Assembly: GCA_039798665.1 (NCBI GenBank)
Contig: JBDKFO010000002.1
Coordinates: 3,990-67,989, forward strand
Length of the DNA stretch: 64,000 nucleotides
Reading direction: 5' to 3'
Source: Bacteroidota bacterium
GTDB taxonomy: Bacteria; Bacteroidota; Bacteroidia; Flavobacteriales; Flavobacteriaceae
In this document: in pieces, positions 1-64,000 of the stretch
Layout of the letters: each line of letters starts with the position of its first letter
Numbering within the stretch: position 1 is the stretch's first letter
Translations under genes and position numbers: made by a program
Notes under the pieces: generated by a model
What the model was told of the DNA's origin: nothing
Seen by the model: only the letters and a program-made list of their open reading frames with translations
The model's database searches: none

Positions 1-1295
1 ACGTATTTTTTTTCGTCCAATACAAAATAAATATCATTGGCTAAGCCCTCTTCTGTAGGAGATAAAGCGTCAATTCCTCGATCAACGCCATCAGTTGCTG
101 TGGGTAAAAAAACCAAAGCGAGCTGTTTGGTGAATTGGTTATTCATGATGGTATTTAAGCGAATAACCGCAAGTTGATCGGCTGTAGCGTTTTCGGTTTT
201 AATTTGCTCATCGGTATCCAAGCCACGCTCAAATTGTGAATAGACATCGGCCTCTTTGTAGTAGCTTCGGTGTGTATTTTTAAGCGAAACAGCAACTGGA
301 GTCCCTGTTGCCTTTCCTTTAATCATGAACCCTTGTCCAATGGGCGCGTACTTGCGTTGTATGGCTAATCCAGAGGTAGCACCTGTTATATTGAGCGTGC
401 CGTCATTGTTGTAAGAATTAAATGTTGCGGGAACATATACCCCATAAGTTGTAGGACCAGTGCCAATGGGCGAATAGGTGCCGTAACCTCCTTGATAGCT
501 GGTTAACACGTGGGAATTTACCGTTTTGTCTTGTTCCCAATAATAGGCAATTCCCGTGCAATCGGTGTTGCTCGGATCTAGTAGAAAAGCATTTACGTGC
601 AAAGCCGATGGATACGGGTTTCCTGTTAAGGTATATTTATCGGCCGCAACGTTTACAGTGATTGTACCGTCATTGGGTTTTCCACGAAAATCATAGCGTT
701 GCGCTCCGCCGGGATTATTGGCAGTAGCTTCGCCAGCTGTGAGTGGATCAGTGCCTGCAGTGCCTTTCATGGTAAAACCTTGGCCCGCAGCAATGGTTGT
801 GGCGGAAGCGGTTTGCACCCATTCCGAATAATTTACACACGACAAAAACTTCCAAATCCAATAACTGGCAATCGACAAACTGGCTGCACCTGCTGCACCG
901 TCATAGCCGGTTACGATTGTTGCCGGATTGCTTGTGGTAGCTGAGGTAGGAACATGCAAAAGCGTGATGCCGAAATTTTCGTTTCCAGCAGCAGCTGACG
1001 CATTTCCTACTGGTGAACACCAGTAATTGTAATCAAAATTGTCGGACGTTCCTTCTTGAAAAACCGACAATTTGCCTAACCCTTTGTTGGTAGAAGTAGT
1101 GTTTGTGCCTTGCAGTAATTGGGCTTCATTTCGTAAATACAAAACCCCATTGTTTTGAATATCAATATCTTGATTGACAAACACCAATTCGTTTTTTACA
1201 AACATATAGCTGTTACTGCCCACATACAACTGGGAGCGCACCAAATTGGTAGTGCAGCATACCGCAATAAGTAAAAAAAGTAATTTTTGGGACAT
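1..1295 (-). CDS. Secreted protein, probably a T9SS cargo; runs off the window edge (3' partial)
   Basis: Not in the ORF track because no stop lies in the window. Manual translation from ATG 1295 gives MSQKLLFLLIAVCCTTNLVRSQLYVGSNSYMFVKNE...QEGTSDNFDYNYWCSPVG...GNPYPSAL...YYWEQ...GQGF...VLDEKKYV, still in frame at position 1. Signal peptide plus YWCSPV/GNPYPS/GQGF motifs typical of flavobacterial T9SS-sorted proteins; the CTD lies outside the window. Confidence 0.8.
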   Translation of the reverse strand, partial: MSQKLLFLLIAVCCTTNLVRSQLYVGSNSYMFVKNELVFVNQDIDIQNNGVLYLRNEAQLLQGTNTTSTNKGLGKLSVFQEGTSDNFDYNYWCSPVGNASAAAGNENFGITLLHVPTSATTSNPATIVTGYDGAAGAASLSIASYWIWKFLSCVNYSEWVQTASATTIAAGQGFTMKGTAGTDPLTAGEATANNPGGAQRYDFRGKPNDGTITVNVAADKYTLTGNPYPSALHVNAFLLDPSNTDCTGIAYYWEQDKTVNSHVLTSYQGGYGTYSPIGTGPTTYGVYVPATFNSYNNDGTLNITGATSGLAIQRKYAPIGQGFMIKGKATGTPVAVSLKNTHRSYYKEADVYSQFERGLDTDEQIKTENATADQLAVIRLNTIMNNQFTKQLALVFLPTATDGVDRGIDALSPTEEGLANDIYFVLDEKKY

Positions 1296-1786
1296 AGGAT
1301 GGGTAGAGTTATGTGTCGATTTAAATAATGCAGCGCGTGATAAAATGTCTCCCAATGGATTGATTTATAACGCTGAAAATTCAGCCATTCATTTCAAATA
1401 TCACGATTTATCTGATAGTAGACAAGTATAATTTTGAATGCTATTTTCCCAATGGGATAAAATTGATAGTAGATTACAACCAAACAGGCTTAAAATTTTG
1501 CTTTAGAGTATAGGCATTTTCATTTTTACAAATTTTTGCAGATATACACACCTCACGGCATCCGTGACTTGCCGTGTTTTTTTTCTTTTTTTTTAAATCA
1601 TGGCATATCTATTAAACAAATGAAGTGGCAGGTTCAGGCAATTACTTGCTGCTCATTTTATTTTTGCGTTGTATAGTTATTATATACGTACAGTGTATTT
1701 ATTTTCATTGCTTCTACTTTAATTTTAAAACTTATTAAAAGAGAAAAACAGCAATCTTGTTTCCTGTTCATTTTAAATCAAGCTAT

Positions 1787-3055
1787 ATGAAAGCATTTTA
1801 TTATACCGTTATTTTTTTAGGCCTTTCTGCTCTTGCAGAAGCCCAAGTAGGCATTGGTACATCAACTCCACAAGGAGCCTTGGACATTGTTTCGCCAGCC
1901 GGAGCACCCAATGGGCTTTTGATTCCCCGCGTTCCATTAACCATTGGTACTACGAATGCTTTGCCTCTGGTTGCGCCTACCATTTCTGAAATGATTTACA
2001 ACACCAGTACCGTAGGAGGCGCTACACCTGGTTTTTACTATTGGAGCGGGACAAGCTGGGTGCGTTTTGTAACAGGAACGGTAGCGGGTTGGTTAACCAC
2101 AGGAAATGCAGGATTAACTGCAGGCACAAATTTTATAGGCACTACCGATGCGGTTGATGTATCATTTAAAAGAGGAAATGTATTGTCTGGCTATATTGGC
2201 GCTAGCAGTACGGCCTTTGGTGTCGGCGCCTTGTCAGGCGGAGCCGCCACAACGAGTACAGCTTTTGGGAACAATGCCTTATCAGTGAGTACGGGAGCAA
2301 ATAATGTAGCTTTTGGTCAAAATGCCTTGCGCGATTGTGCAGGTTCCGCTACCTATAATACAGCGGTGGGAACCAATGCCTTAAAGGGAATCAACAATGC
2401 CGCTTCTCAATACAATACTGTGCTTGGCGGAGAAGCCATGGGGCTCACCACAGGTGACGTGAGCAATTGTACTGCCGTGGGTTACCAAGCGCTCTATTCC
2501 ATCAGTGGAGCAGGGGCTGCCCGAGGGTTAAACAATACGGCATTGGGATACCAGGCTGGGAGTACTATTACGACGGGTGAAAACAACATTGCAATTGGAT
2601 ACCAAGCCCAAGTTCCAGGAATTACATCCAACAACCAAATACAGCTAGGGAATAGCGCCATCAGTTTGGCCCGATGTCAAGTGGCCTGGACGTTGAGTTC
2701 AGATCAGCGATTTAAAAACAACATCAAAGACTCCGAATTGGGGCTGCAATTCTTGCAAACACTTCGTCCAGTTTCTTATTTGCGCACCAATGACGCGCAA
2801 GCCAAAACCGAATATGGGTTTATAGCACAAGAGCTTCAAACCGCGTTTGCCAAGGCCGGCCATGAAAATAATGGTGTAATATCGGCAGATGATTCTGGTA
2901 AGTTGGGCGTGCGCTACAACGATTTTATCTCGATATCGGTTAAAGCTATTCAGGAACAACAACTTCAAATAGAAGCCCTGCAACAAGCCAATGCCGAGTT
3001 GCAAAAAGTGAATGCGGCTATTTTGGAACGCTTAGCCAAATTGGAACGTCAGTAA
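1787..3055 (+). CDS. Tail-fibre-like surface protein with C-terminal peptidase S74 (intramolecular chaperone) domain
   Basis: Signal peptide MKAFYYTVIFLGLSALAEA; QVGIGTxxP head motif; repeated NTAxGxxAL beta-roll units; SSDQRFKNNI...LRPVSY...GFIAQE S74 signature followed by a coiled coil. ATG 1787 preferred over TTG 1757. Confidence 0.85.
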   Translation: MKAFYYTVIFLGLSALAEAQVGIGTSTPQGALDIVSPAGAPNGLLIPRVPLTIGTTNALPLVAPTISEMIYNTSTVGGATPGFYYWSGTSWVRFVTGTVAGWLTTGNAGLTAGTNFIGTTDAVDVSFKRGNVLSGYIGASSTAFGVGALSGGAATTSTAFGNNALSVSTGANNVAFGQNALRDCAGSATYNTAVGTNALKGINNAASQYNTVLGGEAMGLTTGDVSNCTAVGYQALYSISGAGAARGLNNTALGYQAGSTITTGENNIAIGYQAQVPGITSNNQIQLGNSAISLARCQVAWTLSSDQRFKNNIKDSELGLQFLQTLRPVSYLRTNDAQAKTEYGFIAQELQTAFAKAGHENNGVISADDSGKLGVRYNDFISISVKAIQEQQLQIEALQQANAELQKVNAAILERLAKLERQ

Positions 3056-3434
3056 CGTCCTAATTTATCTATTCCAAAAAGCGTTTCGCAATTCAATAAA
3101 CGTAAAAAGAAGTGCTAATTTTTAGAAGATCTGTTTTTTTTGTTTGTAATAAATATGATTTTCACAACCAATTAACCATACCGTTGGATAAAATTAACCA
3201 AGCAAAAACACAACATTAGTACAACAACGCAAAAACCCCGTTTTTTGCCAACTCCCAAAAACCCTTAGATTCTTCCCTATTTTTAACTATATCGTTTGCG
3301 TACGCTTCAATTTTAAGGAAAGAATTTGCCATCCATTTTTTGTATAGTTTATATATAGCCGGGATAAAATTTTAAAACTTATCCCATGGTCTATATTTGA
3401 GATTCTATACATGTAACCAATTAAAAACCAAACT

Positions 3435-6400
3435 ATGATGAAAAAAATTCTTTTATGTTTATTCCTAATGACTATTTCATTAGGGTATGCCCAACCTGGT
3501 GCATCGCCAACAGATCCTCCCGCAAGAAATGATTGGGATGTGAAATCTGTGTATAGCGATTCGTACACCAATCAAACTGGGGTGAGCTTTTTGAATTTTG
3601 GTGGAAGTACCATCAATGCCGATTACACACCACCAGGAGGAAATCCTGCTAAGTATTACACAGGGCACAGTTATTCTGGGATACAAGTAAACACGGCAGG
3701 AAGTCTAAACGTATTACAGATGACGCACTTACACTTTGATGTGTATTCGCCCAACTTTAGTTCGATGGCCATCAAATTAGAATCGTCTACAGGAGCTTTC
3801 AGAGAGCTTGCCGTAGCTGGTTCTGTTGTGCCTTCTGCCTCAACTAGAGACCAATGGATCAGTGTTGATTTGGCGTTGAGCACTTATGACACAGGCAACA
3901 TTTTAACAAGTTTAAAATATATAGTACCGGTAACATTTGGTCAAAATGCTACTTTATACATTGATAATGTTTATTTCTACAGACCGGCTACTACACAGCC
4001 CCCAACTTTAGGTGATTTTACAGTTCCTTCGCAATTAATAGGCGCGGCACCAATTACCCTAACTGCACCTACTTCTAATAGTGGTGGAGCATTTACTTTT
4101 ACCAGCAGCAATACAGCAGTAGCAACAATTAGCGGAACTACATTAACTATTGTAGGGCTTGGTTCATCAAACATTACAGCCACACAAGCAGCTGATGGCC
4201 CTTATGGCACTGGATCGGCAATTGCTGTTTTCAACGTAACACCCAATGCTGCACCTGTTCCACCAGCCCGTAATACCTGGGATGTAATTTCCTTGTATAG
4301 CGGTGCTTACACAAATCTTGCCAACACAAATTTTAATCCGAACTGGGGTCAATCTGGATTTGGAGCTTTTTCGGCTACTACTTTTGAAGGCGATGATGTG
4401 TTGCAATATCCTAACTTGAATTACCAAGGTACTGAAACAGCTGCCGATGTAAATGCAATTGCAATGACCAAAATGCACATCGATATTTTCTCGCCAACGT
4501 TAACGTCAATTCGTTTGTCGTTAATTAAAACGACTGGTGGCGCAACTGAAAAACCAATCACTTTGCCTTTAACTGCAGGCGTTTGGAACAGTTTTGATAT
4601 CGATTTAACCTCAGCCACATTTACCGGCTTGGATTTTACTAAAATCCGTCAACTTAAATACGACCAACCTTCTGCGGCAGGACAAACCCTAGTAGTAGAT
4701 AACATTTATTTCTGGAGAGATGCTACTACGCTTCCGCCAACTTTAGGTGCTTTTACCGTTGCTCCACAATTAACAGGTGCAGCGCCATTTGAATTAACTG
4801 CTCCAACTTCAAATAGTAATGGTGCATTTACGTTCAGCAGTAGCAATACTGCGGTGGCCACCATAAGCGGTACAACCGTAACGATTGTAGGAGTAGGTTC
4901 ATCAGTAATTACAGCAACACAAGCTGCCGATAGCGGCTATGGAGTAGGAATTGCTACTGCTACACTTGATGTTACGCCTACAGCAGCACCAACACCACCC
5001 GCACGAAACACCTGGGATGTAATCTCGTTATATAGCGGATCGTACACCAATGTGTCGGGAACCAACTTCAATCCAAACTGGGGACAGTCAGGATTTGGTG
5101 CTTTTTCAACGGCTTCTTATGAAGGCAATGAAGTATTGCGTTATCCAAACTTAAACTACCAAGGTACCGAAACGGCTGCCGATGTAAATGTTTCAGCCTT
5201 GAACAAATTGCACATCGATTTGTTTTCGCCTACCTTAACTTCTGTGCGTTTATCGTTGATTAAAGTTACTGGTGGCGCTGTTGAAAAACCAATCACTTTG
5301 CCTTTAACTGCAGGTGTTTGGAATAGTTTTGATATTGATTTAACCTCAGCCACGTTTACAGGCTTAGATTTTACCAAAATCCGTCAACTTAAATACGACC
5401 AGCCTTCTGCTGCCGGACAAACTTTGTCGGTGGACAACATTTACTTTTGGAGAGATGCTACCACGCAACCACCTACTTTAGGAGCCTTTACAGTGGCTGC
5501 CCAATTATTAGGCGCTGCTCCGTTTGAATTAACTGCACCGACTTCAAATTCTGCTGGAGCATTTACCTTTAGCAGTAGCAATACAGCAGTAGCAACCGTT
5601 AGTGGAACTACTGTAACTGTAGTTGGAGCTGGTTCTACAACCATTACTGCTACACAAGCCGCTGATGGTGGGTATGGAACAGGCACGGCAACGGCTACAC
5701 TTGATGTAACGCCTGCTGCGGCTCCAACCCCTCCGGCAAGAAATGCATGGGATGTGATTTCCTTATACAGTGGAGCGTATTCGCCTTCGTCTGCGCCAAA
5801 CTGGGGTGCAGCTGGAACTGATGTGTCTTTATCTGGTGATACTGCACGTTTTTTCAACGGATTTACTTTGGCTCGTTTGGCATTTGCTTCGACCAATGTA
5901 TCCGAGATGACGCACATGCATATCGATGTATACTCGTTGAATCAAAATCCATTGTGGTTTGAATTAAATGGAAACAGACGCGTAACCAACACACCTGTAA
6001 ATGGATGGGTAAGCGTTGATATTGCTTTATCTGAATTTGTGGGATTAAACCTGACAAACATTAGCTTTTTTGATTTAAACAATCCTACTGGCGCTTCTGC
6101 TCCAGTGAAACAAGTGTATTTAGATAACATCTATTTCTACAGAGACGCAACTTTGCAACCACCAACAATCGGTACATTAACAGTTCCAACTGGTGTAACC
6201 ATGGGTGATGCACCATTTGTGTTGACTAATCCAACAACAAATAGCTCAGGAACGTTCTCGTATACCAGCAGCAATACGGCGGTAGCTACAATTAGCGGAA
6301 ATACCGTGACTATTGTAGGTGGTGGTTCTACAACCATTACTGCTACTGTTGCTACTGATGGCGTTTATGGACCAAGAAGTACAACTGCTACGTTAAATGT

Positions 6401-8555
6401 TGCTTTTGCTTTACCAGGAGCCTCACCAATTCCACCTGCAAGAGAGGCAGCGAGAGTAATGTCGGTGTATACCGGGACTCCGGCTCAAGTATACGCAAAC
6501 AGTCCGGCTTATACCTTAGTACGTTCAAACTGGACCGCTGGAACGACGGCTAATTTTAATTTTGCTAATGGTGACAACACCTGTATTCAAGTAAATAACC
6601 TTGGATTTATTGGTTTGGTTGATCAAACCGAGCGTCGTTTAAATGTAACAGGCATGACCCATTTGCATTTAGATGTGTATTGCAATGCACCACTGTCTAA
6701 TTTATTTGTATTCCTTTTGGCTCCTGGAGACAGAAATTACAATACTGGACCACTTGTGGCGGGATGGAATTCATTAAGCATTCCGTTATCTTCCTACCCA
6801 GGTGCCTTGAATGACATTTACGGCTTTAAAATTGAGCAAAACGTAGCGCCAAACACTACGCAGATTTATCTGGACAACATTTATTTCAGTAATGATATTT
6901 ATACTTTTTACCAAGATACTGACGGCGATGGCTACGGAAACTTAGCGGCTTCAACCACTGCGGTTACTGCACCAACCGGGTATGTGTCCAACAGCACAGA
7001 CTGTGACGACAACGACAGTGCCGTATGGAGAACAGGCGATTTCTATGTTGATTTTGACAACGATGGCTACCATTTAGATTTGTCTCCATCAGCTTCAGTT
7101 ACAACCTTGTGCTATGGAGCTACTTTAGCACCGTACTATATTGCTTCAACGCTTGGCGCTGACTGCGACGACACCAACGCATTAGTTTGGAGATCGGGTA
7201 GTTTCTATGTGGATGCCGATAGCGATGGATATTCACCAAACGCCTCTTCTGAAACCTTGTGTTATGGAGCATCTACACCTAGTGGATATGCGGCCAGTAA
7301 CCTTGGATTGGACTGCGATGATGCAGCTGCCGCTGTAAATCCGGGTCATGTTGAGGTATTGTACAATGGAGTTGACGACAACTGTGACGGTCAATTAGAC
7401 GAAGGTTTCCAATTGACAACTGCCGTACAATCGGGTTCATGTGGTGTAACTTTGCCAACCTTAGGCGCATTGATTTATGCCAACATTAACTACTCAGCAA
7501 GCGGTTACCGTTTTAAAGTGGTAAACAACACCACTGGCGCCATTCAAACTATCGACAGAAGTCACCACTGGTTTGCCTTAAACATGCTTGCCGATTATGA
7601 GTATGCCACTACCTATACCATTTCAGTTGAATTGCAAAAAGCAGGTATTTGGTTGGGGTATTATGGATCTACTTGTTCTGTTTCATCACCGGCAATTTTA
7701 TCAGCTGGCGGAGCGTTACAAATTAATCCATCACAATGTGGAACTACATTAGCAAGCTTGGGTTCAGTTATTGCAACTACACCTATGAGCGGCGCAACGG
7801 GTTACCGATTTAGAGTAACCGATGTAACTGCAGGAGTAAGCGGATCAAACTTAATTCAAGTGAAAGACCGTTCGTACCACTGGTTTACTTTACCAATGTT
7901 AACCCGATATAACTATGGGTCAACCTATATGGTCGAAGTAGCCGTAAAAACAACTAGCGGTTACTCTGCCTACGGAACGCCTTGTTATGTAACTTCTCCA
8001 GCAGTACCAGGATTGGCTACTTGTGGAGCTGTAGTTCCAACAGCGGGTTCTTTGGTTTACACTACGTCAACCAATTCGGCTACGCAATACCGTTTCCAAG
8101 TTACCAATGTGTCTGATCAAACAACAGTAACGTTTGACACCAATAAGTTCTGGTTTAGCTTCCGAGTAAATGTTCCAGGTTATGTGCCAAATGCAGCCTA
8201 TTCAGTGCGCATTGCAGTGATGACTTCAGGAACATGGTCAGCCTTTGGTGATGCGTGCGAAATTACTTCGCCTGCTGCCTCAGCAAGAAACGAAGTGGCT
8301 GCATCACCTTCATTTGAAGCAGTTGCATTCCCGAATCCATTCTCAAGTGAATTCAAGTTGAATGTAACGACTTCTACTGCAGGTTCGGTAGAACTTCGCG
8401 TGTATGACATGATGGGTAAATTAATTGAGAACAAGTCAATTAACACCATCGATTATATAGCAGAAGACTTTGGAGCTGCCTATCCAGCGGGTGTTTACAA
8501 CGTAATTGTAACCCAAGGAGAAACAGTGAAAACCCTTCGCGTAATCAAACGATAA
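3435..8555 (+). CDS. Large modular T9SS type A-sorted surface protein: 5 carbohydrate-binding-like domains alternating with 4 Ig-like (BIG2-type) domains, DxDxDGY/DCDD Ca-binding (MopE-related) repeats
   Basis: Signal peptide; repeated PPARNxWDVISLYS...DNIYF modules and TLGxFTV...SSNTAVATISG..VTIVG.G modules; DTDGDGYG...DCDD repeats and NGVDDNCDG; C-terminal FPNPF...YDMMGK...GVYNV...KTLRVIKR T9SS CTD. Confidence 0.9.
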   Translation: MMKKILLCLFLMTISLGYAQPGASPTDPPARNDWDVKSVYSDSYTNQTGVSFLNFGGSTINADYTPPGGNPAKYYTGHSYSGIQVNTAGSLNVLQMTHLHFDVYSPNFSSMAIKLESSTGAFRELAVAGSVVPSASTRDQWISVDLALSTYDTGNILTSLKYIVPVTFGQNATLYIDNVYFYRPATTQPPTLGDFTVPSQLIGAAPITLTAPTSNSGGAFTFTSSNTAVATISGTTLTIVGLGSSNITATQAADGPYGTGSAIAVFNVTPNAAPVPPARNTWDVISLYSGAYTNLANTNFNPNWGQSGFGAFSATTFEGDDVLQYPNLNYQGTETAADVNAIAMTKMHIDIFSPTLTSIRLSLIKTTGGATEKPITLPLTAGVWNSFDIDLTSATFTGLDFTKIRQLKYDQPSAAGQTLVVDNIYFWRDATTLPPTLGAFTVAPQLTGAAPFELTAPTSNSNGAFTFSSSNTAVATISGTTVTIVGVGSSVITATQAADSGYGVGIATATLDVTPTAAPTPPARNTWDVISLYSGSYTNVSGTNFNPNWGQSGFGAFSTASYEGNEVLRYPNLNYQGTETAADVNVSALNKLHIDLFSPTLTSVRLSLIKVTGGAVEKPITLPLTAGVWNSFDIDLTSATFTGLDFTKIRQLKYDQPSAAGQTLSVDNIYFWRDATTQPPTLGAFTVAAQLLGAAPFELTAPTSNSAGAFTFSSSNTAVATVSGTTVTVVGAGSTTITATQAADGGYGTGTATATLDVTPAAAPTPPARNAWDVISLYSGAYSPSSAPNWGAAGTDVSLSGDTARFFNGFTLARLAFASTNVSEMTHMHIDVYSLNQNPLWFELNGNRRVTNTPVNGWVSVDIALSEFVGLNLTNISFFDLNNPTGASAPVKQVYLDNIYFYRDATLQPPTIGTLTVPTGVTMGDAPFVLTNPTTNSSGTFSYTSSNTAVATISGNTVTIVGGGSTTITATVATDGVYGPRSTTATLNVAFALPGASPIPPAREAARVMSVYTGTPAQVYANSPAYTLVRSNWTAGTTANFNFANGDNTCIQVNNLGFIGLVDQTERRLNVTGMTHLHLDVYCNAPLSNLFVFLLAPGDRNYNTGPLVAGWNSLSIPLSSYPGALNDIYGFKIEQNVAPNTTQIYLDNIYFSNDIYTFYQDTDGDGYGNLAASTTAVTAPTGYVSNSTDCDDNDSAVWRTGDFYVDFDNDGYHLDLSPSASVTTLCYGATLAPYYIASTLGADCDDTNALVWRSGSFYVDADSDGYSPNASSETLCYGASTPSGYAASNLGLDCDDAAAAVNPGHVEVLYNGVDDNCDGQLDEGFQLTTAVQSGSCGVTLPTLGALIYANINYSASGYRFKVVNNTTGAIQTIDRSHHWFALNMLADYEYATTYTISVELQKAGIWLGYYGSTCSVSSPAILSAGGALQINPSQCGTTLASLGSVIATTPMSGATGYRFRVTDVTAGVSGSNLIQVKDRSYHWFTLPMLTRYNYGSTYMVEVAVKTTSGYSAYGTPCYVTSPAVPGLATCGAVVPTAGSLVYTTSTNSATQYRFQVTNVSDQTTVTFDTNKFWFSFRVNVPGYVPNAAYSVRIAVMTSGTWSAFGDACEITSPAASARNEVAASPSFEAVAFPNPFSSEFKLNVTTSTAGSVELRVYDMMGKLIENKSINTIDYIAEDFGAAYPAGVYNVIVTQGETVKTLRVIKR
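4240..5710 (+). repeat. Intragenic tandem duplication, ~735-bp period (245 aa)
   Basis: Example anchor: gaaaaaccaatcactttgcctttaactgcagg at 4548 and 5283, with long near-identical stretches around it. Boundaries approximate. Confidence 0.85.
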
Positions 8556-8576
8556 CCATCGTTTAAGTATAATACT

Positions 8577-8607
8577 AAAAGCCCCTTCGGAAACGGAGGG
8601 GCTTTTT
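8577..8607 (+). terminator. Rho-independent terminator (likely bidirectional)
   Basis: aaaa-gcccct-tcggaaacgg-aggggc-ttttt between convergent genes. Confidence 0.8.
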
Positions 8608-8641
8608 GATTTAAGATTGATGACTTTTGATTTAAGATTGC

Positions 8642-8669
8642 TTCGCCAGTTCGAGCAAAGCTCTCGGGT
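8642..8669. repeat. Dispersed 28-bp REP-like element, copy 1
   Basis: ttcgccagttcgagcaaagctctcgggt, identical at 54328-54355; internal gagc-aaa-gctc hairpin. Confidence 0.75.
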
Positions 8670-8706
8670 GTTGATTTGTACGAGTATACTAAGCACGGCT
8701 ATAATT

Positions 8707-9759
8707 TTATAGCTTTACCGAAAGCGAACTGGCTATAAAAAAGTTTGATTTGGCCGGACCAAAAAGCAACTCATTGCTCTGAAAATTCTTGGCTTCCAAG
8801 CGCCACAACCATTTTTTGGCCACTTGATAATCAAGGTTGGAAGACAATCCGAGTAATTGAATGCCGCGAGGCGAAGTAGTCGAGATGATCAACTGGTTTT
8901 TATCGCTGTAGTATTCGGCTCGAAATGCCGTTCGAATTTTTTTGTTCCAAGTGATCCGTGTAATTGCAACCGGCGAATACCAAGCGTCATAGGATGTGCC
9001 GGCGGCTCTGTCTGTTCCCGCATCCAACCCAAACGTGAATCCCCATTTTTCTGTGGGTTCATAAACGGCGTAGAGGTTGTGAAAAAGCCGCATCGATGGA
9101 TAGTCTTCCACCAAATTATACCCGATAAAATTGCTGTAATTCAATTGTAAATTGGCTTTGGGCTTGTAATTAAATTGAAACCCATAAGCCGGATTTTTAC
9201 TATGCGACGGAAACTGTATGCGCTGCCAGCCATTTAAAACTAAAGCCGCAACATTCCATTTCTCGGAAGGAGCGGTGTAACTCAATTTAAGACCCGTTTC
9301 AAAATAGGGTGAATTTTCAGCCAAAATGCTGCGCGTCAAGGTCCAACAATCGGCACTGATGGCGCTTTCAAAACCAATGTGCGAAGGCATTACTCCGGCA
9401 TCCAGCCAGATGTTTTTGGCGCTAGACAATTTTACACCCAGATTTGCTTCTAGTATGGGTTTTGCCCAGTTTGGTTCGGCCGATAAATTGTATGTACTGT
9501 AATCACCCGCCATCAAAGCCACATTGCCTCGAAGTCGTTTGCTTTGGTAATTGGCTTTTACAAAGGCCAAATTTAGATTGGGTTGGTTGAGTTTTTTATG
9601 GCTGTATAAAAACCCAGAATGTTCACGCGCCGTTTTATGGCTAAAATTGTAATTGTAATACACTTCGCCATACCCCTGAAAAGTGAATTTTTTGGGCAAT
9701 TCGGTTTGGGCTACTGCGGAGTAACCAATAACGAGAAAAAAGTAGGCTATCTGTTTCAT
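8707..9759 (-). CDS. Outer-membrane beta-barrel porin (BBP2/OmpL-like family)
   Basis: Signal peptide; GYGEVYYNYNF, LDAGVMPSHIGFE...DCWTLTRS...ENSPYFETG motifs; alternating beta-strands with a terminal aromatic strand. Confidence 0.75.
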   Translation of the reverse strand: MKQIAYFFLVIGYSAVAQTELPKKFTFQGYGEVYYNYNFSHKTAREHSGFLYSHKKLNQPNLNLAFVKANYQSKRLRGNVALMAGDYSTYNLSAEPNWAKPILEANLGVKLSSAKNIWLDAGVMPSHIGFESAISADCWTLTRSILAENSPYFETGLKLSYTAPSEKWNVAALVLNGWQRIQFPSHSKNPAYGFQFNYKPKANLQLNYSNFIGYNLVEDYPSMRLFHNLYAVYEPTEKWGFTFGLDAGTDRAAGTSYDAWYSPVAITRITWNKKIRTAFRAEYYSDKNQLIISTTSPRGIQLLGLSSNLDYQVAKKWLWRLEAKNFQSNELLFGPAKSNFFIASSLSVKL

Positions 9760-9872
9760 CTGCTTAATAAAAGCGCAAAACTAAATAAAACCTCTACGAG
9801 TTGAATGATATAACAAAAAGCTTTTTGAGTAAAAGTGCTTCACTCACCTTGTTTTTTGGGTTCTATTTCTAT

Positions 9873-10147
9873 AAAAAAGCCCAAATAAATGTTTGAGCTC
9901 GTGGTGCGGGTAATAGCCCCGAAGTATCGGGGGAACCTCACGCTTTGCGGTATAAAAAAAGCCCAAACTAAGTTTGAGCTAAAGAGGTGCGGGTAATAGC
10001 CCCGAAGTATCGGGGGAACCTCACGTTTTGCGGCATAAAAAAAGCCCAAACTAAGTTTGAGCTCGTGGTGCGGGTAATAGCCCCGAAGTGTCGGGGGAAC
10101 CTCACGCTTTGCGGTATAAAAAAAGCCCAAACAAATGTTTGAGCTCG
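9873..10147 (-). repeat. Tandem array (~82-bp period) of degenerate tRNA-Leu 3' halves plus terminator hairpins
   Basis: ggtgcgggtaatag recurs at 9903, 9986, 10067 and in the tRNA itself at 10149 (periods 83, 81, 82). Each unit carries ccccga(t/c)acttcgggg and an agcccaaa...tttgagct hairpin with a T-run. Confidence 0.9.
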
Positions 10148-10232
10148 TGGTGCGGGTAATAGGACTCGAACCTACACGCCTTGCGGCACCAGATCCTAAG
10201 TCTGGCATGTCTACCAATTTCACCATACCCGC
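10148..10232 (-). tRNA. tRNA-Leu(TAG)
   Basis: GCGGGTATGGTGAAATTGGTAGACATGCCAGACTTAGGATCTGGTGCCGCAAGGCGTGTAGGTTCGAGTCCTATTACCCGCACCA: acceptor stem GCGGGTA/TACCCGC, anticodon loop CTTAGGA, long variable arm, TTCGA T-loop, encoded CCA. Confidence 0.97.
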
Positions 10233-10246
10233 GTGAATTGTGGCTG

Positions 10247-10254
10247 CAAATATA
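10247..10254 (-). promoter_or_regulatory. Bacteroidota -7 promoter element (TATATTTG) for tRNA-Leu
   Basis: Matches TAnnTTTG 14 nt upstream of the tRNA 5' end. Confidence 0.7.
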
Positions 10255-10514
10255 GATTTATTTTTTGAATGGCAAAAGGGTAATTAAAAAGTTGTCGGCT
10301 CAGAAGATTTAAAGATTGAATAATTTAAAGATTGAATAATTTAGACTTGAAGGCACAGCTTCGTTCCGGAGTTTTGATCCCCAAGCGTAGGGATTGGAAT
10401 TTCAAAATTTGGAATTTCTATTCTGTGCATTCGTGGCTAAAAGCTAAAAGCTGACAGCTGATCGCCCACAATTATTCATTATTAATTCATCATCATTAAT
10501 TTACGAAGAAAAAC

Positions 10515-10522
10515 TATCTTTG
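10515..10522 (+). promoter_or_regulatory. -7 promoter element (TATCTTTG) for the PfkB gene
   Basis: TAnnTTTG consensus 42 nt upstream of ATG. Confidence 0.65.
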
Positions 10523-10564
10523 CGCCTTTAATTTGAGATTAGCAGATCTCGTAATTCCCATCGA

Positions 10565-11488
10565 ATGAACAAGCTTTTAATTGTAGGAACGGTCGCCTTT
10601 GACGCCATCGAAACGCCTTTTGGAAAAACAGATAAAATTTTAGGTGGAGCCGCCACTTTTATTGGCCTTTCGGCATCGCATTTTAACGTGCAATCGGCTA
10701 TTGTTTCAGTGGTGGGCGATGATTTCCCACAAGACTATATAGATTTATTAAGCAACCGCAATATTGATATATCTGGACTAGAAGTTGTGCCAGGCGGAAA
10801 AACATTTTTTTGGAGTGGCAAATACCACAACGATTTAAATTCGCGCGACACCTTAATCACCGAACTCAATGTGTTGGCCGATTTTAATCCAAAAGTACCA
10901 GCCAATTTCACCGATTCAGATGTGGTGATGTTGGGCAACTTGCATCCCTTGGTGCAAAGTTCGGTCTTGGATCAACTCACGGCCAAACCTAAATTGGTGG
11001 TTTTAGACACCATGAATTTTTGGATGGACTGTGCCTTGCCCGAGTTGTTGGACGTAATTAAACGCGTCGATGTCATTACCATCAACGACGAAGAAGCCCG
11101 TCAATTATCAGGAGAATATTCTTTGGTAAAAGCGGCGGCCAAAATTCATCAAATGGGTCCTGCCTATGTGGTGATTAAAAAAGGGGAGCACGGCGCTTTG
11201 TTATTCCACAACGAACAGGTGTTTTTTGCCCCAGCCTTGCCGCTTGAAGAGGTATTTGATCCAACTGGTGCAGGCGATACTTTTGCCGGTGGGTTTTCAG
11301 GCTATATTGCACAAAGCGATAGCATTACCTTCGAAAACATGAAACGCGCCATCATTCACGGATCAAACTTGGCTTCCTTTTGCGTGGAGCAGTTTGGCAC
11401 CGAGCGCATGCAAACGCTCACCCAAGCAGAGGTGCAAAACCGCTTGAAACAATTCAAATCCTTAACACAATTTGACATAGAATTATAA
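10565..11488 (+). CDS. PfkB-family carbohydrate/nucleoside kinase
   Basis: N-terminal GGAATFIG and C-terminal DPTGAGDTFAGG PfkB signatures. Confidence 0.92.
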   Translation: MNKLLIVGTVAFDAIETPFGKTDKILGGAATFIGLSASHFNVQSAIVSVVGDDFPQDYIDLLSNRNIDISGLEVVPGGKTFFWSGKYHNDLNSRDTLITELNVLADFNPKVPANFTDSDVVMLGNLHPLVQSSVLDQLTAKPKLVVLDTMNFWMDCALPELLDVIKRVDVITINDEEARQLSGEYSLVKAAAKIHQMGPAYVVIKKGEHGALLFHNEQVFFAPALPLEEVFDPTGAGDTFAGGFSGYIAQSDSITFENMKRAIIHGSNLASFCVEQFGTERMQTLTQAEVQNRLKQFKSLTQFDIEL

Positions 11489-11566
11489 TACCTTTATGCC
11501 TCGAAATTCGGGGCATTTTTTATACCCAAACACAACTAACTACAACACCAAAACACACTTTTTTTC

Positions 11567-13465
11567 ATGAGCGACGCCATAAAACACGAATGTGGGATAG
11601 CCCTATTACGATTAAAAAAACCTTTAGCTTATTACAAAGAAAAATACGGAACTGCGTTCTACGGAATTCAGAAAATGTATTTGTTAATGGAAAAACAGCA
11701 CAACCGCGGCCAAGATGGTGCCGGTTTTGCTTCCATCAAACTCGATGTCGATCCTGGCGAACGCTACATTAGCCGCGTGCGTTCCAATGACGCCCAAGCC
11801 ATACAAGATGTTTTTGCACAAATTAATGACCGCATCAACGAAGAAATGTTGGCGCATCCAGAATTTGCTGAGAACGTTGATTTGCAAAAAAAACACCTGC
11901 CTTACATAGGCGAATTATTTTTAGGACATGTACGTTATGGAACGTTTGGAAAAAATAGCCTCGAAAGTGTACACCCGTTTTTGCGTCAAAACAATTGGAT
12001 GCACCGCAACTTAATTGTAGCCGGAAACTTCAACATGACCAATGTAAAAGAGTTGTTTAGTAGTTTGGTTGAATTGGGACAACACCCCAAAGAAATGGCC
12101 GACACCGTAACCGTGATGGAAAAAATAGGTCATTTTCTAGACGGCGAAGTAACCGAATTGTACCAAGAATGCAAAAACAACGGCTTGACCAAACAAGAAG
12201 CTTCGCCTGTTATTGCAGAGAAACTCGATATCACCAAAATACTAAAACGCGCCTCCAAAGGTTGGGATGGCGGCTATGCTATGGCGGGACTTTTTGGCCA
12301 TGGCGATGCTTTTGTGTTTCGTGATCCAGCGGGTATACGACCAGCCTATTATTATGACGACGATGAAATTTTGGTTGTAGCATCTGAGCGTCCAGTTATA
12401 CAAACGGTGTTTAATGTCCCTTTCGAAAAAGTGCAAGAATTGCAACCCGGTCATGCGGTGATCATTAAGAAAAATGGTCGCGTTTCTGAGGAAGAAATTA
12501 TTGTGCCAGTGGTTAAAAAAGCCTGCTCATTTGAGCGCATTTATTTCTCCCGCGGGAGCGATGCCGAAATCTACCAAGAACGAAAAGAACTCGGCAAATT
12601 GGTGTTGCCTGCGGTCCTGGAGTCAATCGGGCACGATACCGACAACACCGTGTTTTCCTATATTCCCAATACTGCCGAAACCTCGTTTTACGGCATGGTC
12701 GAAGCGGCCCAAGATTTTTTAAACCAGCGCAAAAACCAATACATCTTAGACAACCAAAAAACCTTGACCAAAGAAAAATTGGAAGAGATTTTATCGGTTA
12801 AAATTCGCACCGAGAAAATTGCCATCAAAGATGCCAAGCTGCGCACCTTCATTACCGAAGACAGCAGCCGTGACGACTTGGTTGCCCATGTCTATGATGT
12901 CACCTATGGGGTAATAAAACCTACCGATAATTTGGTGATCATAGACGACAGTATCGTGCGTGGAACCACTTTAAAGATGAGCATCATCAAAATGATGGAT
13001 CGTTTAAATCCTAAAAAAATAGTAGTGGTTTCATCGGCGCCACAAATTCGTTATCCCGATTGTTACGGCATTGACATGGCCAAGTTAGAGGGCTTGGTGG
13101 CATTCAAAGCAGCCTTGGCTCTGTTGCAAGAGCGCGGTTTATATGCTATAGTCGATTCGGTTTATGAAAAATGTAAAGCCCAAGAAAACTTTAAAGACGC
13201 TGAGGTAGTCAATTACGTAACCGAAATATACGCGCCGTTTACCCCTGAAGAAATATCGGCCAAAATTTCGCAAATGTTATGCTCGAGTCACATCAAAGCA
13301 CAGGTAGATATTATTTTCCAAACGGTGGACAATTTACACCAAGCTTGTCCCAAAAACTTGGGCGATTGGTATTTTACAGGAGATTATCCCACGCCTGGCG
13401 GAAACCGCGTAGTAAATCGTGCCTTTATTAATTTTTACGAAGGCCTAAATGAACGCGCTTATTAA
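11567..13465 (+). CDS. purF: Amidophosphoribosyltransferase (long Bacteroidota form)
   Basis: HECGIA Ntn cysteine, QHNRGQDGAG, GHVRYGT and the PRPP-binding VIIDDSIVRGTT motif. Confidence 0.93.
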   Translation: MSDAIKHECGIALLRLKKPLAYYKEKYGTAFYGIQKMYLLMEKQHNRGQDGAGFASIKLDVDPGERYISRVRSNDAQAIQDVFAQINDRINEEMLAHPEFAENVDLQKKHLPYIGELFLGHVRYGTFGKNSLESVHPFLRQNNWMHRNLIVAGNFNMTNVKELFSSLVELGQHPKEMADTVTVMEKIGHFLDGEVTELYQECKNNGLTKQEASPVIAEKLDITKILKRASKGWDGGYAMAGLFGHGDAFVFRDPAGIRPAYYYDDDEILVVASERPVIQTVFNVPFEKVQELQPGHAVIIKKNGRVSEEEIIVPVVKKACSFERIYFSRGSDAEIYQERKELGKLVLPAVLESIGHDTDNTVFSYIPNTAETSFYGMVEAAQDFLNQRKNQYILDNQKTLTKEKLEEILSVKIRTEKIAIKDAKLRTFITEDSSRDDLVAHVYDVTYGVIKPTDNLVIIDDSIVRGTTLKMSIIKMMDRLNPKKIVVVSSAPQIRYPDCYGIDMAKLEGLVAFKAALALLQERGLYAIVDSVYEKCKAQENFKDAEVVNYVTEIYAPFTPEEISAKISQMLCSSHIKAQVDIIFQTVDNLHQACPKNLGDWYFTGDYPTPGGNRVVNRAFINFYEGLNERAY

Positions 13466-13511
13466 GCGAAAAATGCACTTTATCGATTTTAAGTGTAGTT
13501 CATCTAATAAT

Positions 13512-13544
13512 TTTGTTTACAACATTTTAGTTCTATTATATTTG
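13512..13544 (+). promoter_or_regulatory. Complete -33/-7 promoter (TTTG-N21-TATATTTG) with no downstream CDS
   Basis: TTTG at 13512-13515 and TATATTTG at 13537-13544. Confidence 0.6.
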
Positions 13545-13548
13545 GAGA

Positions 13549-13619
13549 ACCATAACATTAGTAGGTTAAGTTTATGGTAGATTTGGGGCAAAAAGGGTGA
13601 AAGAAATTTCACCTTTTTT
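13549..13619 (+). ncRNA. Candidate ~70-nt small RNA
   Basis: Follows the promoter; stem ACCATAA/TTATGGT with a 16-nt loop, then GGTGAAA-GAAA-TTTCACC-TTTTT terminator; no ORF. Confidence 0.45.
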
Positions 13620-13654
13620 ATTTTATCCAACTCCGGTTACTTATCAATTCACAT

Positions 13655-13688
13655 AAAAAAAGGCGATCAAATCTTGATCGCCTTTTTT
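13655..13688 (-). terminator. sod terminator (bidirectional)
   Basis: aaaaaaaggcgatcaa-atc-ttgatcgcctttttt. Confidence 0.85.
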
Positions 13689-13706
13689 GTTTAAAATCAA
13701 CTGATT

Positions 13707-14315
13707 TTATTTTTCTAACGCATATCTGCGGGCCACTTCGGTCCAGTTGATTACATTAAAAAACGCTTCAATATAATCGGGACGACGGTTTTGGTAGTTT
13801 AAGTAGTACGCGTGTTCCCAGACATCCATCCCTAAAATTGGGGTTCCGCCACAGCCTACTTCAGGCATTAACGGGCAATCTTGGTTTGGGGTGCCACAAA
13901 CTTCTAGTTTTCCGCCTTTGTGCACACACAACCAAGCCCAACCAGAGCCAAATTGTGTAGCGCCTGCTTTCGAAAATCGCGCTTTAAACTCGGCAAAGTC
14001 ACCAAAAGCGGCTTCAATAGCGTCAAGCAAATCACCAGTTGGCAATCCGCCTCCATTGGGTGACATTACTGTCCAAAACAAGTTGTGGTTGTAATATCCG
14101 CCACCGTTGTTGCGTACAGCAGCATTTTTTTTGTCCAAGTTAATCAAGATGTTCTCAATGGTTTTGCCTTCCATGTCGGTGCCGGCAATCGCAGCATTAA
14201 GATTGGTGGTATACGCATTATGGTGTTTGCTGTGATGGATCTCCATGGTGCGCGCATCAATGTGCGGCTCAAGTGCATCATACGCATACGGTAATTGAGG
14301 TAGTTCAAAAGCCAT
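13707..14315 (-). CDS. sodA: Fe/Mn superoxide dismutase
   Basis: [27 protein letters not shown] and DVWEHAYY motifs; metal preference cannot be determined with certainty. Confidence 0.95.
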
Positions 14316-14348
14316 AACAATAAGATTTAGTGATTAAAAAATTTAGCC

Positions 14349-14356
14349 CAAAATTA
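14349..14356 (-). promoter_or_regulatory. -7 promoter element (TAATTTTG) for sod
   Basis: TAnnTTTG consensus upstream of the start codon. Confidence 0.6.
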
Positions 14357-14569
14357 ATCATTTAACTTTGGAATAAGTATAGGTATATTGGAATATTTCT
14401 AATAAATTAGTTCCCGTTTCGAGAATTTTTTTGAAGCTATTTCCCGCTGTTCGTTGCAATGTTTTGTGAGCCCCTGCTGCTGCTGATCCTGCAAAACGAT
14501 TTCTCCCGAAATTTCGGGACCATCGGGGCTAATGCAATATTTTTCAACCACCTTACCCTTCGCCAAGGC

Positions 14570-17500
14570 ATGACAGCTACCCAACCCACGCCCGCCAGTT
14601 TCTCCATTTACAATGCCTCTGCCGGATCGGGGAAAACCTATACCTTGGTCAAAGAGTACCTCAAAATTATACTCACGGCAAATAAACCCGATGCTTACCG
14701 CAATATCTTGGCGATTACCTTTACCAACAAGGCGGTGCACGAAATGAAAAGTCGCGTCATTAAAAACCTTACCGAGTTTGCCAAAGTTCCAGCCGATCAA
14801 GACCCCAATTCGGTCGAGCTTATGCAACGCATCGCTCAAGAAACCAACCTTTCGTTGCCCAAGATGCATGAAAAGGCCAATCAGATTATCAAACACCTCA
14901 TCCACAATTATGCGGCTTTTGATATTTCGACCATCGATAAATTTACCCATAAAGTAATTCGTGCTTTTGCCCACGATTTGGATTTGCCCGTCTCGTTTGA
15001 GGTTTCTTTAGACACCGAAAATTTGGTCATGGAAGCAGTGGATGCCCTTATCGCTCAAGCCGGCGATGATCCGGCGCTCACCAAGTTGCTCATTGATTTT
15101 ACCATGGAGAAAACCGACGATGACAAAAGTTGGGACATTTCTAGAGAAATTTTAGAAACAGGTAAATTGCTAGTCAACGAGAACAACCGCGAAGAAATCG
15201 CCCTGCTCAAAGACTACAGCATCGATCAATTTGCAGAACTCAAACGGCAGCTCAACGAACACTGTGCAACTATTGAATCCGAAAACCAAGAACTGGCACA
15301 ACAGCTGTTGCAAAGCATCACAAACATGGGAATTCAATTGTCGTCCTTCTCTGCGGGACATTTCCCTAAACATGTGCAAGGAATTGCGGCAGGAAATTAC
15401 AACCCCAAAAACAAACAGTACCACGAAGAATCCGACATTAAAATTTTAAAAGCCGCTCCTGATGCTGCGCTTATATTACAAGCCATCCCCACTATTTTGG
15501 ATGCCTTAGGCATTATTTATACCCAATTTGAACGCCGTGATTTTTATAAAGCGTTTCTCAAAAATTGCACGCCACTTTCTTTGGTCAATAAAGTGAGTCA
15601 GGAATTGCAAGCTTTGCAAACCGAGCAGCACATTTTGTCTATATCAGAATTTAACGCCTTAATTTATCGGGAGATTCAAAACCAACCCGCACCCTTTATT
15701 TACGAACGATTGGGCGAACGCTACCGCCATTTTTTCATTGACGAATTTCAAGACACCTCCGAGATGCAATGGCAAAACCTTGTTCCGCTCATAGATAACG
15801 CCTTGTGCAGCGAAGACCTGAACGGTACCCGCGGTTCCTTGCTTTTGGTGGGCGATCCCAAACAATCTATCTACCGTTGGCGCGGCGGAAAAGCCGAACA
15901 ATTTATTGCCTTGAGTAAAAAGCAAAGTCCGTTTAATGCCCAGGCCTCTGTTTTTTCGCTCGACACCAATTACCGCAGTTACTCCCAAATTATCGAATTC
16001 AACAACGAGTTGTTTGCGTTTTTGTCGGCCGAGTTTGCTCATCCCGATTATAAAGAACTGTATGAAAAATGGAGTCGTCAGCTCACCAATGCTAAGAAAG
16101 GCGGCTACGTGTCTATTCATTTTTTGCCCGAGCCCGAACAAGCCGCTCCCGAGAGCACCGAAGACACATCCGACAAAACCAAGCAACAGGTAGTGGCTAC
16201 CTACGACACCATCCAGCGCGTTTTGGCGCAAGGATTTGCCTACCAAGACATTGCCATACTCACCCGCAAACGCGACCAGGGCGTTGCCGTGGCCAGCTAT
16301 CTCACCGAGATGCAATTGCCGCTATTGTCTTCAGAGACCTTATTATTAGACAATGCGCCCCAGGTGCAATGCCTACTCACCAGTTTGCGGTACCTCAATA
16401 ACCCAAATAACAAAGAAGCCAAGGCTTTATTTTTGTTGTATTTGGCGCAAAACTTGCCGCAACCGCAAGCAATACACGATTTTATTGCTGAAGGCATGAG
16501 CTGCAATACTGAAATCGAATTTGAAGCTTGGTTGGGCCAACACAACCTACACTTGTCGTTTGCTTCCCTGCGAAAAAAATCGCTTTATGAAGCCGTTGAA
16601 CTCTTGGTTGCCCAAGTGCTGCTACAAGAAAAAAGCAATGCCTATGTGCAGTATTTTTTAGACATTGTTCTCGAACGCGACCTCAGAAATCAGGCGGGCA
16701 TAGTAGAATTTTTGTCATTTTGGGACAAAAACGCTTCCAAATTAAGTATACCCTCGCCCGAGGGCACCAATGCTATTCGCATATTAACCATTCACAAAGC
16801 CAAAGGGCTGGAATTTCCAGTGGTAATTATGCCTTTTGCCGACGAAGATTATGCCCGAAAACCCAAAGATAAACTTTGGCTTGACACCGATCAAGCGGTT
16901 TTTGGCATCCCTAAAATACTGGTAGATAATAACGCGGCAGTGGCCAATTTTGGTCCCGAAGCCAAAGCCGTCTACGAGCAAAAAAAGGAAGAAGAATTGC
17001 TTGATAACATCAACGTGTTGTATGTTGCATTGACCCGTGCCGAGGAACAGTTGCACATTATTTCACAGCAAGTAAAACCTAAAGCCGACGGGACTTTTCC
17101 CAATACCATGTCGGCATTTTTTGCCAAATACCTCGCTCATCTTGGATTATATAAAGAAGACACGGCTTTTTATGACTGGGGTACTTCCCAAAAATTATCT
17201 CAACCCAGTAAATCCAAAACTATCCCGATTGCTGTGGTGCCGGTTGCTCAGGCCATCGATTCTGCCAAAATTAAAATTGCTCAACGCGAAGCCCTCATGT
17301 GGAATTCGCCGCAACAAGAAGCCATTGCCTATGGTAACGTGATCCATGAAATTGCGGCCACCATTTTTACCCAAGACGACTTGCCACAGGCCTTGCAAAA
17401 CGCGTTAGATTCCGGGCTAATTGCCGCACAGCAGTTGAATGCCGTAACCGAAACGCTCAGCCAATTGGTGTGTCATCCCGACTTGGTTGAGGTTTTTGCA

Positions 17501-17746
17501 GCGGGCAATAAAGTATGGAACGAACAGGCCATTTTGCAGCCACAAGCCGCCGTAGTGAAACCCGATCGCATTGTGCAACTCCCATCTGGAGAAGTTATTT
17601 TACTCGATTACAAAACCGGGATACCCAAGCCTCAACACCAACAGCAATTGGCCGATTACCAACAGGTGCTTGCCGCCATGGGATTTGTCGTAGCAAAAAA
17701 ACTTATCGTCTATCTTGGCGAAACGCCCAATGTAATACATTTGTAA
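14570..17746 (+). CDS. UvrD-family helicase with C-terminal PD-(D/E)XK nuclease (AddA-like)
   Basis: Walker A ASAGSGKT, IDEFQDTS, VGDPKQSIYRWRGG, TIHKAKGLEF, YVALTRA; C-terminal KPDRIV...LLDYKTG. Start ATG 14570 preferred over 14459. Confidence 0.9.
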   Translation: MTATQPTPASFSIYNASAGSGKTYTLVKEYLKIILTANKPDAYRNILAITFTNKAVHEMKSRVIKNLTEFAKVPADQDPNSVELMQRIAQETNLSLPKMHEKANQIIKHLIHNYAAFDISTIDKFTHKVIRAFAHDLDLPVSFEVSLDTENLVMEAVDALIAQAGDDPALTKLLIDFTMEKTDDDKSWDISREILETGKLLVNENNREEIALLKDYSIDQFAELKRQLNEHCATIESENQELAQQLLQSITNMGIQLSSFSAGHFPKHVQGIAAGNYNPKNKQYHEESDIKILKAAPDAALILQAIPTILDALGIIYTQFERRDFYKAFLKNCTPLSLVNKVSQELQALQTEQHILSISEFNALIYREIQNQPAPFIYERLGERYRHFFIDEFQDTSEMQWQNLVPLIDNALCSEDLNGTRGSLLLVGDPKQSIYRWRGGKAEQFIALSKKQSPFNAQASVFSLDTNYRSYSQIIEFNNELFAFLSAEFAHPDYKELYEKWSRQLTNAKKGGYVSIHFLPEPEQAAPESTEDTSDKTKQQVVATYDTIQRVLAQGFAYQDIAILTRKRDQGVAVASYLTEMQLPLLSSETLLLDNAPQVQCLLTSLRYLNNPNNKEAKALFLLYLAQNLPQPQAIHDFIAEGMSCNTEIEFEAWLGQHNLHLSFASLRKKSLYEAVELLVAQVLLQEKSNAYVQYFLDIVLERDLRNQAGIVEFLSFWDKNASKLSIPSPEGTNAIRILTIHKAKGLEFPVVIMPFADEDYARKPKDKLWLDTDQAVFGIPKILVDNNAAVANFGPEAKAVYEQKKEEELLDNINVLYVALTRAEEQLHIISQQVKPKADGTFPNTMSAFFAKYLAHLGLYKEDTAFYDWGTSQKLSQPSKSKTIPIAVVPVAQAIDSAKIKIAQREALMWNSPQQEAIAYGNVIHEIAATIFTQDDLPQALQNALDSGLIAAQQLNAVTETLSQLVCHPDLVEVFAAGNKVWNEQAILQPQAAVVKPDRIVQLPSGEVILLDYKTGIPKPQHQQQLADYQQVLAAMGFVVAKKLIVYLGETPNVIHL

Positions 17747-17769
17747 ACGCATTTTAAAACCAAAAAAGC

Positions 17770-18963
17770 ATGTACGGAAAAATACAACAACACTTACAAA
17801 ACGAATTGAACACCATTGAAGCCAATGGGATATTTAAAAAAGAACGCATCATTACTTCGCCTCAAGGGGCCGAAATTACCATTTCAACCGGGGAAACCGT
17901 GTTGAATTTTTGTGCCAATAATTACTTGGGTTTGTCTTCACATCCCGAGGTGGTTCAAGCAGCCAAAGACGCTTTAGACAGTCATGGATTTGGGATGTCA
18001 TCCGTGCGTTTCATCTGCGGAACCCAAGACATTCACAAAACCTTGGAGCAAAAAATTGCCGACTTCTATGGTACCGAAGACACCATTTTGTATGCCGCTG
18101 CTTTTGATGCCAACGGCGGGGTATTTGAACCGTTGTTGGGCGAGCAAGACGCCATCATCTCAGACAGTTTAAATCACGCGTCAATTATTGATGGGGTGCG
18201 TTTGTGTAAAGCAGCACGCTACCGTTACGAAAACAGTGATATGGCCGATTTGGAGTTGCAATTACAAAAAGCCAACGAGGCCGGCGTACGTTTTAAATTG
18301 ATTGTTACTGACGGCGTATTCTCAATGGATGGCGTAGTGGCTCCCTTGGATAAAATTTGTGATTTAGCCGATCAATATGACGCCATGGTCATGGTTGACG
18401 AATGCCATGCCGCGGGCTTTATAGGTGCCACAGGAAAGGGTACGATGGAGGCTAAGAAAGTGATGGGCCGCATTGATATTATTACCGGAACCTTAGGTAA
18501 AGCCTTGGGAGGCGCCATGGGCGGATACACCACGGGTAAAAAAGAAATTATTGAATTGCTGCGTCAGCGCTCGCGTCCGTATTTGTTTTCAAACTCTTTG
18601 GCGCCCGCTATTGTGGGAGCGTCAATTAAGGTATTTGAGTTACTCGAAAAGGATACCAGCTTGCGCGATAAACTGGAATGGAACACCAATTATTTTAAAG
18701 CCGGAATGAAAAAAGCAGGCTTTGATATTGTAGAAGGTGACTCGGCTATTGTGCCGGTGATGCTCTATGACGCCAAGCTTTCCCAGACCATGGCCAACGA
18801 ATTATTAAAAAACGGCATCTACGTAATTGGCTTCTTTTTCCCGGTGGTTCCCAAAGACAAAGCGCGCATTCGGGTGCAGTTGTCGGCGGCACATACACAA
18901 GCCCACTTGGACAAAGCCATCGAAGCCTTTATTAAAGTAGGTAAACAATTGAATGTAATCTAA
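17770..18963 (+). CDS. kbl: 2-amino-3-ketobutyrate CoA ligase (glycine C-acetyltransferase)
   Basis: [30 protein letters not shown] and [11 protein letters not shown] (PLP lysine). Confidence 0.96.
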
Positions 18964-19028
18964 TTAGCTAATCAGCCTAAAAAGTTGGTTTTTTTATCCA
19001 TTCGCTTTGTTGGTAAGGATTAACACCT

Positions 19029-19036
19029 TACTTTTG
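19029..19036 (+). promoter_or_regulatory. -7 promoter element (TACTTTTG) for the OmpA gene
   Basis: TAnnTTTG consensus 37 nt upstream of ATG. Confidence 0.6.
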
Positions 19037-19073
19037 ACCCGAAATTTATTGTAATTTAACAAAAATTTAAACT

Positions 19074-20480
19074 ATGAAACACCTAAACAAATTAGTTGCT
19101 GCTGTAGTTCTTCTCGTAGGACTTAATGTGCAAGCGCAAGACAGCAACAATCCATGGGCTATATCCTTTGGAACCAATGCAGTTGACACTCGTGTAAGTG
19201 CAGCTTCAAAAATTCAAGACCAATTTTCACAGTATTTTGACGTGAAAGACTATTGGAATGTATTGCCATCAATATCTTATCTTACCGTATCTAAAAACGT
19301 AGGCGGTAATTTTACGTTTGGCGTAACTGGATCGATCAACAAAATCAAGCGTTTTGTTTTGCCTCGTCCTGCAGGTTATGGCGATTATGAAGTAATCAAT
19401 CCTGGAGATTTGAGCTACTACAGTGCCGATGGAACAATCAAATACAGCTTCATGGAAATGTTGGGTTGGAAAATTGTAGATCCTTCTGCTCACGTAGGTG
19501 GAGGGTACACTTCTTTTGGTGATGCCAGCTACGGAACCTTCAATGGAGGTTTAGGACTTACCCTTTGGTTTACCGAAATGGTTGGATTCTCTGTTCAATC
19601 TACCTACAAAAATTCATTTGACAAAGCTGATCGCGTAATCAATTCAGACGTGCCTTCACACATGCAACATTTAATTGGGCTTACTTTTAAATTTGGCGGA
19701 AAAGACACAGACGGCGATGGCGTATATGATAAAGACGATACCTGTCCAGAAGTAAAAGGATTGAAACAATTTAAAGGTTGTCCTGACACGGATGCTGACG
19801 GAATTGTTGATGCAAGCGATGCTTGTCCTGAGGCAGCTGGTTTGGCTGAATTCAATGGTTGTCCTGACATGGATGCCGATGGTGTTGCCGATAAAGACGA
19901 TGCTTGTCCAGATGTTGCCGGATTAAAAACTTTAGGAGGTTGTCCAGATGCGGATGGCGATGGCGTGACTGATAAAGCAGACAAGTGTCCAACAGTAAAA
20001 GGACCAAAAGATAACGCCGGTTGTCCTTGGCCAGATACCGATGGCGATAGCGTATTAGACAAAGACGACAAATGTCCGGATGTAAAAGGAACTGCAGCCA
20101 ACAATGGTTGTCCTGAAGTAACTGAAACAGCAATCAAATCGTTGAACGAATATGCCAAAACCATTTTGTTTGAATCAGGAAAAGCTTCTTTCCAAAAACA
20201 AACATTTGCCGTATTGCAATCAATCACTGCGATCTTGAAAGAATACCCAACCGCTAAATTTAGCATCGAAGGACACACCGACGATTCTGGTTCAGTAGCT
20301 TTCAATCAAACTTTATCTGAAAACAGAGCGAGTGCCGTGAAAAACTACTTGGTAGAAAACGGAGTAGCTGCTGATCGTTTAACTTCAGCTGGTTTTGGAA
20401 AATCAAGACCAATTGATAAAGCAAAAACCAAAGCAGGTAAAGCAAATAACAGACGAGTAGAAGTGAAATTGGCCAACTAA
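19074..20480 (+). CDS. OmpA-family outer membrane protein with thrombospondin type-3 repeats
   Basis: Signal peptide, beta-barrel, repeated DxDGDGVxDKDDxCP units, C-terminal OmpA domain (IEGHTD...NQTLSENRA...NRRVE). Confidence 0.93.
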
Positions 20481-20543
20481 TTTCCTCAAAAATACAAGTT
20501 GAAAACGCCTCGATTATCGGGGCGTTTTTTTTATTTTTATACC

Positions 20544-23306
20544 ATGATGACAGCTACCTTCCTCGATCAACTTGCTCAGAAACTTGCCCAGGATTTCCAA
20601 AATGACTTTCAACAAACTGTAGTTGTATTGCCCAACAAGCGGGCCAAATTGTTTTTACTGGCGGCCTTACAAAAAAATCTATCGGCTCCGGTATTTGCAC
20701 CGCAGGTTATTAGTATCGAAGATTTTGTCCAAACCCTGTCGGGCTTGCAAACCGCTGATCCAATTACCCAGTTGTTTGAGTTTTATGAGGTGTATTGCCA
20801 CATGAGCACGGCACCGCAGTCGTTTGAATTGTTTGCCAACTGGGCCAAAACTTTATTGCAAGATTTTAATGAAATAGACCGTTATTTATTAAATCCCCAA
20901 CATGTGCTTTCTTATATCAAAGACATCGAAGACATCAAACGCTGGGGAGTTGAGGTAGCCGATAAAACCCAACTATTAGAAAAATACGTCGATTTTTGGA
21001 AACTTTTGCCGGGTTATTACGATGCGCTTTATGCCCATTTATTGGCAAAGGGCATGGGGTATCAAGGCATGATCTACCGGGAAGCTGTAACGAATATTGA
21101 CAATTTTTGCACCGCGAACTCTCATAAAACTTTCGTGTTTGCTGGATTTAATGCTTTGAATGCAGCCGAAGAAAAAATCATACAAATAGTATTAAACCAA
21201 GATCTCGCCAAGGTATATTGGGATGCTGATAGAACCTTCTTGGATGATCCACTGCACGATGCCGGCTTGTTTCTGCGTCGTTACAAAGCCACCTGGCCGT
21301 ACTATAAAACCCATCCGTTTGAATGGATCGGCGATCGTTTTGCCCAACCCAAAACCATTCGTTGCATTGGCACACCCAAAACCATCGGACAAGCAAAAAT
21401 TGCCGGCACTATTTTGGAAACCCTTTTGGCCGAAAATCCGCAAACGCCACTCGAAAAAATAGCGGTGGTATTGGCTGAGGAACAGCTGCTCGTTCCGCTG
21501 CTGTATGCCCTACCCAACGAATTGAGCTCTCTGAATGTCACCATGGGTTATTCAAGCAAAAACAATCCGGCACAATTGTTATTGGGCCTTTTGTTTAAAA
21601 TGCACCTGCATGCACAGGCCAGAAGCGGAAACTCGTATGTGTTCTACTACAAAGATGTCTTGGCGGTGCTTACCCATCCACTCGTTGCTTCTTATGTGCA
21701 AGCCAGCGAGTTGGTTTATACGATTCAGTCCTATAATTACACCTTTATCAGCCACCAAAAACTGCAAGAATTACATCCCCAAGCCACAGCGCTTTTTAGC
21801 TTGCTTTTTGATAAATGGGATAATACAGCCTTACCTGTTTTAGAGCGTTTAGCTCATATTTTGGTGCACATTAAAGACAACCTAAGTACCCAAAAAGAAG
21901 ACGAGAAATTGGCCCAAACCTTTTTGTACAGTTTGTACAAAGTAATCAACCGACTTACGCAGTATTTTACCACCTATTCAATTGCCCAAGAGTTAAGCAC
22001 CTTGCATGCGGTGTACAAACAAATCATTGATTTGGCCGAAGTTTCATTTGAGGGCGAACCCTTGCAAGGGCTGCAAATTATGGGGGTATTAGAAAGCCGG
22101 GTGCTTGATTTTGAGACCGTGATTGTACTCTCGGTTAATGAAGGAAAATTCCCCGCCGGAAAAGCCAACAACTCTTTTATACCCTATGACGTGAAGCGGG
22201 AATTGGGCTTGCCCACCTTTAAAGAAAAAGACGCCATTTATACCTATCATTTTTACCATTTGTTGCAACGGGCCAAACAAGTTTTTTTATTGTACAACAC
22301 CGAAAGTGAAGGGCTCGATGCCGGAGAAATGAGCCGTTTTATCACACAAATGGAAGTAGAACGTCCGGCTAGCCATATTTTTACCAAAGAAATTCACAAT
22401 CCGCTTGTACCCACTAGCCCAGTTGCCTTGCAGGTAATCCCTAAAACGGCTGCTGTGATGCTTCGGTTACAGGAAATTGCCGAGGCAGGATTTTCTCCTT
22501 CTTCATTTAGCAGCTACATTCGAAATCCGATTGCCTTTTATTTTCAAAAAATACTACGCATCCGAGAAACCGAAGAAGTTGAAGAGACAGTTGCCTTAAA
22601 CACCTTGGGTACCATTATACACGAGAGTCTTTATGAATTGTACACGCCGTTTGTAGGCAAATTTTTATCAGAACACGAAGTGAACGCTTGTTTTTCGCAA
22701 ATTGAAGCCGTAGTGACCAAGCAGTTTAAAGCGGTGTACAAAGAAGGCGAAATCAAAAAAGGCCGCAACCTCTTGGCTTTTGAAGTGGCCAAACGCAACG
22801 TCCATAATTTTTTAACCTACGAAATGACCCAACTCAAAAAAGGGGATGCGGTTCAAATTTTGGCTTTAGAAACTAAATTATCCCGCACACTAACGCATCC
22901 TAGTTTGCCTTGCGAGGTGGTGTTAAGCGGAAACGTAGATCGAGTTGAATCGCGCAATGGCGTGGTGCGCATCATTGATTACAAAACCGGAAAAGTAGAA
23001 AAGAAAAACTTGGTACTCAAAACCTGGAAAGGTCTCACGCAAGAGATTGCCAACGACAAAATTATTCAAGTGTTGGCCTATGCCTATATGTATTCAGCTA
23101 CGTTTACCGAACCACAATTGGAAGCTGGGATTATCTCGTTTAAAAATCTGAAAGAAGGATTTATGCCGTTTACCATCAAAACAGATCAAGGCAGTACAGC
23201 CCAAATACAGCAAGCGCAGTTGGATGAATTTGTAGAACAAATCGTGTTGTTGTTGGTAGAGTTGTTTGACCCGGCAATTCCGTTTACAGAGAAAAAACCA
23301 GTTTAA
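20544..23306 (+). CDS. PD-(D/E)XK nuclease with inactive helicase scaffold (AddB-like)
   Basis: VVVLPNKRA, LQIMGVLESR, SPSSFSSYIRNP, GTIIHE and GNVDRVE...IIDYKTG; no Walker A. Start ATG 20544. Confidence 0.85.
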   Translation: MMTATFLDQLAQKLAQDFQNDFQQTVVVLPNKRAKLFLLAALQKNLSAPVFAPQVISIEDFVQTLSGLQTADPITQLFEFYEVYCHMSTAPQSFELFANWAKTLLQDFNEIDRYLLNPQHVLSYIKDIEDIKRWGVEVADKTQLLEKYVDFWKLLPGYYDALYAHLLAKGMGYQGMIYREAVTNIDNFCTANSHKTFVFAGFNALNAAEEKIIQIVLNQDLAKVYWDADRTFLDDPLHDAGLFLRRYKATWPYYKTHPFEWIGDRFAQPKTIRCIGTPKTIGQAKIAGTILETLLAENPQTPLEKIAVVLAEEQLLVPLLYALPNELSSLNVTMGYSSKNNPAQLLLGLLFKMHLHAQARSGNSYVFYYKDVLAVLTHPLVASYVQASELVYTIQSYNYTFISHQKLQELHPQATALFSLLFDKWDNTALPVLERLAHILVHIKDNLSTQKEDEKLAQTFLYSLYKVINRLTQYFTTYSIAQELSTLHAVYKQIIDLAEVSFEGEPLQGLQIMGVLESRVLDFETVIVLSVNEGKFPAGKANNSFIPYDVKRELGLPTFKEKDAIYTYHFYHLLQRAKQVFLLYNTESEGLDAGEMSRFITQMEVERPASHIFTKEIHNPLVPTSPVALQVIPKTAAVMLRLQEIAEAGFSPSSFSSYIRNPIAFYFQKILRIRETEEVEETVALNTLGTIIHESLYELYTPFVGKFLSEHEVNACFSQIEAVVTKQFKAVYKEGEIKKGRNLLAFEVAKRNVHNFLTYEMTQLKKGDAVQILALETKLSRTLTHPSLPCEVVLSGNVDRVESRNGVVRIIDYKTGKVEKKNLVLKTWKGLTQEIANDKIIQVLAYAYMYSATFTEPQLEAGIISFKNLKEGFMPFTIKTDQGSTAQIQQAQLDEFVEQIVLLLVELFDPAIPFTEKKPV

Positions 23307-24097
23307 ATACGTTTAAAAAAAGCGCTTAATGCCGCGATCAATTCTTCGGTATTTTCTAGGTGGCTCATGTGTCCTCCGTCAAAATGCACTAACTGGGTTT
23401 GGCTCAGTTCTACCTGATCTTTGCTGGTTTCAAAAGGCAATACGGGATCTTGCGTGCCCAATATGAGTAGCATCGGAAATGGCGCAAAATGCAACAATAC
23501 TTCCCGGTCTTTCCTGATTTTCATGCCTTCGAGTGCCGCAATAATGCCTTGTAAGGGAGTAGCTAGAGCCTCCTTTTTTATTCGTTCAATAGTAGCAGTC
23601 AATCGCTCCCGATGGGTTTCGCTAAACAAATTGGCAATGGACAGATTTATAAATAACTGATGGTCTTTTTTGACGGCCTTAATTGCTCGATCTCGATTAA
23701 GTTTACGTTCCTTAGTATCAGCTCGAGCGGTTGAATTGAGCAAGACAAGCCCTTTGAGTACTTCGGGATAGGCTTCGGCTAGGGCCAAGGCCACATACCC
23801 GCCCATTGAATGGCCCACAACAATTGCTTTTCTGATACGCAACTGTGTCAACAATTCGTGCACCAAATCGGCTTGGTCTTCCATGCTGTGCACATACCCC
23901 AAGCAGCCGCTGTTTCCGTGACCCAATAAATCGAGTGTAATTACACGATACTTTTGCTCATAAACCGCAACGAGTTCAGTCCACATGCCTTGATTTTCTA
24001 AAAAACCATGCAACAATACAAGCGCACTTCCTTTGCCCGAATCGGTATAGGAGATGGGGGTATTTTTATAGGAAAAGTGGGTTGGAGTTGGCGTCAT
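23303..24097 (-). CDS. Alpha/beta hydrolase
   Basis: LLHGFLE oxyanion motif, GHSMGG nucleophile elbow, GGHMSH. Confidence 0.92.
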   Translation of the reverse strand: MTPTPTHFSYKNTPISYTDSGKGSALVLLHGFLENQGMWTELVAVYEQKYRVITLDLLGHGNSGCLGYVHSMEDQADLVHELLTQLRIRKAIVVGHSMGGYVALALAEAYPEVLKGLVLLNSTARADTKERKLNRDRAIKAVKKDHQLFINLSIANLFSETHRERLTATIERIKKEALATPLQGIIAALEGMKIRKDREVLLHFAPFPMLLILGTQDPVLPFETSKDQVELSQTQLVHFDGGHMSHLENTEELIAALSAFFKRI

Positions 24098-24153
24098 AAA
24101 ACTAAAAAACGACTCACCGCAGCAAGTCGTTTGGGCTATAGATTTCGAATAAA

Positions 24154-25446
24154 TTAAGCGTTCATCAGGCTTTCAATTTCGTCAATTTCAATAGGAATAT
24201 CGCGCATCAAATTGAACGGCTCGCCTTGCGCTTGCACTACTACATTGTCTTCCAGTCGGATGCCAAAACCTTCGGCAGGAATATAAATTCCGGGCTCTAC
24301 TGTAAACACCATATTGGCTTCAATCGGCTTGTGCAACAAACCATAATCGTGGGTGTCTAATCCCATATGGTGCGAAGTGCCGTGCATAAAATATTTTTTA
24401 TAGGCTGGCCATTCTGGGTTTTCATTTTGCACATCGGCTTTGTCAATTAAGCCTAAACCGAGTAATTCGGCAGTCATGATTTTACCTACCTCTTGGTGGT
24501 AATTTTTCCAAAATTCACCTGGCACCAACAATTTAGTGGCTTCATTTTTTACGCGTAAAACCGCATTGTATACTGCCTTTTGTCGTGGCGTAAATGTACC
24601 CGAAACCGGAATGGTGCGCGTCATGTCACTCGAATAATTGGCGTATTCGGCGGCTACATCAAGCAACAACAAATCACCGGCTTTACACGCTTGGTTGTTC
24701 TCTATATAATGCAACACATTGGCGTTATTTCCCGAGGCGATAATGGGGGTATAGGCAAATCCTTTGGAGCGGTTGCGTACAAATTCATGGATCAATTCGG
24801 CTTCAATTTCATACTCCATCACGCCGGGTTTTACAAACGGCAATAAGCGACGAAATCCTTTGTTGGTAATATCACAGGCCTGTTGAATTAGGGCGATTTC
24901 TTCGGCCTCTTTAATAGAACGAATGTGTTGCAAAATCGGATTGCTTTTGGCCACTTGGTGCGCCGGATATTGCGCTTTCCACCATTTTACAAAACGGGCT
25001 TCTCGGGTTTCGGTAGTCACCGATTGGCGGTAGTGCTCATTGGTATTTACGTAGATGGTGTCGCAATAGGTCATCAACTCAAACAAGATTTTTTCAAAAT
25101 CCTGCAACCAATACACCGTTTTTACACCCGATACATCGAAGGCTTTTTCTTTGGTTAATTTTTCGCCTTCCCAAATGGCAATGTGTTCACTGGTTTCTTT
25201 CAAAAACAGGATTTCTTTTTGATGCGCATAAGGTGCGTCGGGGAATAATAATAGGATGCTTTCTTCTTGGTCAACGCCCGATAAGTAAAAGATATCACGG
25301 TGTTGCGCAAAGGGCAAGGTACTGTCGGCCGAAACCGGATAGATGTCGTTGGAGTTAAAAACCGCCACGCTGTTTGGCTTCATTTGGGCCGTAAATTTGG
25401 CGCGGTTTTTTATAAATAACTGACGGTCGAGTTGATGGTATTTCAT
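24154..25446 (-). CDS. pepP: Xaa-Pro aminopeptidase (M24B)
   Basis: AMP_N domain; LHY, DVAAEY...SDMTRT, HGTSHHMGLDTHD, TVEPGIY and GIRLED metal-binding motifs. Confidence 0.9.
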   Translation of the reverse strand: MKYHQLDRQLFIKNRAKFTAQMKPNSVAVFNSNDIYPVSADSTLPFAQHRDIFYLSGVDQEESILLLFPDAPYAHQKEILFLKETSEHIAIWEGEKLTKEKAFDVSGVKTVYWLQDFEKILFELMTYCDTIYVNTNEHYRQSVTTETREARFVKWWKAQYPAHQVAKSNPILQHIRSIKEAEEIALIQQACDITNKGFRRLLPFVKPGVMEYEIEAELIHEFVRNRSKGFAYTPIIASGNNANVLHYIENNQACKAGDLLLLDVAAEYANYSSDMTRTIPVSGTFTPRQKAVYNAVLRVKNEATKLLVPGEFWKNYHQEVGKIMTAELLGLGLIDKADVQNENPEWPAYKKYFMHGTSHHMGLDTHDYGLLHKPIEANMVFTVEPGIYIPAEGFGIRLEDNVVVQAQGEPFNLMRDIPIEIDEIESLMNA

Positions 25447-25471
25447 GTAAACTGCAATTTAGTCCACAAAT

Positions 25472-26833
25472 CTAATCAATCCATTTGTAATATCGCGCAC
25501 CAATAAGATTTGGAATTTCGGATTCAATGCGGTCCAATATCCATTCGTGTTTGGGCATACGTACGGCCGTTTTTTGTTCTTTTTTGTGTAATTTTTCGTA
25601 GGTGTCAAAGTCAATTTCTTGGCTGTTGGCCAACACCGTAAACAGCTGTGATTTTTCAATTTGTGCTTCCCAGCTGTCCTGAATCACACCCTCAAACACT
25701 TTTGATTTGGAGCCGCTGCCGTAGGCCATAAACCCAAATTTTTTATCACTGATTTTGTCGCCTCGCAATTGGGCTTGGGTTAGCGCAGAAAGTAAGCCCA
25801 TAAAAATAGAGCCTGTGTATAAATTCCCAATGAGCGAAGAGGCTTGTTCGGCGTCCTGCAATTTTTCGGATACAAATTGTTTGTAGGCCTCAGATTTACT
25901 TACTTCTTTGAGTTTATTTTGGTAATCGGCTCCCGATTCTGTTCCGTTTAAAAGCGGTTCGGCTGCGTCCAGGGCATATATTTCGCTCAACATGCGTCGG
26001 CCTTGAAAGGCATAAGGCAAATGCATAATAATTTGCGACCAACGGTTATATGCCGAATCCGAAATTCCCGCTTTGGTTTTAAAGGCAAAATAGGCCGCTT
26101 TCGTTCTATCCATGTAACATTGGTTGGAATATTGGCCATCAAAAACCGGTTGGTCTTTGTGTATTTCGATTTCGGCCTCGAGTTGACCCAACCAAGGTTC
26201 GTTGTGGTCGTTGCCGGTAATTTCTTTTTTGGAAAGGCTGCGGTAGGGCTTAAAAAAATCAAACACGCCTTTGCTACTGGTGGCCCAATTGGCGTCAAAG
26301 GCTATAATGCGTGGGTTGGCGGCAATTAATAAAGCAGTGGCTCCGGCTCCTTGGGTATATTCGCCGGTTGATTCTAAATCGTATTTAGCCAGATCGGTGG
26401 TAACCACAATTGCTTTTTGGCTGGGGTTGAGTCGCACAAAATCCAAACAGTTTTGCAGGGCATCTACTCCGCCTATGCAGGCAAAAGTAAAGTCAACCAC
26501 ATCGCAATGCGAAAGGCAATCGGCCCCAAATTTTTGCTCCATCAATTGAATCAAAAAAGAGGCAATGGGTTTGGAACTGTCGATGCTGCTTTCGGTGCCC
26601 ACATAGATGCGTGCCACTTCAGCTAAATCTACCTCGTTTTGCTCGATGAGTTTCGTCAAAGCATTGGCGCCAAAAACGATCGGATCTTGATAGACATCGG
26701 GCAGGGTCATCTTAAGTAAACCCAAACCTTTTTCTAGTTTTTCGGCTTCAATATTTCGTTGAGCTGCCAAGCTCGCAATGGGTAAATGCAAAGGGGCTAC
26801 GTCAAAGGCAAGGGCATCAATTCCAGGATTCAT
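25472..26833 (-). CDS. Hydroxymethylglutaryl-CoA synthase family protein
   Basis: MNPGIDAL, VGTESSIDSSK, FACIGG catalytic Cys, EYTQGAGA, MHLPY, GNLYTGS, YGSGS. Start ATG 26833. Confidence 0.88.
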   Translation of the reverse strand: MNPGIDALAFDVAPLHLPIASLAAQRNIEAEKLEKGLGLLKMTLPDVYQDPIVFGANALTKLIEQNEVDLAEVARIYVGTESSIDSSKPIASFLIQLMEQKFGADCLSHCDVVDFTFACIGGVDALQNCLDFVRLNPSQKAIVVTTDLAKYDLESTGEYTQGAGATALLIAANPRIIAFDANWATSSKGVFDFFKPYRSLSKKEITGNDHNEPWLGQLEAEIEIHKDQPVFDGQYSNQCYMDRTKAAYFAFKTKAGISDSAYNRWSQIIMHLPYAFQGRRMLSEIYALDAAEPLLNGTESGADYQNKLKEVSKSEAYKQFVSEKLQDAEQASSLIGNLYTGSIFMGLLSALTQAQLRGDKISDKKFGFMAYGSGSKSKVFEGVIQDSWEAQIEKSQLFTVLANSQEIDFDTYEKLHKKEQKTAVRMPKHEWILDRIESEIPNLIGARYYKWID

Positions 26834-27024
26834 AGGGCTAAATTTTAAGCTCGTAAAATTACAATTAACCAATTTATTTTCAGTGCATTTGAGTTTGAAA
26901 TCAATCGACTTCCTCATTTTTATTAAATTCTAAAAATATAGCCACCAATTTTATCAAATTCTTAAATAGCACCCAGATGGCCCGCAATAATTGTATAAAT
27001 TAGCTTCCTTAAAAATTTTACTTC

Positions 27025-27870
27025 ATGCGTTTGTTATTGGTTTGTTTATTGAGTCCTTTTTTGTTGTTAGCTCAGGAAAAATGTCCCTATGCCGTTTTTA
27101 CTAAATCGGGCAAAAAAACGAGTTATGCCAAGCTGTTGCATCAGGCAATTAAAAGCGAAGTGGTCTTGTTTGGCGAATACCACGACAATTCGGTGGTGCA
27201 TTGGCTGGAATTGGAATTGGCAAAAGATTTATCAAGCACAACTTTACTTACCTTGGGCGCCGAGATGGTTGAAGCCGATAACCAGGCGCAACTCAACGCC
27301 TATTTGGTGGGAACAATCAACCAAAAACAACTGGACAGCACCGCGCGTTTGTGGCCTAACCATAAAACCGATTACAAGCCCTTGGTCGATTGGGCCAAAG
27401 AAAAAAAGCTGTCTTTTGTTGCAACCAATGTGCCTAGAAAATACGGCAGTTTGGTCTACAAAAAAGGCCTAGAGGCTTTACTGGATTTAACCGAACAAGA
27501 AAAATCATGGATGGCGCCTTTGCCCATTTATTATGATGCCAGTTTACCCGGGTATGCCAGTATGTTGGCCGAAATGGGCGGTCATGGCGGAGAAAATCTG
27601 CCCAAAGCTCAAGCCATTAAAGACGCGACCATGGCCTATTTTATAAGTAAAAACCTGCCCGCAAAGGGGGTGTTTTTGCATTATAACGGAACCTACCACA
27701 GTGATAATTTTGAAGGGATTGGCTTTTATCTAAAACGCAGCAATCCCAATCTTCATCTGCTCACAATTGCCACCGTAACGCAAGCTGATTTGAATGCCTT
27801 GGCTCCCGAAAATGTATCTAAAGCTGATTTTATTTTGGTCATCGACGAAGACGTCACCAAAACCTATTGA
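27025..27870 (+). CDS. ChaN-family (haem-uptake/Tiki-like) periplasmic protein
   Basis: VVLFGEYHDN, LGAEM, ATNVPR, QAIKDATMA and NGTYHS motifs. Confidence 0.8.
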   Translation: MRLLLVCLLSPFLLLAQEKCPYAVFTKSGKKTSYAKLLHQAIKSEVVLFGEYHDNSVVHWLELELAKDLSSTTLLTLGAEMVEADNQAQLNAYLVGTINQKQLDSTARLWPNHKTDYKPLVDWAKEKKLSFVATNVPRKYGSLVYKKGLEALLDLTEQEKSWMAPLPIYYDASLPGYASMLAEMGGHGGENLPKAQAIKDATMAYFISKNLPAKGVFLHYNGTYHSDNFEGIGFYLKRSNPNLHLLTIATVTQADLNALAPENVSKADFILVIDEDVTKTY

Positions 27871-28053
27871 TTTTTTCTGTTTTTTGTTTACTATGTAAAA
27901 TTGTATAACATCTTGTATTTCAAGGTGTAAAATCTGCTTTATTTGAAAATTCATAAACATTTTAAAATCATTATAAATTAGATAAAAAGGGTTGCGGGTC
28001 ATGGTAAGATGACGTATTTTTGTTTGATTTTTTAAACAATTCATACACATCTT

Positions 28054-28716
28054 ATGGCAAATACGGCATTACAGTCATCCATTGGAAAAAAAGTCGCCAT
28101 GGCACTTTCGGGACTTTTCTTAATCTCCTTTTTATCTCTGCATTTCTTCATCAATTTGATGTCGGTTTTTAGCGCAGAAACCTTCAACGAAATGTCCCAT
28201 TTTATGGGTTACAATCCAATTATTCAATTTGTAATGCAGCCCATCTTAGTGGCTGGAGTGGTGTTTCACTTCGTGATGGGTTTTGTATTGGAATTAAAAA
28301 ACCGCAACGCACGACCGCAAGGCTATGCCAAATACAATGGTGCAGCCAATGCGTCTTGGGCCTCTCGCAACATGATTATTTCAGGAATTGTAGTGTTGGC
28401 TTTCTTGGGCTTACATTTTTATGATTTCTGGGTACATGAAATAACGTACAAGTACATTGAACAAGCTCCCGTAGAAACCGATCGTTATTTTGCCGAGTTG
28501 GTTGCTAAATTTCAAAATCCCATGCGTGTAGGCATTTACAGTTTGTGTTTTGTCTTGCTTGCAGTGCATTTGTGGCACGGATTTACCTCTTCGTTTCAAT
28601 CGGTAGGATTCAACAATAAATATTCAAAATCAATCCAAAAATTAGGGTATGCTTTCGCGATTGTTGTTCCATTTGGATTTGTTTTTATTGCATTGTTTCA
28701 TTTTTTTAATCAGTAA
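28054..28716 (+). CDS. sdhC: Succinate dehydrogenase/fumarate reductase cytochrome b subunit
   Basis: [13 protein letters not shown]; five hydrophobic helices with haem-ligand His residues; first gene of the sdh operon. Confidence 0.92.
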
Positions 28717-28727
28717 CAGTTTCGAGT

Positions 28728-30737
28728 ATGAAATTAGATTCTAAAATACCTCAAGGCCCGCTATCAGAAAAATGGACCGCTTATAAAGATCACTTAAAAT
28801 TAGTAGCACCCAATAACCGCCCCAAAATTGATATTATTGTGGTAGGTACTGGATTGGCAGGCGCTTCGGCTGCTGCTTCTTTGGGCGAAATGGGCTACAA
28901 TGTAAAAGCATTTTGCTTTCAAGATTCTCCTAGACGTGCGCATTCTATTGCCGCACAAGGAGGAATCAATGCTGCAAAAAATTACCAAAATGACGGCGAT
29001 AGTACGTATCGCTTGTTTTACGATACTATCAAAGGGGGCGATTACCGTGCCCGTGAAGCCAACGTACACCGTTTGGCCGAAGTGTCGAGCAATATCATTG
29101 ACCAATGTGTGGCACAAGGGGTTCCTTTTGCCCGTGATTACGGCGGATTGTTAGACAACCGTTCATTTGGCGGAACCCAAGTACAACGTACTTTTTATGC
29201 CGCAGGACAAACGGGCCAACAGTTGTTGTTGGGCGCTTACTCGGCCTTGTCTAGACAAGTAGGGTTGGGACGCGTAGAGATGTTTACCCGACATGAAATG
29301 TTGGATTTAGTTAAAGTAGACGGCAAAGCCCGTGGAATTATAGCCCGTAATTTAGTTACTGGAGAATTGGAGCGTCATTCAGCACATGCTGTGATCATTG
29401 CATCAGGAGGATATGGAAATGTGTATTTCCTTTCTACGAATGCCATGGGAAGCAACGTAACTGCTGGCTGGAAAGTACACAAACAAGGGGCCGCTTTTGC
29501 CAATCCGTGTTTTGTGCAGATTCACCCAACCTGTATTCCAGTACACGGAACTAATCAAGCCAAATTGACTTTGATGTCGGAGTCCCTTCGTAATTCGGGT
29601 CGTATTTGGGTACCCAAGAAAAAAGAAGATGCCGAGGCCATTCGTGCAGGTAAATTAAAACCAACCCAATTGGCTGCTGAGGATCGCGATTATTTTTTAG
29701 AGCGCAAATACCCAGCTTTTGGAAACTTAGTACCGCGTGACGTAGCCTCAAGAGCGGCCAAAGAAGTGTGTGACGAAGGACGAGGAATTGAAGCTAACGA
29801 TACCAACGAAGGCGTGTATTTGGATTTCTCAACTGAGATCCAAAACAAAGGAAAACAAGCCGCTTACGCCAAAGGAAATCACCACCCATCAGCCGAAGAA
29901 ATTACAGCCTTAGGCAAACAGTGGTTGAAAGAAAAGTATGGCAACTTGTTTACCATGTACCAAAAAATCACCGATGAAAATCCGTACGAAACCCCAATGA
30001 AAATTTACCCTGCGGTGCATTATACTATGGGTGGTGTTTGGGTGGATTACAACTTACAATCTACTATTCCAGGTTGTTTTGTGGCAGGAGAAGCCAACTT
30101 CTCTGACCACGGAGCCAACCGTTTGGGTGCCTCTGCTTTGATGCAAGGATTAGCCGACGGTTATTTTGTGTTGCCATACACCGTTTCAGATTATTTGGCG
30201 GATGAAATTCGCACCGGTAAAATATCTACCGATTTGCCTGAATTTACAGAAGCCGAAAACCGAGTAAAATCGACCATTGAAAAATTCTTGTCCAATAAAG
30301 GAACCAAATCAGTAGACCATTTTCACAAACGCTTGGGCCGCATCATGTGGAACAAAGTAGGAATGGGCAGAAACGAAGCCGGTCTAAAAGAGGCAATTGC
30401 TGAAATTGCTGCGTTGAAAGAAGAATTTTTCAAAGACGTATATGTTCCAGGAAGTGCCGATGAGGTAAACCAAGAATTAGAAAAAGCACTTCGTGTGGCT
30501 GATTTTATTGATTTGGGGCAATTGATGGCGAAGGATGCCTTGCAGCGCAACGAATCGTGTGGAGGTCACTTCCGCGAAGAGTACCAAGACGCCGAGGGTG
30601 AAACCTTGCGTGACGACGAAAACTTCAAGTTTGTGGGCGCTTGGGAATACCAAGGCGATGACATCAACAATGAGGTATTACACAAGGAAGCATTGGATTA
30701 TGAATTTATCAAAATAGCAGCGAGAAATTATAAATAA
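28728..30737 (+). CDS. sdhA: Succinate dehydrogenase/fumarate reductase flavoprotein
   Basis: [42 protein letters not shown]. Confidence 0.96.
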
Positions 30738-30792
30738 AATAGGCATTAGGCATTAGCCAATAATGACTAGTAATTTACCTAAATATACACCC

Positions 30793-31554
30793 ATGAGTGC
30801 AGCAAAAAATATCAATATCAACCTTAAAATTTGGCGCCAGAAAAACGCGAAATCAAAAGGGAAAATGGAAACATACAAATTAGACAATGTTTCTACTGCC
30901 AGTTCATTTTTAGAAATGTTAGATCAATTGAACGAACAATTGATCAACGAGCAAAAAGAACCCATTGCCTTTGACCACGATTGCCGCGAGGGAATTTGCG
31001 GAATGTGTTCGTTATTCATTAACGGAAGAGCGCACGGACCAGATACCGGAGTTACTACCTGTCAATTGCATATGCGTATGTTTAACGATGGCGATACCAT
31101 TTATGTGGAACCTTGGAGAAGCCGTGCTTTTCCGGTGGTAAAAGACTTAATGGTTGACCGAAGTGCATTTGATCGTATCCAACAAGCGGGAGGATTTGTA
31201 TCAGTAAACACTTCTGGAAGAACCATTGATGCCAACGCCACTCCCATTCCAAAAAACGATGCAGACAAAGCGTTTGAAGCGGCAGCTTGCATTGGATGTG
31301 GAGCTTGTGTAGCGACTTGCAAAAACGGATCAGCCATGCTATTTGTGGGTGCCAAAGTTTCGCAATATGCATTGTTGCCTCAAGGAAAAGTAGAAGCTAC
31401 TAACCGCGTGTTAAACATGGTACGCCAAATGGACGAAGAAGGATTTGGAAACTGTACCAATACCGGTGCTTGCGAGATTGAATGTCCAAAAGGAATTTCT
31501 TTAGAAAACATTGCCCGCATGAACCGCGAGTACTTGAAAGCCAGCATCATCTAA
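30793..31554 (+). CDS. sdhB: Succinate dehydrogenase/fumarate reductase Fe-S subunit
   Basis: [20 protein letters not shown] and [12 protein letters not shown] clusters. Start ATG 30793. Confidence 0.95.
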
Positions 31555-31668
31555 TACATCAGAATTTAATTCTACGAATATAAAAACGTGTCCTCAACCG
31601 GATGCGTTTTTTTATTTGGTAAAGTCAAATCCATTATATTTACAAGACGCTAATTAGTTTGCACGCAC

Positions 31669-32505
31669 ATGAAAAATATATACAATGTTCTGCTATTAAT
31701 TCTCTTTATAGGAAGTAGTTCGCAGGCGCAAGATTTGGCTGTCATGACTTATAACATTCGCTTGGATGTAGCTTCTGATGCCGACAACGATTGGAACCAC
31801 CGCAACCATTTTTTAACCGATCAATTGGCCTATTACGCACCCGATATTTTTGGGATTCAAGAAGCCCTTCCGCATCAGGTGGTAGACATCCAATTGGCTT
31901 TGTCAGCGTACAAACACATTGGCATTGGCAGAGAAGGCGAAAACCAAGGCGAGGCTTCGTCTATTTTTTATCAGTCCAAGCAGTATGCGGTGCAAAATGA
32001 AACTACCTTTTGGCTGTCGCCAACGCCCGATGTTATGTCCAAAGGCTGGGACGCTGCCTGCTTGCGCGTGTGTACGTTTGGGTTGTTTACGCAACTAAAA
32101 ACGGGAAAGCAATTTTGGGTATTTAATACACACCTGGATCATATGGGTGAGGAGGCCAGAACCAAAGGTCTGGAACTGATTTTAGCTAAAATCAAAGCCG
32201 TAAACACTCAGAATTATCCAGTAATCTTTATGGGTGATTTTAATTCGACACCCAACCATTTGCGCATTCAAAACTTAAAAAACAGCTTGAATGACACCAG
32301 AGATTATTCTGAAACAAAGCCATTTGGTCCTTCGGGCACCTTTAATGGATTTGCCCACAACAAGCCCGTTACTGATTTAATTGATTATGTTTTTGTGTCG
32401 AAATCGGGAATTGACGTAAAAAAATACGCCGTATTGAGTGACGCCATCAACATGCATTATCCTTCTGATCACTTGCCGGTTTTTGTGCATTTGGAACTAA
32501 AATAA
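31669..32505 (+). CDS. Endonuclease/exonuclease/phosphatase (EEP) family secreted protein
   Basis: Signal peptide; MTYNIR, GIQE, NTHLDH, GDFN, IDYVF, SDH. Confidence 0.9.
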   Translation: MKNIYNVLLLILFIGSSSQAQDLAVMTYNIRLDVASDADNDWNHRNHFLTDQLAYYAPDIFGIQEALPHQVVDIQLALSAYKHIGIGREGENQGEASSIFYQSKQYAVQNETTFWLSPTPDVMSKGWDAACLRVCTFGLFTQLKTGKQFWVFNTHLDHMGEEARTKGLELILAKIKAVNTQNYPVIFMGDFNSTPNHLRIQNLKNSLNDTRDYSETKPFGPSGTFNGFAHNKPVTDLIDYVFVSKSGIDVKKYAVLSDAINMHYPSDHLPVFVHLELK

Positions 32506-32518
32506 TACGCTTAGCACT

Positions 32519-35383
32519 ATGAAAAAAAGTTTGTACGCATTCGCACTTTTGGCGTTTGCTTTTTCGGGCATTGCACAATCGCTTAGCCAATATGTAAATC
32601 CCTTTATCGGAACAGGCGGACACGGCCACACCTTTCCCGGCGCAACGACGCCTTTTGGCATGGTACAATTGTCGCCCGACACCCGCATTGATGGCAGCTG
32701 GGACGGTTGTTCGGGCTACCATTATTCGGATTCGGTGATCTACGGATTTTCGCACACCCACCTCAATGGCACGGGCTGTACTGATTTTGGCGATATCATG
32801 CTCATGCCTACCATGGGCGAGCCTTCGTTGGATAATGAAGTGTATGCATCCAATTTTTCACACGCCAATGAACAAGCGTCGGCGGGCTATTATGCCGTGA
32901 AACTTGACAAGCACAACATCGACGTGAGATTAACTTCTTCCACTCGAGTTGGGTTTCATGAATATACCTTCAACCAAGACGGTCAAGCCAATATTATTCT
33001 CGATTTGAATCACCGCGATAAACTGCTGCAAGGCGTAATTCGGATTCTCGATGACAAAACCATCGAAGTGCTGCGTAGAAGTGAAGCTTGGGCCAAAGAC
33101 CAATATGTATATGCCCGAATCGAATTTAATCAACCCATGCTCATTTCCAAGTACACCGACGATTCCCGCTCTAATCAAAACGAATACTACGGCTCGAAAG
33201 TAGCCATGAGTTTCTCCAAACAAGTGCATAAAGGCGAAAAAATTCTGGTCAAAGTATCACTTTCCCCAACTGGATTTGAAGGCGCAAAGATCAACAGTTC
33301 CGAAATAAACGGTTGGGATTTCAATACAGTTAAACAAGCTGCTGCGCAGTTGTGGGATAAGGAATTGGCAAAAATTGTTGTCAATACTGATGACAAAGAC
33401 AAATCCACCATTTTCTACACGGCCTTATACCACACAATGATGCAACCCAATATTGCCCAAGATCTCGACGGCAGTTACCGCGGCAGGGACAACAACCTTC
33501 ACCGTGCCGAGGGCTTTACCTACTATTCGGTATTTTCGCTGTGGGATACCTTTCGAGCCGCTCATCCTTTATATACTTTGATTGACAAAAAACGTACCGC
33601 CGACTTCATCAACACCTTTTTGGCCCAATACGAACAAGGCGGCCGCTTGCCTGTTTGGGAATTGGCCTCGAATGAAACCGATTGTATGATTGGCTACCAT
33701 TCGGTTTCAGTCATTGCCGATGCCATGACCAAAGGCATCACGGGCTTTGATTACGAAAAAGCATTTTCCGCGGCCAAACACAGTGCCATGTTGGATCATT
33801 TGGGATTGGACGCCTACAAAAAACAAGGGTTCATTTCGATGGATGACGAGCATGAAAGCGTATCCAAAACCTTAGAATATGCTTACGATGATTGGTGTAT
33901 CGCCCAAATGGCCAAGCTGCTCAACCATCCAGCAGATTATACTTATTTTATGAAACGGTCTCAAAGCTGGAAAAACGTGTTTGACAATACATTGGGTTTC
34001 ATGCGCCCCAAAAAAAACGGAGGCTGGGATAAGCCATTTGAGCCCCGCGAAATCAACAACAATTTTACCGAAGGCAACAGCTGGCAGTATTCGTTTTTTG
34101 TGCCCCAAGATATTGACGGCATGATACAAGCTTACGGTGGCCGTGCTAAATTTGAGGCCAAATTGGATGAACTATTCAACAGCGAATCTAAAACTACCGG
34201 CAGAGATCAGGCCGATGTTACCGGATTAATAGGGCAATACGCCCACGGAAACGAGCCCAGTCACCACATGGCTTATTTGTATAATTATGTAGGCAAACCC
34301 GAAAAAACGGCACAGAAAGTGACGTACATTTTGGATAACTTTTATAAAAATGCTCCCGACGGGTTAATCGGAAATGAAGATTGTGGACAAATGAGCGCCT
34401 GGTATGTGTTGAGCGCGATGGGGATTTATGCGGTTACGCCGGGCGAAGATAAATGGGAAAGTATAGCCCCACAGTTTACCAACATTACAATCAAAGATGA
34501 GACCAATCAAACGCTGGTAGATTATAAAAAACAACTGGTCAACGGAAAATCAAACAGCATTTTTTTGGCAGGGAAAAAATTAAAAGAACAATTGATTCAA
34601 AGCAGTAGTTCGGCCCAGTCTCAACGGGTTGCTGTTGATGAAATGCCAAAAGCAGCATCCCTATTGCCAGTCCCCGTAATTCAAGCGGCATGCAAATCAT
34701 TTAAAGATAATTTGAAGATCGAATTAGTAGCACAAAACCCAACAGATGAAATCTATTATTCCATAACCACAAAAGATGAACCAAAAATTGTAGGCGTGTC
34801 ATTCCTGTATACCCAACCGCTTACCATTTCAAAAACGTCGACGATTAAAGCATTTTCCAAAAACAAAGCCAATCAAAGCGCTACGGTAGAAGCTCATTTC
34901 TTTAAAAAGCCAAATAACTACAGCATAAACATCAAATCGAAATATAATCCACAATACCATGCCGGCGGACCAGAAGGCCTTATAGACGGAATATTGGGTT
35001 CCGAAAATTGGCGAAAAGGCGACTGGCAAGGTTACCAATCACAAGATTTTGAAGCGACGATAGATTTGCAGCAACCAAAAACAATCACCCAAATCAGTGC
35101 ACGCTTTTTACAAGACATGCGCTCTTGGATTTTGATGCCTACCAAGGTTGATTATTTGATTTCGGATGACAACGAGCATTTTACTTTATTTAGAACGGTA
35201 GAAAATTCACTCGATCCCCAAACCGAAGCCACCACGATTTTGAGTTTCACCGGCACACAGTTTCCGGGAATGCAAGCCCGTTATGTAAAAGTGGTGGCAC
35301 ACAATTTTGGGGTATTACCCAGTTGGCACCAAGGGGCAGGTGGGGATGCCTTTATTTTTATGGATGAAATTCAAATTGATTAA
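32519..35383 (+). CDS. GH92 alpha-mannosidase with C-terminal chitobiase/FN3-like and F5/8-type domains
   Basis: VNPFIGT...PGATTPFGMVQLSPD, FSLWDTFRA, GNETDCMIG-like ASNETDCMIGYH, EGNSWQY, HGNEPSHH, GNEDCGQMSAWY. Confidence 0.93.
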   Translation: MKKSLYAFALLAFAFSGIAQSLSQYVNPFIGTGGHGHTFPGATTPFGMVQLSPDTRIDGSWDGCSGYHYSDSVIYGFSHTHLNGTGCTDFGDIMLMPTMGEPSLDNEVYASNFSHANEQASAGYYAVKLDKHNIDVRLTSSTRVGFHEYTFNQDGQANIILDLNHRDKLLQGVIRILDDKTIEVLRRSEAWAKDQYVYARIEFNQPMLISKYTDDSRSNQNEYYGSKVAMSFSKQVHKGEKILVKVSLSPTGFEGAKINSSEINGWDFNTVKQAAAQLWDKELAKIVVNTDDKDKSTIFYTALYHTMMQPNIAQDLDGSYRGRDNNLHRAEGFTYYSVFSLWDTFRAAHPLYTLIDKKRTADFINTFLAQYEQGGRLPVWELASNETDCMIGYHSVSVIADAMTKGITGFDYEKAFSAAKHSAMLDHLGLDAYKKQGFISMDDEHESVSKTLEYAYDDWCIAQMAKLLNHPADYTYFMKRSQSWKNVFDNTLGFMRPKKNGGWDKPFEPREINNNFTEGNSWQYSFFVPQDIDGMIQAYGGRAKFEAKLDELFNSESKTTGRDQADVTGLIGQYAHGNEPSHHMAYLYNYVGKPEKTAQKVTYILDNFYKNAPDGLIGNEDCGQMSAWYVLSAMGIYAVTPGEDKWESIAPQFTNITIKDETNQTLVDYKKQLVNGKSNSIFLAGKKLKEQLIQSSSSAQSQRVAVDEMPKAASLLPVPVIQAACKSFKDNLKIELVAQNPTDEIYYSITTKDEPKIVGVSFLYTQPLTISKTSTIKAFSKNKANQSATVEAHFFKKPNNYSINIKSKYNPQYHAGGPEGLIDGILGSENWRKGDWQGYQSQDFEATIDLQQPKTITQISARFLQDMRSWILMPTKVDYLISDDNEHFTLFRTVENSLDPQTEATTILSFTGTQFPGMQARYVKVVAHNFGVLPSWHQGAGGDAFIFMDEIQID

Positions 35384-35389
35384 GCCGCC

Positions 35390-36172
35390 ATGCAACTTGA
35401 AACATTAAAAATCGCTTGGATTCAAACCGATTTGGAGTGGGAAAATCCATCTCTAAATCGGCAACGACTTACTGAAAAAATCACTGAAATTTCCTCGGCT
35501 GTTAATCTGATTGTGTTGCCCGAACTATTTACTACGGGCTTTACCATGAACGCCCAAGTGGTAGCTGAAACCATGCAAGGCGATACAATAGCCTGGATTC
35601 AACAGGTGGCGAAAGCAAAAAACTGCGCCATTACCGGCAGTTTGGTGATTGAAGAAAAAGGAAATTTTTACAACCGATTGGTTTTTGTTTTTCCGAATGG
35701 CGATGTAAAAACCTACGACAAACGCCACTTGTTTACTTTGGCTGGAGAAGATAAAGTGTATACTCCCGGAAGGGATAAATTAATCATTGATTATAAAGGA
35801 TTTAAGATTTGTCCGCTCATTTGTTATGATTTGCGTTTTCCGGTATTTTCACGCAATACAGAAAAATACGATTTATTGCTCTTTGTGGCCAATTGGCCCT
35901 CGCCCAGAATTGCAGCCTGGGATGCCTTGCTCAAAGCTCGCGCCATTGAAAATTGTTGTTATGTAGTGAGTGTAAACCGCTTGGGTATTGACGCCAATGC
36001 GTTGGACTATCCGGGTCATTCGCAGGCCATTGATTTTGCAGGAAACTTGCTGCACGATTCAGCCTCAAAATCAGAAGTGGCCAGGGTAGAAATAGGTAAA
36101 AAAGAATTGCTTGATTTTAGAACGCGCTTTGCGTTTTTAGATGACCAAGATTGCTTTACGGTTGAAGATTAA
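35390..36172 (+). CDS. Carbon-nitrogen hydrolase (YafV/Nit2-like omega-amidase)
   Basis: Catalytic triad LPELF / YDKRHLF / ICYDLRFP. Confidence 0.92.
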   Translation: MQLETLKIAWIQTDLEWENPSLNRQRLTEKITEISSAVNLIVLPELFTTGFTMNAQVVAETMQGDTIAWIQQVAKAKNCAITGSLVIEEKGNFYNRLVFVFPNGDVKTYDKRHLFTLAGEDKVYTPGRDKLIIDYKGFKICPLICYDLRFPVFSRNTEKYDLLLFVANWPSPRIAAWDALLKARAIENCCYVVSVNRLGIDANALDYPGHSQAIDFAGNLLHDSASKSEVARVEIGKKELLDFRTRFAFLDDQDCFTVED

Positions 36173-37784
36173 CCGTTTGTTCCACATCCCAGTTGGCGCG
36201 CACATCAATTTCTTTCGGAAAATAAAACACCTCTTCGGATTGTCTTTTGGCCAAAAAATTCCCGGCATCCCACACCTTGTTCTGGTTGTCGTCATAGACT
36301 ACGCGCAGGGTATATTTTTCGGGTTTTATTAAGCTAAACGAAAGTGGTTGAAGGTTGGTAACTACGGCCTGCTCAATCACCTCGCCCGATTTGTCGGTGA
36401 GTTCAACCAATAAAGGAAAGCGTTTTGCATTGGTAAAATTTAATTGAAGGTTGGCGTATTCGGCCGTGTTTTTGGTTTCAATTTTATAGGACAAGGTGTC
36501 GTTGGTTTGCTCCATAAAATCGGTCAAGGCACCGGGCAAGAATTGAATGGTGTATTTTTCGAGCGGTTCTTTGGAAAAGGCCAAGGTTATTTTTTGGTTC
36601 CAAGTATCGTTAGCTACGGCAAATGCAACTTGTGTGGAATCTTTTCGTTTGATGCTCATTTTGGATGCATCCCATTTTACAATAGGCGTAGATGTCTCTA
36701 GTTCAAACTCGTTTTTCAAGGGTAAAACACCACTAAACACTGGCTTTATACTCAACGAATCGACTTTTAGTCCTTTGAGTTTTACGACAAAGTTTTGCAG
36801 GTCTTTTCCATTGGTTACTGCTACGGCTACCGAATCAATTTTGGCTTTTTCTTCTTTGGTTTTGGTAGGCCATTTAATGGGTTTATGCCAAACTTGAATA
36901 GAATCTTTTTTAGGGAATTTGGTAAGGAGTACCGGGTAATTTTCGCCCGCTTTTGCCATACTTACTTTTATATTACTTGGTTCGCCTTCGTAGCCCAATA
37001 ACAGTCGATTGGCCGAAGCTTGTGATGCTTTTACGGTTTTATTGGCAGGAACTTCTTTAAATAATTTCAGGTTAAACACACTGTCAGTTGGTACCGTAAT
37101 GAATTGCTGATGAAATCCAATTTTATCTTCTTTGGGATTGAAACGGTAATTGCTGTTTTCGTCTTTCAGGGCAACCAACAGGTATTTTCCAGCTTTGAGG
37201 TGTCCCAATTCAAAAGTGGTGGCGCTGTCAAGCGTGTTGGTCACGTAGCGTGGGTTTTCCTTGTAAATAATAGAATCGGTATATTTTTCATTGGCTTCGT
37301 AAAGCATCACCGACACAAAATGATCGGTTTTTTTGTCGTGCGCATCGGCGATTGTGCCTTTGATCGACAGGGAATCAATATAACTTCCGGTGGAGCATAA
37401 AAACTGAAATTGGCGCAACGGATTGCCCTCGTTGTTGTCTTGAATGCTTTCGCCAAAATTAAAACTATAGGTCGTATTGGGCGCTAAGGTGTCTTTTATT
37501 TTTAATGTAATGGTTTTACTGGCTGTAGATGGCGTAATTTCAGGTTGGTATTTGAGCGGTGGAGATATGATGAGTTGTTTGTTGACGTTTTTCAATTTCA
37601 CATATTCGTCAAAGGTAAATTGTACCGTTTTGGCGTTAAAATTGGTCGTGTAATTTTTGGGGATACAAATTTTAAGCACCGGAGCCAAGGTGTCTTTCAA
37701 ACCGCCAGAAATTGATCCTCGCTTGGCGCAGCTGCTAAGCAAAATGACTACTAAGAGCAAGACCATACGGATTTTTGAACTCAT
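36156..37784 (-). CDS. Ig-like (Big_5) domain lipoprotein
   Basis: Lipobox LSSC-AKRG, GGLKDTLAP, FTFDEYV, TTYSFNFG..I.DNNEGN; conserved Bacteroidota architecture. Confidence 0.8.
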   Translation of the reverse strand: MSSKIRMVLLLVVILLSSCAKRGSISGGLKDTLAPVLKICIPKNYTTNFNAKTVQFTFDEYVKLKNVNKQLIISPPLKYQPEITPSTASKTITLKIKDTLAPNTTYSFNFGESIQDNNEGNPLRQFQFLCSTGSYIDSLSIKGTIADAHDKKTDHFVSVMLYEANEKYTDSIIYKENPRYVTNTLDSATTFELGHLKAGKYLLVALKDENSNYRFNPKEDKIGFHQQFITVPTDSVFNLKLFKEVPANKTVKASQASANRLLLGYEGEPSNIKVSMAKAGENYPVLLTKFPKKDSIQVWHKPIKWPTKTKEEKAKIDSVAVAVTNGKDLQNFVVKLKGLKVDSLSIKPVFSGVLPLKNEFELETSTPIVKWDASKMSIKRKDSTQVAFAVANDTWNQKITLAFSKEPLEKYTIQFLPGALTDFMEQTNDTLSYKIETKNTAEYANLQLNFTNAKRFPLLVELTDKSGEVIEQAVVTNLQPLSFSLIKPEKYTLRVVYDDNQNKVWDAGNFLAKRQSEEVFYFPKEIDVRANWDVEQTVNLQP

Positions 37785-37862
37785 ATACTCGGGATTAATT
37801 CGCCCCGCAAAATAACGATTTTATATGCTGTAACGGAAACATTTTACCCAAATCTTCCACAA

Positions 37863-38546
37863 TTAGGCCGAGAAAGCCATACATACCACCGACACCTTCG
37901 CGCCGGGAATTTTCAGCAAAGCGCGGGCACAGGCTTCAAGCGTAGATCCGGTAGTGAGCACGTCATCCACCAACAAAAAATGAAGGTTTTCATGTTCCTT
38001 TTGAGGCAGGGCTTCAAAGCGGGTTTCATTAACAAGCGCCGTGCGCAACAACAGGGATTTTTTAGTTTGCGTTTTTGAATATGAATTTCTGTGCAACAAT
38101 TGATCTTCATAGGGTATGGCAAAAACACTTGCCAATGCCTTTCCAAATTCGGCCACTTGGTTGTAGCCCCGTTCACGCAATCGTTTGGCGTGTAAGGGCA
38201 CCGGAATTACGACATCAAATAGGTGTAATTGCGCAATTGACAAAAGCTCATGAGCATACCAAAAGCCCAAGCATTGGCCAATTAGTGGTTGTTTTTTATA
38301 TTTTAAATTTTGAATCAGTTCTTGCACAATTCCATTTTTGTGGTAATACAGAAAGGCTGATGCAAATTCAATAGGAACCTTGCCGTAAAACTTTTGCAAT
38401 GCTTCGTTGTTGGCAATTTGATGGTGTTGGGTTTGTGGAATTTGGTGCCGGCATTGTACACAAATAAGGACTTCTTGCGGCAAAAGAAGGCGGTGACAGC
38501 CCGCACAAATTTTAGGAAAAAACAGGTTTACAATCGATTCAAACAT
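37863..38546 (-). CDS. comF: ComF-family protein (double Zn ribbon + phosphoribosyltransferase)
   Basis: FFPKICAGC...ICVQC, VPLH...RGYNQ, LLVDDVLTTGSTL. Start ATG 38546. Confidence 0.9.
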   Translation of the reverse strand: MFESIVNLFFPKICAGCHRLLLPQEVLICVQCRHQIPQTQHHQIANNEALQKFYGKVPIEFASAFLYYHKNGIVQELIQNLKYKKQPLIGQCLGFWYAHELLSIAQLHLFDVVIPVPLHAKRLRERGYNQVAEFGKALASVFAIPYEDQLLHRNSYSKTQTKKSLLLRTALVNETRFEALPQKEHENLHFLLVDDVLTTGSTLEACARALLKIPGAKVSVVCMAFSA

Positions 38547-38627
38547 AAGGCGTATAATTAGAGCTTTAAAAGTATAAAAAACCCGAATTAGTTGTGTTTT
38601 TATTTTAATCCATCTCAATCCTTTTTA

Positions 38628-38635
38628 TATTTTTG
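38628..38635 (+). promoter_or_regulatory. -7 element (TATTTTTG) only 4 nt before the glyQS ATG
   Basis: TATTTTTG-cagc-ATG. Confidence 0.6.
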
Positions 38636-38639
38636 CAGC

Positions 38640-40184
38640 ATGGCAAAACAAGAAGATTTATTTAAAAATGTCGTTTCGCACGCAAAAGAATACGGATTTA
38701 TTTTTCCGTCGAGCGAAATTTATGACGGACTAAGTGCAGTATATGATTACGCACAAAATGGAGTGGAGTTAAAGAAAAACATCCGCGAATACTGGTGGAA
38801 ATCAATGGTGCAAATGCACGAAAACATTGTGGGGCTTGATGCCGCCATTTTGATGCATCCCACCACTTGGAAAGCTTCGGGCCACGTAGACGCCTTTAAT
38901 GATCCGTTGATTGACAACAAAGATTCCAAAAAAAGATACCGCGCCGACGTCTTGATTGAAGACTACGCCGAAAAATTAAACCTCAAAGCCAAAAAAGAAA
39001 TCGAAAAAGCCCGCGAGCGTTTTGGTGAAAGCTTTGACGAAGAACAATACAAAACCACCAATCCCCGCGTGATGGAATACCTTTCTAAGGAAAGAGAGAT
39101 TCTTGAGCGCATGGGTCGTTCTTTAGGAAACGGTGATTTAGAAGATGTAAAAGCGCTCATTGAAGAACTCGAAATTGCCGATCCCGAAACCGGTTCGCGC
39201 AACTGGACCGAGGTGCGTCAGTTTAACTTGATGTTTGGCACCAAACTGGGAGCTTCTGCCGATAGCGCGATGGACTTATACTTGCGACCAGAAACAGCTC
39301 AGGGAATTTTTGTCAACTTTTTGAATGTACAAAAATCGGGTCGCATGAAGATTCCGTTTGGAATTGCACAAACTGGAAAGGCCTTTAGAAATGAAATCGT
39401 AGCACGTCAGTTTATTTTTAGAATGCGCGAATTTGAGCAAATGGAAATGCAATTTTTTGTGCGTCCAGGCGAAGAAATGAAGTGGTATGAATACTGGAAA
39501 ACCACTCGTTTAAATTGGCACTTGTCTTTGGGCTTGGGAAAAGAAAATTACCGTTTTCATGACCACGAAAAATTAGCGCATTACGCCAATGCCGCTGCCG
39601 ATATTGAATTCAATTTCCCTTTTGGGTTCAAAGAATTAGAAGGCATTCACTCTCGCACCGATTTTGACTTGAAAGCACATGAGGAGTTTTCAGGTAGAAA
39701 GATGCAGTATTTTGACGCCGAGCTCAATCAAAATTACACGCCTTATGTAGTCGAAACCTCTGTTGGATTAGACCGTATGTTCTTGGCCGTTTTTGCCACT
39801 GCCTTAAAAGAAGAAGTTTTAGAAGATGGTTCAACGCGCACCGTATTGCAGTTGCCTTCGGTGTTGGCTCCTACCAAAGCAGCCGTGTTGCCCTTGGTCA
39901 AAAAAGATGGCTTACCCGAATTGGCTCACGAAATCATCGACGAACTCAAATGGGATTTCCATGTAACCTATGACGAAAAAGATGCAGTAGGTCGTCGTTA
40001 CCGACGTCAAGATGCGTTAGGCACGCCATTTTGTATTACAGTTGATCATCAATCCTTAGAAGACAAAACCGTAACCATTCGTCACCGAGACAGCATGAAG
40101 CAAGACCGCGTCGCGATTACCGAATTGAAAGCCATCATAGAAAATGAGGTTTCCATGAAAAATTGGTTGCTAAAAACGAAATAA
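38640..40184 (+). CDS. glyQS: Glycine--tRNA ligase (homodimeric alpha2 type)
   Basis: SEIYDG, LRPETAQGIF, GKAFRNEI, FRMREFEQME, GRRYRRQD. Start ATG 38640. Confidence 0.96.
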   Translation: MAKQEDLFKNVVSHAKEYGFIFPSSEIYDGLSAVYDYAQNGVELKKNIREYWWKSMVQMHENIVGLDAAILMHPTTWKASGHVDAFNDPLIDNKDSKKRYRADVLIEDYAEKLNLKAKKEIEKARERFGESFDEEQYKTTNPRVMEYLSKEREILERMGRSLGNGDLEDVKALIEELEIADPETGSRNWTEVRQFNLMFGTKLGASADSAMDLYLRPETAQGIFVNFLNVQKSGRMKIPFGIAQTGKAFRNEIVARQFIFRMREFEQMEMQFFVRPGEEMKWYEYWKTTRLNWHLSLGLGKENYRFHDHEKLAHYANAAADIEFNFPFGFKELEGIHSRTDFDLKAHEEFSGRKMQYFDAELNQNYTPYVVETSVGLDRMFLAVFATALKEEVLEDGSTRTVLQLPSVLAPTKAAVLPLVKKDGLPELAHEIIDELKWDFHVTYDEKDAVGRRYRRQDALGTPFCITVDHQSLEDKTVTIRHRDSMKQDRVAITELKAIIENEVSMKNWLLKTK

Positions 40185-40203
40185 CGTTACCTATAAATTA
40201 TTC

Positions 40204-40235
40204 AATGGCTCGCTGAAAAGGGAGCCATTTTTTTT
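40204..40235 (+). terminator. glyQS terminator
   Basis: aatggctc...gagccatt followed by a T-run. Confidence 0.8.
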
Positions 40236-40377
40236 GCTATAAACACAGAAATTCCCCCTATAATTGTTAATAATTATTGAATTTCTTGTGCATAAGTCTA
40301 GCATTTTCCGTTGGCTAATGGTCTAATTTAGCCCTTGACTAGGTCTGTTTTGTTGATAAAGCCTAGCCTGCAAGCAA

Positions 40378-41271
40378 ATGAAGCATACTTTCATCATTGT
40401 GGACGACCAGCCCGAAAGTATTGAAAATGTGATGGCCATCGCCAGTCATTTTCAGCAGCTGGTTTGTTTGGCCTCGGCCACTACCTATGAAGATGGCTTG
40501 AATGCTATTTTAGAGCACAGCCCGCAGTTGGTGTTCTTGGAAATTTCCCCCGATGACAAAAAAAGCAATTTATCCTTGCAACTCATCAACGAATTGCACC
40601 GGTTTTTGCGCATTGTTCCCGAGATCATTGTCATTACCAAAAACAAAGACTTGGCTTTTGAAGCCATGAAATACGAGGTGTTGGATTATTTACTGAAACC
40701 ACTGGATGTAAATGAACTGCGCAAAACGATTTTAAAATACGAGAAGTTTGTGTTTGACAACCCGCGACTCTTCACCCAACCCAAAACATCCCGAACGGCG
40801 ATAGAGGTGGTAGAGCCCGAGATCATCTCGTCACCGCCTGCTGCAGAATCTCCGGATTCACAGAATTCGACCTCGGCCAAAATCATTGAAGCCATACCTG
40901 GGCTTTCATTGGCCCAAGAAAAACCCTTGATCATCTGTGTGAAATCCTATGGAGATTACCGTTTTATCGAAGCACGTGATATTTGTTATTTGCAGGCCGA
41001 CAACAATTCTACCGATATTCACTTGAATTCAGGCGAGATGATTACCGCCTTTAAAACGCTCAAACACTTTGAGAGCGTATTGACTAATCCTTTTGTGCGC
41101 ATTCACAACAGCTATATTGTAAATGTTGATTATGTGTCGCGCATCCACACCGGAAACTCGGTATGCTACATTAAAAATACCACTACCAAACTGCCATTTT
41201 CCAAGTCTTATAAGGAAAATATTGACGGAATTATTGCCGCAATTACCAATGGCAATTATTTAGAAATCTAA
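40378..41271 (+). CDS. LytTR-family response regulator with atypical receiver (phospho-Asp replaced by Glu)
   Basis: IIVDD...PQLVFLEI...DYLLKP receiver; low-complexity linker; LytTR domain (DICYLQADNNST...TLKHFE...FVRIHNSYIVN). Confidence 0.9.
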   Translation: MKHTFIIVDDQPESIENVMAIASHFQQLVCLASATTYEDGLNAILEHSPQLVFLEISPDDKKSNLSLQLINELHRFLRIVPEIIVITKNKDLAFEAMKYEVLDYLLKPLDVNELRKTILKYEKFVFDNPRLFTQPKTSRTAIEVVEPEIISSPPAAESPDSQNSTSAKIIEAIPGLSLAQEKPLIICVKSYGDYRFIEARDICYLQADNNSTDIHLNSGEMITAFKTLKHFESVLTNPFVRIHNSYIVNVDYVSRIHTGNSVCYIKNTTTKLPFSKSYKENIDGIIAAITNGNYLEI

Positions 41272-41309
41272 AAAATGCCATCCACTCGGATTTGGCTATC
41301 ATTCACTAT

Positions 41310-41339
41310 CAAACGGCTACTATCTACCACAAACGCCTA
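41310..41339 (+). promoter_or_regulatory. Direct-repeat pair upstream of the peptide gene, candidate LytTR site
   Basis: CAAACGGCTA (41310) and CAAACGCCTA (41330): 9/10 identity, 20-bp period. Confidence 0.4.
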
Positions 41340-41444
41340 AAAACAGTAGATTACAAGAGACATGCTATCTAGTTTTACACCGTGAATCACTGACGATTTA
41401 CATGAAACACGAAATAAAACACACATAAATAAACGTCTCAAATT

Positions 41445-41690
41445 ATGAAAAAAACAGTATTAACTTTAGGATTGTTTTCATTGATGATGATCTTAACCTC
41501 GTTCACTAGCCCAGAGATAGGGGGAACACAAAGTGCTCCAAGAAAATTCTCTGAACAAAATGATAATTTAGTATTAGAAATTGGAGGAACACAAAGTGCT
41601 CCAAGAAGAATGTTTGAAATTGGAGGAACACAAAGTGCTCCAAGAAAAGTATTTGAAATTGGAGGAACACAAAGCGCTCCAAGAAAATAA
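41445..41690 (+). CDS. Secreted repeat-peptide precursor (4 x EIGGTQSAP-R[K/R]), putative signalling peptide
   Basis: Sec-type signal MKKTVLTLGLFSLMMILTSF; repeats at aa 24-34, 45-55, 58-68 and 71-81; synonymous differences between copies; own terminator. Confidence 0.85.
   Translation: MKKTVLTLGLFSLMMILTSFTSPEIGGTQSAPRKFSEQNDNLVLEIGGTQSAPRRMFEIGGTQSAPRKVFEIGGTQSAPRK
41514..41687 (+). repeat. Four 33-bp coding repeats (last three at a 39-bp period)
   Basis: ga(g/a)at(a/t)gg(g/a)ggaacacaaag(t/c)gctccaagaa(a/g)a at 41514, 41577, 41616 and 41655. Confidence 0.95.
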
Positions 41691-41714
41691 ATAGTTTACC
41701 ACTAGATAATACAG

Positions 41715-41742
41715 AGCTTCCAATTTATTGGAAGCTTTTTTT
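41715..41742 (+). terminator. Terminator after the peptide gene
   Basis: agcttccaa-ttta-ttggaagct-tttttt. Confidence 0.8.
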
Positions 41743-41787
41743 ATTTTATATATTTTACATACTTTAGCCAAAATACATTTTTTGCTG

Positions 41788-43827
41788 TTGAAATATATTT
41801 ATTACATATTATCTGCCTATTTAATTTTTAGTTGTAATAAAACTAATAATTCTAATGCAATTGAAAATAATGCTTCGCTAGATAGTCTTTCAATTTATTT
41901 AGCTAATACTCAAAACGAAAATAAACCAAGTGCTAATCGAATAAAAAGCAGTGATAAAGCATTTAAGTTATTAAAAAGTCAAAAAAACACCTCGTATACA
42001 AGAGAACAACTTTATAATATTGCTAAATTTTATTACGAAAGTAAACTGGATTTTAAATTTAAAAACAGTGTTTTCATTTTAATTGAAAACTCTAAAAAGG
42101 AAAATGATTTCAAATTACTTTCTAAATCATATAATTTATTAGGGAATCATTATATTAATTTAAGTAAAAACGATAGTGCATATTATTATTTGCTGAAATC
42201 AGAGAAACTTTTCATTAAAGAAAAAGACAGTGTTTCATTAGGAAAAAACTATGTTGACAAAGCTTTCGTACAGTTATATGAAAATGATTATTCAGGTTGT
42301 GAACAATCTTCGATTACTGCACTAAATTTTCTTAAAAACAATTCAGACAAACAACTAGAATACGACGCTTATAATTTAATTGGAATTAGCGCCAATGAAT
42401 TAAAGAGTTATGATAATGCTATAGATTACCATAATAAAGCACTCAATATAGTTATCCAGAATAATATAGTTTCAGAATTTCATTATGAAGCTAGTTCAAA
42501 GAACAATATAGGAGTTGTTTATCAAAACATAAATAAACATAAAAAAGCAATTGAAATTTTTCAGAGTGCATTAAAAGAAAAAAATCTCTTAGTTGACAAT
42601 CCAAGCTTATATGCTATTATAACCGATAATTTAGCTTATTCTAAGTTTAAGACAAAAGATTTTAATTCATTACCAGCATTGTTTTATGAATCTTTAAGTA
42701 TTAGAGAAAAATATCAAATGTCTTCAGGTATAATTGCTAATAAAATTCATCTCTCTGAATTTTATTCATTTAAAAATGACACGATAATGTCTCAGAATTT
42801 TGCAATTGAGGCTTTAAAACTTGCAAAAAAAACAAAAATTTCTGGTGACATGTTAGCTTCTTTAAGGCAATTATCACTTGTTGAACACGTAAATTCAGCT
42901 AAATATTCTAAAGAATACATTAAAATCAGTGACAGTATTCAATTGGAGGAGCGTAAATCAAAAGACAAATTTGCACGTATTGCTTTTGAAACTGATGAAA
43001 TTATATTGGAAAAAGACAAATTAGCCGAACAAAATAGAAGCTTGTTGTACTTTTTTGTGGGCACTTTATTTGTAGGGTTATTGCTATTTGTGATTCGAAC
43101 ACAGCGTGCCAAAAACCGAGAATTGGTTTTAAAACAGCAGCAACAAAAAGCCAATGAAGACATCTATAATTTGATGATTTCTCAGCAAGCCACAATTGAA
43201 GAAAGTCGCGAAAAAGAAAAGAAAAGAATTGCACAAGAACTGCATGATGGGGTATTGGGCCGATTGTTTGGTGCCCGATTAAATTTGGATAGTTTAAACC
43301 GATTTACCGACGAGGAAGCCATTGCCAACCGATTTAATTACCTCAATGAACTTAAAAATATTGAGCAGGACATCCGGGAAATCTCACACGATTTGAATCG
43401 CGAAAAATACGTGCTGATTAATAATTTTGTGGCCATTGTGAATAATCTTATTGAAGAACAGAAAAACGCATTCAGTGCTTCGGTGTCTTGTGTAATTGAT
43501 GAAAAAATAAAATGGGATCAAATAGCCAATACGGTTAAAATTAACCTATACCGCATGTTGCAGGAATCGTTACAAAACTGTAATAAGTACGCCAATGCTT
43601 CAAAAATTGAGATCTTATTTGAATTACAGGAAGATTGCATTTATTTTAGCGTAGCGGATAATGGTATTGGATTTGATGTAAAATCAAAGAAAAAGGGGAT
43701 TGGTCTTCAAAATATGATCGCTCGAACCACCGAATGCAATGGGCAACTCGAAGTGATTTCTCAAAAAGGTTCGGGAACAAGCATAAACATTAAGGTACCC
43801 TTAACCGAACAAAAGGCAGAACACTAA
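41788..43827 (+). CDS. TPR-sensor histidine kinase 1 (HisKA_3 + HATPase)
   Basis: Likely TTG start 41788 (MKYIYYILSAYLIFSC, paralleling kinase 2; ORF track starts at 41728). TPR-like helices (AYNLIGISANELKSYDNAIDYHNKAL), one TM segment, H-box RIAQELHDG, LYRMLQESLQN, DNGIGF, GIGLQNM. Confidence 0.9.
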   Translation: MKYIYYILSAYLIFSCNKTNNSNAIENNASLDSLSIYLANTQNENKPSANRIKSSDKAFKLLKSQKNTSYTREQLYNIAKFYYESKLDFKFKNSVFILIENSKKENDFKLLSKSYNLLGNHYINLSKNDSAYYYLLKSEKLFIKEKDSVSLGKNYVDKAFVQLYENDYSGCEQSSITALNFLKNNSDKQLEYDAYNLIGISANELKSYDNAIDYHNKALNIVIQNNIVSEFHYEASSKNNIGVVYQNINKHKKAIEIFQSALKEKNLLVDNPSLYAIITDNLAYSKFKTKDFNSLPALFYESLSIREKYQMSSGIIANKIHLSEFYSFKNDTIMSQNFAIEALKLAKKTKISGDMLASLRQLSLVEHVNSAKYSKEYIKISDSIQLEERKSKDKFARIAFETDEIILEKDKLAEQNRSLLYFFVGTLFVGLLLFVIRTQRAKNRELVLKQQQQKANEDIYNLMISQQATIEESREKEKKRIAQELHDGVLGRLFGARLNLDSLNRFTDEEAIANRFNYLNELKNIEQDIREISHDLNREKYVLINNFVAIVNNLIEEQKNAFSASVSCVIDEKIKWDQIANTVKINLYRMLQESLQNCNKYANASKIEILFELQEDCIYFSVADNGIGFDVKSKKKGIGLQNMIARTTECNGQLEVISQKGSGTSINIKVPLTEQKAEH

Positions 43828-44489
43828 TGGAAAAGGCATTACAAATTTTATTTATAGACGATCATCCTACCATAATTGAAGGGTATAAAAGTATTTTGAA
43901 AGAAAAATACACCGACGATCAGCTCGAAGTTTTCGCAGCGTACAGCAGTGAGTATGGGTATGATAAACTTTTTCATTCCAACCGAGTATATGACATCGTG
44001 GTTTTGGATATTGGATTGCCGGCCTATTTACCCCAAAAAATTGAATCGGGTGAAGACCTAGCTTTTTTGATCCAAAAACATTTTCCTAAAACCAAAATTT
44101 TGATTTCCACCTCGCATTTGGAAGCTTTTATTTTATACAACATTGTAAAAAAAGTAAATCCGGATGGCCTGATGATTAAAAGTGATTTTAAATCGGAAGA
44201 GTTTATTTTGGCTGTGGATAAAGTACTGCAAGGGGAGGTTTATTACAGCCAAACCGTTCGAAATGCCATTAAAGAAGTGGCCGTACAAAACGATGCGCTA
44301 GATTCCATAGACCGCCGTATTGTGTCGCTGCTATCAAAAGGGATTAAAACCAAGAACATCCCCTCGCATTTGGGTATATCATTGAGTGCAGTCGATAAAC
44401 GGAAAGCCCAAATCAAGGACTTTTTCAATATCGTCAAAGGAACAGATGAAGACATTATTCGAGAGGCCACCAAGCGCGGATTAATCTAA
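43827..44489 (+). CDS. Response regulator, NarL/LuxR-like
   Basis: FIDDHP...VLDIGLP (Asp intact)...IKSD; C-terminal HTH; start overlaps the kinase 1 stop (TAATG). Confidence 0.9.
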   Translation: MEKALQILFIDDHPTIIEGYKSILKEKYTDDQLEVFAAYSSEYGYDKLFHSNRVYDIVVLDIGLPAYLPQKIESGEDLAFLIQKHFPKTKILISTSHLEAFILYNIVKKVNPDGLMIKSDFKSEEFILAVDKVLQGEVYYSQTVRNAIKEVAVQNDALDSIDRRIVSLLSKGIKTKNIPSHLGISLSAVDKRKAQIKDFFNIVKGTDEDIIREATKRGLI

Positions 44490-44568
44490 TTTTAACGTTT
44501 ACTGCAGATTTTCTGCATTTTAGGGCTGTATTAGCTTCTTACTTTAGCTCAACATAAAGCCATTACCC

Positions 44569-46578
44569 ATGAAGTATATTTGGATAGGAATAGCCCTGCT
44601 TTTATTTTTTGGATGTAAAAAACAAGAAAACGATATTAGTGAAAGGGAACAAATAAAAACCCTTTTATTAAGCGGTTCAAACAGAAAACTATCTTTTAAA
44701 TCAAGAAATTTTCTTAATGACAAGGTGTACCTTAAATTAAATAATCATAAAAATGATTCTATTAATAGAGAAAATTATTTTGAATTAGCATGGAATTATT
44801 TTACAATTAACGACATTGAAAAATTTAAAAAAATTACTGATGAAGTATTTTTATTAAGTAGGCAGAGTAAAAGTAAAAATCACTTAGCTCAATCAAATAA
44901 TTTGTTAGGTATTTACTATGAAACAAAAAGTATAAATGATAGTGCTTTTTATTATTATCTCAAAGCTGAAAAGATCTATAAAGCTGCAAATTTAGAAAGT
45001 AAATTATGTAGTATATATAGGAATAAAGCACTAGTTCAATACTATGTTAATGATTATTTGAATGCAGAAAAATCATTGGTTGATGCATTAATCATTGCAA
45101 AAAAATACAAACTAACTTACGATATTTTTAAGATTTATTCTTCTTTAGGTATAATATCTTACGATCAAGATGATTTTAATAAAGCAAATGAGTTTTTTGC
45201 TAAAGCTGAAATTATACTTAATGAAAATAGCTCACTATTTGACAACAATGAAATAGCGTTCTCTTGTTGCAATAAAGGGGTTAATTACTTTAGTCAAGGT
45301 AAAATTTTAAATTCTATAACAGAGTTTAATAAAGCATTAATTCTTCCTAACATAAATATAGAATATCCAGATATATACACAAGAGTTCTAGATAATTTAG
45401 CAAAATCATTTTTATATAATTCTTCTTATCAAAATTCTTTTTTGTTATTAAAAGAATCAGAAAAAATCAGAAAAAAATATAAAATTGTTTTTGGCAAAAA
45501 CTTCAACCGTCTTTATCTCTCCCACTATTATGCCGCAATACACAACTTGCCTAAGGCCAATGCCTATGCATTAGAAGCATTGGCCATCTCCAAAAATTTT
45601 AAGGCACCAAAAGACCAATTGCTGTGCTTGAAGCAGCTCATTAAAATCAATCCCCAAAAAGCCCTGCACTACAGCAGTCAGTACATTTCCTTGTCGGACA
45701 GCATGCAAAACATGGAGCGTCAAACGCGCAATAAATTTGCCAAAATTGCCTTTGAAACCGATGAAATTACCAAAGAAAAAGAAGAAGTCGAAGAGCAAAA
45801 CTCCATTATTTTATGGGTGTGCATTGCTATTTTTGTTATTGCGGTTTTGCTGTTTGTAATTGGGAGACAACTATTAAAGCAAAAAGAATTTCGCTTGCAG
45901 CAAGTACAGCAAAAAGCCAACGAAGAAATTTACAACCTGTTGTTGGCCCAACAAAACAAAATTGATTCAGCACGCAATAACGAAAAAGAACGCATATCCA
46001 AAGACCTGCATGACGGGGTGCTCAACCGCTTGGCCTCAACGCGCATGAACCTCGATTCTTTGCATAACCAGCCTAGCTCAGAGAATGTGCAAAAATCAAA
46101 AATCCTGATTGATGGCATCCAAGATGTCGAGAAAGAAATTCGCAACATCTCACATGATTTAAACAAAGAAGTATTTGCCAAATCGGTGAGCTTTGTCAAG
46201 GTAATTAGCACTTTTATGGAAGATCAATTTGAGGCAACGAAAACGCGAAATTTCTTAGAATTTGATGCCAAAATAAACTGGGATCTTATTCCAGGTTTGG
46301 TAAAAATTCATTTATACAGAATTGTACAAGAAGCAGTACACAACATCAATAAACACGCCCGAGCCCAATCGATCATTATAAATTTTTTGGCCATAGATGG
46401 CGGAATTAAATTGGAAATATTTGATGATGGGGTAGGATTTTTGTTAAACAAAAAGAAAAAAGGAATAGGTTTGCAAAACATTTACAGTCGCACCGCCTCC
46501 TGCAATGGAACGGTCTTAATAGAATCGCAAAAAGGAATAGGAACTACCCTTAAATTGTTTGTTCCGTATCAAGAATAA
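44569..46578 (+). CDS. TPR-sensor histidine kinase 2 (HisKA_3 + HATPase)
   Basis: MKYIWIGIALLLFFGC; TPR-like helices; TM segment; H-box RISKDLHDG, LYRIVQEAVHN, DDGVGF, GIGLQNI. Confidence 0.9.
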   Translation: MKYIWIGIALLLFFGCKKQENDISEREQIKTLLLSGSNRKLSFKSRNFLNDKVYLKLNNHKNDSINRENYFELAWNYFTINDIEKFKKITDEVFLLSRQSKSKNHLAQSNNLLGIYYETKSINDSAFYYYLKAEKIYKAANLESKLCSIYRNKALVQYYVNDYLNAEKSLVDALIIAKKYKLTYDIFKIYSSLGIISYDQDDFNKANEFFAKAEIILNENSSLFDNNEIAFSCCNKGVNYFSQGKILNSITEFNKALILPNINIEYPDIYTRVLDNLAKSFLYNSSYQNSFLLLKESEKIRKKYKIVFGKNFNRLYLSHYYAAIHNLPKANAYALEALAISKNFKAPKDQLLCLKQLIKINPQKALHYSSQYISLSDSMQNMERQTRNKFAKIAFETDEITKEKEEVEEQNSIILWVCIAIFVIAVLLFVIGRQLLKQKEFRLQQVQQKANEEIYNLLLAQQNKIDSARNNEKERISKDLHDGVLNRLASTRMNLDSLHNQPSSENVQKSKILIDGIQDVEKEIRNISHDLNKEVFAKSVSFVKVISTFMEDQFEATKTRNFLEFDAKINWDLIPGLVKIHLYRIVQEAVHNINKHARAQSIIINFLAIDGGIKLEIFDDGVGFLLNKKKKGIGLQNIYSRTASCNGTVLIESQKGIGTTLKLFVPYQE

Positions 46579-46591
46579 TAACTACAAAATT

Positions 46592-47263
46592 ATGGCACAA
46601 TTGGTTCGTGTATTAATGGTTGACGACCATCCTTTTATTATTGAAGCGTATAAAAATGCGATTAAAGGCTACAATACCAAGGGGCTATATGAATTTGAGA
46701 TTACCCAAGCCAAAGACTGTAAAACAGGCTATGAAGCCATTATCAACGAAGACAACCCACACTATGACATTGCCTTTTTTGATTTGAGTATGCCCACCTA
46801 CGAAGAAAAAGGGATTCAATCGGGTGAAGATTTGGCTTTGTTGGTCAAAGAACGCCTCCCCGCTTGTAAAATCATCTTGCTCACCATGCATTCGGAGATG
46901 CTCAAAATCAATACCATCATCAAAAACATCAACCCCAATGGGCTTGTGATCAAAAATGATTTAACCTTTGATGAATTGTTGTTGGCTTTTGATAAGATCT
47001 TAAAAGACGAAAATTACTACAGCCAAACGGTTGTGAAATTAGTAAGTCAAATTCCGTTTGATTCCAATGAAATAGATGTGTTTGACAAACAATTATTGTT
47101 TCATTTGTCAAAAGGAGTACCAAACGCCGACTTGGCACAATATGTTCCTCTTGCAGCTGCGGTCATAGAAAAACGCTTGACAAATTTAAAAGCGGTACTC
47201 GAAATTCCCCACGGCACCCACGCCGAATTGGTTCAAGAGGCCAAAAACAAAGGGATCATTTAA
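46592..47263 (+). CDS. Response regulator, NarL/LuxR-like
   Basis: MVDDHP...FFDLSMP (Asp intact)...IKND; degenerate C-terminal HTH; paralogue of 43827-44489. Start ATG 46592. Confidence 0.88.
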   Translation: MAQLVRVLMVDDHPFIIEAYKNAIKGYNTKGLYEFEITQAKDCKTGYEAIINEDNPHYDIAFFDLSMPTYEEKGIQSGEDLALLVKERLPACKIILLTMHSEMLKINTIIKNINPNGLVIKNDLTFDELLLAFDKILKDENYYSQTVVKLVSQIPFDSNEIDVFDKQLLFHLSKGVPNADLAQYVPLAAAVIEKRLTNLKAVLEIPHGTHAELVQEAKNKGII

Positions 47264-47265
47264 GT

Positions 47266-48315
47266 TTATTCTTCAGCCAAGGCATTCCAGCCTCGGGCTT
47301 TTAGCGGTATTTTAGTGTTGGCTCGGGTAATGAGGTGCATGCCTTCAGCGGCTTCAACCATATGTCCAATAATGGTAAAATTGGGATTGCCTTTTAGTTT
47401 GTCAAAATCGTCCATTTTTACCGTAAAGAGCAATTCGTAGTCTTCGCCACCATTGATGGCAACAGTTGTACTGTCCAACTGAAATTCTTCGCACACCGAG
47501 ATCAACTGCGGATCCAGCGGCAATTTATCTTCATACAAATTACAACCCACTGCCGATTGTTTGCACAGGTGTAAAATCTCGCTCGACAACCCATCTGAAA
47601 TGTCAATCATTGAGGTTGGATTTATTTCCAGGGCATGCAACAAGGTGCGCACGTCGGTTCTTGCTTCAGGCTTGAGTTGGCGTTCGATGAGGTAGGAATA
47701 AGCTTCTAGATCGGGTTGCGAATGGGGGTTTACTTGAAACACTTGTTTTTCGCGCTCCAAGACTTGCAAGCCCATATAGGCCGCACCCAAATCGCCACTC
47801 ACCACCAAGAGATCATTTACTTTGGCTCCGTTTCGGTACACCAATTCATCTGCCGAAGCTTCCCCAATCGCGGTGATGCTCAAGATTAATCCTTTTTGAG
47901 ACGAAGTGGTGTCGCCACCAATTACATCTACTTTATACGCTTTGGCAGCCAAGGCAATTCCGGCAAATAATTCTTCCAAGGCCTCCAACGGAAATCGGTT
48001 GGAAACGGCCACCGAAACCGTAATTTGGGTAGGCTTTGCATTCATGGCACAAATGTCAGAAACATTCACCACCACGGCTTTGTAGCCCAAGTGTTTGAGT
48101 GGCATATAGGCCAAATCAAAATGCACGCCTTCAATGAGTAAATCGGTAGAAATTACCGCTTTTTTATCGGCAAAATCCAACACCGCTGCATCGTCGCCTA
48201 TGCCTTTGAGGGTTGACGGTTGCGTAATTTCAAACTGATTTGTCAAGTGATCAATTAAGCCAAATTCGCCCAATTGAGAAAGGCTGGTGCGTGCCGGTGA
48301 TTTATCTTCTAGCAT
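47266..48315 (-). CDS. thiL: Thiamine-monophosphate kinase
   Basis: GEFGLI, GIGDDAA, STDLLIEGVHF, NVSDICAMNA, GGDT, IDISDGL, GGEDYELLFT. Confidence 0.95.
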   Translation of the reverse strand: MLEDKSPARTSLSQLGEFGLIDHLTNQFEITQPSTLKGIGDDAAVLDFADKKAVISTDLLIEGVHFDLAYMPLKHLGYKAVVVNVSDICAMNAKPTQITVSVAVSNRFPLEALEELFAGIALAAKAYKVDVIGGDTTSSQKGLILSITAIGEASADELVYRNGAKVNDLLVVSGDLGAAYMGLQVLEREKQVFQVNPHSQPDLEAYSYLIERQLKPEARTDVRTLLHALEINPTSMIDISDGLSSEILHLCKQSAVGCNLYEDKLPLDPQLISVCEEFQLDSTTVAINGGEDYELLFTVKMDDFDKLKGNPNFTIIGHMVEAAEGMHLITRANTKIPLKARGWNALAEE

Positions 48316-48335
48316 GGAAATATTTGGTAAAAACC

Positions 48336-50132
48336 TTAGTCATTCAATTTCAAAACGGCCATAAACGCTTCTTGCGGAATTTCTACATTCCCCACTTGGC
48401 GCATGCGTTTTTTTCCTTTTTTCTGTTTTTCGAGTAGTTTTCGTTTACGCGAAATATCCCCGCCATAACACTTGGCCGTTACGTCTTTACGCAAAGCTTT
48501 GATGGTTTCGCGGGCAATAATTTTGGCGCCAATGGCCGCCTGAATCGGAATATCAAATTGTTGTCTAGGAATTAATTCGCGCAGTTTTTCGCACATTTTT
48601 TTTCCAATGTTATAGGCATTGTCTTCGTGAATCAAAGCCGACAAGGCATCCACCGATTGGGCGTTGAGCAGTACATCCAACTTTACCAATTTGGACGCAC
48701 GCATACCAATTGGAGAATAATCAAACGAAGCGTAACCTTTGGAAACCGTTTTCAAGCGGTCGTAAAAATCAAATACAATTTCGGCCAAGGGCATATCAAA
48801 ATTCAATTCCACGCGCTCGGTGGTCAAATACGTTTGGTTGGTAATCAAGCCTCTTTTTTCGATACAAAGTGACATCACGTTCCCTACAAAATCGGCTTTG
48901 GTAATGATGGTCGCTTTGATAAACGGTTCTTCTACACGGTCCATACGGGAAGGCTCGGGCAAGTCTGAAGGGTTGTTTACCACAAAACCGTTCTCGGGAT
49001 CTTTTTTGGTGTAGGCCAAATACGATACGTTGGGAACTGTGGTAATCACAGTCATGTTAAACTCGCGTTCCAAGCGTTCTTGGATAATTTCCATGTGCAA
49101 CATGCCCAAGAATCCGCAACGGAATCCAAAGCCCAATGCGGCCGAACTCTCGGCTGTAAAAACTAAAGAGGCGTCGTTGAGTTGCAATTTCTCCATCGAG
49201 TTGCGCAGCTCTTCGTAATCTTCGGTATCCACCGGATAAATCCCAGCAAATACCATGGGTTTTACGTCTTCAAACCCGGTAATCATATTGGTGGTTGGCG
49301 TTTTGGCGTCGGTAATGGTGTCGCCCACTTTTACTTCTTTGGCCTCTTTGATGCCCGAAATCAAGTAGCCCACATCGCCAGCGCCAATACTATTTTTAGG
49401 CACTTGGTTGAGTTTCAAGGTACCCACCTCGTCGGCAAAGTACTCGTTGCCGGTGGCCATGAATTTTATTTTTTGTCCTTTTTTGATTTCGCCATTTTTC
49501 ACGCGAAAGATAACCTCAATCCCGCGAAAAGGATTGTAATGTGAATCAAAAATCAAGGCTTGCAACGGCTCTTGTGGATCGCCTTTTGGTGCCGGAATTT
49601 TCTCAATAATGGCGGCCAAGATATTTTCAACCCCAAACCCGGTTTTCCCCGAGGCATGGATAATGTCTTCTAGTTTACAGCCCAACAAATCAATGATGTC
49701 GTCGCTCACTTCTTCGGGATTCGCGCTAGGCAAATCAACCTTGTTCAAGACCGGAATAATTTCCAAGTCATTTTCCAAGGCCAAATACAAATTCGAGATG
49801 GTTTGCGCCTGAATACTTTGGGCGGCATCTACAATGAGCAAAGCACCTTCGCAGGCAGCAATAGAACGGGAAACTTCATACGAAAAATCGACATGCCCGG
49901 GGGTGTCGATGAGGTTCAAAATATATTCTTCGCCTTTGTACGTGTATTCCATTTGAATCGCGTGACTTTTGATGGTAATCCCGCGCTCACGCTCTAGATC
50001 CATGTTGTCGAGCAATTGGGCTTTTTCTTCGCGCGCCGTTACGGTTTGCGTGGCGCCCAATAGGCGATCGGCCAAGGTGCTTTTTCCGTGATCAATATGG
50101 GCAATAATGCAAAAATTTCGAATGTGTTTCAT
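48336..50132 (-). CDS. lepA: Elongation factor 4
   Basis: [57 protein letters not shown]. Confidence 0.98.
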
Positions 50133-50150
50133 GAGTGTATGCGTGTGTTA

Positions 50151-50227
50151 TTTTGGGCAAATCCCTGCCTTGCATTTCGGGTCGGGCTTTTCGCATTGCG
50201 CGGCAATTTGCTGCAATCCCTTTTGCA
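50151..50227 (+). ncRNA. Degenerate Flavo-1-like structured element in the lepA upstream region
   Basis: gggc..atccc...gggtcgggcttttcgc...gctgcaatccc resembles the flavobacterial GGGCG..CC..GGTCGGGCT.TCCGC..GCAATCCC repeat/RNA motif as I recall it; not verified by search. Confidence 0.35.
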
Positions 50228-50329
50228 TTTAAGCTGCAAATATAAAGCAAACTTTTCATTAATAATTTGGTTTTCCCACAGCCCAAAACAAACCGACAAA
50301 AAAGTGTAATTTTGGCCCAAATTTGAACG

Positions 50330-51319
50330 ATGATTAAAATTGGCCCCATAGAACTTCCCGATTTTCCGCTGCTTTTGGCACCCATGGAAGACGTGAGCGA
50401 TCCGCCGTTTCGACGCCTGTGCAAAACCCATGGTGCCGATTTGATGTTTAGCGAATTTATTTCCTCTGAGGGACTCATCCGCGACGCGATTAAAAGCCGT
50501 CAAAAACTAGACATTTTTGATTACGAACGGCCCGTAGGAATCCAGATTTTTGGGGGCGACGAAGAAGCCATGGGCTTATCATCGAAAATAGTCACCACCG
50601 TACAACCCGATATCATCGACATCAATTTTGGTTGTCCGGTAAAAAAAGTAGTGTGCAAAGGCGCCGGGGCAGCGGTACTCAAAGACGTCGATTTGATGGT
50701 GAAACTCACCCAGGCGGTCATCAAAGGCACCAATTTACCCGTTACCGTAAAAACGCGTTTGGGTTGGGACGAAAACACCATTAACATTGACGAGGTGGCC
50801 GAGCGCTTGCAAGACATCGGCGTGCAAGCCTTGTCTATTCACGGCCGAACCCGCGCTCAACTCTACAAAGGCGAAGCCGATTGGTCGCACATTGCCCGGG
50901 TAAAAAACAACCCGCGCATTACCATGCCTATTTTTGGCAACGGCGACATTGATTCGCCTGAAAAAGCGCTGGAATACAAAAACAAATACGGCATAGACGG
51001 CATCATGATAGGCCGCGCTGCGATAGGCTATCCTTGGATTTTCAACGAAATCAAACACTACATGGTCACTGGCGAACATTTGCCCAAACCCACCATGGCC
51101 GATCGCGTGGAGGCCGCCAAAAACCACTTAAGCTGGGCGATGGAATGGAAAGGCGAACGCTTGGGCATTGTAGAAACCCGTCGTCATTACACCAATTATT
51201 TTAAGGGAATTCCCAACTTTAAAGACATTCGCTCGCAGTTGGTCACCGAAGATGAGCCAGAGGTTTTATTTGGTTTATTGAATCGTGCGGCCGAAACCTA
51301 CCGCGATTTGGTGTTGTAG
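50330..51319 (+). CDS. dusB: tRNA-dihydrouridine synthase B
   Basis: LAPMEDVSD, DINFGCP, TVKTRLG, IHGRTRAQ, GNGDI, MIGRAA; TAATTTTG promoter at 50307-50314. Confidence 0.95.
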   Translation: MIKIGPIELPDFPLLLAPMEDVSDPPFRRLCKTHGADLMFSEFISSEGLIRDAIKSRQKLDIFDYERPVGIQIFGGDEEAMGLSSKIVTTVQPDIIDINFGCPVKKVVCKGAGAAVLKDVDLMVKLTQAVIKGTNLPVTVKTRLGWDENTINIDEVAERLQDIGVQALSIHGRTRAQLYKGEADWSHIARVKNNPRITMPIFGNGDIDSPEKALEYKNKYGIDGIMIGRAAIGYPWIFNEIKHYMVTGEHLPKPTMADRVEAAKNHLSWAMEWKGERLGIVETRRHYTNYFKGIPNFKDIRSQLVTEDEPEVLFGLLNRAAETYRDLVL

Positions 51320-51321
51320 GT

Positions 51322-51408
51322 GAGTGAGCGGGTGAAGCAGCATCCTTTTGCTAGGCGTTAGCGCGCAAAAGATACCGCGAAAGACGCGACCCGCAGGGGC
51401 ACTCCCAA
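51322..51408 (-). ncRNA. Flavo-1-like nested stem-loop element between convergent genes
   Basis: Minus strand gggagtg...gcgggt...gcggtatcttttgc-loop-gcaaaaggatgctgc...acccgc.cactc: three nested complementary pairs. Confidence 0.45.
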
Positions 51409-51409
51409 C

Positions 51410-52606
51410 TTAATCCAGCATTTTTTTAGATACGCGGCTCGAGGCAATCCACGAAGCGGTGATGCCCAATACGCTAATGGTAGCCAAAACGATTACCGCA
51501 TTTTCTAGGGTGAATACTACCGGATAGGCCAAGGTTGGGGTAATCATGATGAACTGAAATTGTTGTTGCAGCAACACCAAAAGGATGCCCAGCAACAAAC
51601 CAAATAATCCGCCAAATACACTTAAGAGCGAGCCCTGCCACAAAAAAATACGGCGCAAATCGCGCACGGGCGTACCCAAATTGTATAAGGTTTTGAGGTT
51701 GTTTTTCTTGTCGAGGATCATCATGATGAGCGCGCCAATCAAGTTAAACAGCGCGATGATAATCACCAAGGTAAAGATCAGGTAAACCGCCACGTTTTCG
51801 GTATTGAGCATTTTGTACAAACTGTCGTTGAGTTGTGCTCTGTTTTTAATGCGAATATTCGGAAATATCACTTGAATTTGCTTGTTGATAGCAGCTTCGT
51901 CGGCTTGAGGCGTGAGTTTTATCTCGATGCTACTGATTCGGTTTTGCGGGTATTCAAGTAGCGCTTGCACCAAGTCAAGATTGGCAAACACATATTTACT
52001 ATCCAAATCTTCGCTGATGGCATAGACACCAACCGGTGCGAGTGTAGTTTTGTTGAAGGCTTCGTCGGGATTGTCAATGGCGCCTTTACCCGGACGCGGC
52101 ACATAGACTTCGAGCGGATTGTTGAAATCGTACAAACCCAAAGATAATTTTTGACAAATGCCATAACCCACCACTACCTCGTTGCTGAGCGGTGTAATCC
52201 AATTGCCTTGGTATACTAGTTTTTTTTGGGGAATTACCTGTCCAAATTGCGCGTCGGTTCCTTTGATGTACGTAACTATTTCTTTTCCGTCAAAGCGAAA
52301 CAAGACCCGTTCTTCGATGATTTTGCTGTGGGATTTGATGCCTTTTATCGCGTGCAGTTGTTTTTCTTGCGCAGGACTTATCGCAAATGATTTTCCTTGG
52401 CTGCTTTCTAGTTTGAGGTCGGGATCAAAGGCCGAGGAGAAGGATAAACTAAATTCTTTGAGTCCGCTAAACACCGATAAAACCACAAACAAGGCCATGG
52501 CACCCACAATAATTCCCAACGAAGCAATGCGATTAATAATGTTGATCGCTTTGCTTTTGCTGGCACTGCGCAAATACCGTTTGGCTATGTAAAGGGCAAA
52601 ACTCAA
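51410..52606 (-). CDS. LolC/E (FtsX-like) ABC transporter permease
   Basis: IAKRYL, N-terminal TM, periplasmic MacB domain, three C-terminal TMs, KKNNLKTLYNLG EAA-like motif. Confidence 0.88.
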   Translation of the reverse strand: MSFALYIAKRYLRSASKSKAINIINRIASLGIIVGAMALFVVLSVFSGLKEFSLSFSSAFDPDLKLESSQGKSFAISPAQEKQLHAIKGIKSHSKIIEERVLFRFDGKEIVTYIKGTDAQFGQVIPQKKLVYQGNWITPLSNEVVVGYGICQKLSLGLYDFNNPLEVYVPRPGKGAIDNPDEAFNKTTLAPVGVYAISEDLDSKYVFANLDLVQALLEYPQNRISSIEIKLTPQADEAAINKQIQVIFPNIRIKNRAQLNDSLYKMLNTENVAVYLIFTLVIIIALFNLIGALIMMILDKKNNLKTLYNLGTPVRDLRRIFLWQGSLLSVFGGLFGLLLGILLVLLQQQFQFIMITPTLAYPVVFTLENAVIVLATISVLGITASWIASSRVSKKMLD

Positions 52607-52607
52607 C

Positions 52608-53000
52608 TTAGAATTTTCTACGGCGGTCTAGTAATTCGCGGTGTTCTATCGGGTTTTCTTTGTCTGACAAGGCACGGTCAATTTTTTCGATGTAATCGAG
52701 CGAGTCGTCGATAAAAAAATGCAAGTTGGGCACTTTGCGCAATTGCAAACGCACCCGTTGTGAGAGGTCGTGTTTAATTAAGGCCGAATTTGATTTGATG
52801 GCCGCCAAAGTTTCGGGACCTTTTTCGGGCGGAAAAATACTGAGGTGCACGGTGGCAATAGACAAATCAGTCGTAACGCTCACTTTGGAGACCGAGATCA
52901 CCAAATTGGCAATGCCGTTTTTGCGAATTTCTCCTTGTAAAATATCTACCAAATCTTTTTGGATTACGCCGCCTATTTTCTTTTGTCTATTTGTTTCCAT
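52608..53000 (-). CDS. rbfA: 30S ribosome-binding factor A
   Basis: RQKKIGGVIQKDL, VSVTTDLSIA, LRKVPNLHFFIDDSL; TATTTTTG box at 53005-53012. Confidence 0.95.
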   Translation of the reverse strand: METNRQKKIGGVIQKDLVDILQGEIRKNGIANLVISVSKVSVTTDLSIATVHLSIFPPEKGPETLAAIKSNSALIKHDLSQRVRLQLRKVPNLHFFIDDSLDYIEKIDRALSDKENPIEHRELLDRRRKF

Positions 53001-53067
53001 GCCGCAAAAATACGATATGTGTTCAATTAATAATTAATAATTAAAAATTAATAATGATGGTGGTTGT

Positions 53068-53150
53068 TTGGGAGCTTCGTCCTGCTCTGCGCTTCAAGCT
53101 GTTGTGCCAAACCCCGGCACAACAGGCTATCCGCTTCGATCAGGGCTAGG
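53068..53150 (+). ncRNA. Structured intergenic element related to 51322-51408
   Basis: cctg(53081)...ctgttgtgcc/ggcacaacag hairpin...ccgcttcgat-cagg(53141). Confidence 0.35.
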
Positions 53151-53220
53151 CAGTGCATAAAATGTACTTTTTTGCCAACCATCCCAAAAACTTTGCGAAA
53201 TTTGACGCAAAAGAAATTCC

Positions 53221-53622
53221 ATGAGAAAAATAGAGCACATTGGCATCGCCGTAAAAGATTTGTCTGCCTCCAATCTGGTATTCGAAAAATTGTTTGGCGC
53301 GCCGCCCTACAAACAAGAATCGGTAGAAAGCGAAGGCGTGAACACCTCTTTTTTTGCCAGCGGACCCAACAAAATAGAATTGCTTGAGGCCACTCATCCC
53401 GATAGCCCCATTGCCAAATTTATCGAGAAAAAAGGCGAAGGCATTCACCACATTGCTTTTGATGTGGCCGACATCCAAGTCGAAGTGTCCCGTTTGCAAG
53501 CCGAAGGATTTGTGGTGCTCAACGAAACGCCCAAGCGCGGTGCGGATAATAAATGGGTGGTTTTTTTGCATCCCAAATCGACCAACGGCGTGTTAATTGA
53601 GTTGTGTCAGGAGATCGAATAA
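53221..53622 (+). CDS. mce: Methylmalonyl-CoA epimerase
   Basis: IEHIGIAV, KIELLE, GEGIHHIAF, FLHPKSTNGVLIELC (VOC fold). Confidence 0.93.
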   Translation: MRKIEHIGIAVKDLSASNLVFEKLFGAPPYKQESVESEGVNTSFFASGPNKIELLEATHPDSPIAKFIEKKGEGIHHIAFDVADIQVEVSRLQAEGFVVLNETPKRGADNKWVVFLHPKSTNGVLIELCQEIE

Positions 53623-53779
53623 ATCGTTTTTTGGCGTTGCAAATTCCTTAGTTTATTATTGGTAGGAATGCAAAAAATGTTTGCAACCCAAGAATTTTTG
53701 TCCTAATATTGCAGCCTCTAAATAAAGCCTAGTCTATATTTATTGAACTTCAAAGCCAATAAAATCTTTGAAGTAAACC

Positions 53780-53853
53780 GGTCCTATAGCTCAGTTGGTT
53801 AGAGCACCTGACTCATAATCAGGTGGTCCTTGGTTCGAGCCCAAGTGGGACCA
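53780..53853 (+). tRNA. tRNA with CAT anticodon, most likely tRNA-Ile2 (lysidine); Met not excluded
   Basis: GGTCCTATAGCTCAGTTGGTTAGAGCACCTGACTCATAATCAGGTGGTCCTTGGTTCGAGCCCAAGTGGGACCA: cloverleaf, anticodon loop CTCATAA, CCA not encoded. Confidence 0.93.
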
Positions 53854-53962
53854 CAACCAAAAGCCTTGCAGAAATGTGAGGCTTTTCGTTAGGATTTGAA
53901 AGTTTTAAAATAGGTTTTAAAAAATTTTGAAAGAACAATTTTTTAATTACTTTTACACACTT

Positions 53963-54172
53963 ATGAAAAAGGCCCCTTACATAATTGCCCTATTGATGAC
54001 ACTGCTTTGTGGTGTATACTCGGTTGAGGCTCGAAATGGACCACCGCCACCGGGCGTTCCACCACCACCAGGATTGCCAATAGACCAAGGTGTTTTGGTT
54101 CTCCTTTTTATAGGAATTGCAACAGCTTATTATGTATTTACACACAAATCAAATAGAAAAACTTCGATGTAA
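53963..54172 (+). CDS. Small Pro-rich protein with PID-CTERM-like sorting signal
   Basis: Signal peptide, NGPPPPGVPPPPGL-PID-QG, hydrophobic TM and basic tail HKSNRK; followed by a terminator-like hairpin. Start ATG 53963. Confidence 0.75.
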   Translation: MKKAPYIIALLMTLLCGVYSVEARNGPPPPGVPPPPGLPIDQGVLVLLFIGIATAYYVFTHKSNRKTSM

Positions 54173-54327
54173 ATCGGAGTTTTTTGTTTTTTGAGCAGTT
54201 CTTGAGCTATCAGCTTTCAGCCGTTAGCTTTGAGTCGAAAGTCAAAAGTCGTAAAGTCAAAAGCAATTATACTAAGTCTATTTTTTGTTTCTTTTTCATC
54301 AAGGAAAAAGAAAGGATTAACGATTGA

Positions 54328-54355
54328 TTCGCCAGTTCGAGCAAAGCTCTCGGGT
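54328..54355. repeat. Dispersed 28-bp REP-like element, copy 2
   Basis: Identical to 8642-8669. Confidence 0.75.
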
Positions 54356-54555
54356 AACGAATGTTGATTTGTGAATTAAGATGTAATCTAAGAAACACTG
54401 TAAACTGTCAACCGTTAACTTACAGCTAATCAAAACACACCCCCAGCCCCTCTCAAGAGGGGAGTTTTGTGAAGTATACTAAGACGACTTTTAGCTCTTA
54501 GCCACATGCACGAATATTTTTAGATGAGAGATTTAAAGAGGAGAGACAATCTGAA

Positions 54556-54571
54556 TCCCGACACTTCGGGA
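54556..54571. repeat. CCGAYACWTCGG-core palindrome
   Basis: tcccgacacttcggga; same core as the palindrome in the tRNA-Leu repeats and ttccgatacatcggaa at 58927-58942. Confidence 0.65.
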
Positions 54572-54671
54572 CCAAAACTTCGGGACTAAAAGTTCAGGGC
54601 ACTACAGATCCTGGAAAATGAAATCTTTCCAGCTTTAGAACAGACAACCGAGATCGGATAACTGACAACTT

Positions 54672-55262
54672 CTAAACTCTCAACGCATGCAATCGGCTCA
54701 CATATTTGCCAATCACATCAAATTCTAAATTTACTTGGGTGCCCACTGCAAAGGAGTGAAAATTAGTGTGCTCATAGGTATAGGGAATAATGGCCACGCT
54801 AAAGGCATTGGCTTTGGAGTTGACCACCGTGAGGCTCACACCATTTACTGTAATGGATCCTTTTTCGATGGTAATATTGTGTAGGCTAGGGTTGTACTCA
54901 AAACTAAAATACCAGCTCCCGTCGGCTTCTCGAATTTCGGTGCAAATTCCGGTTTGGTCTACGTGGCCTTGCACGATGTGGCCATCAAGTCGCGCGCCCA
55001 ATAGCATGGCACGTTCCAAATTAATCACATCGCCTACCGCCCAGCTTTCAATATTGGTTTTCAAGCAAGTTTCCTGAATGGCTGTTACCGTGTAGGTAGA
55101 ATCTGTCTTAGAAACGACCGTAAGGCAAACACCATTGTGGGCTACGCTTTGGTCAATTTTTAATTCATTGGTTAAAGTCGATTGAACCGTGAGGTGCAGG
55201 TTTTCCTGTTCTTTTTTTACTTCGACTAGCGTGCCTAGGGTTTCTATGATTCCTGTAAACAT
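54672..55262 (-). CDS. ribE: Riboflavin synthase
   Basis: MFTGII, SVAHNGVCLTV, INLERA, GHIVQGHVD, KGSITVNGVSLTV, VNLEFDVIGKY. Confidence 0.96.
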   Translation of the reverse strand: MFTGIIETLGTLVEVKKEQENLHLTVQSTLTNELKIDQSVAHNGVCLTVVSKTDSTYTVTAIQETCLKTNIESWAVGDVINLERAMLLGARLDGHIVQGHVDQTGICTEIREADGSWYFSFEYNPSLHNITIEKGSITVNGVSLTVVNSKANAFSVAIIPYTYEHTNFHSFAVGTQVNLEFDVIGKYVSRLHALRV

Positions 55263-55322
55263 TGTGGTTTTATTTTACTAAATTTGCCCGTCAAAATTAG
55301 CAATAAATACCCGGTAGTACCC

Positions 55323-56384
55323 ATGAAAAAAGCAGAAAATATATTGGTTGGAATTTCCATCGGAGATTTAAACGGGATAGGCAGTGAAGTGGTTTTAAAC
55401 ACTTTTGAAGACGCACGTATGTTGGAGTTGTGTACGCCGGTAATCTTTGCTAATGTCAAGTTGCTTTCGTTCATTAAAAAGACAATCGAAACAACGGCTA
55501 TGTTTCATGGAATTGACACCTTGGATCAAGTGGTAGTTGGCAAAATTAATGTGCTCAATGTATGGCGCGATTCTGTCGATTTGACCTTTGGAGAGGCGAC
55601 TGAATTGGGTGGAAGCTATGGCATCAAATCATTCGTGGCCGCTACGAAAGCTTTAAAAGAAGGGAAAATAGATGTCCTAGTTACGGCGCCTATCAATAAA
55701 TTCAACGCCCAATCGGAAGAGTTTACATTCCCCGGCCACACCGATTATTTGGCACAAGAATTAGAAGGCAATGCCTTGATGTTGATGGTACAAGATCGCT
55801 TACGTGTGGGTTTACTCACCGATCATGTACCGGTAAACGAGGTAGCTCAGCATTTAACTGAAAAATTATTAACCGAGAAAATCGAAACCATCCGTAAGAC
55901 CTTGGTGCAAGATTTTAGTTTGGTAAAACCAAAAATTGCGGTCCTAGGACTTAATCCACATAGCGGAGATAATGGAGTAATTGGCAAAGAAGAAGAAACC
56001 ATTATCAAGCCCACCATCAAAAAAATTGCCGAAAAAGGCACTTTGGTGTACGGTCCTTTCCCTGCCGATGGTTTTTTTGGCAGCAACCAATACGAAAAGT
56101 ACGACGCGGTTTTGGCGATGTATCATGACCAAGGCTTGGTGCCGTTTAAAACTTTGTCGTTTGGAAGAGGTGTAAATTTCACCGCCGGTTTGTCAAAAAT
56201 TAGAACCTCACCCGATCACGGAACGGCCTTTGATATTGCAGGCAAAGGAGTAGCCGATTTTAATTCGTTTAAAGAAGCGGTGTATTTGGCGATTGACGTT
56301 TTTCACTCCCGTAATCAGCACCTCGAAATTAGCGCTAATCCGATGAGAATCAGAGAAATAAAAGAAGAGAAAAATATTCGCTAA
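55323..56384 (+). CDS. pdxA: 4-hydroxythreonine-4-phosphate dehydrogenase
   Basis: ISIGDLNGIGSE, VTAPINK, GHTDYL, GLNPHSGD, AMYHDQG, RTSPDHGTAFDIAGKG; TAAATTTG promoter at 55279-55286. Start ATG 55323. Confidence 0.96.
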   Translation: MKKAENILVGISIGDLNGIGSEVVLNTFEDARMLELCTPVIFANVKLLSFIKKTIETTAMFHGIDTLDQVVVGKINVLNVWRDSVDLTFGEATELGGSYGIKSFVAATKALKEGKIDVLVTAPINKFNAQSEEFTFPGHTDYLAQELEGNALMLMVQDRLRVGLLTDHVPVNEVAQHLTEKLLTEKIETIRKTLVQDFSLVKPKIAVLGLNPHSGDNGVIGKEEETIIKPTIKKIAEKGTLVYGPFPADGFFGSNQYEKYDAVLAMYHDQGLVPFKTLSFGRGVNFTAGLSKIRTSPDHGTAFDIAGKGVADFNSFKEAVYLAIDVFHSRNQHLEISANPMRIREIKEEKNIR

Positions 56385-56423
56385 AAAAATACGCGCGACA
56401 TTTTTGATTGTACAATAAATTTA

Positions 56424-56431
56424 TATCTTTG
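56424..56431 (+). promoter_or_regulatory. -7 element (TATCTTTG) for the yceD-rpmF operon
   Basis: TAnnTTTG consensus. Confidence 0.65.
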
Positions 56432-56464
56432 CGCTCCCGATTCGTTCGGTAAATTGGTGTCAAA

Positions 56465-57001
56465 ATGAAACAGTTAAATGAATTTTTAATTCCTTTTTTA
56501 GGGTTAAAGTTAGGAAAACACCAATTTGAATATCAGATTAACAATACGTTCTTTGACCGCTTTGATTACCGGGAATTTGAAAGTTCCGACATCAAAGTAA
56601 AAGTAGTACTAGAAAAGAAACCAAGCTTTTTAGAGCTCAGCTTCAAACACAACGGAACCATTCACGTGCCTTGTGATGTAACTGGCGAAGAGTTTGATTT
56701 GCCCCTTAAAGGAAAAATCAATTTGGTGGTGCAATTTGGCGAGCAATTCAATGACGACAACGAAGAGTTATTGATTTTACCTCACGGGGAACACCAGCTA
56801 GACCTGTCACAATATATCTATGAGATGATCGTACTTTCTATTCCCTATAGAAAAGAACATCCTGGAATTAAAGCAGGTACTTTGCAAACCCCAGCACTTG
56901 ACACCTTAAAAGCCTTATCAGTTTCGGCTCCAAGTACACCAGAACAAGAAATTATAGACCCACGTTGGGATAAATTAAAGCAACTATTAACGGATAAATA
57001 A
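56465..57001 (+). CDS. yceD: YceD/DUF177 23S rRNA accumulation protein
   Basis: Directly upstream of rpmF; PCDVTGE, LDLSQYIYE and terminal DPRWDKLKQL motif. Confidence 0.9.
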   Translation: MKQLNEFLIPFLGLKLGKHQFEYQINNTFFDRFDYREFESSDIKVKVVLEKKPSFLELSFKHNGTIHVPCDVTGEEFDLPLKGKINLVVQFGEQFNDDNEELLILPHGEHQLDLSQYIYEMIVLSIPYRKEHPGIKAGTLQTPALDTLKALSVSAPSTPEQEIIDPRWDKLKQLLTDK

Positions 57002-57010
57002 TACAGTAAA

Positions 57011-57208
57011 ATGGCACATCCTAAGAGAAAAGTCTCCAAGACAAGAAGAGATAAAAGAAGAACACATTATAAAGCAACTGTTGCTCAAATCGCAACTTGC
57101 CCAATCACTGGTGAAGCGCATTTGTACCACAGAGCCTACTGGCATGAAGGTAAAATGTACTACAGAGGACAAGTGGTTATTGACAAATCGCCTGTAGCGC
57201 TTGCCTAA
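57011..57208 (+). CDS. rpmF: 50S ribosomal protein L32
   Basis: [19 protein letters not shown]...CP.TGE.HL.HRA. Confidence 0.97.
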
Positions 57209-57368
57209 TACAATCAAATAAAACAGCAAAAACTCTCACCAATGTGGGAGTTTTTCTTGTTTATATTGGGGCATAAATTACCCGTTTTAAAACAAATTAG
57301 ATTTCAATTTTTTTTGTAATTTCCAACACTTTATCAAAGGAAACTTTGTAAAGAAATAGCAAACATTT

Positions 57369-58367
57369 ATGAGTACAATTACCGCTGCCATTACTGCTGT
57401 AGGTTCCTATGTTCCCGACTTTGTGTTAACCAATAAACTATTGGAAACACTAGTAGAAACCAATGACGAATGGATTACTTCCCGTACCGGAATTCGCGAA
57501 CGAAGAATACTAAAAGGAGATAAACTAGGGACTTCATTTTTGGCCATCAAAGCGGCTGAAGATTTAATTCAAAAAAACGGTATTGATCCCTCAGAAATTG
57601 ACGCCGTTATTGTTGCTACGACTACACCCGATATGCCCGTTGCTGCTACCGCCGTTTACGTGGCTTCACAAATAGGCGCGGTAAACGCCTTTGCGTATGA
57701 CTTACAAGCAGCTTGTTCTGGATTTTTATACGGCATGTCTACCTGTGCGGCCTATGTACAAGCTGGTCGTTACAAAAAAGTATTGTTAATTGGGGCAGAC
57801 AAAATGTCCTCTATCATCGATTATACCGATCGCGCTACTTGCATTATTTTTGGTGATGGCGCTGGCGCTGTTTTGTTCGAGCCCAATCACGAAGGACTAG
57901 GCTTGCAAGACGAGTTTTTGCGTAGCGACGGAATTGGTCGTGAATATTTGAAGATTGATGCAGGTGGATCAATTTTGCCTTCTTCTGCTGAAACAGTAGA
58001 AAACCGCCAACATTATGTGTTTCAAGACGGAAAAACTGTTTTTAAATATGCCGTTACGGGCATGGCCGATGTGAGCGAAAAAATTATGCAACGCAACAAT
58101 CTAACCCACGACGATGTAGATTGGTTGATTGCACACCAAGCCAATCGACGCATTATTGATGCTACGGCATCACGCATGGGCGTTGACGAGAGTAAAGTAT
58201 TGATCAACATTGAGAAATACGGAAACACCACCTCGGCTACATTGCCTTTGCTATTAAGTGATTTTGAACATAAATTTAAAAAAGGTGACAACCTTATATT
58301 TGCTGCTTTTGGCGGTGGATTTACTTGGGGATCTATCTTTTTAAAATGGGCTTACGATAAAAAATAA
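57369..58367 (+). CDS. fabH: Beta-ketoacyl-ACP synthase III
   Basis: WITSRTGIRERR, AACSGF, FGDGAGA, HQANRRI, YGNTTSA, FGGGFTWG. Confidence 0.96.
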   Translation: MSTITAAITAVGSYVPDFVLTNKLLETLVETNDEWITSRTGIRERRILKGDKLGTSFLAIKAAEDLIQKNGIDPSEIDAVIVATTTPDMPVAATAVYVASQIGAVNAFAYDLQAACSGFLYGMSTCAAYVQAGRYKKVLLIGADKMSSIIDYTDRATCIIFGDGAGAVLFEPNHEGLGLQDEFLRSDGIGREYLKIDAGGSILPSSAETVENRQHYVFQDGKTVFKYAVTGMADVSEKIMQRNNLTHDDVDWLIAHQANRRIIDATASRMGVDESKVLINIEKYGNTTSATLPLLLSDFEHKFKKGDNLIFAAFGGGFTWGSIFLKWAYDKK

Positions 58368-58389
58368 ACTAAACTTAAATCAACGCATT

Positions 58390-58875
58390 ATGGATTTAAA
58401 AGAAATTCAAAACCTGATTAAATTTGTATCCAATTCAGGGGTTGCCGAAGTAAAATTAGAAACTGGAGACATCAAAATTACCATCAGAACTACACTTGAA
58501 GGCAATACTCCGGATATTACGTATGTGCAACAAGCACCTATGGCACAAGCTTTGCCAACCGCTGCTCCTGTAGCCGCATTGCCACAAGCACCTGCTGCTC
58601 CTGTAGCCGCTGCACCTGCTGCCGAAAACGCAAACTACATTACGGTAAAATCTCCCATGATTGGAACATTCTACAGAAAACCATCACCAGACAAACCCAT
58701 GTTTGTTGAGGTGGGTAGTTCAATCGGAAAAGGCGATGTATTGTGTGTAATTGAAGCCATGAAATTATTCAACGAAATCGAATCCGAAGTTTCGGGTAAA
58801 ATCGTTAAAATTTTAGTGGACGATATGTCACCAGTAGAATTTGATCAACCCTTATTCTTAGTTGATCCTTCTTAA
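58390..58875 (+). CDS. accB: Acetyl-CoA carboxylase biotin carboxyl carrier protein
   Basis: Ala/Pro linker, KSPMIGTFY and the EAMKLFNEI biotinylation site. Confidence 0.97.
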   Translation: MDLKEIQNLIKFVSNSGVAEVKLETGDIKITIRTTLEGNTPDITYVQQAPMAQALPTAAPVAALPQAPAAPVAAAPAAENANYITVKSPMIGTFYRKPSPDKPMFVEVGSSIGKGDVLCVIEAMKLFNEIESEVSGKIVKILVDDMSPVEFDQPLFLVDPS

Positions 58876-58972
58876 TTGTTTTGAAACTCCAATAATCAAA
58901 ATACAAGTTCCACTAGTGAATTTTGGTTCCGATACATCGGAATGGGATTTGTAATTTTAAAATTTATAAGCG

Positions 58973-60319
58973 ATGTTTAAAAAAATATTAATTGCCAACA
59001 GAGGAGAGATTGCCTTGCGCATCATCCGTACCTGTCGCGAAATGGGCATTAAAACTGTGGCAGTCTACTCAACAGTTGATGCCGATAGTTTGCACGTAAA
59101 ATTTGCCGACGAAGCGGTTTGTATTGGCCCAGCGCCGAGCAACTTGTCTTATTTAAAGATGTCCAACATCATTGCGGCAGCCGAAATTACTAACGCAGAT
59201 GCCATTCACCCGGGTTACGGCTTTTTATCTGAAAACGCTAAATTTTCTAAAATTTGCCAAGAACACGGCATCAAATTTATTGGGGCTTCTCCCGAGATGA
59301 TTGATCGAATGGGCGATAAAGCATCAGCCAAAGCAACCATGAAAGCGGCTGGTGTTCCTTGTGTTCCCGGTTCAGACGGGATTTTAGAATCCTATGAACA
59401 AGCTGAAAAATTATCCAAAGAGATGGGTTATCCCGTCATGCTCAAAGCAACCGCTGGTGGTGGAGGAAAAGGAATGCGTGCGGTTTGGAAAGAAGAAGAT
59501 TTATTGAAAGCGTGGGAAAGTGCTCGTCAAGAAGCTGGAGCAGCTTTTGGAAACGACGGCATGTACTTAGAAAAATTAATCGAAGAACCACGACATATTG
59601 AGATTCAAGTGGTGGGTGATGCCTATGGTAAAGCCTGTCATTTATCAGAGCGCGATTGCTCCGTGCAACGTCGTCACCAAAAACTGACCGAGGAAACGCC
59701 TTCTCCATTCATGACTGATGAATTGCGAAATAAAATGGGAGAAGCAGCTGTAAAAGCGGCAGAGTTCATTAAATACGAAGGAGCTGGAACGGTAGAATTT
59801 TTGGTGGATAAACACCGCAATTTCTATTTCATGGAAATGAATACCCGTATTCAGGTAGAGCACCCAATTACTGAACAAGTAATTGATTACGATTTAATTC
59901 GCGAGCAAATTTTAGTTGCTGCGGGTGTGCCTATTTCTGGAAAAAATTATTTCCCCAATTTGCATGCTATTGAATGCCGAATTAACGCGGAAGATCCATA
60001 CAATGATTTCCGTCCTTCACCGGGAAAAATCACCACCTTGCATGCGCCAGGAGGACACGGTGTTCGATTGGATACGCACGTATATGCCGGATACACTATT
60101 CCGTCCAATTACGATTCAATGATCGCTAAACTCATCACCACAGCGCAAACCCGTGAAGAGGCCATCAGTAAAATGAAACGTGCCTTAGATGAATTTGTGA
60201 TTGAAGGAATTAAAACCACCATTCCGTTTCACCGCCAATTGATGGATGAACCCGATTATGTGGCTGGAAATTACACCACAAAATTCATGGAGAGTTTTAA
60301 AATGAACGATCCTGACTAA
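58973..60319 (+). CDS. accC: Biotin carboxylase
   Basis: [60 protein letters not shown]. Confidence 0.97.
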
Positions 60320-60320
60320 T

Positions 60321-60349
60321 AAAAAAGGCCTCTATTTAGAGGCCTTTTT
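60321..60349. terminator. Bidirectional terminator
   Basis: aaaaaaggcctct-attt-agaggccttttt between convergent genes. Confidence 0.85.
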
Positions 60350-60359
60350 CTTTGCTGTA

Positions 60360-62270
60360 TTATAAAGTTTCTTTCAACCATTTGTAGAATTCGCGTTGCC
60401 AAACTTGGGCATTTTGCGGTTTGAGTACCCAGTGATTTTCTTCGGGGAAATACAAAAATCTACTTTTGATTCCGCGCAATTGTGCCGCTTGAAAAGCTTC
60501 TTGCGCTTGCCCAATGGGTACTCTAAAATCGGTTCCACCCTGAATAATTAGGATAGGTGTGTTCCATTGGTCTACATAATTTATGGGATTAAACGTGCTG
60601 TAGGTTTTTTGTGCCACGGCATTGTTTTTCTCCCAGTAGGCGCCACCAAAATCCCAGTTGTTGAAGAACACTTCTTCGGTTGTGCCAAACATGCTTTGGG
60701 TATTAAACACGCCGTCGTGTGCAATAAACGACTTGAATCTATTTTGGTGAATACCGGCCAAATAAAATACCGAATAGCCGCCATAACTTGCGCCTACACA
60801 TCCCAATCGGGCTTTGTCTACGTAGGATTCTTTGGCTACATCATCAATTGCCGATAGGTAATCTTGCATTACCTGACCGCCCCAATCGCCACTAATTTGC
60901 TCGTTCCAAGCTACGCCGTGTCCGGGCATTCCACGTCGGTTTGGTGCTACCACGATGTAACCATTGGCCGCCATGAGTTGAAAATTCCAACGAAACGAAT
61001 AAAACTGTGTCAAGGCCGATTGTGGTCCGCCTTGGCAATACAAGAGCGTAGGGTATTTTTTGTTCGCATCAAAGTTGGGCGGTAAAATTACCCAAACCAA
61101 CATTTTTTTGCCATCGGTGGTGGTTACATAGCGTTTTTCGGTTTTACTCAACGCCAAGCCTTCATAGATTTTGTCGTTTTCATGAGTAAGTTGTTTCCAC
61201 GTTTTCTTTTTTAGTTCGTAGCTGTAAATCTCGGTGGCATGGTTCATGTCGGTGCGGGTGAGCAGAATGTTGTTTCCAGAAAACCCAACAATGTCGTGTA
61301 CATCAAAAATACCATCCGTGAGTTGTTTTACGGTTGGTGCCATTTTGGTTAGTCCCGGATAATTCACCTCAAACAACTGAATAGTTCCGTCAACGGGTGC
61401 GGTAAAATAGACCTTTTTACCATCAGGAGCCCACATAAAATTATTTACCGTGCCATCCCAATTGGCGGTTAAATTCAAGCGTACTTGGTCGTTTACCTGA
61501 ACCATCAAATCATTTTTATCGGCTTCATAGCCGTCGCGTTTCATTTGCAACCAGGTTAAATTCCCTTGGGGAGAAAAGCCCGGATTGGTGTCATAACCCA
61601 AATTGCTTTCCGTAAGATTTACGGTTGTACCTGTGGCTATATCGTATTGATACAAATTGGTATTGGTCGATACGGCATAGGCCGTTCCTTCTTTTTTCTT
61701 GCACACATAAATGATGCTTTTGCCATCGGGCGACCAAATAAAATCTTCGTCGCCACCAAAGGGTTTTTGGGGACTGTCATAGCGTTCATCTTTCAGGATA
61801 TCATTCCCGGTTTGCTCCCCAGCTGCTGTGCTTTTGTAGAATACGTGGTTGTATTTTCCCTCGTTCCAGGTGTCCCAGTGGCGGTAATCCAAGCCGTTAT
61901 AGACTTGTGCATTTGATTTATCCAGTTCCGGATAAAAATCTTTGCCGTGTACGGCTTGAAGTTTTACTTCCTCGCTATACAGGATGTGCTTTCCATCGGG
62001 AGACACATTGCGATCTGAAATAAAGTTTTTCGTGTCTTTAATTTCGGTTGCTTTTCCACCTTCGATTGGCATCATGAAGGTTTTTGAAGTCGATTTGTTT
62101 TCAGTTACAGAAGGGTAAGAAACCTTGTAAAGTAATGCCGACCCATCTTTTGAAATACCCACCGGACTTACTCGGCCCAATTTCCATAATAATTCGGGAG
62201 ACATAACTTCTTGTGCGTGCAGTGCAGCCATACTAAATACCATTGCGATTAGTAATCCAATTTTTTTCAT
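60360..62270 (-). CDS. S9-family (dipeptidyl-peptidase 5-like) secreted peptidase
   Basis: Signal peptide, PD40-like WSPDG repeats, QGGPQS, GASYGG nucleophile, D.RVP and ENHWV triad motifs. Confidence 0.92.
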   Translation of the reverse strand: MKKIGLLIAMVFSMAALHAQEVMSPELLWKLGRVSPVGISKDGSALLYKVSYPSVTENKSTSKTFMMPIEGGKATEIKDTKNFISDRNVSPDGKHILYSEEVKLQAVHGKDFYPELDKSNAQVYNGLDYRHWDTWNEGKYNHVFYKSTAAGEQTGNDILKDERYDSPQKPFGGDEDFIWSPDGKSIIYVCKKKEGTAYAVSTNTNLYQYDIATGTTVNLTESNLGYDTNPGFSPQGNLTWLQMKRDGYEADKNDLMVQVNDQVRLNLTANWDGTVNNFMWAPDGKKVYFTAPVDGTIQLFEVNYPGLTKMAPTVKQLTDGIFDVHDIVGFSGNNILLTRTDMNHATEIYSYELKKKTWKQLTHENDKIYEGLALSKTEKRYVTTTDGKKMLVWVILPPNFDANKKYPTLLYCQGGPQSALTQFYSFRWNFQLMAANGYIVVAPNRRGMPGHGVAWNEQISGDWGGQVMQDYLSAIDDVAKESYVDKARLGCVGASYGGYSVFYLAGIHQNRFKSFIAHDGVFNTQSMFGTTEEVFFNNWDFGGAYWEKNNAVAQKTYSTFNPINYVDQWNTPILIIQGGTDFRVPIGQAQEAFQAAQLRGIKSRFLYFPEENHWVLKPQNAQVWQREFYKWLKETL

Positions 62271-62308
62271 AGTCTAAATTTTGAAGGGTTAAATGTACCC
62301 TTTTTTAC

Positions 62309-62340
62309 AAAAAAAAGCCACCGAATATCGATGGCTTTTT
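62309..62340 (-). terminator. Terminator of the T9SS cargo gene
   Basis: aaaaaaaagccaccga-ata-tcgatggcttttt. Confidence 0.7.
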
Positions 62341-62359
62341 CTAGGGTTTTGTATTGAAA

Positions 62360-64000
62360 TTATTTTTTGATTACACGTTTAACGACCGTTTGGTCGTTCA
62401 TCACAAATTCAATCAAGTAGGTTCCAGCGGTAATGTTACCTACGTATACTTCATTGTTTTCTACTTTACCTTCAGCGACTACTTGACCCAATACAGTATA
62501 AATACGGTAATTGGCCACGGCAGCTGATTCAGAAACCGTTAAGAAGTTCCCTTCAACCGGATTAGGATATACGAGTACGTCAACTGCGGTGTTGTCTTCT
62601 TGACGAGCAGTGGCCGAAATGTTTACCGTATAATCTTCTACTTGTCCGTTGGCAAACAACTCACAAGAGGTAGGAGATGCGTTGTATTTCATTGAGATAC
62701 GCATTCTTTTTGTTCCTAAAGTTGTGGCAGCAGGCACTGTGAAAGACCCCGAAACTGAAGTAGCTGAAATCGCTGTTCTGTTGTACACTTGTTCTCCTGT
62801 ATCAAGGAAATCTCCATCGTTATTGAAATCAATCCAAATGCGGTAGGCCTCTTTTCGGGTTGATGTTGAACGGAATGGCGTAAGAGTAAATGCAGTAGCA
62901 ACACCTCGTACAATGTTGGTAGAAATAGCTGTAAAGTTTTCGTAGCCGGTAGTTGCGGTAGAAGTATTGTTAATGGTACCCAAAACAACTTTACTAATAC
63001 GGTCATTTGCTGCACTAGTTCCTTGTGAGGTACAATAAGTTATTGTTAAAGTAGTTACAGCCACACTATTACTTGCAGTTGAAAGATTACCCGCTGCATC
63101 TTTGGCTACTACATAGAATGAATAAGCAGTGCCTGCAGTTAAGCCAGTAGCGGCATAGGTAGTTGTTGTTACGGTAGCCAATAAAACACCACCGCGGTAC
63201 ACATTATATCCTGATACTCCAACATTATCAGTTGCAGCTGTCCAGCTTAAGTTTGTAGTTGTGCTAGTTGTACCAGCAGCACTCAAGACAGGCGCAGTTG
63301 GCGCAGTGGTATCTGGCGTTGTAGTGGTTACATTTACTGTATTACTACTTGTAGTATTTCCAGCTGCATCTTTGGCTAACACAGTAAATGCATAAGTGGT
63401 TCCCGCGCTTAAGCCAGTAACAGCATACGTCAATCCGGTTACTGTAGCTTTGAAAACACTATTTTGATATACGTCATAACCGGTTACAGCTACGTTGTCA
63501 GTGGCTGCAGTCCAAGCTAAATTAGTAGTTGTGTTGGTAGTTCCTGAGGCACTCAATACAGGCGCAGTTGGCGCAGCAGTATCAGCCAAGGTAGTTACGT
63601 CCACCACATTACTCGCTGCCGACACATTATTATTGGCATCTTTTGCTTTTACACTAAAGCTGTAAAGTGTAGACGGAGTTAATCCAGTTACGGTATACGT
63701 TGTAGTGGTTACCGTTGCTTTTAAGGTTGCTCCCTGATATACCTCATATCCAGTTACGGCTACGTTATCGGTTGCAGCTGTCCAGCTCAATTGTGTGCTT
63801 GTGCTAGTTGTGCCAGCTGCCACCAAATTGGTAGGCTCAGTCGGCGCAGTAAAGTCAGTTGACCCTTGTGTAATGGTAAAGTTGGCATTTGAAATGTCAA
63901 AGAAAATATGGTTGCTTCCTTTAATCATGATGCGGTTAGTGGTACCTGGTGTATTAGGGATAACTACGGCTTCAGTTCCGTCGTTTGGCGTGGCGGCCAA
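62360..64000 (-). CDS. T9SS type A-sorted protein, 5' partial: 3 x FN3 + GEVED + CTD (probably a reprolysin-like metallopeptidase upstream)
   Basis: Three LSWTAATDNV.V.GY.VY FN3 repeats; GEVED-type RIWIDFNNDGDF...GQVEDY; VYPNPV...GTYLI CTD. The preceding RIMIKGSNHIFFDISN segment is typical of flavobacterial M12B-like peptidases; the catalytic part is outside the window. Confidence 0.85.
   Translation of the reverse strand: MAATPNDGTEAVVIPNTPGTTNRIMIKGSNHIFFDISNANFTITQGSTDFTAPTEPTNLVAAGTTSTSTQLSWTAATDNVAVTGYEVYQGATLKATVTTTTYTVTGLTPSTLYSFSVKAKDANNNVSAASNVVDVTTLADTAAPTAPVLSASGTTNTTTNLAWTAATDNVAVTGYDVYQNSVFKATVTGLTYAVTGLSAGTTYAFTVLAKDAAGNTTSSNTVNVTTTTPDTTAPTAPVLSAAGTTSTTTNLSWTAATDNVGVSGYNVYRGGVLLATVTTTTYAATGLTAGTAYSFYVVAKDAAGNLSTASNSVAVTTLTITYCTSQGTSAANDRISKVVLGTINNTSTATTGYENFTAISTNIVRGVATAFTLTPFRSTSTRKEAYRIWIDFNNDGDFLDTGEQVYNRTAISATSVSGSFTVPAATTLGTKRMRISMKYNASPTSCELFANGQVEDYTVNISATARQEDNTAVDVLVYPNPVEGNFLTVSESAAVANYRIYTVLGQVVAEGKVENNEVYVGNITAGTYLIEFVMNDQTVVKRVIKK

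Follow-up and report, generated by a model that had tools for sequence, protein, structure and literature searches.

How a tRNA gene comes to be followed by several spare copies of its own 3' half, each carrying a hairpin in the place of the T-loop, is the question raised by a locus in a Flavobacterium genome (2.31 Mb, 99% complete, 30 contigs). The locus lies in a stretch of 64,000 nucleotides, hereafter the window, and is built around the tRNA-Leu(TAG) gene, the only one of its kind among the 32 tRNA genes of the genome. In E. coli, tRNA-linked repeats have been known for more than 40 years and their origin is unexplained, and it was not until 2025 that the hairpin-repeat GIY-YIG nucleases (Ssn) were characterised, unconnected with tRNA genes; the present locus and its relatives in other genomes connect both. 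Taken alone, the window yields a modest finding, namely a non-coding relic with four stacked terminators. What is added here is the tracing of an orphan array across sister species, a tie between such arrays and the genome-wide load of palindromes, and the distinction between C-G and T-A sub-types of the hairpin.

The tRNA-Leu(TAG) gene and its three units

Behind the tRNA gene, the order is a terminator (T0) followed by units of 81, 83 and 81 bp arranged head-to-tail (Table 1), with pairwise identities of 88-94%; TRF reports a period of 83 bp with 3.5 copies and 91% matches at 9873-10162. The tail of the tRNA reads ...GTAGGTTC-GAGTC-CTATTACCCGCACCA, and the units read (A/G)CCGCAAA(G/A)CGTG-AGGTTC-CCCCGA(C/T)ACTTCGGGG-CTATTACCCGCACC. 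Each unit starts with AT(A/G), continues with CCGCAAA(G/A)CGTG, a copy of the variable arm, and then with AGGTTC and the hairpin CCCCGA-(C/T)ACT-TCGGGG, and resumes after the hairpin with CTATTACCCGCAC, which represents the 3' strands of the T-stem and the acceptor stem. A short trailer leads to the terminator that ends the unit, AGCTCAAAC-N3-4-(G/A)TTTGGGC plus a T-run, the stem of which is weakened in unit 3 by a change of GTTT to ATTT. Compared with the real gene, 5 nt of the T-loop (GAGTC) have thus been exchanged for a 16-nt palindrome. The first-pass annotation, made from the sequence of the window, had described a tRNA-Leu followed by three tandem 3'-half copies, which is borne out by ARAGORN, Rfam, TRF and the coordinates, and the strings it gave for the tRNA tail, the unit motif and the replacement of GAGTC by the palindrome are correct.

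Table 1. Features of the tRNA-Leu(TAG) locus and the free palindrome copy, in window coordinates
Feature	Position	Strand	Basis
-7 promoter box TATATTTG (TAnnTTTG), upstream of tRNA-Leu	10247..10254	-	sequence read directly
Functional tRNA-Leu(TAG), normal T-loop GGTTCGAGTCC	10148..10232	-	ARAGORN; Rfam tRNA, 58.2 bits
Terminator T0, AGCTCAAAC-ATTT-GTTTGGGC + T7, directly 3' of tRNA	10118..10145	-	
Unit 1, 81 bp: ATA; pseudo 3' end 10067-10115; hairpin 10081-10096 (CCCCGACACTTCGGGG); terminator 10037-10063	10037..10117	-	
Unit 2, 83 bp: ATG; pseudo 3' end 9986-10034; hairpin 10000-10015 (CCCCGATACTTCGGGG); trailer CCTCTTTA; terminator 9954-9980	9954..10036	-	
Unit 3, 81 bp: ATA; pseudo 3' end 9903-9951; hairpin 9917-9932; terminator 9873-9899	9873..9953	-	
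Free intergenic copy of the dispersed sub-type, TCCCGACACTTCGGGA, then half copy CTTCGGGA	54556..54571	+	

Upstream of the tRNA gene, the box TATATTTG, which we take to be a -7 box of the Bacteroidota-type TAnnTTTG consensus, is kept in the sister loci L018, L035, L144 and L165, and neither a promoter nor a credible ORF was found in the units themselves. An ORF of 128 aa across the array (9840-10226) was rejected as spurious, being a read-through of the tRNA sequence. A genome-wide search for other copies of the unit returned none, so the unit is unique to this locus. Within the window, the palindrome has three exact matches and one with two mismatches (54556-54571) against 0.02 expected, and terminator-like sites number four against 1.1 expected; the array region folds much better than shuffled sequence (z = -7). 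The encoded CCA is given no weight, because it is not kept in sister species.

An artefact of short-read MAG assembly, a suspicion to which the division of the genome into 30 contigs lends itself, is a hardly credible source of the tandem copies, since the units differ at several positions, the array spans only ~290 bp, and an array of three units recurs in two independent metagenome assemblies of a sister species. Similar arrays are also found on finished chromosomes (L027/G440, a single contig; L051, a nanopore bin).

A Bacteroidota family of hairpin-patched tRNA tails

Public genomes were scanned for GGTTCCCCCGANNNTTCGGGG, i.e., GGTTC plus the hairpin, which returned at least 119 loci and at least 160 matches, and the loci of the matches listed belong almost entirely to Flavobacteriaceae, Chitinophagaceae and other Bacteroidota. 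Among the 160 matches listed, 94 have a same-strand tRNA gene less than 1.5 kb upstream of them, and in those 94 the 3' end of that very tRNA is repeated after the hairpin; tandem spare copies are frequent. Cultured bacteria with an array include Gramella jeungdoensis HMD3159 and Salinimicrobium. The first-pass annotation had proposed a look at other tRNAs, and the module does stand behind at least 15 isoacceptors among the matches listed, with tRNA-Phe (34), Leu-TAG (10), Val-TAC (9) and Met (8) represented. The spacings between neighbouring matches listed fall into two classes, one of 47-175 bp in which no ORF is present and one of 366-383 bp in which an ORF is present, and C directly follows the hairpin in 151 of the 160.

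When 151 genera of the taxonomic family were represented by one genome each, the motif gave 31 matches in 13 genomes, and a reversed-motif control in the same 151 genera gave none. The outer pair of the hairpin in these 31 matches is C-G in 25, T-A in five and T-G in one, with C-A in none. An unbiased search admitted any insert of 9-30 nt in the T-loop of tRNA-Leu(TAG) across 401 genomes of the genus and recovered real palindromes in six genomes only, the source genome included; this set comprises the T-A variants TCCCGAAACTTCGGGA and TCCCGAAGGATCGGGA and one nested hairpin-in-hairpin, and the other inserts resemble the background of the reversed pattern. In 24 species of the genus and 16 of the order, the tRNA is present and the array is absent.

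The array therefore belongs to a Bacteroidota family of hairpin-patched, tRNA-linked repeats. As elsewhere in the family, the T-stem, GGTTC and acceptor 3' strand of the parent tRNA are found directly downstream on the same strand, and in all three units GANTC is replaced by YCCCGA-N4-TCGGGR followed by C; the remaining character of the family, a GIY-YIG gene that ends 3-17 nt before GGTTC, is absent from these units, which have no ORF. The limited literature searched contains no account of tRNA tails patched with a hairpin or of GIY-YIG cassettes lodged at tRNA genes, and the family of small tRNA-lodged GIY-YIG nuclease cassettes is apparently undescribed.

One hundred partial copies in the fetched loci comprise 88 with the hairpin, 12 that are decayed or nested and none with an intact T-loop. 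The proposal of the first-pass annotation that the 3' parts of the tRNA were duplicated with a palindrome overwriting the T-loop is supported. Its other proposal, scars of serial integration, supposes that integrase-bearing islands or phages entered at the tRNA 3' end and were lost again (att accretion, CIME-like). tRNA 3' ends are classical att sites, att-type partial copies of the same tRNA occur in the relatives G006 (9.6 kb away) and G001, an integrase adjoins the 3' end of tRNA-Phe at L040, and an att scar resembles the array in being a direct repeat of the 3' part of a tRNA downstream of the intact gene. However, att scars keep the T-loop, as the one in G006 does, lie kilobases away and are accompanied by an integrase, whereas here no unit has kept its T-loop, all three begin and end at the same points with a terminator in each, and a search of 2.9 million viral contigs did not find the motif. 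Moreover, no tyrosine recombinase (PF00589) is present on the array's contig (C2), the four of the genome being all on other contigs, and the flanking genes (porin, PfkB kinase, amidotransferase and superoxide dismutase (SOD)) are housekeeping neighbours; the earlier remark that the window has no integrase thus holds, and serial integration is a very improbable origin of the array.

A minimal GIY-YIG nuclease gene and its known counterparts

In many relatives, the module is physically coupled to a minimal GIY-YIG gene. The first-pass annotation had suggested a search for GIY-YIG and RAYT/Y1 genes beside the palindrome, and the two halves of this search had opposite outcomes. An ORF of ~93 aa, the stop of which lies 3-17 nt before GGTTC and its hairpin, accompanies 36 of the 160 public matches listed (the other 124 are without it), and it consists of a single GIY-YIG domain (PF01541, E 5.5e-12) whose nearest solved structures are UPF0213 proteins, at a weak match (E 0.005). 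The Y1/RAYT transposase (PF01797), on the other hand, has no match in the 99%-complete genome. In ORF-bearing units, duplication covers everything between the start of the T-stem and the end of the local terminator, the trailer included, and the nuclease gene is located between both copies of this block; its distance from the terminator is too short to accommodate a promoter of its own. Carriers of the T-type nuclease include Flavobacterium palustre CGMCC 1.12811 (L030) and Tenacibaculum sp. A30 (L040). Among 12 hairpin-positive genomes, five gave a strong nuclease match and seven are without the nuclease; among 36 hairpin-negative genomes, none gave such a match (p = 0.0005 for five against none). 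In four of the five, the nuclease lies within ~35 nt of the hairpin, and in G426 the ORF starts ~220 nt downstream.

The T-type nuclease was not found in G000, G189, G246 and G184, which are small genomes with Leu-TAG arrays and include the source genome. As there is no T-type nuclease, no Y1/RAYT transposase and no integrase other than those on other contigs, the array has the status of an orphan in its genome.

The best biochemical model is Ssn, a group of site-specific ssDNA nucleases that are 94-aa single-domain GIY-YIG enzymes with NTS/SRM hairpin repeats (Chenal et al. 2025, PMC11893778). Ssn binds the oriented hairpin repeat only as ssDNA and cuts it strand-specifically a few bases upstream; binding to the NTS depends critically on the C after the palindrome and leaves the loop free to vary in sequence (PMC11893778). 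The likenesses are several: the family nuclease is of ~93 aa against ~94 aa and both are single-domain GIY-YIG proteins; the hairpin repeat is oriented and also occurs dispersed in the genome; the loop is free and the stem conserved; and conserved bases precede the palindrome (here GGTTC), with C after it in the great majority of matches listed, as given above. In relatives, such a repeat flanks the nuclease gene on its 3' side; in the source genome there is no nuclease for it to flank. There are also differences, in that the SRM motif HGTCWY..RNCYNB is matched nowhere in the genome or the array (0 matches; 5 for the reversed control), the module lies within the T-arm of a spare tRNA copy, tRNA not being mentioned in PMC11893778, the units here are tandem and include terminators, and the source genome has repeats without the nuclease. 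Because the SRM motif is unmatched and that paper is silent on tRNA, the claim is one of working like Ssn and not of membership.

By analogy with Ssn, GGTTC, the hairpin and the following C may constitute the recognition site of the family nuclease, and the overwriting of the T-loop may serve to mark, or to protect, the spare copy. If the nuclease does recognise the module, the two would form a defined substrate/enzyme pair for ssDNA tools, provide a mechanism for genome instability associated with tRNA genes, and supply an annotation rule for many 'pseudo-tRNA' fragments of Bacteroidota.

In its position and its repeated 3' end, the array resembles the tRNA-linked repeats (TLRs) of E. coli (tyrT/rtT; Egan & Landy 1978, Rudd 1999; reviewed in PMC8144298), and the comparison with tyrT drawn in the first-pass annotation is apt. 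TLRs, too, follow immediately on a tRNA or rRNA gene, close with a repeat of that gene's 3' end, are often tandem and are reached through terminator read-through (PMC8144298), and their function and origin are likewise unexplained. In contrast to the array, in which ~43 nt including the T-arm are repeated, TLRs repeat only 18-19 bp of the 3' end and have neither a T-loop hairpin nor an associated nuclease gene. Homology to RtT is also lacking: a scan of the array against Rfam (E up to 10) gave nothing above threshold but tRNA and did not list the RtT family, and four further hairpin-bearing regions likewise gave tRNA only above threshold.

REP and REPIN elements resemble the palindrome in being short, GC-rich, mainly intergenic, oriented and present in tens of copies per genome. 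They differ in that the source genome has no Y1/RAYT gene, the copies here do not form inverted pairs as REPINs typically do, and the only enzyme seen beside the palindrome is the GIY-YIG protein. Among GIY-YIG proteins, SegB of T4 is encoded by a small gene in a phage tRNA cluster and cleaves the tRNA-gene DNA of competitors. It is similar to the family nuclease as a small GIY-YIG gene lodged among or next to tRNA genes; however, SegB has a DNA-binding extension and makes no hairpin-patched spare copies, and the module described here is, as noted, absent from viral contigs.

Palindrome load, sister species and the origin of the array

The palindrome is not confined to the array. CCCGA-N4-TCGGG occurs at 51 sites in the genome against 0.65 expected, with two thirds outside long ORFs, so the core is dispersed, as the first-pass annotation had stated. 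The identity it had assumed between dispersed and array copies does not stand, as 47 of the 48 sites outside the array read TCCCGA...TCGGGA, with a T-A outer pair, and one has T-T, whereas the hairpins of the array read CCCCGA...TCGGGG, with C-G; because the outer pairs differ, the dispersed copies are a related sub-type and not the element of the array. Of the individual copies it had named in the window, the free core at 54557 exists, at 54556-54571, and has two mismatches and the form of the dispersed sub-type, and the variant at 58927, TTCCGATACATCGGAA, is present, yet is a weaker look-alike. In 29 of the 48 dispersed copies, the next pair out (the seventh) is a G-T wobble on one strand, from which it follows that the dispersed element has an orientation.

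Palindrome load is tied to the arrays. Each of the 6 genomes that have a Leu-TAG array contains 40-59 palindromes, and the median for 34 others of the genus is 6 (Mann-Whitney p = 2e-4), a statistic that overstates independence to the extent that the array genomes may be close relatives. The association of the load with the T-type nuclease is weak (p = 0.07), and with the small UPF0213-like GIY-YIG there is none.

These results bear on the idea that a tail and its terminator were first duplicated locally and were later colonised by a loop-seeking, REP/MITE-like palindrome, the GIY-YIG gene merely sharing the niche. The array genomes being exactly the palindrome-rich ones fits this idea, as do the hairpins nested within hairpins in L080 and G232, the hairpins lodged in D-loops (L113, L027) and in a terminator (L040), the 48 dispersed copies in a source genome without the T-type nuclease, and the 124 listed units that have no ORF. 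It is a live alternative, though an unlikely one, above all since some of the 100 partial copies should have an intact T-loop if duplication came first and none has; in addition, hairpins in the GGTTC context are mostly C-G and the dispersed copies T-A, and a strong T-type nuclease is seen in hairpin-positive genomes only, mostly beside the hairpin.

Sister species provide the history of the locus. Records labelled Flavobacterium sp. have the promoter, the tRNA and the type of terminator in common with the window, and have one unit (L035/G246) or two (L018; G189). Synteny with the window, at 84-86% nucleotide identity, is seen in three metagenome contigs, of which two contain three 83-bp units each and the third ends inside the array. 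A search of metagenome contigs for the exact downstream flank gave no match. In an alignment of units, no variation is seen in the T-stem with GGTTC, in either strand of the hairpin stem, in the acceptor strand or in the stems of the terminators. What differs from genome to genome is the loop of the hairpin (YACT, CGCT, AACT) and that of the terminator, as well as the trailer and the 5 nt of spacer that follow AT(A/G). As these variable parts are uniform within each array, the units have undergone concerted evolution. The tandem amplification proposed in the first-pass annotation is supported. In addition, ATGGGATAA is common to unit 2 of L144 (the distal unit, in G189) and the only unit of L035, and ATGAAAT(A/T)A to unit 1 of L144 (the proximal unit, in G189) and L018. 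Unit types are thus shared across species, and the array is therefore older than the species, with units gained and lost since. The history of the locus is one of inheritance with turnover of copy number.

Traces of the processes involved are visible in the same loci. The second hairpin of G189 runs into another kind of repeat with a hairpin, one also present in the source genome, which shows recombination at hairpins. The spacers of L144 and L035 read ATG-NNN-TAA, a hint of an internal deletion of an ORF, of which this would be the expected remnant; as no ORF-carrying unit was found at tRNA-Leu(TAG), descent of the present units from a gene-bearing one is inferred.

Conservation across sister species could also mean that the host keeps the array, be it for insulation of the downstream porin gene from a strong tRNA promoter by four terminators, for small RNAs with CCA-like ends processed from a read-through transcript, or for decoys of tRNA-binding enzymes or tRNA-targeting integrases. 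The four terminators are intact, stems are conserved while loops and linkers vary in species of ~85% identity that have no nuclease, the region folds far better than shuffles, and in E. coli the TLR-derived RNAs RrA/B/F, which are read-through products, bind Hfq and CsrA (PMC8144298). However, only 6 of the 401 genomes of the genus have an array at Leu-TAG, the copy number among sister species ranges from 1 to 3, other arrays show one-sided decay of stems, the units have no promoter and the CCA is unconserved, and gene conversion by the real gene can explain the conservation of tRNA-derived parts. The stacked terminators and processing decoys suggested in the first-pass annotation are candidate functions, and a host function is on the whole unlikely.

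The array is probably an ORF-less, nuclease-orphaned member of the Bacteroidota-wide family of tRNA-linked repeats. In its complete form, a family member has a tRNA gene and its terminator closely followed by a ~93-aa single-domain GIY-YIG gene, which ends 3-17 nt before the T-arm of the same tRNA is repeated, together with its acceptor 3' strand, trailer and terminator. The repeated tail always has the 16-nt hairpin YCCCGA-N4-TCGGGR in place of GANTC, giving the oriented module of GGTTC, hairpin and C. The duplicated tail and terminator may then act as direct repeats, between which unequal recombination could add, remove and homogenise units and could leave units without the gene. The three gene-less units are a legacy of the ancestor from which a small clade of Flavobacterium arose, and the cognate nuclease has been lost from the source genome, or never resided in it. 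With no 5' half and no T-loop, the spare copies are unable to make a tRNA, and they would be transcribed solely through terminator read-through. The units can be regarded as derivatives or by-products of nuclease cassettes, most likely passengers now, with four serial intrinsic terminators as one obvious by-product.

A bolder reading, possible but doubtful, is that GGTTC, hairpin and C together with an Ssn-like ssDNA nuclease represent a new structure-guided selfish element, one that overwrites the loops of DNA stem-loops and duplicates tRNA tails. Such an element would overwrite the T-loop, the D-loop or even its own hairpin loop, swapping ~5 nt for the 16-nt palindrome, and would survive by duplicating the tail of the tRNA gene in which it is lodged. 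If this were true, tRNA-linked repeats, unexplained since 1978, could be accounted for in general, and orphan arrays would be fossils of past nuclease activity, or sinks for transferred nucleases.

Other candidate origins of the spare copies were rejected. An acceptor/T-arm minihelix was dismissed because the apparent 5' strand at L054 is a copy of the variable loop and T-stem, not of the acceptor strand, and a retro-copy of a terminated transcript because the arrays at L054 and L033 contain units without a terminator. A tandem duplication with the hairpin at its junction was set aside because the parts of the tRNA that flank the T-loop on either side are both present in the spare copy.

In species free of the nuclease, stems are still perfect and terminators still intact, an observation that counts against the relic reading and may reflect selection by the host.

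tRNA-linked elements elsewhere in the genome

The genome from which the window was taken also carries spare tRNA parts at other genes, both of the following lying on contig 6. At tRNA-Gly(TCC), a single spare copy spanning the T-stem, acceptor strand, trailer and terminator follows the gene's own terminator, and the unit opens with ATA after the T-run, as do two of the three array units behind tRNA-Leu(TAG). The T-loop sequence TTCGA has become AAGTTAA-TCCCGATTCTTCGGGA-A in this copy, the inserted palindrome being of the sub-type with a T-A outer pair. At tRNA-Arg(TCG), the element is a mirror image. A 5' pseudo-half, whose D-loop holds a 20-nt hairpin, GGCTGCGTAGTTCAACTGGATA[CCTGTCTGCCGACAGGCAGG]GAATATCAGATTTCG, comes first, an 82-aa UPF0213-like GIY-YIG ORF second and the intact tRNA-Arg last. 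The ORF, the sole small GIY-YIG gene of the genome, starts inside the anticodon-loop copy of the pseudo-half.

A useful contrast to the array is found in a relative, G006, where a 34-nt copy of a tRNA-Leu 3' end, with its T-loop intact, lies 9.6 kb from the tRNA-Leu gene; this copy is a classical att-type island scar. On contig 19 of the window's own genome, an integrase is located 1 kb from tRNA-Ser(TGA).

Locations of tRNA-linked elements, palindromes and related features (G, genome; C, contig; G000, own genome; L, sequence locus)
Feature	Location	Remark
tRNA-Gly(TCC), terminator and one spare copy	G000:C6:18550-18760	Outside window
Mirror-image element at tRNA-Arg(TCG)	G000:C6:51624-52009 (L163 ~625-1009)	Outside window
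Repeat with palindromes, three copies	G000:C1:254021-254061; C4:173890-173930; C20:15075-15187	
TCCCGA-N4-TCGGGA, window copy	Window 54556-54571	
Intergenic palindrome TTCCGATACATCGGAA	Window 58927-58942	One pair short of family core; possibly related to the family
Short tandem repeats ATTTAAAGATTGAATA x2.3 and GCTAAAA x2.4	Window 10304-10452	Upstream of tRNA-Leu
Decayed look-alike CCCTACGCTTGGGG	Window, near 10382-10395, minus strand	Upstream of tRNA-Leu
Small GIY-YIG ORFs in tandem, six copies	G013:C25:34490-36501	
Small GIY-YIG ORFs in tandem, three copies	G048:C15:199426-200464	
tRNA-Leu 3'-end copy	G006:C10:172355-172388	
tRNA-Leu gene	G006:181987-182070	
Hairpin within hairpin	G232 (L147 ~760-800)	

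The dispersed palindrome

TCCCGA-N4-TCGGGA occurs in 48 dispersed copies in the genome, against fewer than one expected, and these are mainly intergenic and surrounded by low-complexity runs, for example GATTTTTG or GATTGAAA. A G-T wobble occupies the seventh pair on one strand in 29 of the 48, so that the palindrome has a direction. The search for a cognate enzyme yielded none, either among Y1 transposases in this genome or by comparing GIY-YIG genes with palindrome load across related genomes. The low-complexity context upstream of tRNA-Leu is the same as that of the dispersed copies.

Two or three palindromes are contained in each copy of a three-copy repeat (...GGTCCCGAAGCTTCGGGATCTCCTTTTTGTCCCGACGCTTCGGGACGCCTGCCAAATCCTATGGTCG...), for which an Rfam scan matched no family. 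In the relative G189, this repeat is fused to the second array hairpin, which points to recombination of hairpins with one another.

Hairpins and gene clusters in other genomes

In L080 and G232, a hairpin sits inside the loop of another hairpin within the spare T-arm (GGTTC-TCCCGA-TCCCGAAGTTTCGGGA-CGGGA), a nesting which suggests that the palindrome enters the loops of stem-loops generally. Tandem full-length pseudo-tRNA-Val and pseudo-tRNA-Phe copies are present in L027 (an Aggregatimonas chromosome) and L113, their D-loops as well as their T-loops bearing insertions; the adjoining real gene is intact. In other species of the genus (G013 and G048), small GIY-YIG ORFs are clustered in tandem at a spacing of ~358-390 bp, and these clusters are presumably gene-bearing tRNA-linked arrays.

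Follow-up and report, generated by a model that had tools for sequence, protein, structure and literature searches.

The six genes that lie between glyS and thiL in a flavobacterial contig raise the question of whether they encode a signalling system in which a small exported peptide is perceived by membrane-bound kinases, and we know of no peptide-based cell signalling in this Gram-negative phylum. The window is the whole stretch of DNA that was analysed, 64,000 nucleotides of contig JBDKFO010000002.1 (assembly GCA_039798665.1), and its features are listed in Table 1. As the original prediction had it, six co-oriented ORFs were found at these positions, all on the forward strand, and their Pfam domains agreed with it. 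A LytTR regulator comes first, followed by a repeat peptide of 81 aa and by two pairs of a TPR-HisKA_3 kinase and its regulator (HK1, RR1, HK2 and RR2, in this order). The six-gene arrangement is real, and the small ORF is far beyond chance. The cassette had been described as inserted between glyQS and thiL, which is a fair wording because the gap between glyS and thiL is only ~45-115 bp, an empty site, in two other genomes (G016 and G020). Neither the ORF list nor Pfam revealed an enzyme for peptide modification or an exporter within the cassette or next to it, in line with the stated lack of a RiPP-modifying enzyme or dedicated exporter next to the peptide, and no output genes are contained within the locus.

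Table 1 Features of the cassette and its flanks, in positions of the window
Feature	Position	Strand	Basis or remark
glyS	38592-40184	+	5' flank of cassette
LytTR regulator, pseudo-receiver (REC) and LytTR DNA-binding domain	40378-41271	+	Pfam
Predicted LytTR operator, three 21-bp-phased direct repeats CATYYACYnnnAWWYG	41278-41340	+	Alignment of loci, PWM
Bacteroidetes-type -7 element of peptide gene, TAGTTTTAC	41370-41378	+	Genus-wide conservation
Peptide precursor, 81 aa	41445-41690	+	Homologues, genus survey, codon statistics
Precursor signal peptide	41445-41510	+	Sec-type, N-terminal
Units EIGGTQSAPR[KR], 4 copies	41514-41546, 41577-41609, 41616-41648, 41655-41687	+	
Intrinsic terminator of peptide gene, 11-bp stem and T-run	41713-41748	+	
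HK1, TPR_12, HisKA_3 and HATPase_c	41788-43827 (originally predicted ORF 41728-43827)	+	Pfam
HK1 lipobox Cys codon	41833-41835	+	
HK1 periplasmic 8-TPR superhelix and conserved stalk	41836-43038	+	
HK1 transmembrane helix, followed by HisKA_3 and HATPase_c	~43039-43098	+	
RR1, receiver with canonical Asp and NarL-like C-terminal domain	43827-44489	+	Pfam Response_reg
HK2, TPR_12, HisKA_3 and HATPase_c	44569-46578	+	Pfam
HK2 periplasmic TPR domain	~44617-45801	+	
RR2, NarL-like regulator	46559-47263	+	Pfam Response_reg, NCBIfam alignments
thiL	47266-48315	-	3' flank of cassette

The precursor begins with MKK and a hydrophobic core of the Sec type and contains no Cys. It has 34 homologues in the protein database. 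Of 251 Flavobacterium species genomes, at least 130 have a match, in nearly every case a single one, and about half of the species carry such a small exported repeat protein. The signal sequence is almost invariant across the family (pS 0.63, pN 0.10 for its codons). The units are identical inside a protein and strongly divergent from species to species, and the values for units within one protein (pS 0.43, pN 0.032) point to copies that are old as DNA and kept identical as protein. Copy number ranges from 2 to 6, with three and four units in the close relatives G167 and G168. Between the units lie short, variable spacers, the units carry basic residues or KKxD at their ends, and the end of the protein coincides exactly with a unit boundary. 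Strict tandem identity is not universal, since a clade with large genomes (5-6 Mb) has just two diverged units with a long spacer between them. The statistics indicate that the small ORF is a real gene family under purifying selection, and the tiny secreted repeat peptide that had been predicted is real and conserved. EIGGTQSAP as the mature product is a guess.

A hypervariable core behind a conserved, leader-like N-terminus is also seen in RiPP and bacteriocin precursors, the [ED]IGG motif recalls a double-glycine site and one ORF for a C39 peptidase is present elsewhere in the genome (C8:85943-86281), so the small gene could encode an antimicrobial peptide, bacteriocin or RiPP precursor that is merely regulated by two-component systems. 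This is considered highly unlikely, as modifying enzyme, immunity gene and transporter are absent from all of the more than 40 loci examined, the signal is of the Sec type, the GG-leader consensus is not matched (Ile is found at -3, not at -4), the hydrophilic units are rich in Gly and Pro and lack Cys, and the peptide co-varies with a sensor domain and not with an immunity gene. The spacers and unit ends resemble cleavage sites, and it has some small probability that the tandem-unit polypeptide is a bait for periplasmic or extracellular proteases of the cell itself, its neighbours or a host, whose freed units would tell the TPR kinases of proteolytic conditions or stand in for nutrient peptides. 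The locus has no linked enzyme dedicated to processing, and flavobacteria are known for abundant secreted proteases, which would suit such a bait; the joint diversification of unit and sensor among close relatives, described below, would be left without explanation.

The peptide gene is preceded by a triple direct repeat that is kept in 27 of 28 loci, its third repeat beginning a fixed 48-50 bp ahead of the -7 box. In a scan of the 2.31-Mb genome the repeat pairs scored 37.3 and 34.5 with the PWM, the next best site scored 21.6, and the triple repeat was unique to the peptide promoter. The -7 element, which we take to belong to the TAnnTTTG consensus, lies 75-83 nt ahead of the ATG and is fixed in most loci. 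Of 28 loci, 26 have a hairpin with a T-run after the stop codon, and its sequence differs among them; weak Rfam 'leader' matches at this place were rejected as merely the terminator hairpin. These elements mark the peptide gene as a transcription unit of its own, with a separate promoter and terminator.

The LytTR gene lies upstream of the peptide gene in 26 of 29 loci, and the two genes occur together in 126 of the 136 genomes with either (peptide alone in 4, LytTR alone in 6, neither in 115). Both domains of the regulator were identified by Pfam (E = 6.8e-9 for Response_reg, 2.6e-16 for LytTR), and the DNA-binding domain is 87-100 % conserved and the REC domain 50-99 %. Because the three conserved 21-bp-phased repeats stand ahead of the peptide gene and at no other site in the genome, this gene is very probably under the control of the LytTR regulator. 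In its receiver the phospho-acceptor Asp is replaced by Glu55, within an FLE55I motif that is invariant in 37/37 orthologues, and the DD, T and K residues are retained. The regulator therefore cannot be the phosphorylation target of the adjacent kinases, and this route was ruled out. Of the predicted feedback of the peptide on its own gene, control by the LytTR regulator is supported by the phased repeats, and the loop from sensing to expression is, given Glu55, unsupported. The logic of agr, com and blp systems, which had been invoked for the locus, fails as stated, given Glu55 and kinases that are of the HisKA_3 and not the HPK10 class and have NarL-like regulators of their own.

An HK1-like kinase lies directly downstream of the peptide gene in 27 of 29 loci, the other two being contig ends. 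Loci with additional kinases, and those of the clade with 5-6-Mb genomes, keep this gene order as well. All kinase domains (TPR_12, HisKA_3, HATPase_c) scored above the Pfam cut-offs. The domains first assigned to HK1 were thereby verified, and its start was revised: translation most likely begins at TTG 41788 (MKYIYYILSAYLIFSC) rather than at 41728, since an ORF from 41728 would overlap the terminator of the peptide gene, and the lipobox MKYIYYILSAYLIFSC resembles that of HK2, MKYIWIGIALLLFFGC. In an AF2 model (pLDDT 82.8), the periplasmic domain of HK1, whose ~400 aa extend from the N-terminal lipobox to a single transmembrane helix, folds into a TPR superhelix of the peptide-binding type, with 17 TPR-type helices and a stalk helix. 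The top PDB matches in Foldseek were LGN/Pins TPR-peptide complexes (E = 2e-9, TM 0.62-0.68), and Rap-Phr complexes appeared lower down (E = 2e-6); the model thus agrees with the peptide-binding fold that had been expected. HK2 has the same parts (lipobox LLFFGC, TPR domain, transmembrane helix, HisKA_3 and HATPase_c). For the regulators, predicted to be LuxR-type, Pfam supports the receiver domains, and the HTH class is plausible though weakly supported: GerE had no match in the C-terminal HTH of RR1 or RR2, and the full-length alignments to the NCBIfam NarL/UhpA/MctR models were far under the cut-offs. RR2 probably starts at ATG 46592, and the HK1-like kinase probably had RR2 as its ancestral partner, because loci with a single pair (L005, L054-L060) carry an HK1-like kinase followed by an RR2-like regulator.

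Co-variation of peptide and sensor, for which a survey of Flavobacterium genomes had been suggested, was found. In relatives with 95-99 % identical flanks, nucleotide identity falls to 36-59 % in a block that starts where the signal peptide ends (41500) and reaches the end of the HK1 TPR region (~42800), is back at 80-93 % over the cytoplasmic part of HK1 and RR1, and is low again in a second block at 44600-45500, the TPR domain of HK2. The close-relative comparison covers only two peptide types, and HK1 TPR domains were 77 % identical within the TQSAPRK type, 80-90 % within the QESRGSRR type and 47-50 % between types, a grouping incongruent with those of glyS, LytTR and the cytoplasmic domains. 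For HK2 the values were 58-76 % within and 38-53 % between types. In a second, independent case, loci L017 and L018 share the same peptide and TPR domains that are 92 % identical, with LytTR proteins that are only 74 % identical. Over 25 loci, the partial Mantel correlation of peptide and TPR given LytTR was 0.61 (p = 2e-4), and the reverse was 0.18. These comparisons indicate that peptide unit and TPR domain change together and that the hypervariable block is a mosaic.

Peptide gene and HK1 TPR region are adjacent, and one recombination tract could move both without functional coupling. An account by adjacency alone is weakened because the LytTR gene, an equally close neighbour, does not co-vary, and because the HK2 TPR domain does so, more weakly, across a conserved spacer. 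All loci occupy the glyS-thiL site, so that adjacency is largely inherited, and the variable blocks are AT-rich (GC 0.23-0.29); inherited synteny together with one AT-rich recombination hotspot, and no functional link, is nevertheless regarded as very improbable. The breakpoints match domain borders (signal peptide/units and TPR/stalk), the second, non-adjacent TPR block also co-varies, and the predicted, unique operator ties the LytTR regulator to the peptide gene. Moreover, a second, paralogous cassette on contig C11 of the same genome shows this three-part design again, its peptide being unrelated. It consists of a pseudo-receiver LytTR, a lipobox peptide of 56 aa that is followed by a terminator of its own, and a TPR-HisKA_3 kinase together with a NarL-like regulator.

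A pherotype-like peptide-receptor signalling cassette that is ancestral to much of Flavobacterium is favoured at somewhat better than even confidence. The LytTR protein would bind the phased repeats and drive expression of the peptide, the phosphomimetic Glu making this control independent of phosphorylation by the adjacent kinases. After export of the precursor to the periplasm, cleavage between the units would yield peptides of ~11-14 residues, in which a conserved [ED]IGG head would be followed by a variable segment for specificity and by a tail that is basic or KKxD. The peptides would bind the concave groove of the HK1 TPR superhelix, and probably that of HK2, and binding would shift the kinase/phosphatase output to the NarL-like regulators RR2 and RR1. 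Since the peptide/TPR 'pherotypes' are allelic and recombining, action between cells, in quorum sensing or kin discrimination, is suggested as the least secure step. A unit of ~1.1 kDa exceeds the classical porin limit and neither exporter nor importer is linked to the locus, which counts against a between-cell signal.

Co-variation would equally fit any direct binding partner, and the product may instead be a cis-acting accessory protein that modulates the adjacent kinase from the periplasm of its producer, free or anchored by an uncleaved N-terminal helix, and that might be titrated or degraded under envelope stress. This is thought rather unlikely but deserves weight: the hydrophobic N-terminal segment is conserved more strongly than is usual for a signal peptide alone, the locus has no linked exporter or route through the outer membrane, and an LGN-type TPR superhelix binds long extended polypeptides as well as short peptides. 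Against it, the change of copy number even in close relatives does not suit a fixed stoichiometric scaffold, the units are kept identical in a protein that stops at a unit boundary, and allelic types reshuffled in near-identical backgrounds are a signature of social discrimination, unexpected for a private modulator. MgrB-PhoQ, CpxP-CpxA and ExoR-ExoS, in which the periplasmic domain of a kinase is the target of a small exported protein, resemble what is proposed here. MgrB, CpxP and ExoR, the last a Sel1/TPR-like repeat protein, act in cis and, as far as background knowledge allows the comparison, are not hypervariable, tandem-unit or allelic, unlike the present peptide.

As a signalling cassette, the locus shares with Agr of Staphylococcus and ComCDE/BlpCHR of Streptococcus a small peptide gene that neighbours those of a membrane histidine kinase and a LytTR regulator, phased direct repeats ahead of the peptide gene, and a hypervariable peptide and sensor with conserved cytoplasmic parts, giving pherotypes. 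It differs in its periplasmic TPR superhelix on a HisKA_3 kinase (a polytopic HPK10 sensor in those systems), in a LytTR protein without phospho-Asp and kinases with NarL-like regulators, in a multi-copy precursor exported by a Sec-type route without AgrB or ComAB, and in a Gram-negative host whose outer membrane has to be crossed. With RRNPP(A) systems (Rap-Phr, NprR-NprX, PlcR-PapR) it has in common a TPR solenoid as presumed peptide-binding module and a small Sec-exported pro-peptide gene adjoining the receptor gene, the two co-diversifying, and some Phr and NprX precursors have gained tandem copies of the autoinducer by intragenic duplication (PMC5199041). Those receptors are cytoplasmic and need re-import by Opp, whereas the TPR domain here is periplasmic and fused to a transmembrane kinase, and no RRNPP(A) membership was found at the sequence level. 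Fungal alpha-factor-type precursors likewise have a signal sequence, tandem identical units, short spacers with basic residues and variable copy number; they belong to another domain of life, with Kex2/Ste13 processing and a GPCR receptor, and are an analogy only. Two-component sensors of Bacteroidota are known from FimS/FimR and PorXY of Porphyromonas gingivalis, and FimS has periplasmic TPR motifs. HK2 shows, over residues 104-447, a weak alignment to the sensor region of the FimS model, and membership was rejected (25.8 bits against a cut-off of 600). PorA is a small secreted protein, a T9SS cargo with a C-terminal domain in contrast to the tandem-unit peptide here; it is reported as a ligand of the PorXY system (PMC12152298). 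The cassette is a strong, purely computational candidate for peptide-based cell signalling and, if the reading is true, peptide signalling would exist in a Gram-negative phylum that is without a known case.

All six ORFs of the original prediction were confirmed, lying on the + strand between glyS and thiL and comprising a LytTR regulator, a repeat peptide, two TPR-HisKA_3 kinases (HK1 and HK2) and their two regulators (RR1 and RR2). The start of HK1 is most probably a TTG codon (MKYIYYILSAYLIFSC), because the protein then has a lipobox resembling the one in HK2 (MKYIWIGIALLLFFGC) and its ORF stays clear of the terminator of the peptide gene. The GC content is 0.23-0.29 in both TPR-coding stretches (41500-42900 and 44600-45500) against about 0.40 in the rest of the locus and its flanks, which may reflect either amino acid composition (TPRs rich in N, K, Y and I) or a foreign origin of the alleles. 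A survey of Flavobacterium for the small signal-peptide ORF, a check proposed with the original prediction, found it conserved between the LytTR and TPR-kinase genes, and the order LytTR, peptide, kinase is retained in 26-27 of 29 loci.

Features of the cassette in the window and of a second cassette on contig C11 of the same genome
Feature	Position	Strand	Remarks
glyS	38592-40184		flank of cassette
LytTR regulator	40378-41271	+	Pfam Response_reg and LytTR
Direct repeats CCATCCACTCGGATTTG / TCATTCACTATCAAACG / CTATCTACCACAAACGC	41278-41340		predicted LytTR operator
-7 box TAGTTTTAC	41370-41378		Bacteroidetes type
Peptide ORF	41445-41690	+	81 aa; no Pfam match
Terminator of peptide gene	41713-41738
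HK1 start codon, TTG	41788	+	most probable start
HK1 and HK2 (two large ORFs)		+	Pfam TPR_12/TPR_1, HisKA_3 and HATPase_c in both
RR1 and RR2		+	220-234 aa; Pfam Response_reg
thiL	47266-48315		flank; convergent to cassette genes
C11 NarL-like regulator	585-1235	-	divergent
C11 LytTR regulator	1377-2087		Thr at phospho-acceptor site
C11 lipobox peptide MKPNFLVKLFLLTIVCVSLNSC / TLDELISNSTAQTDTSLTAKDGEPLTPVPPPQSR	2372-2539		56 aa; own terminator
C11 TPR-HisKA_3 kinase	~2600-4615

The precursor has no model in NCBIfam or Pfam and reads MKKTVLTLGLFSLMMILTSFTS-P-(EIGGTQSAPRK)-FSEQNDNLVL-(EIGGTQSAPRR)-MF-(EIGGTQSAPRK)-VF-(EIGGTQSAPRK)-stop. A protein database search gave 34 homologues, in all of which the first ~27 residues (MKKxxLTxGLFSLMMxLTSFTSPEIGG) are near-invariant, while the rest is built from 2-5 copies of a unit, identical within one protein and different between proteins (TQSAPRK, TQNAPRK, AQTAPRS, SNTAPKPR, QESRGSRR, NNTAPKP, NGNQASQR and GPGNQGAPRP). 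Further units in the genus are EIGGQSTPRNR, EIGGGNADRRS, IGGNGGNETRK, DLVGGASAGGNKKV, NIGGTREIKTDSY and DIIGQGSAGGNMKL. Signal-peptide codons of 28 genes gave a pS of 0.63 and a pN of 0.10, and among the unit copies of a gene 43 % of synonymous and 3 % of non-synonymous sites differ. The resulting ratio of 0.07 carries some ascertainment bias, the units having been picked by similarity. Both measurements point to selection at the protein level. The copies within a gene are thus old as DNA and identical as peptides, and change in concert between species, as would be expected if each unit has to fit one receptor. A role of the repeats as protease bait fits the overall data less well and is considered quite improbable.

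The original prediction had placed no RiPP enzyme or exporter beside the peptide gene, and this holds for the window cassette and for every related locus. A bacteriocin or RiPP precursor is accordingly a poor fit and a highly improbable one, no modifying enzyme, immunity gene or C39 transporter being linked to the peptide gene in any locus. What could favour C39 processing is a single unlinked ORF of 804 aa on another contig of the genome (C8), which holds the sole Peptidase_C39 match (62.9 bits, C8:85943-86281) and probably encodes a peptide-exporting ABC transporter. The N-terminus of the precursor, however, is of the Sec type, and its Ile stands at -3 relative to the GG instead of at -4, so that a double-glycine leader with C39 processing appears unlikely.

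In 27 of 28 loci the peptide ATG is preceded by three direct repeats whose period is exactly 21 bp, the third repeat starting a fixed 48-50 bp before a -7 box, which itself precedes the ATG by 75-83 nt in most loci. With a PWM built from the repeat sites, the adjacent pairs in the window scored 37.3 and 34.5 and the next-best pair in the 2.31-Mb genome 21.6; the triple repeat is unique in that genome. In 26 of 28 loci the peptide ORF is followed by a stem-loop and T-run, the stems being unrelated in sequence from locus to locus. Having its own promoter and terminator, the peptide gene would therefore be self-contained, monocistronic and probably strongly expressed. An Rfam scan of 40000-47500 revealed no known RNA element; a sub-threshold "PyrG/Phe leader" match coincides with the terminator hairpin of the peptide gene, and a lysine-riboswitch match was attributed to chance. 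The ~16 nt before the ATG (AAAGTCTCAAATT, 41424-41444) are near-invariant across the genus. The first repeat contains AATTTGA (41288-41294), of which a TCAAATT near the ATG is the reverse complement; this 7-mer complementarity may be due to chance or may be a translational control element.

LytTR regulators such as AgrA, ComE, BlpR and PlnC bind direct repeats at ~21-bp spacing. We infer that the neighbouring LytTR protein acts at the triple repeat, because its DNA-binding domain is 87-100 % conserved (receiver 50-99 %), because peptide and LytTR genes co-occur (both in 126 genomes, peptide alone in 4, of which three are weak matches, LytTR alone in 6, neither in 115), and because it is encoded by the only LytTR gene adjoining the repeat site. 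Its phospho-acceptor position, FLE(I/V), carries Glu55 in place of the canonical Asp in 37 of 37 aligned orthologues, with the acidic DD pair, Thr and Lys of the receiver retained, and the neighbouring kinases therefore cannot have this protein as their phosphorylation target. In this position Glu is a classical phosphomimetic, and thus the LytTR protein may bind DNA constitutively. The agr/com/blp logic of the original prediction loses its core with the phospho-Asp. A LytTR mutation reported in an F. johnsoniae coevolution study could not be assigned to this locus.

In both kinases a lipobox signal precedes ~400 periplasmic residues and a single transmembrane helix, behind which lies a HisKA_3/HATPase_c core whose H, N and G boxes are intact. 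In the two kinases, HisKA_3 scored 30.6 and 26.9 bits (Pfam cut-off 24) and HATPase_c 42 and 29.1 bits (cut-off 26.4). As the TPR domain lies between the lipobox signal and the transmembrane helix, it is predicted to be periplasmic. The AlphaFold2 model of the HK1 periplasmic part (pLDDT 82.8 and pTM 0.74, from a 9-sequence alignment) has 17 TPR-type helices forming ~8 TPRs with pLDDT >85, followed by a conserved low-confidence stalk helix leading to the membrane. The top Foldseek matches in the PDB were LGN/Pins TPR domains (E 2e-9, TM 0.62-0.68), which hold extended NuMA, Inscuteable and Frmpd peptides in their superhelix groove; designed consensus TPR proteins and O-GlcNAc transferase came next, followed by Rap receptors, either bound to Phr pheromones or free (E 2e-6, TM 0.48-0.55). 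This ranking suggests a fold of the peptide-binding kind, as fold resemblance and not as family membership. The best NCBIfam name, MctS/MctR, belongs to an unrelated rhizobial system and matches the cytoplasmic kinase core only; the Porphyromonas FimS model NF053520 (cut-off 600 bits) gave 25.8 bits for HK2 and no match for HK1. RR1 and RR2, described as "LuxR-type", have receivers above cut-off with a canonical Asp. Their HTH is plausible but only weakly NarL-like: Pfam GerE was not detected in the C-terminal 80 aa of either protein, and full-length alignments to NarL/UhpA/MctR models fell far below cut-off.

Co-variation of peptide and sensor, also raised as a check in the original prediction, was examined in four relatives whose glyS and thiL are 95-99 % identical to those of the window and which, with it, carry two peptide types only: TQSAPRK (window and locus L047) and QESRGSRR (loci L035, L036 and L051, the first two from genomes G168 and G230). 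The identity of HK1 TPR domains is 77 % within the TQSAPRK type and 80-90 % within the QESRGSRR type, against 47-50 % between types; for HK2 TPR domains it is 58-76 % within a type and 38-53 % between. This grouping by peptide type contradicts the rest of the locus, in which the window is nearest to L035 in glyS and the LytTR receiver (99 %) and to L036 and L051 in the cytoplasmic part of HK1 (94 and 91 %), in RR1 (93 %) and in the cytoplasmic part of HK2 (93-94 %). In 100-nt sliding windows, identity is 85-97 % up to 41500, where the signal peptide ends, and 36-59 % from there to ~42800, where the TPR repeats stop. Over the stalk, the kinase core and RR1 it is back at 80-93 %, and after a second drop over 44600-45500 (HK2 TPR domain) it is high again; the breakpoints lie at domain borders.

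In 25 loci of the genus, the dissimilarity of units correlated with HK1 TPR divergence when LytTR divergence was controlled (partial Mantel r = 0.61, p = 2e-4; reverse partial 0.18), a figure to be read in the light of the adjacency of unit-coding and HK1 TPR-coding DNA. The HK1 TPR domain tracks unit type, and loci L017 and L018 are a second independent example, with identical units, TPR domains 92 % identical and LytTR 74 % identical. Purifying selection acts on the TPR domain among alleles of one type (dN/dS ~0.1). When the window is compared with L036 and L051, which carry the other type but match it in their cytoplasmic domains, dN reaches 0.64 in the TPR domain and 0.04-0.05 in the cytoplasmic part; dS is saturated in all comparisons. 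Positive selection on the TPR domain was accordingly not demonstrable. From these rates the alleles look like old lineages reshuffled by recombination, as agr groups are, and not rapidly evolving. Mere synteny of peptide and kinase genes fits the data less well, and its probability is put very low.

On balance, and by a narrow measure, we favour a reading in which the exported units bind the TPR domain of HK1, and probably that of HK2, and the kinases signal through the NarL-like regulators, with the level of peptide expression set by the pseudo-receiver LytTR protein. A more tentative proposal, and to our minds still a doubtful one, is that this is the first peptide-pheromone system of the Gram-negative Bacteroidota, in which a multi-copy Sec-exported precursor would be cut to ~1-kDa peptides that leave the cell and are read by the periplasmic TPR kinases of neighbours, with agr-like pherotypes letting close Flavobacterium lineages tell self from non-self. 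Action between cells is supported by the pherotype-like allelism and weakened by the size of the unit, ~1.1 kDa, together with the lack of a linked outer-membrane route. The main rival, a private periplasmic modulator of the kinases like MgrB or CpxP, is rather unlikely.

The peptide profile matched 130 of 251 species genomes of the genus, nearly always once per genome, and detects one signal-peptide variant only, so that its absence calls are soft. One genome scored as negative (G018) does have a cassette (locus L064, G018:C3, 6138-6347), whose peptide carries two copies of ENGDGSAQPRKKPDLA behind another signal peptide (MKTILAFLGLFMFASVTS); the count is therefore an underestimate and the family is broader. 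In a family-level profile search, 3 of 301 genomes were positive, two of them from the query's own genus, with essentially none in 266 other genera. The chromosomal site of the locus is shared by small genomes and by large ones (5-6 Mb), and glyS adjoins thiL as an empty site in G016 and G020. Precursors of the large-genome clade contain two diverged units, each with KK[VIL]D at its end, and the protein stops exactly where a unit does. Where the locus has a single pair, an RR2-like regulator follows an HK1-like kinase, and this pair is probably ancestral; an extra RR1/HK2-type pair lies either before or after the peptide gene, which is directly 5' of the HK1-like kinase in every such arrangement. 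Genome G075 (L062, G075:C1:3800000-3819500) has five TPR-HisKA_3 kinases in the locus and only two regulators. Four of these kinases form a tandem array that separates the LytTR/RR pair from the peptide gene, and the HK1-like kinase lies downstream of the peptide gene. The extra kinases may be additional receptors, e.g. for foreign peptide types, and if the pherotype proposal is true, tandem kinases of this sort, of which one genome has as many as five, could eavesdrop on foreign pherotypes.

Loci L002-L005 have a P63C-domain gene and a ~160-aa opposite-strand ORF between glyS and LytTR (~5100-6650 in each), which are absent from the window and look like an unrelated insertion. The kinases are split into fragments in L003, a long-read MAG, and the LytTR and kinase calls are truncated in L002. 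Metagenome or MAG contigs L049, L050, L052 and L037 (G167:C78) have one of their ends at the peptide gene or where the TPR domain starts; breaks at the peptide gene fit co-existing divergent alleles within one sample. A second cassette, paralogous and of the same design, is found outside the window, at C11:585-4615, with two GTTACT motifs 21 bp apart 5' of its peptide gene.

The system shares with Agr/Com/Blp a peptide gene in one locus with kinase and regulator (26-27 of 29 loci), phased direct repeats in the peptide promoter (27 of 28 loci; predicted sites) and a hypervariable peptide and sensor domain forming specificity groups. In those systems, however, the sensor is a polytopic HPK10 kinase (5-7 TM), the LytTR protein is phosphorylated on the receiver Asp and the locus has AgrB or a ComAB-type C39 ABC transporter, whereas here the sensor has a lipobox, a periplasmic TPR domain, one TM helix and HisKA_3, the Asp is Glu, and neither exporter occurs in the cassette or related loci. 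With RRNPP(A) systems it shares a small gene for a pro-peptide of the Sec-exported type beside the putative receptor gene and, at fold level only, a predicted TPR solenoid (8-TPR model; Rap-Phr match weaker than LGN), but RRNPP(A) receptors are cytoplasmic, have an HTH or phosphatase effector and respond to Opp-imported peptides, while here a periplasmic TPR domain is fused to a histidine kinase. The cassette thus appears to combine an agr/com membrane kinase with an RRNPP-style TPR receptor and Sec-exported pro-peptide, and fails defining features of both. Several peptide copies in one precursor also occur in fungal pheromone precursors (alpha-factor), and tandem autoinducer copies have a precedent in some Phr and NprX precursors (PMC5199041). 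A full-text literature search found no description of the peptide family, of ligands of the TPR-HisKA_3 kinases or of the pseudo-receiver LytTR.

Cell-cell signalling by ribosomal peptides is textbook knowledge in Gram-positive bacteria and, to our knowledge, is essentially undescribed in Bacteroidota, the phylum in which comparative sequence evidence now suggests peptide-receptor signalling. TPR-containing HisKA_3 kinases are among the commonest unexplained sensors of Flavobacteriia, and the locus offers one subfamily of them a concrete candidate ligand. Natural specificity variants (TQSAPRK and QESRGSRR) in 95-99 % identical backgrounds and a predicted operator are available, and the cassette occurs in 5-6-Mb genomes, the size class of genetically tractable Flavobacterium species, so that peptide, deletion and binding experiments should be straightforward. 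If confirmed, the system would raise the question of how ~1-kDa peptides traverse the outer membrane, and its receptors, in which a periplasmic TPR domain is joined to a kinase, would be of a new architecture that merges two known Gram-positive solutions.

Follow-up and report, generated by a model that had tools for sequence, protein, structure and literature searches.

An exported tandem-unit peptide gene that varies jointly with an adjacent TPR sensor kinase: a candidate peptide signalling cassette in Flavobacterium

The precursor gene and its tandem units

The window (the whole stretch of 64,000 nucleotides that was analysed) contains a short gene for an exported protein of tandem peptide units, preceded by an atypical LytTR-family regulator gene and followed by genes for TPR sensor kinases and NarL/LuxR-type response regulators. 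The features of the locus are as follows.

40378..41271, + strand: atypical LytTR-family response regulator, 297 aa (Pfam LytTR 2.6e-16, Response_reg 6.8e-09)
41279..41341, + strand: upstream box of three direct repeats, candidate LytTR binding site (alignment of 24 loci)
41370..41378, + strand: TAGTTTTAC, putative -7 promoter element (nearly invariant in 24 loci)
41445..41690, + strand: precursor gene, 81 aa, with tandem peptide units
41445..41507, + strand: signal peptide, aa 1-21, with n-region MKK, hydrophobic core and c-region T-S-F-T (family alignment)
41510..42830, + strand: hypervariable block of repeats, intergenic region and HK1 sensor domain (DNA identity to L040)
41514..41546, + strand: unit 1, EIGGTQSAPRK (codon comparison of copies, as for units 2 to 4)
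41577..41609, + strand: unit 2, EIGGTQSAPRR
41616..41648, + strand: unit 3, EIGGTQSAPRK
41655..41687, + strand: unit 4, EIGGTQSAPRK, ending at the stop codon
41713..41746, + strand: intrinsic terminator, stem 41713-41738 and T-run, between the peptide and kinase genes
41785..43827, + strand: HK1, sensor histidine kinase with cytoplasmic HisKA_3 and HATPase_c (Pfam)
43827..44489, + strand: RR1, NarL/LuxR-type response regulator (domain scans, synteny)
44569..46578, + strand: HK2, paralogous TPR-HisKA_3 kinase (domain scan, sensor comparison)
46592..47263, + strand: RR2, NarL/LuxR-type response regulator (domain scans, synteny)

The 81-residue protein reads MKKTVLTLGLFSLMMILTSFTSP-EIGGTQSAPRK-FSEQNDNLVL-EIGGTQSAPRR and continues after unit 2 as MF-EIGGTQSAPRK-VF-EIGGTQSAPRK-stop, which is the layout described in the earlier note, a signal peptide and four EIGGTQSAP units with RK or RR ends. 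Tandem Repeats Finder reports an array at 41572-41687 with a period of 39, 3.0 copies, 92% matches and a score of 197. Unit 1 falls outside this array because its DNA is too diverged, and its protein sequence is nevertheless identical to the other copies. The codon differences quoted in the earlier note (GAG ATA GGG versus GAA ATT GGA, AGT versus AGC) are present and synonymous. Among twelve independent core copies from three alleles, 8 of the 10 codons vary, with at least 14 synonymous variants and 0 nonsynonymous ones, against a neutral expectation that about three quarters of changes would be nonsynonymous; the 2-aa spacers between units vary in the same set while the cores are fixed. The synonymous-only divergence therefore indicates selection on each unit, beyond recent duplication, as the earlier note had proposed for the peptide. 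The open frame, the conservation across the genus and the synonymous-only changes establish the repeat gene as real and more than a chance reading frame.

The signal peptide has seven residues that are invariant in 23 family members (M1, K2, K3, F11, T18, S19 and F20), and its codons differ between the window and L043 by 10 synonymous and 0 nonsynonymous changes. By the -3/-1 rule, signal peptidase I likely cuts after S-F-[T/A/S].

EIGG recurs before every core in the window's clade, and multi-core RiPP precursors are generally known, so the protein could be read as a double-glycine-leader bacteriocin or RiPP precursor in which EIGG is the cut site of a C39-peptidase ABC exporter or the cores are modified. 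The N-terminus instead has Lys-Lys followed by a hydrophobic stretch, as in a classical Sec signal, and lacks the amphipathic character of a GG leader; nor is the GG conserved in the family, where DLVG, DIIG, DISG and SIDG also occur at this position. The mature parts of the family proteins contain no Cys, the repeat protein of the window precursor contains neither Cys nor Trp, and Pfam and NCBIfam scans of the protein gave no match, GG-motif precursor families included. The conserved neighbourhood has no linked modifying enzyme, C39 transporter, immunity gene, or other exporter or protease. A GG-leader or RiPP precursor is highly improbable on these grounds.

Promoter box, terminator and neighbouring regulators

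The box upstream of the precursor gene consists of CATCCAC (41279-85), CATTCAC (41300-06) and TATCTAC (41321-27) in exact 21-bp phasing, and 24 loci conserve the three CATYYAC repeats (starts at 41279, 41300 and 41321). The same 21-bp phasing is shared by the sites of AgrA, ComE and PlnC/D. The element TAGTTTTAC begins 49 bp after the first base of the third repeat and fits what we take to be the Bacteroidota -7 element of sigma-A promoters (TAnnTTTG type). A position weight matrix of the 56-bp box scores 74 bits at this site and at best 6.5 bits anywhere else in the 2.31-Mb genome; the regulon search with this box thus returned no second genomic site and hence no clue to the output genes. Downstream of the precursor gene, a stem of 9-11 bp at 41713-41738 is followed by a T-run, essentially the gene-specific terminator that the earlier note had placed at 41715-41742. 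In 24 of 24 loci there is an equivalent hairpin and T-run whose stem sequence differs. Sub-threshold Rfam matches to PyrG and Phe leaders in 40000-44000 coincide with the terminator hairpin and were rejected as RNA elements.

A peptide gene beside a LytTR regulator gene, with direct repeats in 21-bp phase upstream as a candidate site for LytTR binding, resembles the ComCDE, BlpRH and PlnABCD systems. Those systems export through a GG-leader C39 ABC exporter and use HPK10 kinases, whereas here export is by Sec, the kinase is of the HisKA_3/TPR type and the LytTR regulator lacks the acceptor Asp. This regulator combines a receiver-like domain with a LytTR DNA-binding domain, and Glu replaces the phospho-acceptor Asp ('FLE' for 'xxD') in all well-aligned orthologues. 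The classical loop from kinase to phosphorylated LytTR regulator to peptide gene therefore cannot run here in the way it does in Gram-positive bacteria.

HK1 starts with a lipoprotein signal (LIFSC) in which Cys17 is nearly invariant, followed by a TPR superhelix at residues ~18-375 (41836-42909) and a transmembrane helix at residues 419-437 (43039-43095). The TPR domain lies between the lipoprotein signal and the transmembrane helix and is therefore periplasmic. The AF2 model of HK1 has a pLDDT of 85-96 over residues 33-350, and its best fold matches are DesK/VraS and the 8-TPR peptide-binding domains of LGN/Pins; designed TPRs also match, RRNPPA receptors do not. Sequence search of the PDB with the sensor returned generic TPR matches alone (kinesin light chain, designed CTPRs). 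LGN/Pins domains hold extended peptides in their groove, with bound chains of 25-45 residues, and this binding of long extended chains is compatible with an uncut ligand.

RR1 and HK2 form an insertion specific to the window's clade, and HK2 has no peptide gene of its own. RR2 is orthologous to the regulator encoded immediately after HK1 in the majority of Flavobacterium genomes, and it is likely the output regulator. A second two-component pair suspected at 28054-30737 from identical ORF lengths (220/669 aa) is succinate dehydrogenase.

Family distribution and joint variation of peptide and sensor

A profile (HMM) search detected the peptide family in 167 of 301 Flavobacterium species genomes (about 55-60% of species) and in 0 of 249 other genera of Flavobacteriaceae. 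The family is unannotated and, within Flavobacteriaceae, restricted to Flavobacterium. A weak match in G031 (E=0.024) has no LytTR or kinase gene adjoining (L039) and was treated as a false positive. The usual place of the peptide gene is between the genes for the atypical LytTR regulator and the TPR-sensor kinase: it lies directly upstream of the HK1 orthologue, and is syntenic with the LytTR gene, in 18 of 18 genomes examined. At L031 the LytTR gene is displaced and the peptide gene is still directly upstream of the HK1 orthologue. Of 12 genomes without an HMM match, seven also have no LytTR gene, and the others keep a different small exported ORF in place. The conserved neighbourhood on both sides consists of housekeeping genes (glyS, comF-like, thiL, lepA). 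Contig C11 carries a paralogous module that matches in layout and in box geometry, including the spacing to the promoter element; the small protein of this module has a lipobox and is probably tethered, which favours a cis-acting partner.

The signal peptide is nearly invariant across the homologues. The repeat unit differs between lineages and is identical within each gene, one core variant per allele. Family members carry 1-6 copies, always in frame. Among close relatives the number is 4/3 for the window's peptide type and 4/3/2/2/1 for that of F. lacustre, and this variation fits the idea in the earlier note that repeat number tunes dose. That note had also named frameshift tolerance of the repeats as evidence against its reading; no frameshifted copies were found, and over 150 genomes keep the reading frame open. 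The QESRGSRR core of L040 was considered as a frameshift of TQSAPRK, and reading the other frames by hand revealed no simple frameshift.

The likeness to yeast alpha-factor (MFalpha1) drawn in the earlier note holds for the signal peptide, the tandem identical units behind it, the short spacers and the last copy at the stop; it does not extend to the dibasic boundary. RK and RR unit ends are a feature of the window's clade, and units of related members end in KKVD, KKPDLA, PSF, TGE, LGEF, APKP and others. Alpha-factor is processed by the eukaryotic Kex2/Ste13/Kex1 pathway and is not homologous. Its copy number acts as dosage, and the same is proposed here.

DNA identity between the window and L040 is 85-94% outside the hypervariable block and 35-62% inside it, and the trough of low identity starts at the repeats and stops at the end of the sensor. 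L040 has a signal peptide identical to that of the window. The flanking proteins are conserved between the two (LytTR 92%, RR 93-94% and ThiL 96% identity), and within HK1 the sensor is 38% identical, against 92% for the transmembrane and kinase part. In a second lineage, L049 and L050 have 100% identical kinase parts, sensors of 69% identity and the same DNA trough. A bounded variable block with conserved flanks is seen between the window and each of L040, L043 and L047, and between L049 and L050. In comQXPA of Bacillus and agrBDCA of Staphylococcus, the hypervariable segment extends over the signal gene and, within the kinase, over the sensor part alone, the catalytic part of the kinase and the regulators are conserved, and allele classes are common to related lineages. 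The sharply bounded block over signal gene and sensor part, with conserved flanks, resembles these loci. They differ in that ComX and AIP are modified by ComQ and AgrB, encoded inside the variable block, whereas no modifying enzyme is present here; their sensors are polytopic membrane domains, not a soluble TPR domain, and those systems are Gram-positive.

The window sensor is 52-59% identical to TAP-type alleles of a more distant species and 38-41% identical to QESR-type alleles of a near relative. Peptide and sensor distances are correlated when the kinase part is controlled for (partial Mantel r=0.54, p=1e-4). Sensor similarity thus tracks peptide type, not background relatedness. The sensor part of HK2 (about 44620-45520) shows the same pattern, being hypervariable and grouping according to peptide type. 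The number of TPR repeats in the sensor is constant while the peptide copy number ranges from 1 to 6, and charge complementarity between peptide and sensor showed no correlation over 21 loci (rho 0.12, p 0.6). The joint variation could partly reflect recombination blocks, because the peptide and sensor sequences are physically adjacent.

These data bear on whether the protein has a signalling role at all. It could be a fast-evolving disordered periplasmic filler or a protease substrate with repeats homogenised by unequal crossing-over, since slippage or recombination can make tandem repeats uniform in the absence of selection and the HK2 sensor is hypervariable with no peptide gene of its own. 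Divergence between copies that is synonymous only, and so marks selection on each unit, argues against this explanation, as do the strict genus-wide synteny, the dedicated conserved promoter box and the conserved terminator. The tracking of peptide type by the sensor, with the kinase domain controlled for and the HK2 sensor grouping likewise, also opposes it, and we regard a protein with no signalling role as improbable.

A proposed peptide-kinase pathway and its alternative

The peptide gene and kinase look like an undescribed, strain-specific peptide signalling cassette. We give about an even chance to the reading that the exported multi-copy propeptide supplies the adjacent TPR kinase HK1, and possibly HK2 too, with its cognate, pherotype-like ligand. 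The main evidence comes from the fixed setting beside the LytTR and TPR-kinase genes, from the conserved promoter box and from the way repeats and sensor diversify together. In the proposed mechanism, the atypical LytTR regulator would bind the three phased repeats and give rise to a short, strongly terminated transcript. Following Sec export, signal peptidase would remove the conserved signal peptide, and proteases in the periplasm or at the surface would break the array up into a number of identical peptides (EIGGTQSAPRK, alone or together with the 2-aa spacer). The repeated unit (11-14 residues) would be the ligand, and copy number would set the dose per transcript. The peptide would sit in the concave groove of the HK1 8-TPR superhelix and alter kinase output to the NarL-type regulator, and peptide and sensor would diversify together into mutually specific types (pherotypes).

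The joint diversification into types suggests that the signal is read between cells and that strains are discriminated. An intercellular role has no evident route, because Sec export ends in the periplasm, the unit peptide (1.1-1.5 kDa) is larger than porins usually admit and the locus has no linked exporter. A conserved cleavage motif is also absent across the family. The fuller proposal, a first Bacteroidota peptide-pheromone system in which cut peptides leave the cell and are read by the periplasmic TPR kinase of neighbours, with pherotypes separating kin from non-kin, is less likely than not.

The same topology allows for an uncut partner of the kinase, periplasmic or anchored by its signal peptide, whose repeat chain would remain in the producing cell, run along the groove of the TPR domain and act in cis as a multivalent inhibitor or co-sensor. 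The level or degradation of the chain would set kinase activity, as in CpxP-CpxA, ExoR-ExoS and MgrB-PhoQ, where a small exported protein is likewise encoded beside a two-component system and to which the proposed action on the periplasmic side is similar. Sec export alone delivers the protein to the compartment of the HK1 sensor, with neither exporter nor protease linked to the locus; the closest folds, LGN/Pins, bind extended chains of the length given above; the hydrophobic stretch has the length and the unusual degree of conservation expected of a helix that makes a specific contact; and the lipobox protein of the paralogous module would be tethered. Private cis-acting modulators are normally conserved, however, and here ligand and sensor are hypervariable with allele classes that cross species. 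CpxP, ExoR and MgrB are conserved, folded or membrane-embedded proteins that have no tandem units and do not co-diversify with their sensors. The change in copy number with no change in sensor repeat number, the free evolution of spacers beside fixed units, and S-F-[A/T/S] as a plausible signal peptidase I site, which speaks against a permanent anchor, also weigh against an uncut chain. A cis-acting partner is rather unlikely on this balance. Were it correct, the protein would still represent a novel type of modulator, in which a repeat chain evolves together with a TPR sensor.

The reading of the repeated unit as a cleaved ligand has a counterpart in Gram-positive bacteria. Rap-Phr systems of Bacillota have tandemly duplicated pheromone propeptides (1-4 copies) that are exported by Sec and act on TPR receptors (PMC11343458), and the arrangement that the earlier note had called uncommon in bacteria is less unusual than it assumed. 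Rap-Phr and other RRNPPA systems share with the window an unmodified Sec-exported propeptide of 50-120 aa encoded beside its receptor (PMC11343458; PMC5199041); here a short propeptide gene with a Sec-type signal (MKK, hydrophobic core, TSF[T/A/S]) lies beside the candidate receptor gene. Their processing, by signal peptidase and then further proteases (PMC11343458; PMC5199041), is likened to the cleavage proposed here. Repeated near-identical copies, a TPR-fold receptor (here predicted) and fast diversification of peptide and receptor are common to both. The systems have no sequence homology, the units are 11-14 aa here and 5-10 there, LytTR and NarL-type regulators belong to the cassette here, and a diderm host adds the problem of the outer membrane. 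RRNPPA receptors are cytoplasmic TPR proteins served by Opp re-import, whereas the TPR domain here is the sensor part of a membrane histidine kinase and lies in the periplasm, which would make Opp import unnecessary.

Full-text literature searches found no peptide cell-cell signalling system described for Bacteroidota. Such signalling is regarded as a Gram-positive speciality, and to our knowledge the signals of many TPR-type sensor kinases of Bacteroidota (e.g. FimS-like) are not known. If the fuller pheromone proposal is true, the cassette would be a new diderm architecture, a Sec-exported tandem propeptide read by a lipoprotein-anchored periplasmic TPR kinase, and would provide the first ligand type for a large, ligand-less class of Bacteroidota TPR sensor kinases. 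Fish pathogens belong to Flavobacterium, as do abundant species associated with fresh water, soil and plants, and strain-specific signalling in the genus would matter for biofilm, gliding and community behaviour. The question is directly testable in culturable Flavobacterium species. The cassette offers a synthesisable candidate ligand, a defined candidate receptor domain and a unique promoter box for a reporter, and the allele pairs TQSAPRK versus QESRGSRR and NNTAPKP versus AQTAPRS are natural material for testing specificity.

Locus organization and the peptide gene

The peptide gene lies in the following gene order of the window.

glyS, + strand, first in the order, before the LytTR gene
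40378-41271, + strand, LytTR-family regulator
41445-41690, + strand, peptide gene, a clean open frame between the LytTR gene and HK1
41713-41746, + strand, hairpin (9-11 bp) plus T-run 3' of the peptide ORF
41785-43827, + strand, HK1, a TPR + HisKA_3 + HATPase sensor kinase
RR1, + strand, NarL-type regulator after HK1
HK2, + strand, second TPR kinase, after RR1
RR2, + strand, second NarL-type regulator, after HK2
thiL and lepA, - strand, beyond RR2

The product of the peptide gene reads MKKTVLTLGLFSLMMILTSFTSP, EIGGTQSAPRK, a 10-residue spacer, EIGGTQSAPRR, MF, EIGGTQSAPRK, VF, EIGGTQSAPRK and stop. Tandem Repeats Finder reports a period of 39 (92% matches, score 197) that covers the last three copies, and the first copy has diverged codons that encode the identical peptide. 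The earlier note had described a signal peptide, four cores, spacers and a terminator, and the ORF translation, the repeat finder and the hairpin bear out every checkable detail. Its statement that the core is identical while codons differ synonymously also holds over 12 copies from three alleles (the window, L043 and L045), where 8 of the 10 codons of EIGGTQSAPR vary synonymously, with at least 14 variants in total, and the amino acids never change. Position 11 of the unit is only Lys or Arg in these copies, and the two-residue spacers vary (MF, IF, VF, AF, AL, AC). The window and L043 signal peptides differ by 10 synonymous and 0 nonsynonymous codon changes; therefore, the signal peptide is conserved at the protein level.

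Pfam and NCBIfam contain no match to the peptide protein. A search of 5.8 billion proteins recovered 34 relatives. Every one belongs to a Flavobacterium genome or a freshwater metagenome, and all but one are annotated as hypothetical proteins. The exception is the 94-residue repeat peptide of F. lacustre (WP_269685964.1), called a 3-oxoacyl-ACP reductase in RefSeq, probably an annotation error caused by its Gly-rich repeats. The relatives share an almost invariant amino terminus (MKKxxLTxGLFSLMMxLTSFT; M1, K2, K3, F11, T18, S19 and F20 are invariant), which is followed by tandem units that differ by lineage and are identical inside each gene. EIGG is followed by TQSAPRK, TQNAPRQ, SNTAPKP or QESRGSRR, and other unit types include LVGTQSTGGNKKVD, IIGGTATGGNVKVD, RSQVPSF and RSTTGE. 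One core variant occupies all copies of an allele (GGAS, GGGS, GSGS or GGSS; NKKVD or NRKVD). The mature parts contain 19% Gly and no Cys or Trp. Inside 90%-identity clusters, copy number shifts by whole units and no frameshifted repeat versions were seen; F. lacustre-type lengths of 94, 80, 66, 66 and 52 residues correspond to 4, 3, 2, 2 and 1 copies, and window-type precursors are 81 or 68 residues long. An HMM built on the first 27 residues detects a single open frame of 60-150 residues in 167 of 301 Flavobacterium species (139 of 233 good-quality genomes) and in 0 of 249 other genera of the same family.

Conserved neighborhood and regulatory signals

The order in 18 other Flavobacterium genomes is comF-like, glyS, LytTR, peptide gene, HK1 orthologue, RR2 orthologue and thiL, so the RR1-HK2 pair is a clade-specific insertion. 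RR1 and HK2 (43827-46578) separate HK1 from its usual partner RR2 only in the window and in loci L040, L043 and L047. A candidate second pair at 28054-30737, with two ORFs as long as RR1 and HK2 (220 and 669 residues), was rejected because 28054-31554 is a succinate dehydrogenase operon (cytochrome b, flavoprotein and Fe-S subunit), of which they are the first two ORFs; the length match is a coincidence and thus a trap for length-based guessing. The peptide gene is always directly upstream of the HK1 orthologue, even in locus L031, where the LytTR gene is 8 kb away. Two loci, L049 and L050, hold two genes between glyS and the LytTR gene (4116-5547 in L049), a P63C-domain gene (weak match) and a 163-residue ORF without matches, and these two could represent a mobile or phage-derived insertion beside the cassette.

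Seven of 12 HMM-negative genomes examined also lack the LytTR orthologue, and three of the four remaining loci inspected have a different small exported ORF in the peptide-gene slot. The slot products are two copies of ENGDGSAQPRKKPDLA in genome G018, a protein with a KKRD end in G003 and a lipobox peptide with a KPKR end in G004 (locus L056).

Aligning 24 loci over the 200 bp 5' of the peptide gene revealed a conserved 56-bp box with three direct repeats and, after it, a nearly invariant element.

41279, 41300 and 41321, direct repeats CATCCAC, CATTCAC and TATCTAC, exactly 21 bp apart
41370, TAGTTTTAC, nearly invariant in the 24-locus alignment, which agrees with the -7 promoter element of Bacteroidota

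Scanned with a weight matrix of the box, the 2.31-Mb genome gives 74 bits at the peptide gene and no more than 6.5 bits elsewhere. AgrA, ComE and PlnC/D, the LytTR regulators of Gram-positive peptide systems, bind direct repeats with 21-bp phasing. A hairpin and T-run follow the peptide-gene stop in 24 of 24 loci with differing stem sequences, which suggests a conserved design in which the peptide has a short transcript with a terminator of its own. The LytTR protein has a Glu in place of the phospho-acceptor Asp ('LVFLE') in every well-aligned orthologue, which points to a pseudo-receiver regulator predicted not to be conventionally phosphorylated. Kinase output probably passes through a NarL-type regulator instead. 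Another feature of the window LytTR protein is a low-complexity linker that, at ~70 residues, is unusually long.

The same genome carries a paralogous module of LytTR gene, ORF, terminator and TPR kinase outside the window (contig C11, 1377-4618).

LytTR regulator, 237 residues, Thr at the acceptor position
2128 and 2149, GTTACT twice, 21 bp apart
2196, TAAATTTG, same distance from the repeats as at the window locus
2372-2542, lipobox ORF, 56 residues (MKPNFLVKLFLLTIVCVSLNSC...PPPQSR), which the G004 slot peptide resembles
Terminator, between the lipobox ORF and the kinase
2600-4618, TPR-HisKA_3 kinase

Joint diversification of the repeats and the HK1 sensor

HK1 begins with a lipoprotein signal (LIFSC) with a nearly invariant Cys and has one TM helix (residues 419-437), so the ~360 residues between them face the periplasm. 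In the AlphaFold2 model, residues 33-350 form roughly eight TPR pairs wound into a superhelix (pLDDT 85-96). Its best structural matches are the TPR domains of LGN/Pins/GPSM2 (TM 0.66-0.79), whose solved structures have extended peptides lying in the groove. DesK and VraS are the matches for the cytoplasmic part.

Metagenome locus L040 has the gene order and signal peptide of the window with a QESRGSRR core, and its proteins are compared below.

Identity between the window and L040
LytTR, 92%
RR1, 93%
RR2, 94%
ThiL, 96%
HK1 TM and kinase part, 92%
HK1 sensor, 38%

DNA identity to L040 stays at 85-94% as far as 41422, drops to 35-62% between the repeats and the sensor end at ~42830, and recovers to 80-90% thereafter. 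The window shares its TQSAPRK core with L043, and their HK1 sensors have 71% identity. A second trough coincides with the HK2 sensor, and the HK2 sensors of the four loci group as their peptide types do. HK2 has this hypervariable sensor and no peptide gene of its own. Window RR1 is 93% identical to L040 versus 83% to L043, the opposite of HK1, and the locus is therefore a recombination mosaic.

An independent pair, L049 (NNTAPKP core) and L050 (AQTAPRS core), has 100% identical kinase parts and regulators and 69% identical sensors, and DNA identity falls to 21-79% only over the repeats and sensor. The xxTAP-type alleles of this more distant lineage (ThiL 84%) have 52-59% sensor identity to the window, and the QESR-type alleles of near relatives only 38-41%. 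Sensor similarity tracks peptide type, not relatedness. Peptide and sensor distances correlate given kinase-domain distance at 21 loci (partial Mantel r = 0.54, p = 1e-4), with only a weak correlation in the converse test (r = 0.15, p = 0.045). The comQXP and agrBDC pherotype loci are marked by just such joint diversification of signal and sensor. Recombination blocks alone could link adjacent repeats and sensor. The block has sharp limits at the signal peptide and TM helix, an argument that this particular segment is maintained by something.

Possible ligand release or cis partnership

The most parsimonious interpretation makes the repeat unit the cognate ligand of the neighboring TPR sensor, with many mutually specific types of the cassette. 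A cognate exported ligand of HK1, counting released and cis-acting forms together, is likely. We give an even chance to cleavage of the chain into free peptides that act between cells. A chain that stays uncut in the producer's periplasm as a multivalent cis partner of the kinase is a more doubtful proposition: each unit is under selection of its own while spacers vary freely, genes carry between 1 and 6 copies, and pherotype-like diversification is not normal for private circuits, all of which favor release. The last unit also ends exactly at the stop in the window clade and KKVD-type alleles, and some relatives (P0002, P0010 and P0013-type) have a short C-terminal tail. The uncut chain gains from the absence of an exporter or protease linked to the locus, the outer-membrane barrier, an LGN-like fold that takes long chains and the probably tethered small protein that the paralogous module encodes.

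For release, the Kex2-like dibasic cutting proposed in the earlier note would be possible at the RK/RR sites of the window clade and in types RR, KK and RKK, but does not apply family-wide. Tandem copies, thought there to be uncommon in bacteria, have a precedent in the Phr propeptides of Bacillota and their phages, which contain 1-4 pheromone copies matured by extracellular proteases (PMC11343458). Full-text literature searches found no comparable system in Flavobacterium or Bacteroidota. Peptide-receptor signaling with pherotype structure is a known theme; what is new is that the precursor family is non-homologous, the presumed receptor is a periplasmic TPR kinase and the host is a diderm.

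A decayed cassette copy occurs in L048 (NCBI MAG GCA_016718345.1, JADKDN010000009.1), where the C-terminal tail of the peptide is aberrant, a LytTR gene call is missing and only 371 residues of the kinase remain, with the TPR part gone, possibly a joint loss of ligand and sensor.

Follow-up and report, generated by a model that had tools for sequence, protein, structure and literature searches.

The interval between glyS and thiL in the window, by which we mean the whole stretch of 64,000 nucleotides analysed here from a member of the Flavobacteriaceae, contains six genes, namely an orphan response regulator of the LytTR type, a small secreted precursor peptide, and two histidine kinases (HK1 and HK2), each followed by a response regulator (RR1 and RR2; Table 1). 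Neither a protease nor a prenyltransferase nor an ABC exporter was found among these six genes using Pfam and NCBIfam.

Table 1. Features of the glyS-thiL interval, in window coordinates
Feature	Position	Strand	Description
Orphan response regulator	40378..41271	+	Receiver and LytTR DNA-binding domains (Pfam Response_reg, LytTR); directly upstream of peptide gene
Conserved promoter-region element	41296..41340	+	TCATTCACTATCAAACGGCT-N-TCTACCAYAAACGCC
Secreted precursor gene	41445..41690	+	81 aa; leader MKKTVLTLGLFSLMMILTSFTSPEIGG, then 4 tandem cores EIGGTQSAPR[KR] with short spacers
Cassette 1	41526..42870	+	GC 0.25; peptide cores, terminator, intergenic DNA, HK1 lipoprotein signal, complete HK1 TPR sensor
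Terminator hairpin 3' of peptide gene	41713..41738	+	11-bp stem, then T run
HK1	41788..43827	+	Pfam TPR_12, HisKA_3, HATPase_c; proposed TTG start at 41788, MKYIYYILSAYLIFSC lipobox
Third mosaic block	43401..43827	+	HATPase end of HK1; reassorts independently of pherotype
RR1	43827..44489	+	NarL/LuxR-type response regulator; Pfam Response_reg; normal Asp acceptor
HK2	44569..46578	+	Paralogous lipoprotein-anchored TPR / HisKA_3 / HATPase kinase
Cassette 2	44622..45493	+	GC 0.23; most of HK2 TPR sensor, residues ~18-308
RR2	46592..47263	+	NarL/LuxR-type response regulator; ATG 46592, 223 aa as called in relatives

The leader of the precursor is identical across nine loci and the cores vary with the allele. 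In the window the four cores read EIGGTQSAPRK (allele A), the alternative allele B carries four copies of EIGGQESRGSRRI, and a variant of the latter, B', has the core EIGGQESRNGKFS. Within an allele type the core is invariant while the spacers vary, and the family as a whole comprises at least 12 core types, with 2–6 copies each; the precursor has no match in Pfam or NCBIfam. Its gene ends 98 nt 5' of HK1, a layout that is kept in about 20 congeners, and the succession of conserved leader, hypervariable tandem core and TPR kinase is syntenic throughout the genus. The element upstream of the peptide gene includes the direct repeat CAAACGGCTA / CAAACGCCTA (at 41310 and 41330, a spacing of 20 nt) and is kept in congeners despite the diverged intergenic DNA around it; we regard it as a candidate LytTR binding site. 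Matches to sigma-70-type promoters were found at chance level (28, with 26.5 expected). The LytTR regulator gene itself is syntenic in both close and distant relatives, and its phospho-acceptor site reads LVFLEI, in which Glu replaces Asp, as it does in eight of eight related loci.

Both kinases match PF07730 and PF02518 above gathering score. In HK1 the TPR superhelix (residues 30–365) is followed by one long helix, which includes the transmembrane segment (about 43042–43098) and the HisKA_3 H-box at 43237, and then by the HATPase domain; the TPR domain lies between a lipoprotein signal and the transmembrane helix and is therefore periplasmic. The AlphaFold model (mean pLDDT 82.6, above 90 across the TPR part) has a lipobox, a soluble TPR superhelix of 335 residues and a single transmembrane helix, and is not that of a polytopic membrane sensor; in fold it comes closest to the peptide-binding TPR domain of LGN/Pins and to the kinases DesK and VraS. 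The long helix carries the stalk motif FARIAFETDEI (42970–43002), which is found in HK2, as FA[RK]IAFETDEI, at 45736–45768, and the sensors of the two kinases share 28% identity. RR1 and RR2 have full-length matches to NarL/MctR-type models, under the equivalog cut-offs.

An earlier note on this DNA had contrasted AT-rich sensor parts with kinase parts of host-like GC in both kinase genes, and the contrast is borne out by sliding GC, by whole-genome windows and by third codon positions. The GC minimum of the whole 2.31-Mb genome lies at 41526 to about 42870 and 44622 to about 45490 of the window (about 0.24 versus about 0.41): among 900-nt windows (n = 22,884, genome mean 0.412, sd 0.033) the two blocks rank lowest, their minima (0.243 and 0.233) falling about 5 sd short of the mean. 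In 300-nt sliding windows, GC is 0.22–0.28 at 41600–42950 and 0.22–0.25 at 44600–45500, as compared with 0.34–0.39 in the kinase half of HK1 and 0.40–0.42 at 45500–46250 in HK2, and the housekeeping genes flanking the locus have 0.43–0.46. The kinase halves are thus richer in GC than the sensors, but host-like is too strong a term for them, as at 0.35–0.38 they are still somewhat under the genome mean.

From their own amino acids and the codon usage of the genome, a GC3 of 0.387 is expected for the HK1 sensor and of 0.384 for the HK2 sensor, whereas 0.169 and 0.151 are observed (ORFs of the genome: mean 0.428, sd 0.06); total GC is 0.242 versus 0.314 expected and 0.233 versus 0.317 expected, respectively. 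Because GC3 is 0.15–0.17 instead of 0.38, only about half of the drop in GC can be put down to amino-acid composition, with its many Asn, Lys, Tyr and Ile residues, and about half is due to AT-ending codons, so that a bias caused solely by those four residues, which the earlier note had named as an argument against exchange, does not apply. Low GC is common to all alleles in all lineages compared (0.22–0.27), and in low-GC congeners GC3 is the same in the sensor half and the kinase half. The other lowest-GC regions of the genome are flexible loci, e.g. a Wzx-like flippase gene.

Alignment places the left junction of cassette 1 within the peptide gene, directly 3' of the PEIGG codons, where the conserved leader gives way to the variable core, and its right junction at 42802–42875 (LAKKTKI..LKQLSLVEH), while cassette 2 starts directly 3' of the lipobox FFGC and ends at GKNFNRLY (45461–45493). 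The shifts in composition had been correctly positioned before, the junction lying about 100 nt ahead of the FA[RK]IAFETDEI motif in HK1 and about 250 nt ahead of it in HK2. The conspecific genome L034 aligns in blastn at 97–98% except for gaps at 41526–42801 and 44622–45460. Cassette 1 gives no blastn alignment to L034, L037, L038, L040 or L042, the flanks of which align at 84–99%, and 44622–45460 gives none to B-type loci. Between the window and L034, the LytTR gene is 99.9% identical, cassette 1 54.9%, RR1 99.5%, cassette 2 57.9% and the rest of HK2 97.6%; in general, nominal A versus B nucleotide "identity" is 53–56% in cassette 1 and 53–58% in both cassettes together, and leader, kinase halves and regulators are 95–100% identical within a lineage. 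At the protein level, sensor versions share 34–44% identity in genomes whose flanks are 95–99.9% identical, and the HK2 cassette 38–44% between A and B versus 93–100% for the remaining protein within a lineage. Split protein searches found kinase halves that are 93–100% identical together with unrelated sensors, and vice versa.

The versions are homologous but very divergent, and the block swaps are in frame, have fixed junctions and recur in further assemblies; no mobile-element genes were found at the replacement sites. The proposal that the sensor modules were exchanged by recombination is supported by this pattern, and the peptide is swapped along with them, as had been suspected, since the core type changes together with the sensor type. 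What had not been foreseen is that there are two separate cassettes, both of which normally co-vary with the peptide. In addition, the HATPase block is mosaic in its own right (the window agrees with L034 at 99.3% and L036 with L038 at 97.4%, the window and L036 being 79% identical), and a further mosaic layer, seen in some genomes, comprises the two-component module as a whole. Most related loci are from metagenome assemblies; identical mosaics were found in independent NCBI, ENA, JGI and Logan assemblies, with 7–18 member sequences per cluster.

Peptide type and both sensor types match in 12 of 13 loci, which is the correlation between peptide core and TPR clade that the earlier note had proposed to look for, and this coupling persists although the 1.8 kb between the cassettes recombines, as seen in the HATPase block. 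The exception, L043, is a 3.9-kb metagenome contig in which an A peptide and an A-type HK1 sensor are found with a B-like HK2 sensor; either the coupling of HK2 is not obligatory or the contig is an assembly chimera. The trees of the sensor and kinase halves, whose congruence the earlier note had named as an argument against exchange, are strongly incongruent: a single change accounts for the A/B sensor type on the sensor tree (support 100), but eight are needed on the kinase tree, and with the kinase data the AU test rejects a grouping of the A-type proteins (delta lnL 370, p = 1e-48).

Alleles A and B are each found with five or more kinase backgrounds and in at least two lineages, which share about 89% identity, and the polymorphism therefore spans lineages. 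Alleles of one type differ between lineages at synonymous sites about as much as the flanks do (dS between the window and L039 is 0.91 and 0.67 for the sensors versus 0.5–0.8 for the flanks), so that the polymorphism goes back at least to the lineage split. Within-type sensors are under purifying selection (dN/dS 0.06–0.25), and the A cassette is lineage-specific, with 85.6% identity between lineages. A near-identical donor was not found among 5.8 billion proteins, the best sensor identity outside the clade being at most 64%, and a third paralogous locus (L003 DNA) had no match in the genome behind L037. The alleles are old, are common to several lineages and are not a recent one-off import.

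We propose, with a probability of roughly 0.8, that both AT-rich blocks are allelic cassettes which determine specificity in a chromosomal locus for peptide signalling, made up of the LytTR regulator, the multi-copy peptide, HK1-RR1 and HK2-RR2. Co-variation and adjacency in the sequences suggest that the peptide is the ligand of the kinases. It is, however, conceivable, although we consider it unlikely, that the cassettes are truly exchangeable but respond to another cue that is polymorphic, be it a surface glycan, a competitor product or a phage component, and that the peptide is an unrelated secreted product, e.g. an antimicrobial or matrix component, which hitch-hikes owing to its position in block 1. 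Indeed, the peptide cores are contiguous with the HK1 sensor, and their co-variation alone could therefore be due to linkage; block 2 is uncoupled in the recombinant L043, and the peptide has no family match that would indicate its function. Against this, the HK2 sensor fits the peptide type in all but that one locus, on five kinase backgrounds and from a distance of 1.8 kb of recombining DNA, the left junction coincides exactly with the border between leader and core, the pairing of peptide and TPR kinase is kept genus-wide while the cores are hypervariable, and the TPR fold is of a kind that binds linear peptides.

The AT-richness itself could be a slowly ameliorating legacy of a low-GC Flavobacterium gene pool or reflect a locally lower equilibrium GC. 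Parsimony-polarised AT->GC to GC->AT changes amount to 3–5:1 in the cassettes versus about 1:1 in the flanks, but as simulated mis-polarisation by itself yields 1.1–1.5:1, a ratio that rises to as much as about 3.5:1 where sites are saturated, these counts are not taken as decisive. A two-state non-stationary ML fit of five B-type loci rejected stationarity at third positions (LRT 9.0, p = 0.003, GC3* 0.46) but gave a biologically implausible root GC3 near 0; with all positions pooled it was not significant, and the test is model-dependent. Such a gain of GC at third positions, if real, together with a low GC3 as the classic mark of foreign DNA and the flexible nature of the genome's other lowest-GC regions, would also suit ordinary recent horizontal imports from a low-GC donor, one-off events in this genome only with neither maintained polymorphism nor function. 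This is very improbable, as A and B are equally AT-rich in every lineage, each allele occurs in at least two lineages with flank-like divergence, so that both must be long resident, no near-identical donor was met in the protein search, and the blocks are replaced in frame by homologous versions, at junctions that recur and are free of mobile-element genes. Still less credible is the absence of any exchange, with the contrast arising as a by-product of TPR amino-acid composition or from assembly chimeras of co-occurring strains. The Asn/Lys/Tyr/Ile-rich sensors do bring the expected GC down to 0.31, and many loci are metagenomic, but both versions of this explanation were rejected: the former on the GC3 deficit and on the equal GC3 of both halves in low-GC congeners, the latter on the mosaics shared by independent assemblies and on the lineage-specific A cassette, which single-donor chimeras would not produce.

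Under the proposed function as specificity cassettes, the precursor would be exported by Sec and cut to units of about 11–13 residues, which the periplasmic TPR superhelices of HK1 and HK2 may bind in their concave channel. From there, the signal would reach the HisKA_3 kinase cores by way of the long stalk/TM/DHp helix, and then the NarL-type regulators, while the LytTR regulator would work on the conserved direct repeat 5' of the peptide gene. The conserved sequences of leader, stalk and kinase would be the sites of homologous recombination by which whole sets of peptide and sensors are moved, and several alleles may be maintained by frequency-dependent selection for private "dialects". Two points count against this proposal: for action between cells, a peptide as large as this has to pass the outer membrane two times, and the locus encodes neither a processing protease nor an exporter. 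On balance, we favour the view that Flavobacterium, and probably many Flavobacteriaceae, have genuine peptide-based cell-to-cell signalling or kin recognition, in which an alpha-factor-like Sec-exported polyprotein provides several copies of an [ED]IGG-type peptide that is read by periplasmic TPR histidine kinases, with pherotypes that are under balancing selection across species boundaries and move as sets of one peptide and two receptors.

Strain-specific peptide pheromone dialects are textbook Gram-positive biology. Searches of the full-text literature found no report of them in Bacteroidota, in which they appear essentially undescribed, and if our reading is true, pherotype systems would here have their first described example beyond the Gram-positive bacteria. 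Orphan kinases of Bacteroidota with periplasmic TPR domains, such as FimS of Porphyromonas gingivalis, the signal of which is still unknown (PMC11053733), would then also have a class of ligands, and the locus offers a concrete hypothesis for what such kinases detect. In addition, it is a clean case of cross-species shared polymorphism in free-living freshwater bacteria, and the sharp AT-rich signature of the specificity cassettes could serve as a cue for genome scanning. Two or three peptides, with two cognate sensor domains each, are present in near-identical backgrounds, and these natural matched sets are suited for tests of ligand specificity.

In agrBDCA of Staphylococcus and comCDE/blp of Streptococcus, the variable block comprises the mature peptide and the receptor sensor, the signalling parts are conserved and alleles cross lineages. 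The block described here likewise covers peptide and receptor sensor, and a LytTR-type regulator and a direct repeat adjoin the peptide gene, reminiscent of AgrA, ComE and BlpR. However, agr and comCDE combine HPK10 kinases with a LytTR regulator, whereas here HisKA_3 kinases are combined with NarL-type regulators and the LytTR protein, unlike in agr, comCDE and blp, has a Glu acceptor and is without a cognate kinase; AgrC and ComD have membrane-embedded sensors instead of a TPR domain, and an AgrB-like or ComAB-like gene for processing or export is absent. The variable region of comQXP is reportedly also AT-richer, which we have kept out of the evidence.

In ComQXPA of Bacillus subtilis, a hypervariable peptide and N-terminal kinase sensor are joined to a conserved cytoplasmic part and regulator, defining communication groups (PMC4008528, PMC4408185). 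ComP is a kinase with HisKA_3 (PF07730) and HATPase_c domains and ComA a NarL/GerE-type regulator (PMC4008528), and HK1/HK2 and RR1/RR2 belong to the same classes. The ComP sensor, however, is polytopic with 8–10 transmembrane helices, in contrast to a soluble periplasmic TPR superhelix with a lipobox and one transmembrane helix; ComX is single-copy and isoprenylated by ComQ, in contrast to a Sec-type precursor with four tandem cores and no modification gene; and ComQXPA has one receptor kinase, whereas the present locus has two and belongs to a diderm phylum.

The RRNPP systems of Bacillota (Rap, NprR, PlcR, PrgX, Rgg, with Phr/PapR-type peptides) share a TPR-type superhelix and a short, linear, ribosomal, Sec-exported peptide, the role of which as a ligand is conjectural in our case; PlcR-PapR is mentioned as also being pherotype-polymorphic (PMC4408185, PMC4873490). 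RRNPP receptors are cytoplasmic, depend on re-import of the peptide and are fused to HTH or phosphatase domains, whereas here a periplasmic TPR domain is fused to a histidine kinase; no RRNPP Pfam family was matched at the locus, the best fold matches being LGN/Pins-type TPR domains. Within the Bacteroidota, FimS of the FimS-FimR system in P. gingivalis is a sensor kinase with a periplasmic domain of about eight TPR motifs (PMC11053733). HK2 scores 25.8 bits against the FimS model (NCBIfam NF053520) with its cut-off of 600 and is therefore not an equivalog, and HK1 has no match. Neither an adjacent peptide gene nor allelic cassettes have been described for FimS (PMC11053733). The precursor resembles that of yeast alpha-factor in having one signal peptide and several identical units that end in basic residues and are separated by short spacers, which is an analogy across kingdoms and not a homology. 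The locus thus behaves like the agr or comQXP pherotype loci, yet is outside those families, because it has no processing gene, its multi-copy precursor is predicted to be Sec-exported and its sensor is a periplasmic TPR domain.

Whether the sensor modules are exchangeable cassettes was settled by the syntenic DNA of close relatives, through the points at which it breaks against the window. In the related locus L034, two stretches do not align to the window at all (Table), although the DNA around and between them is 97.1–98.2% identical, which supports the earlier note's proposal that sensor modules are exchanged by recombination. The same break points are seen again in L037, L038, L040 and L042. 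The loci L036, L039 and L041 share the window's sensor-and-peptide type (type A, the other being type B), and their alignment to the window is continuous across both cassettes. All junctions are sharp. Cassette 1, containing the peptide cores and the TPR sensor of the kinase HK1, begins inside the peptide gene directly 3' of the PEIGG codons and ends at 42802-42875. Cassette 2, containing most of the TPR sensor of the second kinase, HK2, runs from directly after the HK2 lipobox to about 45461-45493. In an AlphaFold model (mean pLDDT 82.6, TPR part above 90), the end of cassette 1 is the boundary between the TPR superhelix (residues 30-365) and the long stalk/TM/DHp helix (370-503).

Genes of the locus and segments of the alignment between the window and L034
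Feature	Position	Strand	Remark
LytTR response regulator, orphan	40378-41271	+	first of six genes between glyS and thiL
Secreted precursor	41445-41690	+	81 aa
HK1	41788-43827	+	
RR1	43827-44489	+	
HK2	44569-46578	+	
RR2	46592-47263	+	
Alignment with L034	34898-41525		97.1%
Alignment with L034	41526-42801		none
Alignment with L034	42802-44621		98.2%
Alignment with L034	44622-45460		none
Alignment with L034	45461-50821		97.2%

HK1 and HK2 each consist of a lipobox, a TPR region, one TM helix, HisKA_3 and HATPase_c. When protein searches were run separately with the kinase half and the sensor half of HK1, their neighbours disagreed. The kinase P0001 has an unrelated sensor on a kinase half essentially identical to that of the window, and P0019 has a sensor 100% identical to the window's on a kinase half of 92% identity, which in turn is nearly identical to that of P0014, a protein with the other sensor type. 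Both sensor types occur on each of five kinase backgrounds. Separate phylogenies of the two halves are likewise incongruent: sensor type changes once on the sensor tree (support 100) and eight times on the kinase tree, and a grouping of the A types is rejected by the kinase data (AU test, p = 1e-48). The earlier note's picture is extended here to a linked pair of cassettes, with a polymorphism that spans lineages.

The earlier note had suggested that the peptide might be exchanged together with the sensor, and this holds in 12 of 13 loci, where the peptide type and both sensor types match. All close relatives have the common leader MKKTVLTLGLFSLMMILTSFTSPEIGG, followed in A-type loci by four copies of the core EIGGTQSAPR[KR], in B-type loci by three or four copies of EIGGQESRGSRRI[TV] and in L040 by a B' variant, EIGGQESRNGKFS; the core is invariant within a type and the spacers are variable. 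In the genus as a whole and in a large protein collection, this leader stands in front of a dozen or more different cores, repeated in tandem in 2-6 copies; nearly all of those in the collection start with [ED]IGG, and several congeners have other core types, e.g. VDLVGGASAGGNKK and NIDGGSRQIKTDN. The sole exception to the coupling is L043, in which the peptide and the HK1 sensor are of type A but the HK2 N-terminus is B-like (L043:3658-3951; 68% identity over 81 aa to the B-type L042 versus 33% to the A-type L044). L043 is apparently a natural recombinant, or possibly an assembly chimera, as its contig is metagenomic and only 3.9 kb long. The 1.8 kb between the cassettes also recombines: the HATPase end of HK1 (43401-43827) forms a mosaic block of its own and reassorts independently of pherotype, with 99.3% identity between the window and L034 and 97.4% between L036 and L038, but only 79% between the window and L036.

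Alleles A and B are each present in two lineages, one comprising the window, L034, L036 and L038 (flanks 95-99.9% identical) and the other L037 and L039 (about 89% identical to the first). Between the types dS is saturated. Within types, dS for the HK1 and HK2 sensors is 0.91 and 0.67 between the window and L039 (A), and 0.42 and 1.08 between L034 and L037 (B), similar to the flanks (0.5-0.8), so that the polymorphism cannot be younger than the split between the lineages and was either maintained across lineages or exchanged early. Sensors are under purifying selection within types (dN/dS 0.06-0.25, kinase halves 0.02-0.08). In L041 and L042 the entire module, from the peptide through RR2, is much more diverged than its flanks, making the mosaic a nested one. 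The flanks of L042 have 92-95% identity to the window and all module genes (window-equivalent 41526-47263) are deeply diverged (RR1 73%, HK2 kinase half 76%), a pattern pointing to probable whole-module alleles besides the sensor-only cassettes. In addition, HK2 is broken by stop codons in L037 (L037:9777-11716) and looks truncated in L041 (L041:9784-11810), suggesting that it may be dispensable in some strains.

The contrast between low-GC sensor and higher-GC kinase parts, first noticed from hand counts and correctly placed, is far beyond chance. In 300-nt windows, GC is 0.22-0.28 over 41600-42950 and 44600-45500, whereas the kinase halves have 0.34-0.42 and the flanking housekeeping genes 0.43-0.46. 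No other part of the 2.31-Mb genome is as low in GC as these two stretches (minima 0.243 and 0.233; 22,884 windows of 900 nt, mean 0.412, sd 0.033). Given the sensors' own amino-acid composition and genome-wide codon usage, third-position GC (GC3) in the HK1 and HK2 sensor parts would be 0.387 and 0.384 (observed 0.169 and 0.151) and total GC 0.314 and 0.317 (observed 0.242 and 0.233). Thus about half of the drop is due to amino-acid composition and about half to synonymous codon choice. A third paralogous TPR/HisKA_3 kinase (L003, G000:C11:2639-4606), located elsewhere in the genome and preceded by a small lipoprotein-like ORF (MKPNFLVKLFLLTIVCVSLNSC...), is likewise AT-rich in its sensor half (GC3 0.21 vs 0.33 in the kinase half).

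This AT-richness may be inherited from the low-GC gene pool of the genus and slowly ameliorating, or it may reflect a locally lower equilibrium, e.g. via reduced recombination between unlike alleles. All alleles have a GC of 0.22-0.27, whatever the lineage. GC3 is equal in both halves in congeners of low GC (about 32-33%), and it is lower in the sensor only in higher-GC genomes, namely that of the window and those carrying the orthologous kinases of L010 (G003; 0.22 vs 0.38) and L023 (G016; 0.31 vs 0.54). Third positions seem to gain GC by polarised counts and a non-stationary fit, although parsimony is biased here and the fit needs an implausible ancestral GC3 of about 0. Exchangeable loci are generally AT-rich. 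The other lowest-GC stretches of the genome (G000; C25:301-1601, C6:75701-77201, C3:1-1101, C7:105001-105901 and C11:77701-78701) fit this rule: their genes belong to the flexible genome and include those for a Wzx-like polysaccharide flippase and an AraC-type membrane regulator, as well as genes at contig ends.

Structural matches for the modelled sensor are the LGN/Pins TPR domains, which have eight repeats and enclose extended peptides (TM-score normalised to target about 0.7), and those for the kinase core are DesK and VraS. The most economical reading appears to be that the precursor would be exported and cut into units, to which the TPR domains of HK1 and HK2 would bind in the periplasm, and that both kinases would signal onward to their NarL-type partner regulators RR1 and RR2. 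The adjacent LytTR regulator has Glu where the phospho-acceptor Asp is expected (PQLVFLEI), kept in all eight related loci examined, and no cognate LytS-type kinase was found nearby. Upstream of the peptide gene, a 45-bp element (41296-41340) is conserved across the genus and still recognisable in congeners with otherwise diverged intergenic DNA; its 10-nt direct repeat (CAAACGGCTA / CAAACGCCTA at 41310 and 41330, 20-nt spacing) makes it a candidate operator for this regulator.

The interpretation as swappable peptide-and-sensor pherotype cassettes is supported. No account of peptide pherotypes in Bacteroidota came up in our literature searches. A FimS equivalog assignment was rejected (25.8 bits, cut-off 600), and the locus is not an RRNPP system, because its TPR domain is periplasmic. 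It seems to work like the comQXPA, agr and comCDE pherotype loci, and it has the HisKA_3 kinase class and NarL-type regulator class in common with ComP/ComA (PMC4008528). However, the sensor in those systems is a polytopic membrane domain, whereas here it is a periplasmic TPR domain, and the processing or modification gene that characterises them was not found within the locus. On these features, the locus does not belong to those families.
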